Part shown: positions 1-25,126 of the stretch, piece by piece
How positions within the stretch are numbered: position 1 is the stretch's first letter
Layout: each line of letters starts with the position of its first letter
Assembly: GCF_006345805.1 (NCBI RefSeq)
Contig: NW_021836204.1
Span: 1-25,126, forward strand
Source of the DNA: Octopus sinensis
Lineage: Eukaryota
DNA length: 25,126 nucleotides
Direction of reading: 5' to 3'
The notes under the pieces: model-generated
Told to the model about the DNA's origin: nothing
Database searches by the model: none
What the model saw: only the letters and a program-made list of their open reading frames with translations
Program-made: the position numbers and the translations under genes

Positions 1-123
1 CGATCTCGAAAGGATGAAAGGCAAAGTTGACCTCGGTGGAATTTGAACTCAGAACGTAAAGGCGGACAAAATGCCTCTAAGCATTTTTGTTCGGCATGCT
101 AACGCTCTACCAGCTCACCGCCT
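1..123 (-). mobile_element. tRNA-derived SINE, 5' part (3' part runs off the window edge)
   Basis: Minus strand reads ggcggtgagctggtagagcgttagc...gttctgagttcaaattccaccgaggtcaactttgcctttcatcctttcg: Pol III A-box-like (gagctggtagagc) and B-box-like (gagttcaaattcc) motifs followed by a non-tRNA body. Resembles abundant octopus SINEs (recalled, not searched). Confidence 0.8.
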
Positions 124-291
124 TTCTACTACCAATAATAATAACTAGCAGGACCGTGAAAATTTCACGGGGAAACTTTATCCAGAAAACCTGAAAGCGT
201 ATCCTGTGTTATGTCTGTATGGAAAGATAGTCGCTCATCTGCTACTCATTGAAAAGTGAGGGAAACTGGAATACGATGATTACTTAATACA

Positions 292-293
<2 letters not shown>

Positions 294-385
<92 letters not shown>
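294..385. repeat. (TA)n microsatellite inside the Helitron 3' UTR
   Basis: Direct reading of the sequence. Confidence 0.95.
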
Positions 386-386
<1 letters not shown>

Positions 387-696
387 TTTATACACTCATA
401 CAGTTTTATAGACTTAATACACAATACTCATAAAATAAAAATTCACTCTCAACTTTCCGCTTCCCCCATAAACAGAAAAAAATTACATTTTAAAATTTAC
501 TTGGTCACAATTCTATATCTAAAAAACAAAGATTTTATAGTAAAAAAATTTATTTTATATGTAAAATATAGGGTTTAAATTGCACGTGGATAAAAATTTA
601 ATGCAACATGGCATACTCTGAAAACCACATCGTTGGTAACTTACAAGCCAAGACGATGGGTCAGAGCCCAAACAGATTTCAATTTGGGTACCCTTT

Positions 697-1000
697 TCAA
701 TCCAATATTTCTTTGCATACTATGTTCTTCGTGTAAGTTCTCCCTCTTCTACATCCTCGTTTGTCAATGTTGATAACTTTAACTCGCACATCAGATAATT
801 TGCGAGCCTTTGCGAATGCAACATATAGACGACCATGGTCAAACACAGGTTCAGGCAAGAACAGCCCCACTTTATCAAATGCCTGATCTTGTGATTTATT
901 GATAGTTATTGCATATGGCAGGTAACTAGTTTCTTTCTAAAGCGAATGGCAAGTTTGGGATGTGCATGCGTTAAATGATTGGTGATATAAAAATCTTAGT
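697..1000 (-). pseudogene. Helitron RepHel PIF1-like SF1 helicase C-terminal fragment (frameshifted, with stops)
   Basis: Manual translation 921->697: LPYAITINKSQDQAFDKVGLFLPEPVFDHGRLYVAFAKARKLSDVRVKVINIDKRGCRRGRTYTKNIVCKEILD*. This matches the Helitron consensus AMTINKSQGQ...VGxxLPxPVFSHGQLYVAxSR...TKNVVYKEIL. A second frame upstream gives IFISPII*RMHIPNLPFALERN*LP (consensus LPFxLxRRQFP). Confidence 0.9.
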
Positions 1001-1401
1001 TCAATTATAAACAAAAAGTTTACTTTTCATATGCACTTACCATAACCACCTCCTCCACCATCACCATCATCTCTCTCTTTCTCCCTCCGCCTTTCTTTAA
1101 TATCACCATCAGGACATCATCCCTCTGCTAAAATTATATTCCTAACTCTCCTCTATATCAATACCTTCAACTAATGTTTTTAACTACGTAATAGATATTA
1201 CGTTCCCTCTATCATATGTCATGGACGCTTCTCTCTCCCTCTTTCTTCTCCTTCTTTTCTCTCTCTTTCTGCCTCACTCTTAGCCTTACCCCCTCTCTCT
1301 CTCTATCTCTTTTCTTTCTCCCACTTTTTCTCTAATCACATGAAAGCGTTGCCGGTGGGCTAAGTAACGTAATGACAAGCAGAATCATTATAAGATAACA
1401 A

Positions 1402-1441
1402 AACAACAATAACAACAACAACAACAACAACAATAATAATA

Positions 1442-1477
<36 letters not shown>
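1402..1477. repeat. compound (ACA)n/(ATA)n/(TA)n/(CA)n microsatellite
   Basis: Direct reading; explains spurious ORF 1332..1586. Confidence 0.9.
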
Positions 1478-1759
1478 CCACATATATGTAAGAAGACAGG
1501 GACAAATGAGGGAACAATAAACAAGGTGTAGTAGTTTGATGCTCAGGAAAGTATATGGAGACGAATATCAACGTCCCAAGTGACAAACTTGAATAATTGA
1601 TTGTTGTGAGACATTTGTCTCAATATGAAACCAATGGTAGCCTGATTATACTAAGAATAAAAAAATAGTTTTTCCCCAACGTGGTAGTGAGCACTCATTA
1701 TTACTGTTCGATTGTAACGCGCGCGTACACACACACACACGCACGCACGCACACATATA

Positions 1760-2241
1760 TCTCTCTCTATATAAAAGGCACTTTGTCTGTCTGTGTGTCT
1801 GCCAGGTTGTACCCCACCCTGACCACGGCTTTCAACCGATTCTGATGAAACTCGACACACACATAGCCCCCATGTCATAATTCAAAACTAACGCAGCGAA
1901 AAATTTGTGAAAAGTTCCCCCAGTTCTGAAAAGAATCGATAAATTCGACATGGGGTCGAGAATCTAAGCTTTTCATATGCAAACACATTTCTGTTGTAGT
2001 TTTCGCAACTTGCAATCGATTTTCACCAAAAAACCCGCAGAACTGGGTTGAGTGTGCTAAACAAAACCAGAAAATGCTCCTTGACTGGCAAGTAAACGGT
2101 GCCTTGAATGCCTTAATGCCTTTTAGGCTTCATTTTACAAAATAACGGTTCAATGAGTACAAAAAAGGTTAAAAAGGTAAAGGGCATTGCTTATCGACAA
2201 AGTTTCTTACATACCCGGGCAATGCCGGGCTATGCTGCTAG
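1760..2241 (+). mobile_element. complete non-autonomous Helitron (482 bp)
   Basis: Starts with TC after A1759 (tctctctctatataaaagg, then ctgtctgt repeats and acggctttcaaccgattctgatgaaact, typical of Helitron-N 5' regions). Ends with GC-rich hairpin cccgggcaatgccggg (2214-2229), 8 nt, CTAG (2238-2241), followed by T2242. A|T target and no TSD. Confidence 0.85.
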
Positions 2242-2310
2242 TAATATATATGTACGTTTATGCATGTATCTATATGTATGCATATATATATATATATATA
2301 TATATTGTGA

Positions 2311-2629
2311 AGGCGCATGGCTCAGTGGTTAGAGTGTCGAACTTACGACCGTGAGGTTGTGAGTTCGAATCTCTGACCGGGCTGCGTGTCTTGAGCATGA
2401 CACTTTATTTCACATTGCTCCAGTTCACTCAGCTGTAGAAATGAGTTGCGACATCACAGGTGCCAAGCTGTATTGGCCTTTGCCTTTCTCTTGGATTTCA
2501 CTGGTGGCATGGAGAGGGGAGGCCAGTATGCATGGGCGACTGCTGGTCTTCCATAAATGACCTTGCCCTGACTTATGCCCGAGAAGCTAGATTCCTGGGT
2601 GCAATCCCATGACCGAAGGGGGTCTCAGC

Positions 2630-2630
<1 letters not shown>
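2311..2630 (+). mobile_element. tRNA-derived CORE-like SINE
   Basis: A box tggctcagtggttaga (2318-2333) and B box gagttcgaatc (2361-2371). These are followed by gctgcgtgtcttgagcatgacacttt...cagttcactcagctgtagaaatgag, which aligns by eye to the CORE domain (gtgaccttgggcaagtcactt...cagtttcctcatctgtaaaatggg). Flanked by (TA)n. Confidence 0.8.
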
Positions 2631-2666
<36 letters not shown>

Positions 2667-2956
2667 GTCTGTATGAGTTAGAGGTTATGCAACCACCTAA
2701 GGGATAATAAACATCCAATATACTACGGGATGCATACCTACGTATTTATATCCAAGGGCTTACTATTGCAGAGCAGTATCGCAATTGAATACTAGGTATG
2801 AGTGGGGGGAAAACTTATATATATTTAACAACCGATTACAATCATATGTATAAGTAATCAAAATAAACAAATTAAATAAGCAAATAATCAAGTAAATAAA
2901 TAGATAGATAAAAATACATAAATAAATGAATAAGAATAAATGAGCAAAAAAATACT

Positions 2957-3102
2957 GAGCTCTTACAGCTGTTTCTATTATGGGGGGGGTCCAATCTGCC
3001 AAGTTTTCCACATCATGCCAGTAATATACAGGGACTTTACAAAGCTTGAACAAATATTGGACAGGGTGGACAATGAGCCCCAAAGCTTCATCAGAGAGAC
3101 TC
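2957..3102 (-). ncRNA. putative type I hammerhead ribozyme with long helix II insert (possible Penelope-like element remnant)
   Basis: Minus strand: gag-t-ctct CTGATGA (3094-3088), 112 nt, GAAA (2975-2972), palindromic cagctg, TA, then agag-ctc. Helix I pairs 7 bp with one bulge. Helix II pairing is weak (gggg/cccc only). Confidence 0.5.
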
Positions 3103-3135
3103 TAATGTTAGGAATCTCTCTCTCTCTCTTTGTCT

Positions 3136-3137
<2 letters not shown>

Positions 3138-3220
<83 letters not shown>

Positions 3221-3251
3221 ATATATATATTATATATGTATATATATATAT
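3138..3251. repeat. imperfect (TA)n microsatellite
   Basis: Direct reading. Confidence 0.9.
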
Positions 3252-3578
3252 ACACACAAAGATCAAACTTATCTGCAGCTCTTGGTGGTTCGAATCGGAT
3301 ACGCAATCTATGTGGGGTCTTTCTGAATACTGTCTGGTTTAAAAAGCTACATCAGATGGCATGATGATTATTCAGTCTGCAGTGATTATTCTACAAACTA
3401 ACACGCAAAATGAAAGGGTATTTTTTTCTCCCTCTGAAGAGATTTTGCTTAGAAATATGATTTTAATATTTATTTAACTTCACAGAGCTTAATTGAAACA
3501 GTTGTAAGGGATAATGATTGATTTTATGCTGATAATAAACTCTTATTAACTTCAATATCTCCATTTTCTTATTCTATT

Positions 3579-3620
<42 letters not shown>

Positions 3621-4317
3621 TAAATGAAAGATGGAAGATATGAGAATTTTTATTAATTACGACAATTGTTTCCACACATCTGGCATCGATTCCTCACAAG
3701 GGAGTTTCCATTATCCATTTTCCGTCTTTCATATATAAAATAACGAAATATAAAATAACTGTGAAAGTGACCGTGCTTTACCAGTAAGCTACAAGGTGTA
3801 AACCATTCGTTTTATTATCTAACACACACACACATAGACACACATACAGACACACACACACACACACACACGTGGTGTTTATATATGATATAATAAAAAA
3901 GAAGAGTTTTTTGTTAAAGGAAAGAAACATGATAAAATGTGCAATAAATAACGAATAAAACAAGACGTTGTTAAGACATATCGTGCTCCACTGAATATTT
4001 TAGGATATATATGAAATAGAATAACAAAATTCCCTAAGCAGCATGAAATATTTGGCATAGATGGCCTGATAAATGAAAACATTTATACACTTGAAGTGAG
4101 ATTGACCCGTAGCAATGTAGGTGTGTTGGTAGATATATCACTAAGATAATTGTTATTGACAAATGATATTTTGATTTTCTTTCTTTCTTTTTTTTTTTTT
4201 GCCATGTACGAAATATATTAAGTTTGGACGTTTTTCGATCTGTTTAGACCTTCTCAGCGAAGCTAAAATAATTAGCTAGATAAGTGCTCATGCATTCAAG
4301 AGACACTTATGCATATA

Positions 4318-5037
4318 AGTATACATATATGTACATGCATTATGTATACATGTATGTATGTATGGATGCATGTGTGCGTCCATGCATACATACTTACATA
4401 CATACATACACACATGCATCTTTGCATTTATGTATGTATGTATGTATGTATGTATGTATGTATGTTTATATGTATGTATGTATGTATACATGTATGTATG
4501 TATACATGTATGTACGTACGTATGCCTGCATGTATGCATATATGTATGTATGGATGTATGTGTGTATGCATGTATGTATGTATACAAGTATGTATGTATG
4601 TATACATGTATGTACGTACGTATGTATGTATGTATGCATGTATGTATGTATACATGTATGTATGTATGTGTGTACGTACGTATGCATGTATGTATGTATG
4701 TATACATGTATGTATGTATAGATGTATGTATGCATGTATGCATGTATGTATGTATGTATGTATGTATACATGTATGTATGTATGTATACATGTATGTATG
4801 TATACATGTATGTATGCATATGTGTACGTACGTATGCATGTATGTATGCATGTATGTATGTATGGATGTATGTATGTATGCATGTATGTATACATATATG
4901 TATGCATGTATGCATGTATGTATGTATGTATGTATGTATGCATGCATGTATGTATGTATGCATGTATGTATGCATGTATGTATGCATGTATGTATGTATA
5001 TATGCATGTATGTATGTATGTATGTATGTATGTATGA
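4318..5037. repeat. about 700 bp compound (ATGT)n tetranucleotide satellite with ATGC/ACAT/ACGT variants
   Basis: Direct reading; generates the stop-free MYVC/HTYI ORFs listed at 4284-5072. Confidence 0.95.
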
Positions 5038-6495
5038 TCATTTGTGCGGTCTCTCATGAATACTACTGGTAATATGGAATCTACTACAATCTGTTGCTGG
5101 TCGGCTACGAAACCACCAAAACCAATACCACCACCAGGTGGTGCACTGCTAACACAGTAGTTCGCGGTTTTGACTTATAAAAACGTTTAATATACTTTGT
5201 AGAATATTATGACTGTATAACAAAATACCGTGTGCTTACAAGTCAATATTTACATAAAACCGAAAATGCAGGGAATGGCATTGGACGTTTTAGCTTGAAA
5301 TCATGGCACTTCCACATTCCTGAGCCTGGACCCATATTAGCACTTGATGTATTGCCTCCGCTTGTCTTTAGATCATGTCAATAGGGTGGAGAGAACCTAG
5401 CCTATGAAGTGTAGTGCAAGCCTTAGTGGGCAGAAAATTTGGCACGGGTATTGCTTTGTCAGAGATGGTCTTACTCGTCTACGAGCGGACAGCCATCATG
5501 CATGTATGGATGGGTGTATGGAAGTATGTGGGCATATGCGTTTGTGCATTCACAGGCATACACCACCTTCACCACCACCTCCACCACCACCACCACAAAT
5601 TGCGCCAGTCTAGTTAGAATCTATATTGGGACTCAGATTGCTATCCGGACGACTGGATCAATGGAAAACACATACATACATACACAGACATGCACAGTTT
5701 AGCGCTGTATGGTAGCTAAGTTGACGACTGCGTCGACACCAAACTCACCAGATTGCAACTTGATAACTACATTTCTTATGTTGACCCGTTTCACCTTGCC
5801 CTAGAATTTATTCCCATTGTATCTGACACTCCGTCTCATCCTAAGATAACTCCGTCACCACTACCGTCACTACACGCCCACTAATCTTAAGTTCTATCAC
5901 GAATATTTCTAATTTCACTGCACCCACTTACAAAATCTGTCATTTTCTGCCAAATATCTCGACTTCGCCGTTTATGCGCCACCGATTTAGGCCTAGGCTG
6001 CTAACCTGAAGAGCTGAGGCATTTCAGCAATTGAGGGCACCATTGATCAGTTGAGGCTGTCGCCCTCATTCACACCCAGGTCATTAGCCTTACCATTGCT
6101 GAGCTACCCATTATACCAGTGTTTTCCAACCTGTTTTCCAACATTCTTCCATAACTACCGGTGGTAGAAAGAAAACAAATTTTGTTTTTAATATCTCATC
6201 ATAATTATTGAATACAAAAGAATGTACCTGTAACTCTTTTATTTAGTACTCTTTTATTAAGTACTATATATATATATATATACAAATACAAACATACATA
6301 CACATTATGCACATACATATACATATATACAAACATATTTAGTAAAACCTTTGACATTATCTATCCAATGGTTTCTTTTAAACCTAATATTTACAAACTG
6401 ACGCTCATAGTTCTATCTACTTCGAGTTTCAGTGTTAAAAACGAATTAGTTCACATCTTTCGAAGTTTCTAAGTTGTTATGACGTAAACCATACG

Positions 6496-6520
6496 TGTAT
6501 GTGTGTGTGTTTGTATGTGT

Positions 6521-6576
<56 letters not shown>
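6496..6576. repeat. (GT)n microsatellite
   Basis: Direct reading. Confidence 0.9.
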
Positions 6577-6580
<4 letters not shown>

Positions 6581-6777
6581 GGCTGTTTCATGGCCCATTG
6601 ACATTCATACTACAAGTACAATATGCTTATTTTTGTTTCTGTTCTTTTACTTTTAGTAGTGTGTCTATGGCAAGATAGCCATGAATGGAATGTATTTGAA
6701 TGAACCCTGTATGTTAATTAATCAGACTGAAATTAGTAAACAAGTCGAGTTCGTGTCGATTTTAAATTAATACGACA

Positions 6778-6950
6778 GGCGTAGGAGTGGCTAAGTCTGC
6801 TTTCTTACCACATGGTTCTGGTTCTGGTTCAGGTCGTCTGCGTGGCACCTTGGGCAAGTGTCTTCAACTATAGCCTTAGGCTGACCAAAGCCTTGTGAGT
6901 GGATTTGGTCGACGGAAACTGAAAGAAGCTTGTCGTATATATATATATAT
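6778..6950 (+). mobile_element. truncated, degenerate tRNA-derived SINE
   Basis: ggcgtaggagtggct head, decayed B-box region, CORE-like caccttgggcaagtgtctt, then gaccaaagccttgtgagtggatttggtcgacggaaactgaaagaag ending in (TA)n. Resembles a common octopus SINE (recalled). Confidence 0.7.
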
Positions 6951-7078
6951 TGGAATTGTATAATAGCCAATGTATGGTGGATGAGGTGTATTGAGGCCAT
7001 AGTATCACATTCCTTTGCCTCCGTCCCAAAATTACATATCCTCTGTTTCTTGTAGTAAAGAAACGGCTCACAAGCAGC

Positions 7079-7080
<2 letters not shown>

Positions 7081-7124
<44 letters not shown>

Positions 7125-7133
7125 TATTATTAT

Positions 7134-7174
<41 letters not shown>

Positions 7175-7194
7175 TATTATTATTATTATTATTA

Positions 7195-7235
<41 letters not shown>

Positions 7236-7263
7236 GGTTATTATTATTATTATTATGGTTATA

Positions 7264-7301
<38 letters not shown>

Positions 7302-7305
7302 TATT
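7081..7305. repeat. (TTA)n/(TCA)n trinucleotide tract
   Basis: Direct reading. Confidence 0.95.
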
Positions 7306-7857
7306 GAGTGAGAGAGCAGTTCATGCCATCAAAGTGACACTGGGGTAAAATATACGAAGCCCAATATACCCATCATGACTACCCGTCTGATAAAGGTACA
7401 CCAGGCACATGCATCACAACCATATGTGCGCGACATGGTGATCTCATATCAAGATAAACAGCACATGACCTTGCAGGGGGCCCAGTTAGAATTTTCTTCA
7501 GGTTGAGTAGCCCATCCCGCTCAAACGGTCCCTGAATAAGGGTTGTTAAGGATTTGAAAGAACCACCCATGTTTCCAGAGGTGAACTATTCAAACCCCAA
7601 AGAATCCCTCTCAACACATGGCTATGATGCTCCCCCACTACTTCTGCTCGTGATCAGAGATGCACATATCGTCAGCCACTAAGGGACATGCTCAACTGGT
7701 TAAGGTCAAACAACTGACAAGCAAATCTGTGGTATTGAGCAGAATATTTGCTGTAGCCCATCTTTTATACCAAGACAAAACAATGTACATGATAACACTT
7801 CCAATCAGTTAAGATCAGAAGCCATGAGGGCCACTGCCTGGTACTTCATCAGGGCAT
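7306..7857. mobile_element. about 550 bp non-coding interspersed repeat embedded in (TTA)n; class uncertain
   Basis: Complex sequence with sharp boundaries and (TTA)n on both sides; no credible ORF. I recall it as a high-copy octopus repeat but have not verified this. Confidence 0.55.
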
Positions 7858-7878
7858 TTATTATTATTATTATTATTA

Positions 7879-7926
<48 letters not shown>

Positions 7927-7957
7927 CATTATTATTATTATCATTATTATTATTATT
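7858..7957. repeat. (TTA)n tract; (TAA)n tail or target of the adjacent R4/Dong element
   Basis: Direct reading. Confidence 0.9.
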
Positions 7958-9061
7958 TTATGTTTGACTATTGCTTTACATTTGTACAAGTTGGCTCCAG
8001 GTCTCACCCAGAAACTTCAAGAGACAACAAGTTGGAAGTTCATGTTGGTGTTATGCCTAAGGTGCCATATATTTGGTTTTGTACATAGTGTTGTTCTAGA
8101 GAATGTCTAAGAAACCATAAGAAAATTATGTTTGTTTTAAAACTTGAGATTACATAGAAAGTATTTTGCGTAGGATATGGACAGTTCCCATGAGCACTAT
8201 CTTTTGAATTTCTGCCATTTTGGGGTTTTCTGGTATCTGAGCTAGGTAGCAATCAACCCCTTTTGCTATTTCCAGGGCACCTATGACAACAGGTATTGTT
8301 TTAGTCTTCAGGTTCCACATTTTGCTAATTTCTATTTCAAGATCTTTATACTTGCTCAGTTTTTGGTAGGTCTTGACAGATACATTTATATCGATTGGGA
8401 CAGTCATATCAATGAGGGGGCATGATTTTTGTCTGAAATCTTTCAATATGATGTCTGGCCTATTTGCATCTATCTTTCTGTCAGTTTGAATGGTGAAGTT
8501 CCAGAGGAGTGAGATGTGATCATTTTCAAGCATTGGAGGTGATTTGTGTTCCCACCAGTTTTTATCATGGGGCAAGTCCAGGTTTTTGCAATTTACCCAG
8601 TGAATATATTGTGCAGCTCTATCATGCCTGTTGAGATATTCTGTAGGCGCAAGAAGACTGCATTTGGAGACAACATGATCAATGGTTTCATTTTGAGGTT
8701 GACATACACGACATGTTGGGAAGCTACCGTTCTTTAATATGTTGGCCTGGTAGTTCCTTATAGGTAGACATTGATCTTGGGCTGCTATGATAAACCCTTC
8801 TGTTTCAGATTTTAAGCCAGAGGCCATTAGCCATTGATGGGTGAGGGCTTTGTCAACACAGGCACTATTCGCTCTCTTTGGGTATTTGCCATTGAGAGGT
8901 CTTTCTTGCCATCTATCAGTCAGAATATCTAAGGCAGCAGTTTTAGCACGAGCTTTCATGTGCTTAGCTTTTTCTGTGCTTGTTTCTCGTATATCTAATT
9001 CCGGAATTTGTTGTGTTTGGAATTCACTTAGATATTCCTTTGCCTGTTTTGTTACTGAATA
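7958..9061 (-). mobile_element. 5'-truncated R4/Dong-clade non-LTR retrotransposon (RLE type)
   Basis: The ORF carries a CCHC knuckle (CRVCQPQNETIDHVVSKC), RHD, and the restriction-like endonuclease signature RPDIILKD...LIDMTVP...KLSKYKDL. The frame stays open upstream to about 9061, where it abuts (TAA/CAA)n. A 3' UTR of about 190 nt ends in (TAA)n. No RT domain is retained. Confidence 0.9.
8150..9061 (-). pseudogene. C-terminal fragment of an R4/Dong ORF (zinc knuckle plus RLE)
   Basis: Track ORF 8150..8959 plus an in-frame upstream extension YSVTKQAKEYLSEFQTQQIPELDIRETSTEKAKH. The Met at 8959 is internal. Confidence 0.85.
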
Positions 9062-9085
9062 TTATTATTGTTGTTGTTGTTGTTG

Positions 9086-9135
<50 letters not shown>

Positions 9136-9159
9136 GTAGTAGTAGTAGTAGTAGTAGTA
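9062..9159. repeat. (TTA)/(TTG)n/(TTA)n/(TAG)n compound tract
   Basis: Direct reading. Confidence 0.9.
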
Positions 9160-9160
9160 A

Positions 9161-9190
9161 TCTAATCTCGTTTTTTTTCTTCTTGCACAG
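9161..9190 (+). promoter_or_regulatory. putative 3' splice acceptor (branch point, polypyrimidine tract, CAG)
   Basis: tCTAATctcg ttttttttcttctt gcaCAG ending at 9190. An alternative CAG ends at 9200. Confidence 0.7.
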
Positions 9191-9293
9191 AAACCAACAG
9201 CGAAAGAATCCTGGAGCCCAAATGATTTATAGTCTTATTATTAAATTAGAATAAAATAAGATACAAAAATAAAAGGAAGAAGTTAAAAGGAAA

Positions 9294-10136
9294 ATGGATC
9301 CGGAAGGAGAAAAAAATCCAGAACGTCCAAAGAGTATATTTCATTTGCTTAGAAACAGCTTTAAAAAGGGTTTTTCTTCGCCGAGCAAAACCAAGAAAGT
9401 CGAAGGAATCGAAACACACGAAGATCCCAACATCAAAGAAAACGACGCTGTGAAGAACGGCATTCTCAGAACAGAAACGTCGCAGGATAACAGCACAACA
9501 GCCTCTAGTGTTAGTAAGTCACTTAAAAAATATCTCCCTGAAACTTCTCTAGATTTGAATTTGGATTCAAATTTAAACGGAGGACTAGAAACACCTAAAC
9601 AATATGTTGCTCCGTTGGGATCTGCCGAAAGCCAGAAAGAAGGCGTCGAGGAATCAGAAGCAGAAGAAAAGGAAGAAAAAGAAAAAGATGTAAGAACTGA
9701 AGAACAAGAAAAAATCGTAATAACTAAAGAGAAAGAAAAAGATGTACTGACTGAAGAAATAGAAAAAGGTGTAAAAACTGAAGAAAATGAAAATGAAAAA
9801 GAAAAAGATGTGGCGAAAACTGAAGAAATAGAAAAAGATGTGGCGAAAACTGAAGAAATAGAAAAAGATGTGGCGAAAACTGAAGAAATAGAAAAAGATG
9901 TGGCGAAAACTGAAGAAATAGAAAAAGATGTGGCGAAAACTGAAGAAATAGAAAAAGATGTGGCGAAAACTGAAGAAATAGAAAAAGATGTGGCGAAAAC
10001 TGAAGAAATAGAAAAAGATGTGGCGAAAACTGAAGAAATAGAAAAAGATGTGGCGAAAACTGAAGAAATAGAAAAAGATGTGGCGAAAACTGAAGAAATA
10101 GAAAAGAGGTGGCGAAAAAACGAAGAAAAGAAATAG
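9294..10136 (+). CDS. giant acidic disordered protein, segment 1 (N-terminus and 10-aa DVAKTEEIEK repeats); frame breaks at about 10105
   Basis: ATG in good context (aaaATGg) with in-frame stops upstream. The repeat register is lost by a 1-nt deletion in a poly-A run, after which the repeat continues in another frame. Confidence 0.75.
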   Translation: MDPEGEKNPERPKSIFHLLRNSFKKGFSSPSKTKKVEGIETHEDPNIKENDAVKNGILRTETSQDNSTTASSVSKSLKKYLPETSLDLNLDSNLNGGLETPKQYVAPLGSAESQKEGVEESEAEEKEEKEKDVRTEEQEKIVITKEKEKDVLTEEIEKGVKTEENENEKEKDVAKTEEIEKDVAKTEEIEKDVAKTEEIEKDVAKTEEIEKDVAKTEEIEKDVAKTEEIEKDVAKTEEIEKDVAKTEEIEKDVAKTEEIEKDVAKTEEIEKRWRKNEEKK

Positions 10137-10233
10137 AAAAAGTGTGGCGAAAAATGAAGAAATAGAAAAAGATATGTGGGCGAAAACTGAAGAAATAGAA
10201 AAAGATGCGGCGAAAACTGAAGAAATCGAAAAA
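9807..10233 (+). repeat. coding 30-bp tandem repeat, 14 units (DVAKTEEIEK)
   Basis: Nine identical copies of gatgtggcgaaaactgaagaaatagaaaaa at 9807-10076, then units of 29, 36, 29, 33 and 30 nt. Confidence 0.95.
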
Positions 10234-13200
10234 GATATTGAAAGAATTGAAGAAAGAGAAAGAGATGTAGTAAGTGAAGAAATAGAAAAAGAAGTTGTAA
10301 CAACTGAAGAAAGACAAAAGGATGCTATATTTGAAGAAAATGAAAAAGTTGTAAAAAGAATTGAGAAAGAAGGAGAAAAAGCTGCAATAATTACGGAAAA
10401 AGAAAAAGAAGAAATTATTGAAGAAGATGTAAAAGAACAAAAAATAGAAACTGAAGAGTCTATAAATAACCATGTTTCTTCCGATGGTGAAAATGTAGTT
10501 GTAAGAAATGGTAATTCACAAAGAGATAAAGATCTGATTGGTGCATACACAGAAAAGAATGTTGAACAAGAATGTGATGTGTCTGGAACTGCAGAAAAGC
10601 CACTGTCTCTGTTAAATTATATTCAAAGTAGTTCAACTATGGCTGAAAATAAAGTGGAGCCTCATGTGACATCAGACCAACTCTGTGAAAAACCTGATTT
10701 GACCGCAACAGATATATACAGCTCTGAAGATTCATCATCCCGTGCTGGAAAGCACGAATCCACGTTGCTCTCTAACGAAGATAAGGTTCTCCCAGACAAA
10801 AAGGACAACGTTTCCTCTCAATCGTTCCCTTCTGCTGCTTCTCTTCCTTCCCATTCTTCTTACTTTGAAGAGAAACAATTAGACAAGGAAAAGGAAGAGC
10901 CAAAACCAGAAAGTAATTCGTCAGATCCATTATCTTCGGAAGTTAAAATGGATAGTAAGAATGATAATACTGATAGCTCTGAAAATAAAAAAGATATCTC
11001 AGACAGTGTTGCTCCCAAAATTACACGTCAGCCAGAATTTTCGAGATGGGGTGCGTTTCTTCCAAAGCCATATTCGAAAACATCACAACAACCCTTCAAG
11101 AAATTTTCACAATTTTTTCTGGGTAAATCGAAGTCAGCAGCGAAGCTTTCGTCAGATTCATCGCCGCAGTTACAATCAACGAGTTCAACAACCACCAATT
11201 CCGCAATCCCGCCAACTCTTCGCACCGATTCCTCACTTCCTTTATTACCCTCGCAAATTGCAACATCCTCTCCCAGACACGCTAACCAGCAGTTGCAATC
11301 TCAAGAACAAATTTCTACACCTTTACACCCTCAGCACACACTATCTTCGTCTTCCATACCACAATCAAAAATATCTTCAGTGGAATTATCTCCATCATTG
11401 TCCGCGGCACCGTCCCCACCTCAAGCTGAAATAATGACCACAGCATCCTCTGTGACACTGGATACAGTACAACTTGATGCATTAAAGAAGGAAACATCTG
11501 TGACATTGCATGAGGTGCCATCTGTCACTCCAGATAAGAAACTGCCGGAGGTACCATCCATCACATTGAGTGAAAAACTACCTGAGGTCCCATCGGTGAC
11601 ATTAGATGAGAAACTGCCTGAGGTACCATCAGTGACATTAGATGAGAAACTGCCTGAGGTACAATCCGTGACATTGAATGAGAAACTGCCTGATGTACCA
11701 TCAGTGACATTAGATGAGAAACTTCCTGAGGTACCATCAGTGACATCGGATAAGAAACTGCCTGAGGTACCATCAGTGACATTAGATGAGAAACTGCCTG
11801 AGGTACCATCAGTGACATTGGATGAGAAACTGCCTGAGGTACAATCCGTGACATTGAATGAGAAACTGCCTGAGGTACCATCAGTGACATTAGATGAGAA
11901 ACTTCCTGAGGTACCATCAGTGACATTGGATAAGAAACTGCCTGAGGTACCATCAGTGACATTAGATGAGAAACTGCCTGAGGTACCATCAGTGACATTG
12001 GATGAGAAACTGCCTGAGGTACAATCCGTGACATTGAATGAGAAACTGCCTGAGGTACCATCAGTGACATTAGATGAGAAACTTCCTGATGTACCATCAG
12101 TGACATTGGATAAGAAACTGCCTGAGGTACCATCAGTGACATTAGATGAGAAACTGCCTGAGGTACCATCAGTGACATTAGATGAGAAACTGCCTGAGGT
12201 ACAATCCGTGACATTGAATGAGAAACTGCCTGATGTACCATCAGTGACATTAGATGAGAAACTACCTGAGGTACCATCAGTGTCATTAGATGAGAAACTG
12301 TCTGAGGTACCATCAGTGACATTAGATGAGAAACTGCCTGAGGTACCATCAGTGACATTGGATGAGACGCTGCCTGAGGTACAATCCGTGACATTGAGTG
12401 AAAAACTTCCCGAGTTGCCATCTGTGACATTGGATGAGAAACTGCCTGAGGTACCATCAGTGACATTAGATGAGAAACTGCCTGAGATACCATCGGTGAC
12501 ATTGAATGAGAAACTGCCTGAAGTACCATCAGTGACATTGGATGAGAAACTGCCTGAGGTACCATCAGTGACATTAGATGAGAAACTGCCTGAGGTACCA
12601 TCAGTGACATTAGATGAGAAACTGCCTGAGATACCATCAGTGACATTAGATGAGAAACTGCCTGAGGTACAATCTGTGACATTGAGTGAAAAACTTCCCA
12701 AGTTGCCATCTGTGACATTGGATGAGAAACTGCCTGAGGTACCATCAGTGGCATTGGATGAGAAACTGCCTGAGGTACAATCCGTGACATTGAGTGAAAA
12801 ACTTCCCGAGTTGCCATCTGTGACATTGGATGAGAAACTGCCTGAGGTACCATCAGTGACATTAGATGAGAAACTGCCTGAGGTACCATCAGTGACATTA
12901 GATGAGAAACTCCCTGAGGTACCATCAGTGACATTAGATGAGAAACTGCCTGAGGTACCATCAGTGACATTGGATGAGAAACTGCCTGAGGTACCATCAG
13001 TGACATTAGATGAGAAATTGCCTGAGGTACCATCAGTGACATTAGATGAGAAACTGCCCGAGGTACCATCAGTGACATTGGATGAGAAACTGCCTGAGGT
13101 ACCATCAGTGACATTAGATGAGAAACTGCCTGAGGTACCATCAGTGACATTGGATAAGAAACTGCCTGAGGTACCATCAGTGACATTGGATGAGAAACTG

Positions 13201-16200
13201 CCTGAGGTACCATCAGTGACATTAGATGAGAAACTGCCTGAGGTACCATCAGTGACATTGGATGAGAAACTGCCTGAGGTACAATCCGTGACATTGAGTG
13301 AAAAACTTCCCGAGTTGCCATCTGTGACATTGGATGAGAAACTGCCTGAGGTACCATCAGAGTCATTAGATGAGAAACTGCCTGAGGTACCATCAGTGAC
13401 ATTGAATGAGAAACTGCCTGAGGTACCATCAGTGACATTAGATGAGAAACTGCCTGAGGTACCATCAGTGACATTAGATGAGAAACTGCCTGAGGTACCA
13501 TCAGTGACATTAGATGAGAAACTGCCTGAGGTACCATCAGTGACATTAGATGAGAAACTGCCTGAGGTACCATCAGTGACATTAGATGAGAAACTGCCGG
13601 AGGTACCATCAGTGACATTAGATGAGAAACTGCCTGAGGTACCATCAGTGACATTAGATGAGAAACTGCCTGAGGTACCATCAGTGACATTGAATGAGAA
13701 ACTGCCTGAGGTACCATCAGTGACATTAGATGAGAAACTGCCTGAGGTACCATCAGTGCCATTAGATGAGAAACTGCCTGAGGTACCATCAGTGACATTA
13801 GATGAGAAACTGCCTGAGGTACCCACAGTGTCATTAGATGAGAAACTGCCTGAGGTGCCATCTGTGTCATTAGATGAGAAACTGCCTGATGTACCATCAG
13901 TGACTTTAGATGAGAAACTGCCTGAGGTACCATCAGTGACATTAGATGAGAAACTGCCTGAGGTACCATCAGTGACATTGGATGAGAAACTGCCTGAGGT
14001 ACAATCAGTGACATTAGATGAGAAGCTCCCTGAGATACCATCAGTGACACTGGGAGATAAACTCCCTGAGGTGCCATCTGTGATATTAGATGAAAAGTTG
14101 CCTGAGGTAGTATCTGTGACACTGGATGAGAAAATGCCGGAGGTACCATCTATGCCATTGGAAAACAAGCAGATCGAGGTACCATCTGTACCACAGTCTT
14201 ATTCACAATCTGAGGTACAGGCTAAGGAATTGACTGTGCTTCAATTTAATGCATTGCTTGAGTCTACCTCTTTAAACCCAGTTGAGGAACTATCTGTAAG
14301 ACCAACTGTTGCTGTGTCTGAAGCGCAATCTCTAAAATTAAGTGAGGTACCGCCCCTAGTACCAACACCGGAACCGTCTTTGGCACCATCAGTGACACAA
14401 TCTGTGGAATCATCTCTGGACTTATCTCCTGAAGTGTCTGTAGAATCATCCATAACGGTATCTGAGGTTTCCTCCCTTAATTCGTCTGCTACTTTTCCTC
14501 TCTCACAATCACCTTCTACACAAACTTTGCACTCATTGCCACCGACACCACCTGGAACGATGTCGCCGATGCAGCCTGAAACAGAAATACCTCTGCTAAC
14601 ACAACCGTCGACATCCCCGACAACTTCCCGTTTCTTTTTTTCGTCACCATCGACAGAGACTTCCTCTTCCCCCACCTCGTCTCTAACCACGCTGTCGTCA
14701 CATTCTCGTGCAACGCCACCGACAGCGAGTGTTGAAGGAGATAGCAGCAGTGTGAACGGAAATTTTACAATTATATACCAAGATGCTAACCACGTAGTCC
14801 AGCACCTAAGCGACGACATGTACAAGACAATGAAACAGAGCATCAAACGAGGCCGTGTGAAGGAACTGCAGAAGATATTTTCTGCATACATATATGACAA
14901 AGATGACTTGCATCAAAATAAAGCCCACTATATAAATGGCGGAGAAATATCAGATACTTCTTGGGCACATACAATCGGAACGAAACCAATAGGATATAAA
15001 CCAGTAGAAAGTAATTTGAATCAGATACTTCGTGTACAAAACAAGCAAAACGAAGTACAACGAGAAGAAAAAGAACTGAAAACAGGGGAAGAAAAGAAAG
15101 AACTACTCAATTATGAACTGGAGCAAAAACAGCAAATAGAGATAACAGAAAATACTTTCATCAACGCAGATGTGGCCTCCGTTCCCCTCTATTCTACTCC
15201 AGACAATGCTATGCAAAGTGGAGACACTATTTATAAAACAGAGCCAAATATACTGACAAATATATCGGACACATCATTTAATACGTCCGAAGCTGAGGAA
15301 GTGGGGCTGGTTTCTGAACGTCTCATTAACGTCGAGCAACAACAAACAGAAGAGTCTCTATCGCTACCGTCGACTGGTTTTCAAACTACGATCACATCAG
15401 ATATAATGTATCCTGAGCAGCAATGTAGATTGGAATCGATGTCTAAAATTAACGACAACATCCGGAACGAAAGCGACGAGAATAGCAGTTACGAAATAAT
15501 TAATACGATCACCAACAACGACAACAGTAATATCGACATTAAAAGCAACAACGACAATGATCTCTACAGCAACAACAACGATATAAAAGGTGTCATTGAA
15601 ACAAAAACGGATAATTATGTTCGCGGAGAAGATATGACAGAAGAGGTGCTTGTTGTTGAGGTGAATAGAAAGGTGGAAACTATCAACGACAGTAATGTCG
15701 TTAACGAACAAAACAGTAGCCAGATCAACAATATACATGGCGACGACGACGACGACGATAACAACAATAACAACATCACCTTGGGGACGTTTTCCACAGA
15801 TGAGGGGAAAACTGAATCACTGTTGTACTCAAGAAATATTTCAGAGTCAACGGTGACCGACCAGGAGTACAGCAATGGAATTAGAACCAGTGGAAATGAA
15901 GAATTCATAGTAAAAGATATTCCATCAGAAACATCAGGCGAATCCGAAATCGTAGAACAACAAATAGAAAACCAGATAACCAATAAAATTGATGCCAATA
16001 CAGAGCTTGAAGTTGAAGCTGAAGTAGGGAACGAGCTTAGTGAGACGTCTGTAAAGCCAATTAGAAAAGAAGAAACCGAACAGTCTGGTAGAGAGGATGC
16101 CGAGATCAGAAAAAAAGATTTACCACAAAGCCCAGAAAAAGTTCATAACAAAACCAATATACAAGAATTGTCGATTTTCGACATTTCAAAAACTGTCAGA

Positions 16201-19200
16201 AAACACAAAGTAAGAAAACTTGCAAGGATCTGGCCGCCAACAAGATATGCGGATGATGAAGCAGATACATATCTTAATTTTCAACCTTGGAAGAAAGAAA
16301 ATGACATGAATTCAGAGAAAGAGAATCAAAATGCTGGTGGAAATGTGGAAGACAATGAAACTAACTTGTTGAACGGTACTCAGACACACATCCTAGAAGA
16401 TACCGCAACTGTGATTGAGAAATACAGACCAACAGCTCAAGAAAGACTCAGAATTGTTAACAAACATATTGGAGAAAGAACAGTTGGTGTAACTAAAGGA
16501 CTCCTGCCCTCACCTGACAGTAAAGTTGTACATGAGACCGTGGAAGTTAGCCCACCCACAGACACACAAGAAACTCTCCCTTCAGTAAACAAAGAAATTG
16601 TATATGAGACTATAGAAGATAGCCCGCCAACAGTAGCACAAGAAACCTCTGACAGAGAGATACATGAGACTGTGGAAGTTAGCCCATCGACAGATTTGAC
16701 AAACTTTGCTGAAATTTCATCAGTCAAGGAAGCCGAAGAATGTTTAGAAACCTTGCCTGCAATGAAAAGTGAAACTATAATGAAAGCTTGTGATGAACCC
16801 CTCTTTAAAAAAACAGAAGAATCTATCACTTTCTTGAAGAAAGAAGATGCTGATGATGTTAAAGAAATTACTTCTGCTACAAAAGATGAAGAAAATTTTG
16901 TCCCAGATAAGCGCGTTGCTGACGTGCACTCATTGAATGACTCTGAAATAACTGGCAAAATTATTAAGACTGAGCAATCACGTAGACCCAGTGTTCAAGA
17001 AAGACTCAGGATTGTAAACAGCCGGATTACTCAGATAAGAAATAATATTCCGGCTCAACAAACAGAAGAAATTATCCTTAAAACAAATGAGATTGCTCCT
17101 GATACAAAGGTCCCTGAGACAACTGATTCTGTAACCAGTAATACTGCACACGGTCTTCATGAGGTAACCCCACTAATTCAGTCACAAGGATTCAGTACCC
17201 TGAACACTGAAGTTGCACACAAGTCCGCGGAAGTTAGCCCACCATTAAACACACAAGAATCTATTCTTTCAGTAAGCAAAGAAGTTGTACAGGATTCTGT
17301 AGAAGCTAGCCTTCCAACCGTCACACAAGAAGCTGTCTCTTCAGTGGACAGTGAAGTCGTACATGAAGTTGTGGAAGTTAGTCTTCCAACCGTCACACAA
17401 GAAGCTCTCCCTTCAGTGGACAGTGAAGTCGTACATGAAGTTGTGGAAGTTAGCCTTCCAACCGTCACACAAGAAGCTCTCCCTTCAGTGGACAGTGAAG
17501 TCGTAGATGAAACTGTGGAAGTTAGCCTACCAACCATCACACAAGAAACTTTTCCTCCAGTGGACAGCGAAGTCGTACATGAAATTGTAGAAGTTAGCCC
17601 ACCAACCGTCACACAAGAAACGCTCTCTTCAGTGGACAGTGGAATCGTACATGAAGTTGTGGAAGTCAGCCTACCAACCATCACACAAGAAGCACTTCCT
17701 CCAGTGGACAGTGAAGTGGCATATGAAGCTGTGGAAATTAGCCCACCAACCGTCACACAAGAGACTATCCATTCAGTGGACAGCGAAGTCGTACATGAAA
17801 TTGTGGAAGTTAGCCTACCAACCGTCATTCAAGAACCTGTCCATTCAGTGGACAGTGAAGTCACACATCAAATTGTGGAAGTTAGCCTACCAACCGTCTC
17901 ACAAGAGGCTGTCCCTTCAGTGGGCAGTGAAGTCGTAGATGAAACTGTGGAAGTCAGCCTTCCAACCGTCACACAAGAAGCTCTCCCTTCAGTGGACAGA
18001 GAAGTCGTACATGAAATTGTGGAAGTTAGCCTACCAACCGTCTCACAAGAGGCTGTCCCTTCAGTGGGCAGTGAAGTCGTAGATGAAACTGTGGAAGTCA
18101 GCCTTCCAACCGTCACACAAGAAGCTGTCCCTTCAGTGGACAGCGAAGTCGTACATGAAATTGTGGAAGTTAGCCTACCAACCGTCTCACAAGAGGCTGT
18201 CCCTTCAGTGGACAGTGAAGTCGTAGATGAAACTGTGGAAGTCAGCCTTCCAACCGTCACACAAGAAGCTGTCCCTTCAGTGGACAGCGAAGTCGTACAT
18301 GAAATTGTGGAAGTTATCCTACCAACTGTCTCACAAGAGGCTGTCCCTTCAGTGGGCAGTGAAGTCGTAGATGAAACTGTGGAAGTTAGCCTTCCAGCCG
18401 TCACACAAGAGGCTGTACCTTCAGTGGACAGCGAAGTCGTACATGAAGTTGTGGAAGTTAGCCCCCCAATCGTCTCACAAGAGGCTATCCCTTCAGTGGA
18501 CAGCGAAGTCGTACAGGAAGTTGTGGAAGTCAGCCTACCAGCCGTCATTCAAGAACCTGTCCATTCAGTGGACAGTGAAGTCACACATCAAATTGTGGAA
18601 GTTAGCTTACCAACCGTCTCACAAGAGGCTGTCCCTTCAGTGGACAGTGAAGTCGTACATGAAGTTGTGGAAGTTAGCCTTCCAACCGCCACACAAGAAG
18701 CTCTCCCTTCAGGGGAAAACGAAGTCGTAGGTGAGACTGTGGAAGTTAGCCTATCAACCGTCACAAAAGAAACGCCTCCTTCACTAGATCAAGTAGTAGG
18801 TGAAGATTTCGAAGTTACCCCTATAAGCTATGAAGTTGCCCCTTCTTCGGTAACAAGTGAAAATATACAAGTTATTTCGGAAATGAACCCACCTGTGGAT
18901 ATTCCATCTGATTTTGAAGTACAACCTGTTGTTATCCCTGGCAATGATGAGGTTTTAATAGAAAAAGAAGAAGGGCTTCATGCTTCATCGGCGATGAATA
19001 CTGAGCAAGTTGAACGTGTGAATGTGGAAGAGGATACGATAAGCCTTGCAGAGAGTATTTCTGATACAATACCTGATAAATTCGAGAGCATAATGGCGTA
19101 CGTTTTGCAAAGGGAAAACAGTCAAGGAAGTAACGAGATAATAAGCGACCATGCAGAATTACCAGAATGCTACAAGCAAGGTTCGCTTCTCTCCATTTCG

Positions 19201-19914
19201 AACGAAGAAAAGCAAATACTCAAAGCAAATCAACCACCCACTGCCAGTGCAGTGGAAAGCGATGCTCCAGAGGCGAAGAGAGAAACTGACGATCTGGATG
19301 ATGTAAGAGATGAAATTGAAATCGTCTACAGTGTAAAAACAGAAGATATCAACGAATTTAAGGGAGAAATGGAAACTGTGACTGGAATGGGAGTTACGAG
19401 TGGGGAAACACTGGAAGAAATTAATGCGAATGAAAATACAAGTGGAAAAATAGACCTCCCTGTCGGAGAAATAGAGCGTGACATAGACGATGAAGAAAAG
19501 AAAGAAGGACAAGAAAAAGAAGAAAAAGAGAGTGAAGAGTTGGTAGTGATAGGGTCAACTGATGTCGTCGTGGTAGCAGGAGAGAAAGAAGAAGAAAGAG
19601 AAGAGGAGTCGTTAGAGAAGGAGGAAAGCCAGATAGAAAAGGTCGAAGCAGAAGAGGCAATGGTAATGTTGTCAGAGGAAAAACAGAAAGAAGACGAGAA
19701 GGGCAAAGAAATTGTGATTTCAGAAAATCTACCGATTGATAATGAAAACACATTGAGTTCAGTTTCTATGCTTGAAGTAAACAAGTTAGGGGAAAGAGAG
19801 GAAAACCTTTTAACAAAGAAAGGCGTGTCAAAAGTAACAATACCTTCTTCAGAAGCGCTCCTTCATTTGTTCAGTCATGTGCTTCTGTTGACACCAATGA
19901 AAAAGAAGCAATAA
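10144..19914 (+). CDS. giant acidic disordered protein, segment 2 (12-aa and 24-aa tandem arrays); real frame probably switches at about 19856
   Basis: 3256-codon ORF including long non-repetitive stretches. The listed GTG start is internal to the 30-bp repeat. The last about 19 residues (LLHLFSHVLLLTPMKKKQ) look out of frame. Confidence 0.85.
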   Translation: MAKNEEIEKDMWAKTEEIEKDAAKTEEIEKDIERIEERERDVVSEEIEKEVVTTEERQKDAIFEENEKVVKRIEKEGEKAAIITEKEKEEIIEEDVKEQKIETEESINNHVSSDGENVVVRNGNSQRDKDLIGAYTEKNVEQECDVSGTAEKPLSLLNYIQSSSTMAENKVEPHVTSDQLCEKPDLTATDIYSSEDSSSRAGKHESTLLSNEDKVLPDKKDNVSSQSFPSAASLPSHSSYFEEKQLDKEKEEPKPESNSSDPLSSEVKMDSKNDNTDSSENKKDISDSVAPKITRQPEFSRWGAFLPKPYSKTSQQPFKKFSQFFLGKSKSAAKLSSDSSPQLQSTSSTTTNSAIPPTLRTDSSLPLLPSQIATSSPRHANQQLQSQEQISTPLHPQHTLSSSSIPQSKISSVELSPSLSAAPSPPQAEIMTTASSVTLDTVQLDALKKETSVTLHEVPSVTPDKKLPEVPSITLSEKLPEVPSVTLDEKLPEVPSVTLDEKLPEVQSVTLNEKLPDVPSVTLDEKLPEVPSVTSDKKLPEVPSVTLDEKLPEVPSVTLDEKLPEVQSVTLNEKLPEVPSVTLDEKLPEVPSVTLDKKLPEVPSVTLDEKLPEVPSVTLDEKLPEVQSVTLNEKLPEVPSVTLDEKLPDVPSVTLDKKLPEVPSVTLDEKLPEVPSVTLDEKLPEVQSVTLNEKLPDVPSVTLDEKLPEVPSVSLDEKLSEVPSVTLDEKLPEVPSVTLDETLPEVQSVTLSEKLPELPSVTLDEKLPEVPSVTLDEKLPEIPSVTLNEKLPEVPSVTLDEKLPEVPSVTLDEKLPEVPSVTLDEKLPEIPSVTLDEKLPEVQSVTLSEKLPKLPSVTLDEKLPEVPSVALDEKLPEVQSVTLSEKLPELPSVTLDEKLPEVPSVTLDEKLPEVPSVTLDEKLPEVPSVTLDEKLPEVPSVTLDEKLPEVPSVTLDEKLPEVPSVTLDEKLPEVPSVTLDEKLPEVPSVTLDEKLPEVPSVTLDKKLPEVPSVTLDEKLPEVPSVTLDEKLPEVPSVTLDEKLPEVQSVTLSEKLPELPSVTLDEKLPEVPSESLDEKLPEVPSVTLNEKLPEVPSVTLDEKLPEVPSVTLDEKLPEVPSVTLDEKLPEVPSVTLDEKLPEVPSVTLDEKLPEVPSVTLDEKLPEVPSVTLDEKLPEVPSVTLNEKLPEVPSVTLDEKLPEVPSVPLDEKLPEVPSVTLDEKLPEVPTVSLDEKLPEVPSVSLDEKLPDVPSVTLDEKLPEVPSVTLDEKLPEVPSVTLDEKLPEVQSVTLDEKLPEIPSVTLGDKLPEVPSVILDEKLPEVVSVTLDEKMPEVPSMPLENKQIEVPSVPQSYSQSEVQAKELTVLQFNALLESTSLNPVEELSVRPTVAVSEAQSLKLSEVPPLVPTPEPSLAPSVTQSVESSLDLSPEVSVESSITVSEVSSLNSSATFPLSQSPSTQTLHSLPPTPPGTMSPMQPETEIPLLTQPSTSPTTSRFFFSSPSTETSSSPTSSLTTLSSHSRATPPTASVEGDSSSVNGNFTIIYQDANHVVQHLSDDMYKTMKQSIKRGRVKELQKIFSAYIYDKDDLHQNKAHYINGGEISDTSWAHTIGTKPIGYKPVESNLNQILRVQNKQNEVQREEKELKTGEEKKELLNYELEQKQQIEITENTFINADVASVPLYSTPDNAMQSGDTIYKTEPNILTNISDTSFNTSEAEEVGLVSERLINVEQQQTEESLSLPSTGFQTTITSDIMYPEQQCRLESMSKINDNIRNESDENSSYEIINTITNNDNSNIDIKSNNDNDLYSNNNDIKGVIETKTDNYVRGEDMTEEVLVVEVNRKVETINDSNVVNEQNSSQINNIHGDDDDDDNNNNNITLGTFSTDEGKTESLLYSRNISESTVTDQEYSNGIRTSGNEEFIVKDIPSETSGESEIVEQQIENQITNKIDANTELEVEAEVGNELSETSVKPIRKEETEQSGREDAEIRKKDLPQSPEKVHNKTNIQELSIFDISKTVRKHKVRKLARIWPPTRYADDEADTYLNFQPWKKENDMNSEKENQNAGGNVEDNETNLLNGTQTHILEDTATVIEKYRPTAQERLRIVNKHIGERTVGVTKGLLPSPDSKVVHETVEVSPPTDTQETLPSVNKEIVYETIEDSPPTVAQETSDREIHETVEVSPSTDLTNFAEISSVKEAEECLETLPAMKSETIMKACDEPLFKKTEESITFLKKEDADDVKEITSATKDEENFVPDKRVADVHSLNDSEITGKIIKTEQSRRPSVQERLRIVNSRITQIRNNIPAQQTEEIILKTNEIAPDTKVPETTDSVTSNTAHGLHEVTPLIQSQGFSTLNTEVAHKSAEVSPPLNTQESILSVSKEVVQDSVEASLPTVTQEAVSSVDSEVVHEVVEVSLPTVTQEALPSVDSEVVHEVVEVSLPTVTQEALPSVDSEVVDETVEVSLPTITQETFPPVDSEVVHEIVEVSPPTVTQETLSSVDSGIVHEVVEVSLPTITQEALPPVDSEVAYEAVEISPPTVTQETIHSVDSEVVHEIVEVSLPTVIQEPVHSVDSEVTHQIVEVSLPTVSQEAVPSVGSEVVDETVEVSLPTVTQEALPSVDREVVHEIVEVSLPTVSQEAVPSVGSEVVDETVEVSLPTVTQEAVPSVDSEVVHEIVEVSLPTVSQEAVPSVDSEVVDETVEVSLPTVTQEAVPSVDSEVVHEIVEVILPTVSQEAVPSVGSEVVDETVEVSLPAVTQEAVPSVDSEVVHEVVEVSPPIVSQEAIPSVDSEVVQEVVEVSLPAVIQEPVHSVDSEVTHQIVEVSLPTVSQEAVPSVDSEVVHEVVEVSLPTATQEALPSGENEVVGETVEVSLSTVTKETPPSLDQVVGEDFEVTPISYEVAPSSVTSENIQVISEMNPPVDIPSDFEVQPVVIPGNDEVLIEKEEGLHASSAMNTEQVERVNVEEDTISLAESISDTIPDKFESIMAYVLQRENSQGSNEIISDHAELPECYKQGSLLSISNEEKQILKANQPPTASAVESDAPEAKRETDDLDDVRDEIEIVYSVKTEDINEFKGEMETVTGMGVTSGETLEEINANENTSGKIDLPVGEIERDIDDEEKKEGQEKEEKESEELVVIGSTDVVVVAGEKEEEREEESLEKEESQIEKVEAEEAMVMLSEEKQKEDEKGKEIVISENLPIDNENTLSSVSMLEVNKLGEREENLLTKKGVSKVTIPSSEALLHLFSHVLLLTPMKKKQ
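11533..14196 (+). repeat. coding 36-bp tandem repeat, 73 units plus one degenerate (DEKLPEVPSVTL)
   Basis: Consensus gatgagaaactgcctgaggtaccatcagtgacatta. 11533-14160 is exactly 73 x 36 nt with no net indel. Confidence 0.97.
16543..16700 (+). repeat. detached degenerate copies of the 72-bp coding repeat
   Basis: EVSPPTDTQETLPSVNKEIVYETI / EDSPPTVAQETSDREIHETV / EVSPST with unit starts at 16543, 16615 and 16675. Confidence 0.75.
17230..18810 (+). repeat. coding 72-bp tandem repeat, 21 units plus one degenerate (EVSLPTVTQEAVPSVDSEVVHEIV)
   Basis: Unit starts from 17230 to 18742 span 21 x 72 nt; the final unit is 69 nt. Confidence 0.95.
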
Positions 19915-22900
19915 AAGACATAGCAACGGACGTTACACCGATAACTACAACAATAGCAACAACAACAACAACCACTACGACAGTAATCGCAACAGCTACA
20001 ACAGATTTGACTCAGAAAGTGTTAAAAAAGTCGGACGAAACAGGAGTGGTGGTGGGAGAAGAAATTACTTTAGTTGAAGCAGAAGATAATATTGTGCCGA
20101 CAATCGCCAGTGAAATACATTCAACTCCAACTAGTGTTGAAAACATACAAACTGTCGTGGTTAGTGGGACATATTTAGGAGACGGTGTTGGTAATAAAGA
20201 AGAGGAAGGGGAGGAAAAGAAAGAAGACGACAAAGAAAAAGAGGAAGGAATAAGTACAGTAGACGGAGAAGAAACGCATTTAAAAGAAGACAATTCTGGC
20301 AGTAATCTCGACCGTGTTTCATACATTCCCTATTATTCAACCAACTCTGAGATGTTAACCCGGCTTAAACAACCACCAGAGGGTAATCAGACACCGCTGA
20401 TAAAAAGTGATTCAACTGCAACAGCAGCAGCTAAAACAACAATAATAACAACAAAGAGCAATGGTACTATATCTACATACCCTGCAGTTACAAATACCGT
20501 CATAACAGAAAGTAGCACAAGTATTAGCCCAGAACACGACACGGGTACGGGAGAGAGATTAGTATACGGATTGAGTTCAGTTGAAAAAACTCAAGGAGAA
20601 AATGTGCGAGAAAATGAATCTGTTGTATTGGCTGCATCGAAAGAGAGTGAAAGCAATAGAGATTTTAACGGCGAGCAAAAAGCGAAATACCCAGGCTCGG
20701 CAACAGTCAGTAGAAGCTCAAGCAGCTGTAGTAGTCTGGGCAGCAATTTTCTTGGAGAGTTTGCCTCCCAAGAGTACAGTGAAGAGAATGTGAAAGCGGA
20801 ACCAACGGTCATCAAAAGCACGAAAGAAACCGAGAAAGAGCAAGTGGTGACCGGAAAACCAGTAAATTTCCTCCGTCGTTTTTTCGAATCAGGGCGATCA
20901 ATTTTCGGTGAGACGAAGAAAACAAGTGACAAGTCTACTGCAGAACCAGTTGAATACATTACGAACGGTACTGTTCACTCTCGACACCTGCAAGATTCAA
21001 ACGGATTACTAAGAGAGCATGAAACAATTGATGCCAACAAAAACAACGACCAAATAACTCGTTGGACGACTCCTGTTACCGCGAATGAACCACTCGCGTC
21101 TCAACCCAATAAGCCAGCTGACGCCGCAAGTTTAACTGGTTACAATGATGCTAGACCCGGAACAGTGGTTGAAGCAAACTTAACCGGTTCAGAAGTTGTG
21201 AATCATGATGTCAGCGGCGATCGGTCTCGTGTTGAGAATTTGAATGCACTTAGTTCATTTGAGAACACTTTTCCAGACTCGGTTGACGTTCAAAATCAGA
21301 CGCAGCGCTCACCAAGCTCAGAATACCCTGAGGAAGAATCGAGGGCAGACTATTTCACTGTTAACAACCCTTTACTGAAAAACAGCACTGAATATGTTGC
21401 CCCTGAAATTCAACAAACTTCTAACCAAATGGTTGCTGCTCCACCATTCAAGAAAGACAATGGAACTGCTGAAGATGTACACGCACATATTAGTACACCT
21501 GTAGAAACTTTACCTTCGAGTGAAATTAATAGGAATGAAAACAATGACCTGTGGACAGTAGAAGACCCAAGTGCAATAAACAAACGTATCAGAGCCGATG
21601 GAGTCATCGACTATGATATTATGCAACCGTTGAAGAATAAATTAATTAACGATGAAACGCTCGAGTCTCAACCAAATATTCTTGCTCAAACCGCTGAAAA
21701 TACATTTTCGGAAAATTCAGTTATTACACAGCAACCAACCCAAGCGGTCATATCAAACACTGAGACCGGTTTGACAACTTCTGAAAATTATAAAACACCA
21801 TCGTCTAGGAATGTTGAAATTTCTAGTCCAGCTATTGTAGAAAGCTTTGTGACATCGGAACGACGTCAAAGCTTTCTGCTTTCGCCCACACTAAATGACG
21901 AAGAAAACGACATTGAAGATGGAAGTATAGCGATAAGTGAACAAAAAAGGGAAGCTTTAATCAAGGGAAACGTACATCGTAGAATCAAAGCATTTGAGGT
22001 GCCGAAAGATACAATCATGAATGTAAATAGCAAGCCAGTTAAATCAAGATCCCGGTCTTCCTTATATGATAGTGCAGGTGAAGGCAGCACTGAATTTTTA
22101 TACGAGAAAGTGAGAAGCGAATTGCGCCCAATACCAGCAAAAAAAATGGTAGAATCTAATTTTATAGAGGAGCACACTACAGATTCAGGACCAGCATATA
22201 TTTCCAAGTTAGACAATGGCTTAGAAACAACAATAACACCTTCTCCGATAATTTATCGAGAAACTTCGAATGTAATTGAAAACCATATTGAGGATAGGCC
22301 AGACGATAATGATTCGGATCATCAGTATAAAGTGGTCAGGTTAACACCATCAACTGGGGAACACAACCAAATAAAGCGCGTTATTTATTGTGAAATCAAC
22401 CGAACAAACATGGAAAATAATACAAACGATACTCATTCATCTGAAAGTGGGGATGAACTCTCCGATAACGAAAACCATCAGATGAAGAAACAGAAAAGGA
22501 TTAATCACCAGTTCATGCCGAATGTAAATAAACCGGAGGCAACTATACTACAAACATCTTCAAATTATGTGTTACGTTCGCAGCCGCCAGAACCTACTGT
22601 TGTTAAAAAGAACCATTCCGAAAATTTTGTAGATTCCGGAACGGGAACCGAAACGGTCAGCTCCGAAGGTGAAGCAGAAACAGTAGAAACTTCGACAGGG
22701 TACAGGTTTATGCCACAAGTCAACTACCAAAAAGCAATTTTGATACCGTCACAAAATACATACGAGCCACCCAAACAGACTATTACGATGGAATATGTAC
22801 AGAAGAATTCTTCCACACCAACCATAGCACGACCGACCACTCTTGTTAAAAATTCATCGAGCATCGAAGCACATAAAATCTATGAATTGAACACAGAACC

Positions 22901-23178
22901 GGAAAGTGTTTCAGCATCCGATGCGGAAGAAGATTTGAGAATCGTCAGGGGAAAATTACTTATCAAAAATGTTATCGATTCGCCGAAAGACGGAGACGAT
23001 TTCGATGACAATATTAATGTGTTTGCTGATGGTTTTCACTTGGATAAAGAAAACCCACTCTACCAAAGTGATCCGGATCTATCCAAGAGAGATGAAAGCG
23101 ATGAAGAATCTGAAACCCAAGAGTGGAATGATGATATTACATTCGAAACTATTGATGAAATTGCTAAAACACACACAG
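19857..23178 (+). CDS. giant acidic disordered protein, segment 3, ending at a phase-1 splice donor
   Basis: The frame of ORF 20007..23207 is open back to 19776 and reads APSFVQSCASVDTNEKEAIKDIATDVTPITTTIATTTTTTTTVIATATTDLTQKVL. It ends ...EIAKTHT-G|gtaagt, so the listed tail GKLVLYYIF is intronic. Confidence 0.8.
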
Positions 23179-23184
23179 GTAAGT
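23179..23184 (+). promoter_or_regulatory. 5' splice donor GTAAGT (phase 1)
   Basis: Perfect consensus CAG|GTAAGT, immediately followed by AT-rich microsatellite DNA. Confidence 0.85.
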
Positions 23185-23306
23185 TAGTCTTATATTATAT
23201 TTTTTAATGATTGAACGTAATTAAACTAAGTTTTCTCATTAAGCATTTTTATACTTTTACACTGTTGAGAGAATATACTCACACATACATATAGACATGA
23301 AAGAGA

Positions 23307-23365
<59 letters not shown>

Positions 23366-23387
23366 ATATATATATATAGATAGATAC

Positions 23388-23418
<31 letters not shown>

Positions 23419-23467
23419 TCTGTATATGTATATACATACATACGCACAAACCTCTGTGGGTGTATAT

Positions 23468-23509
<42 letters not shown>

Positions 23510-23722
23510 ATTATACACATATAAACACATACACGTACATCTATACGGATAACACATATGTTAATTAATGCTTATACATACATTCGTATCTATCTATCTA
23601 TATAAATGTGTGTGTCTGTTTCTCTATCTCTCTCTCTGTTCTTGTGTGTGTGTTATATGTATATATATGATATGTATATATATGTACATGTATATATATA
23701 ATATAGATATATAATATATATA

Positions 23723-23763
<41 letters not shown>

Positions 23764-23959
23764 GTGTGTCTGTACACACACACACACATATACGTATAGG
23801 ACTTAACACCAGGTCGAATCAAAGCTACATATGATATAGGGCTGGGCCTTTGAATTTTATATTATATACATACATACATACACACACACACACATATATT
23901 ATATATGTATATAGGGAGAATAAATGTATATGTGTGTGTCTGTGTGTCTGTGTGTGTAT

Positions 23960-23994
<35 letters not shown>

Positions 23995-24110
23995 TATATA
24001 TATACGTGTGCATATATACATATATACATATTACTTATAGGCATATGTATATGTGTATATGCATATGCATATGAATAAATATATAAATAAACATATATGT
24101 ATATATATGT
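23307..24110. repeat. compound (TA)n/(GATA)n/(GT)n/(CA)n microsatellite field (intronic)
   Basis: Direct reading. Confidence 0.85.
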
Positions 24111-24353
24111 ATATACATTCTTTTTTATTGTTGATAGGGAGAGTCATTCTGTTTTAGTACCTTATTATTTAACACACTCACCGGTTCGATTTCCCACCAC
24201 ACCTTTACTTATTTATATTCCCTAAAATGTTCGTTATTTCTTGCAACCTCTTCAAAAGTCGATGATATATAAGCTGGCATCCCTTTAAGTAGATTTATAT
24301 CCTTGATTTATATGTATAGATGTAAGTATGTACATATACTTATGTACATATTC

Positions 24354-24397
<44 letters not shown>

Positions 24398-24449
24398 AAA
24401 TTTATATTATAATATGATTGAACGCCACACATCCTTTTCCAAGTAAGTT

Positions 24450-24451
<2 letters not shown>

Positions 24452-24498
<47 letters not shown>

Positions 24499-24507
24499 GA
24501 TCTATAC

Positions 24508-24543
<36 letters not shown>

Positions 24544-24662
24544 TATATATATGTGGTGTGTGTGTGTGTGTGTGTGTATTTATAGATATTATATAGTGAG
24601 AGAGAGGGTTAAAGAGAGAGATATATACCTACATACATATACAACACACTCGCACACGCGTG

Positions 24663-24709
<47 letters not shown>

Positions 24710-24722
24710 ACACACACACACA
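24452..24722. repeat. compound (TCTA)n/(TACA)n/(GT)n/(CA)n microsatellites
   Basis: Direct reading. Confidence 0.85.
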
Positions 24723-24930
24723 CATTACGCATACGCATGTGCAGATCATTTTGTGGCAATATGCTTGGAATTAAACAACGCGGGAAGGAAAAAGTGATGG
24801 AAAATTTAACGCATAAAGTTGATTAGCTGTATTTTTTGAAAACCTGCAAACTTAAATGTAGCTCTCTTTCGAAGTAATAAGCTTAAAACAAAAATTTACT
24901 TGCACACTCTTTCACTCACTCTTCCTCTCC

Positions 24931-25009
<79 letters not shown>

Positions 25010-25011
25010 CA

Positions 25012-25076
<65 letters not shown>

Positions 25077-25085
25077 GTCTGTCTA

Positions 25086-25126
<41 letters not shown>
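24931..25126. repeat. (CTAT)n grading into (CTGT)n
   Basis: Direct reading. Confidence 0.95.

What the first reader, a model, noticed from the sequence alone, without database searches (positions are those of the whole stretch)
9191..23178. About 14-kb single exon encoding some 4,630 residues of an unnamed acidic, repeat-built protein
Seen: one acceptor, one donor and no intron-like sequence between them, in a genome whose non-coding DNA is saturated with microsatellites. The product is rich in E, S, T, V and P, has no evident signal peptide, transmembrane segment or globular domain, and holds three unrelated tandem arrays (10, 12 and 24 aa) separated by unique spacers. Known: giant exons encoding disordered spacers occur in titin-like proteins, giant ankyrins and Futsch/MAP1B-type proteins. 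Inference: a lineage-specific giant cytoskeletal or scaffold isoform (molecular spring or ruler) whose identifying domains lie in downstream exons. This is the strongest candidate for undescribed biology here.
Basis: partly seen in the sequence, partly recalled or inferred. Interest (0 to 1): 0.8.

Follow-up and report, generated by a model that had tools for sequence, protein, structure and literature searches.

The report
Giant orphan repeat-rich coding exon
A roughly 14-kb stretch, probably from a cephalopod genome, really does encode about 4,600 residues of an acidic, repeat-built, mostly unstructured protein with no detectable relatives, but as written it has two reading-frame breaks, and the gene it belongs to cannot be named from this window.

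Summary
The coding signal is real. Between a strong acceptor (AG 9189-9190) and a consensus donor (CAG|GTAAGT, 23178|23179) lie three long open frames on the + strand: 9273-10136, 10102-19914 and 19776-23207. Their unique parts have no stop in the coding phase and 11-109 in each other phase.

It is not one uninterrupted frame. The phase shifts inside the 10-residue array (about 10105-10143) and again within 19776-19914. Three single-base gains restore 4,629 stop-free codons from ATG 9294. I cannot tell assembly error from real frameshift. A short intron at the second break is possible but weak.

All three frames are closed between 9191 and the ATG. The protein therefore seems to start in this exon, unlike a giant-ankyrin or titin insert.

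The conceptual product is about 508 kDa with pI 4.4, no signal peptide and no transmembrane segment. Three arrays (10 aa x ~17, 12 aa x 73, 24 aa x 20) make up a third of it. No Pfam domain and no homologue turned up in 5.8 billion proteins or 1.84 billion cluster representatives.

Best reading: the first coding exon of a lineage-specific intracellular scaffold or spacer protein. The function is inferred only.

The parts
9161..9190 (+). Putative branch point (tctaatc), pyrimidine tract and AG acceptor
   Evidence: Sequence read (gttttttttcttcttgcacag|aaacc). Acceptor score is 9.4 with 85% pyrimidines, well above every internal candidate.
9191..9293 (+). Non-coding leader of the exon (5'UTR part). 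Stops in all three frames. A 10-codon upstream ORF lies at 9222-9254.
   Evidence: The open frame starts only at 9273, and the first ATG is at 9294 in an A(-3)/G(+4) context.
9294..10136 (+). Open frame 1: likely start codon, 167 unique residues, then the first part of the 10-residue array. Ends at a TAG created by the frame break.
   Evidence: There are 0 stops in the coding phase and 11 and 14 in the other two phases over 9294-9794.
9795..10324 (+). 30-nt (10-aa) tandem array, consensus EIEKDVAKTE, about 17.5 copies. Nine of the ten leading units are identical at the DNA level.
   Evidence: TRF; unit analysis; pI 4.4.
10080..10143 (+). Frame break 1. Two successive array units are 29 and 35 nt long instead of a multiple of 3. 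The phase moves from 0 to 1 mod 3, and the same peptide repeat continues in the new phase.
   Evidence: Two single-base gains within 10095-10145 restore the frame. No credible intron candidate exists, because the region is purine-rich.
10102..19914 (+). Open frame 2, 3,270 codons: the end of the 10-aa array, spacer 1, the 12-aa array, spacer 2, the 24-aa array and spacer 3.
11507..14150 (+). 36-nt (12-aa) array, consensus LPEVPSVTLDEK, 73 copies with no indels. Differences from consensus by codon position are 41/22/99, and changed codons are 88 synonymous against 57 non-synonymous. The first 28 units show a 5-unit higher-order period.
14151..17297 (+). Unique spacer 2 (1,048 codons). It holds the most order-prone segment (14720-15000) and the basic/hydrophobic islands KRGRVKELQKIF (14815), HKVRKLARIWPP (16168) and QERLRIVN twice (16420, 16978).
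   Evidence: AlphaFold2 on 14689-15150 gives a mean pLDDT of 54 and only a few helices. The exhaustive phmmer search returned 0 hits.
17298..18771 (+). 72-nt (24-aa) array, consensus VEVSLPTVTQEAVPSVDSEVVHEI, 20.5 copies with no indels and a 2-unit higher-order period. It is 26% valine with pI 4.05.
   Evidence: The AlphaFold2 model is all-beta but weak: best pLDDT 64, the other four models 25-51. No structural match in the PDB.
19776..19914 (+). Frame break 2: a 139-nt overlap of open frames 2 and 3, where the phase returns from 1 to 0 mod 3.
   Evidence: One single-base gain anywhere in 19774-19914 restores the frame. Alternative short introns (19785-19852, read by eye and not among the pairs listed; 19777-19874, score 7.2) are far weaker than the flanking sites.
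19776..23178 (+). Open frame 3 up to the donor (about 1,117 coding residues, unique sequence). It contains the islands VNFLRRFFESGRSIFG (about 20900) and KGNVHRRIKAFE (21942).
   Evidence: The homologue search returned 0 hits.
23179..23207 (+). Consensus donor GTAAGT (phase-1 intron). The open frame closes 27 nt further on, at 23205-23207.
   Evidence: 12.5 bits. GC falls to 0.26-0.30 and microsatellites resume downstream.

Best explanation
What it is: the giant first coding exon of a lineage-specific gene, probably cephalopod.

Structure as read: an acceptor at 9190 brings in a short non-coding leader. Translation most likely starts at ATG 9294 and runs about 4,629 codons to a consensus donor at 23178, then continues into exons outside the window.

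The frame breaks: the two phase breaks in the given sequence are most simply three missing single bases in A-rich runs. These are either assembly under-calls or very recent mutations, because 3,270 and 1,143 codons stay open on either side of them.

The product: a cytoplasmic or nuclear polyanion of about 0.5 MDa (pI 4.4) without a stable globular fold.

Inferred mechanism:
- The three tandem arrays act as long extended spacers. The E/K-rich 10-mer array is probably helical. The proline-punctuated, V/E-rich 12-mer and 24-mer arrays are probably extended or beta-prone.
- Their length is set by copy number, so they would work as an entropic spring, ruler or charged brush.
- About nine short basic/hydrophobic islands in the acidic chain would be the docking sites for partners such as membrane, calmodulin-like proteins or the cytoskeleton.
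- Any identifying folded domain would lie in downstream exons.

Shown: coding status, boundaries, repeats, composition, and the absence of homologues and domains.
Inferred: start codon use, the cause of the frame breaks, disorder, and all of the function.
For: - Coding: 0 stops in phase against 11-109 out of phase in every unique segment. The observed open run of 1,048 codons compares with a maximum of 199 in 500 shuffles.
- Selection on the peptide in the 12-mer array: differences from consensus are 41/22/99 by codon position, changed codons are 88 synonymous against 57 non-synonymous, and there are no indels across 73 + 20 units.
- Boundaries: the acceptor (9.4) and donor (12.5 bits) are much stronger than any internal frame-restoring GT..AG pair. 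The open frame closes 27 nt after the donor. GC is 0.415 and AT-skew +0.25 inside, against 0.275-0.35 and about -0.06 in the flanks. There are no microsatellites inside and 39 outside.
- Start in this exon: all three frames are closed in 9191-9272.
- Frame repair: three single-base gains give 4,629 codons with 0 stops. The same 10-mer peptide repeat continues across break 1.
- Physical character: pI 4.36, cysteine and tryptophan 0.2% each, no hydrophobic segment. Pfam finds no domain. The AlphaFold2 models are low-confidence.
- Orphan status: 0 hits.
- Taxon: the neighbouring retrotransposon fragment has an Octopus bimaculoides protein (76% identity) as its closest named relative. That also shows the database holds proteins from that species.
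Against: - As written, the sequence does not encode one polypeptide. Translation from ATG 9294 stops at 10136 after 280 residues.
- There is no transcript, read or orthologue evidence of any kind, so the splice sites, the start codon and the single-exon status are predictions.
- Disorder is inferred from composition and from single-sequence AlphaFold2, which is weak evidence for an orphan.
- The best AlphaFold2 model of the 24-mer array is all-beta with pTM 0.52, so that array may be ordered rather than spring-like.
- Nothing in the window ties the protein to the cytoskeleton.
Confidence: 0.6

Rival explanations
1. The region is two or three exons rather than one. A short intron removes the second phase break, for example 19785-19852 (68 nt) or 19777-19874 (98 nt), and possibly another removes the first. 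The frames would then be correct as sequenced.
For: Frame-restoring GT..AG pairs exist at break 2, with fair pyrimidine-rich acceptors: ataccttcttcag at 19852 and tttgttcag at 19874.
Against: - Their donors are poor: GTTAGG read by eye, and GTAAAC at 2.6 bits against 12.5 for the flanking donor.
- The candidate introns have exon-like composition and stay open in both frames.
- At break 1 the sequence is purine-rich, with no pyrimidine tract, and the only in-window pair is 28 nt long.
Confidence: 0.12
2. The frameshifts are real and the locus is a recently inactivated pseudogene, or it makes only the 280-residue N-terminal product. The long downstream frames have simply not yet decayed.
For: The sequence as given has a net shift of -2 at 10080-10143 and -1 at 19776-19914. 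No annotated protein from any species matches the region.
Against: - 3,270 and 1,143 codons remain stop-free in a 58% A+T sequence where the other phases hold 6-10% stops. Any inactivation would have to be very recent.
- All the required corrections are single-base gains in A-rich runs. From my general knowledge, that is the usual direction of homopolymer error in long-read assemblies.
Confidence: 0.12
3. It is a secreted or extracellular protein, mucin-like or an acidic matrix protein, whose S/T/P/E-rich arrays are glycosylated or bind mineral.
For: Serine, threonine and proline together make up 27% of the product. From my general knowledge, tandem arrays in a single large exon are typical of mucins, and acidic repeat proteins are common in mollusc matrices.
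Against: - There is no signal peptide. The first 40 residues reach a maximum 9-residue hydropathy of 0.63.
- There is no hydrophobic segment anywhere.
- Upstream coding exons are excluded by stops in all frames after the acceptor.
- The product has only 9 cysteines and none of the cysteine-rich flanking domains.
Confidence: 0.05
4. It is not a gene: a stop-free minisatellite region that mimics an open frame.
For: The arrays are open on both strands, for example 925 codons on the minus strand at 11421-14198.
Against: Two thirds of the region is unique sequence that is open in one phase only. Its codon-position composition is coding-like, and its open runs are more than five times the maximum seen in shuffles.
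Confidence: 0.01

Closest known systems
Giant ankyrins (vertebrate 440-kD ankyrin-B and 480-kD ankyrin-G; Drosophila Ank2-L/XL)
   Same: A single very large exon encodes an extended, unstructured polypeptide. Giant ankyrin-B even carries tandem 12-residue repeats. Such exons arose independently in flies and vertebrates and share minimal sequence homology (PMC7401806).
   Different: - The ankyrin-B 12-mers are basic (pI 10.6) and bind microtubules (PMC7401806). The 12-mers here are acidic (pI 4.1).
- Ankyrin giant exons are internal or 3' coding exons that follow the ANK, ZU5 and UPA exons. Here all frames are closed upstream of ATG 9294.
- No sequence similarity was found.
AHNAK / AHNAK2 / periaxin
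   Same: - A giant exon encodes most of a protein of about 700 kDa.
- The repeats carry a recurring proline-centred motif of alternating hydrophobic and hydrophilic residues, modelled as a beta-strand 'polyionic rod' (PMC2196192, PMC10682155).
- The 12- and 24-residue units here (LPEVPSVTLDEK, VEVSLPTVTQEAVPSVDSEVVHEI) have the same proline-punctuated alternation, and AlphaFold2 draws the 24-mer array as beta strands.
   Different: - No PDZ domain is found.
- The units are 12 and 24 residues, not 128 built of heptads.
- The product is strongly acidic rather than polyampholytic.
- AHNAK's giant exon carries the stop codon, whereas this exon ends at a donor.
- The resemblance is at the level of pattern only, and no alignment was tested.
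Articulins, alveolins and plateins (protist membrane-skeleton proteins)
   Same: Tandem repeats with 12-residue periodicity, rich in valine and proline (PMC4303705). The array here is 16% V, 16% P and 16% E. Its EKLPEVP stretch resembles the alveolin EKIVEVP sub-repeat, which I recall from memory. Pfam IMCp (PF12314) scores 62.5 bits on the array alone.
   Different: - The Pfam score falls to 11 bits (E = 0.5) when the whole open frame is scored.
- Arrays with permuted units score 26-98 bits against unrelated families, so the hit is not evidence of homology.
- Those proteins are small (under 1,000 residues) and known from protists. This one is a roughly 4,600-residue metazoan protein with two other arrays.
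Elastic PEVK / PEVT segments of titin-family proteins (vertebrate titin, Drosophila Sallimus, C. elegans TTN-1)
   Same: P, E, V and T (or K) make up 52-60% of the two large arrays. From my general knowledge, invertebrate titins carry such tandem, disordered, elastic arrays in large exons.
   Different: - The Pfam PPAK motif was not hit.
- There are no Ig or Fn3 exons in the window.
- Translation appears to start in this exon.
- The arrays are acidic, whereas titin PPAK repeats are basic (from memory).
MAP1B/Futsch and the MAP2/MAP4/tau projection domains
   Same: From my general knowledge, these have an acidic, repeat-bearing, unstructured projection region encoded largely by one or a few very large exons, with the functional binding repeats elsewhere in the protein.
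   Different: No similarity to any of them was found in the Pfam scan or in the database searches. The tubulin-binding repeats, if present, would lie outside the window.

Membership tests
Giant ankyrin | The giant exon is an in-frame insert that follows the ANK-repeat, ZU5 and UPA coding exons | tested here: not met
   All three frames hold stops between the acceptor at 9190 and ATG 9294. No ANK, ZU5 or death-domain hit appears in Pfam. This assumes that 9190 is the acceptor actually used.
Giant ankyrin | Basic microtubule-binding 12-residue repeats and a BG-box (PMC7401806) | tested here: not met
   The 12-mer array has pI 4.12 and a net charge of -124 over 880 residues. The BG-box was not searched for as such, and the three database searches returned no hit of any kind.
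Titin PEVK | PPAK / polyE motifs (Pfam PF02818) flanked by Ig/Fn3 domains | tested here: not met
   No PPAK, I-set or fn3 hit at E <= 1 in any of the three open frames. Flanking exons outside the window cannot be tested.
Alveolin / articulin (Pfam IMCp, PF12314) | A profile match above the gathering score | tested here: inconclusive
   The score is 62.5 bits (cut-off 21.1) for the array alone but 11.1 bits for the whole frame. Permuted-unit controls reach 26-98 bits on unrelated families, so tandem repetition inflates scores.
Alveolin / articulin (Pfam IMCp, PF12314) | 12-residue periodicity, rich in V and P | tested here: met
   73 units of exactly 36 nt. V 16%, P 16%, E 16%.
AHNAK / periaxin | N-terminal PDZ domain | tested here: not met
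   No PDZ hit in Pfam. The N-terminal 167 residues are unique and unmatched.
AHNAK / periaxin | Repeats built of a 7-residue proline-centred motif with alternating hydrophobic and hydrophilic residues (PMC2196192) | tested here: inconclusive
   The units alternate and are punctuated by prolines, but their period is 12 or 24, not 7 or 128. No AHNAK sequence was available for alignment.
Mucin / secreted matrix protein | Signal peptide and S/T/P-rich tandem domain | tested here: not met
   There is no hydrophobic N-terminus (maximum 0.63) and no hydrophobic segment anywhere. S+T+P is 27% but E+D is 20%.
MAP2 / MAP4 / tau | C-terminal tubulin-binding repeats (Pfam PF00418) | not testable with these tools
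   These repeats would lie in exons beyond 25126. There is no hit within the window.

The most novel reading that the evidence does not exclude
A metazoan, cephalopod-restricted polymer protein of about 0.5 MDa. Its acidic, valine/proline-rich 12- and 24-residue arrays would form an extended beta-type rod or elastic filament, a convergent counterpart of protist articulins/alveolins or of the AHNAK 'polyionic rod'. It would have been built recently by minisatellite expansion and would be absent from current annotations.
Probability: 0.1. Interest if true: 0.7.

Novelty: new member of a known kind. Interest (0 to 1): 0.45.

Why it matters
If it is transcribed and translated, this would be one of the largest proteins of its genome. 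It found no relative among the 5.8 billion proteins or the 1.84 billion cluster representatives searched here, a collection that does hold proteins from an octopus.

Giant exon-encoded unstructured regions set distances and mechanical properties in neurons and muscle, as in giant ankyrins, titin and MAP1B, and they have arisen independently several times. A cephalopod-specific example would be a natural candidate for lineage-specific cell architecture such as giant axons, chromatophore muscle or suckers.

It is also a practical warning. Two small frame breaks in repeat-rich sequence could be enough for a gene of this size to be missed by annotation.

Tried and rejected
- Homology searches all returned nothing: the search for homologous proteins on 19908-23177; the same tool on the concatenated N-terminus, spacer 1 and spacer 3; exhaustive phmmer of 14650-17298 against 1.84 billion cluster representatives.
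- Exact-product look-ups for open frame 1 and for the Octopus retrotransposon protein P0037 found nothing on record. I had hoped P0037 would lead to an orthologous locus.
- Metagenome scans with the 36-nt unit and with a unique peptide segment gave no relatives.
- Rfam gave no hit.
- Literature searches for the repeat peptides, and for 'giant exon' with cephalopod or octopus, gave 0 papers.
- The Pfam IMCp, DUF4694 and other hits on the arrays were rejected as evidence of homology after the permuted-unit control.
- A common origin for the 12- and 24-residue units was not supported: 73 of 500 DNA shuffles and 94 of 1,000 protein shuffles reach the observed score.
- Foldseek of the 24-mer model against the PDB gave a best E-value of 0.22 and TM scores of about 0.1, which is uninformative.
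- An intron at break 1 was rejected for lack of any plausible acceptor.
- The Uversky charge-hydropathy scan did not discriminate, because the valine-rich arrays fall near the boundary.
- The 1992 AHNAK paper (PMC49314) is not held, so no AHNAK repeat sequence could be aligned.


Full report
**1. The observation**

The window holds three very long stop-free stretches on the + strand:
- 9273-10136, with codon starts = 0 mod 3;
- 10102-19914, = 1 mod 3, 3,270 codons;
- 19776-23207, = 0 mod 3, 1,143 codons.

These open frames are not a side effect of the repeats. In every unique, non-repeat segment the coding phase has no stop, while each of the other two phases has 11-109 stops. The first codon position is G-rich and the second is G-poor. 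Five hundred shuffles of 14151-17297 give a longest open run of mean 89 and maximum 199 codons, against 1,048 observed.

A pyrimidine tract and AG end at 9190, preceded by a branch-point-like tctaatc. A textbook CAG|GTAAGT donor sits at 23178|23179, and the frame closes 27 nt later. On a simple scoring scheme these two sites (9.4 and 12.5 bits) exceed every internal candidate.

Composition agrees with one exon:
- Inside, GC is 0.415 and A exceeds T by 25%.
- In the flanks, GC is 0.35 and 0.275 with a slight T excess.
- No microsatellite of 20 nt or more lies inside, against 39 outside.
- No 150-nt window inside looks intron-like.

**2.

The region is not one open frame.

*Break 1* lies inside the 10-residue array. 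After nine near-perfect 30-nt units come units of 29 and 35 nt (10080-10143). After them the same peptide repeat (…AKNEEIEKD…AKTEEIEKD…) continues in another phase. Later length changes (32 + 31 nt) are in frame.

*Break 2* lies somewhere in the 139-nt overlap 19776-19914.

Three single-base gains produce 4,629 codons with no stop from ATG 9294 to the donor. Two must fall within about 10095-10145, and one can fall anywhere in 19774-19914. All the needed corrections are gains in A-rich sequence. From my general knowledge, that is the direction of homopolymer under-calling in long-read assemblies, but I cannot test this without reads.

Frame-restoring introns are conceivable at break 2: 68 nt at 19785-19852, which I read by eye, or 98 nt at 19777-19874. 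Their donors are weak and their composition is exon-like. At break 1 there is no plausible acceptor at all.

All three frames also carry stops between 9191 and 9272. If 9190 is the acceptor, then 9191-9293 is a leader, with a 10-codon upstream ORF at 9222-9254. Translation then starts at ATG 9294, which has A at -3 and G at +4.

**3. Anatomy of the product**

The conceptual protein has about 4,615-4,629 residues and a mass of about 508 kDa, with pI 4.36. Its composition is E 14%, S 11%, V 11%, T 9%, L 8% and P 8%, and cysteine and tryptophan are each 0.2%. The most hydrophobic 19-residue window scores 0.97, so there is no membrane segment. The N-terminus (MDPEGEKNPERPKSIFHLLRNSFKKGF…) is not a signal peptide.

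A third of the coding length is tandem arrays:

| Array | Coordinates | Copies | Consensus unit | pI |
|---|---|---|---|---|
| 30 nt / 10 aa | 9795-10324 | ~17.5 | EIEKDVAKTE | 4.4 |
| 36 nt / 12 aa | 11507-14150 | 73 | LPEVPSVTLDEK | 4.1 |
| 72 nt / 24 aa | 17298-18771 | 20.5 | VEVSLPTVTQEAVPSVDSEVVHEI | 4.05 |

The two large arrays have no indels at all. In the 12-mer array, differences from the consensus fall 41/22/99 on codon positions 1/2/3, and changed codons are 88 synonymous against 57 non-synonymous. That is the signature of selection on the peptide. The arrays show higher-order periods, of 5 units in the first part of the 12-mer array and 2 units in the 24-mer array, which indicates growth by unequal exchange. 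The three unit types are not significantly related to each other.

About nine short basic/hydrophobic islands are scattered through the acidic chain:
- PKSIFHLLRNSFKKGF
- QPFKKFSQFFLGKSKS
- KRGRVKELQKIF
- HKVRKLARIWPP
- QERLRIVN (twice)
- VNFLRRFFESGRSIFG
- KGNVHRRIKAFE

**4. Relatives**

I found none. Pfam gives no credible domain. The three database searches together cover all the unique sequence, and all returned zero:
- the word-indexed search of 5.8 billion proteins with the C-terminal 1,090 residues;
- the same search with the N-terminus, spacer 1 and spacer 3;
- the exhaustive HMMER search of 1.84 billion cluster representatives with the central 883 residues.

Exact-product look-ups, metagenome scans, Rfam and literature searches were also empty.

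The database is not blind to the likely source lineage. A 5'-truncated non-LTR retrotransposon fragment on the minus strand just upstream (8150-9061) finds 377 relatives. The closest named one is an Octopus bimaculoides protein at 76% identity. The window is therefore probably cephalopod, and the giant exon found no match among the annotated proteins the collection holds.

**5. A false lead worth recording**

The 12-mer array alone hits Pfam IMCp (alveolin) at 62.5 bits. The same family scores only 11 bits when the whole frame is scored. Arrays in which the 12 positions are permuted identically in every unit reach 26-98 bits against unrelated families such as Drf_FH1 and MgtE_N. Tandem repetition multiplies any weak single-unit match, so this hit is not evidence of homology.

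What remains is a resemblance in kind. Alveolins, articulins and plateins are membrane-skeleton proteins built of valine- and proline-rich repeats with 12-residue periodicity (PMC4303705).

**6. Structure**

AlphaFold2 without an alignment gives only a few helices at a mean pLDDT of 54 for the most order-prone unique piece, 14689-15150.

For nine units of the 24-mer array I used shifted copies of the array as an alignment. The best model is all-beta with pLDDT 64 and pTM 0.52, but the other four models score 25-51. Foldseek finds nothing significant in the PDB. These results are weak. They fit a protein without a compact globular domain and leave open whether the valine-rich array is extended coil or an ordered beta structure.

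**7. Most likely explanation**

This is the giant first coding exon of a lineage-specific gene for an intracellular, strongly acidic, largely unstructured protein of about 0.5 MDa.

I infer that the arrays serve as copy-number-defined extended spacers (an entropic spring, ruler or charged brush), that the basic/hydrophobic islands are docking motifs, and that the remainder of the protein lies in downstream exons.

My confidence by layer:
- that this is, or very recently was, a real protein-coding exon: high, about 0.85-0.9;
- that it is one exon with sequence-level frame errors: moderate, about 0.6-0.65;
- that it works as a spacer or scaffold: low, about 0.3.

Rivals: short internal introns (0.12), a freshly frameshifted pseudogene (0.12), a secreted mucin or matrix protein (0.05), and a non-coding minisatellite (0.01, refuted).

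**8. Comparison with known systems**

The kind is known. Giant exons encoding extended unstructured regions occur in giant ankyrins, where they arose independently in flies and vertebrates and can carry 12-residue repeats (PMC7401806). They also occur in AHNAK, whose giant exon encodes proline-centred alternating repeats modelled as a beta 'polyionic rod' (PMC2196192, PMC10682155). From my general knowledge they occur too in titin PEVK/PEVT regions and in MAP1B/Futsch.

Membership in each was tested where possible and not met. There are no ANK/ZU5, PDZ, PPAK, Ig/Fn3 or tubulin-binding hits. The 12-mers are acidic rather than basic. Translation appears to start inside the exon.

I therefore file it as a new, orphan member of a known kind, not as a member of any named family.

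**9. Verdict**

The finding is real but overstated. It is worth a transcript and read-level check, and the gene cannot be named from this window. Interest 0.45.

Noticed in passing
window 8150-9061 (- strand), with (TTA)n at 7858-7961 and (TAT)n at 9060-9134: A 303-codon open frame encodes the C-terminal part of a non-LTR retrotransposon ORF2. It has a weak zf-RVT match, and its relatives carry RVT_1. It is 5'-truncated just upstream of the giant exon's acceptor. It has 377 relatives, and the closest named one is Octopus bimaculoides A0A0L8FXY1 at 76% identity, which is the only clue to the source organism.
   Followed up: partly
window 9222-9254 (+): A 10-codon upstream ORF (ATGATTTATAGT…TAA) lies in the putative 5' leader, in the same phase as the main ATG at 9294. 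A further in-phase stop sits at 9270-9272.
   Followed up: no
window 16420-16445 and 16978-17003 (+): The motif (A/V)QERLRIVN(K/S) occurs twice, 558 nt apart, in otherwise unique sequence. Each copy sits in a basic island of the acidic protein, so it may be a paired short linear motif.
   Followed up: no
window ~16480-16700 (+): Degenerate copies of the 24-residue unit (…VHETVEVSPPTDTQETLPSVNKEIVYETIEDSPPTVAQETSDREIHETVEVSPSTD…) lie about 600 nt upstream of the array proper. They suggest older, decayed units that TRF does not report.
   Followed up: no
window 11509-12500 and 17299-18771 (+): The arrays have higher-order repeat structure. Identity peaks at a lag of 5 units (180 nt) in the first 28 units of the 36-nt array (0.936 against about 0.89). 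It peaks at a lag of 2 units (144 nt) in the 72-nt array (0.886 against 0.854).
   Followed up: partly
window 11421-14198, 14241-14912, 17178-18548 (- strand); 4276-5059 (both strands): Long antisense open frames of up to 925 codons run over the coding arrays. Open frames of 190-250 codons run over the (TATG)152 microsatellite at 4429-5036. Both are artefacts of stop-free repeat units, not genes.
   Followed up: yes
window 1-9190 and 23179-25126: The flanks hold 39 perfect simple-sequence tracts of 20 nt or more, including (TA)46, (AT)59, (GT)41, (TAT)76, (CA)30 and (CTAT)49 running off the window end. Downstream GC is very low (0.26-0.30).
   Followed up: partly
method note: hmmscan whole-sequence scores on a perfect tandem array are strongly inflated. 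Composition- and period-preserving permutations of the 12-mer array reached 98 bits on Drf_FH1 and 50 bits on MgtE_N, both above the gathering cut-offs.
   Followed up: yes
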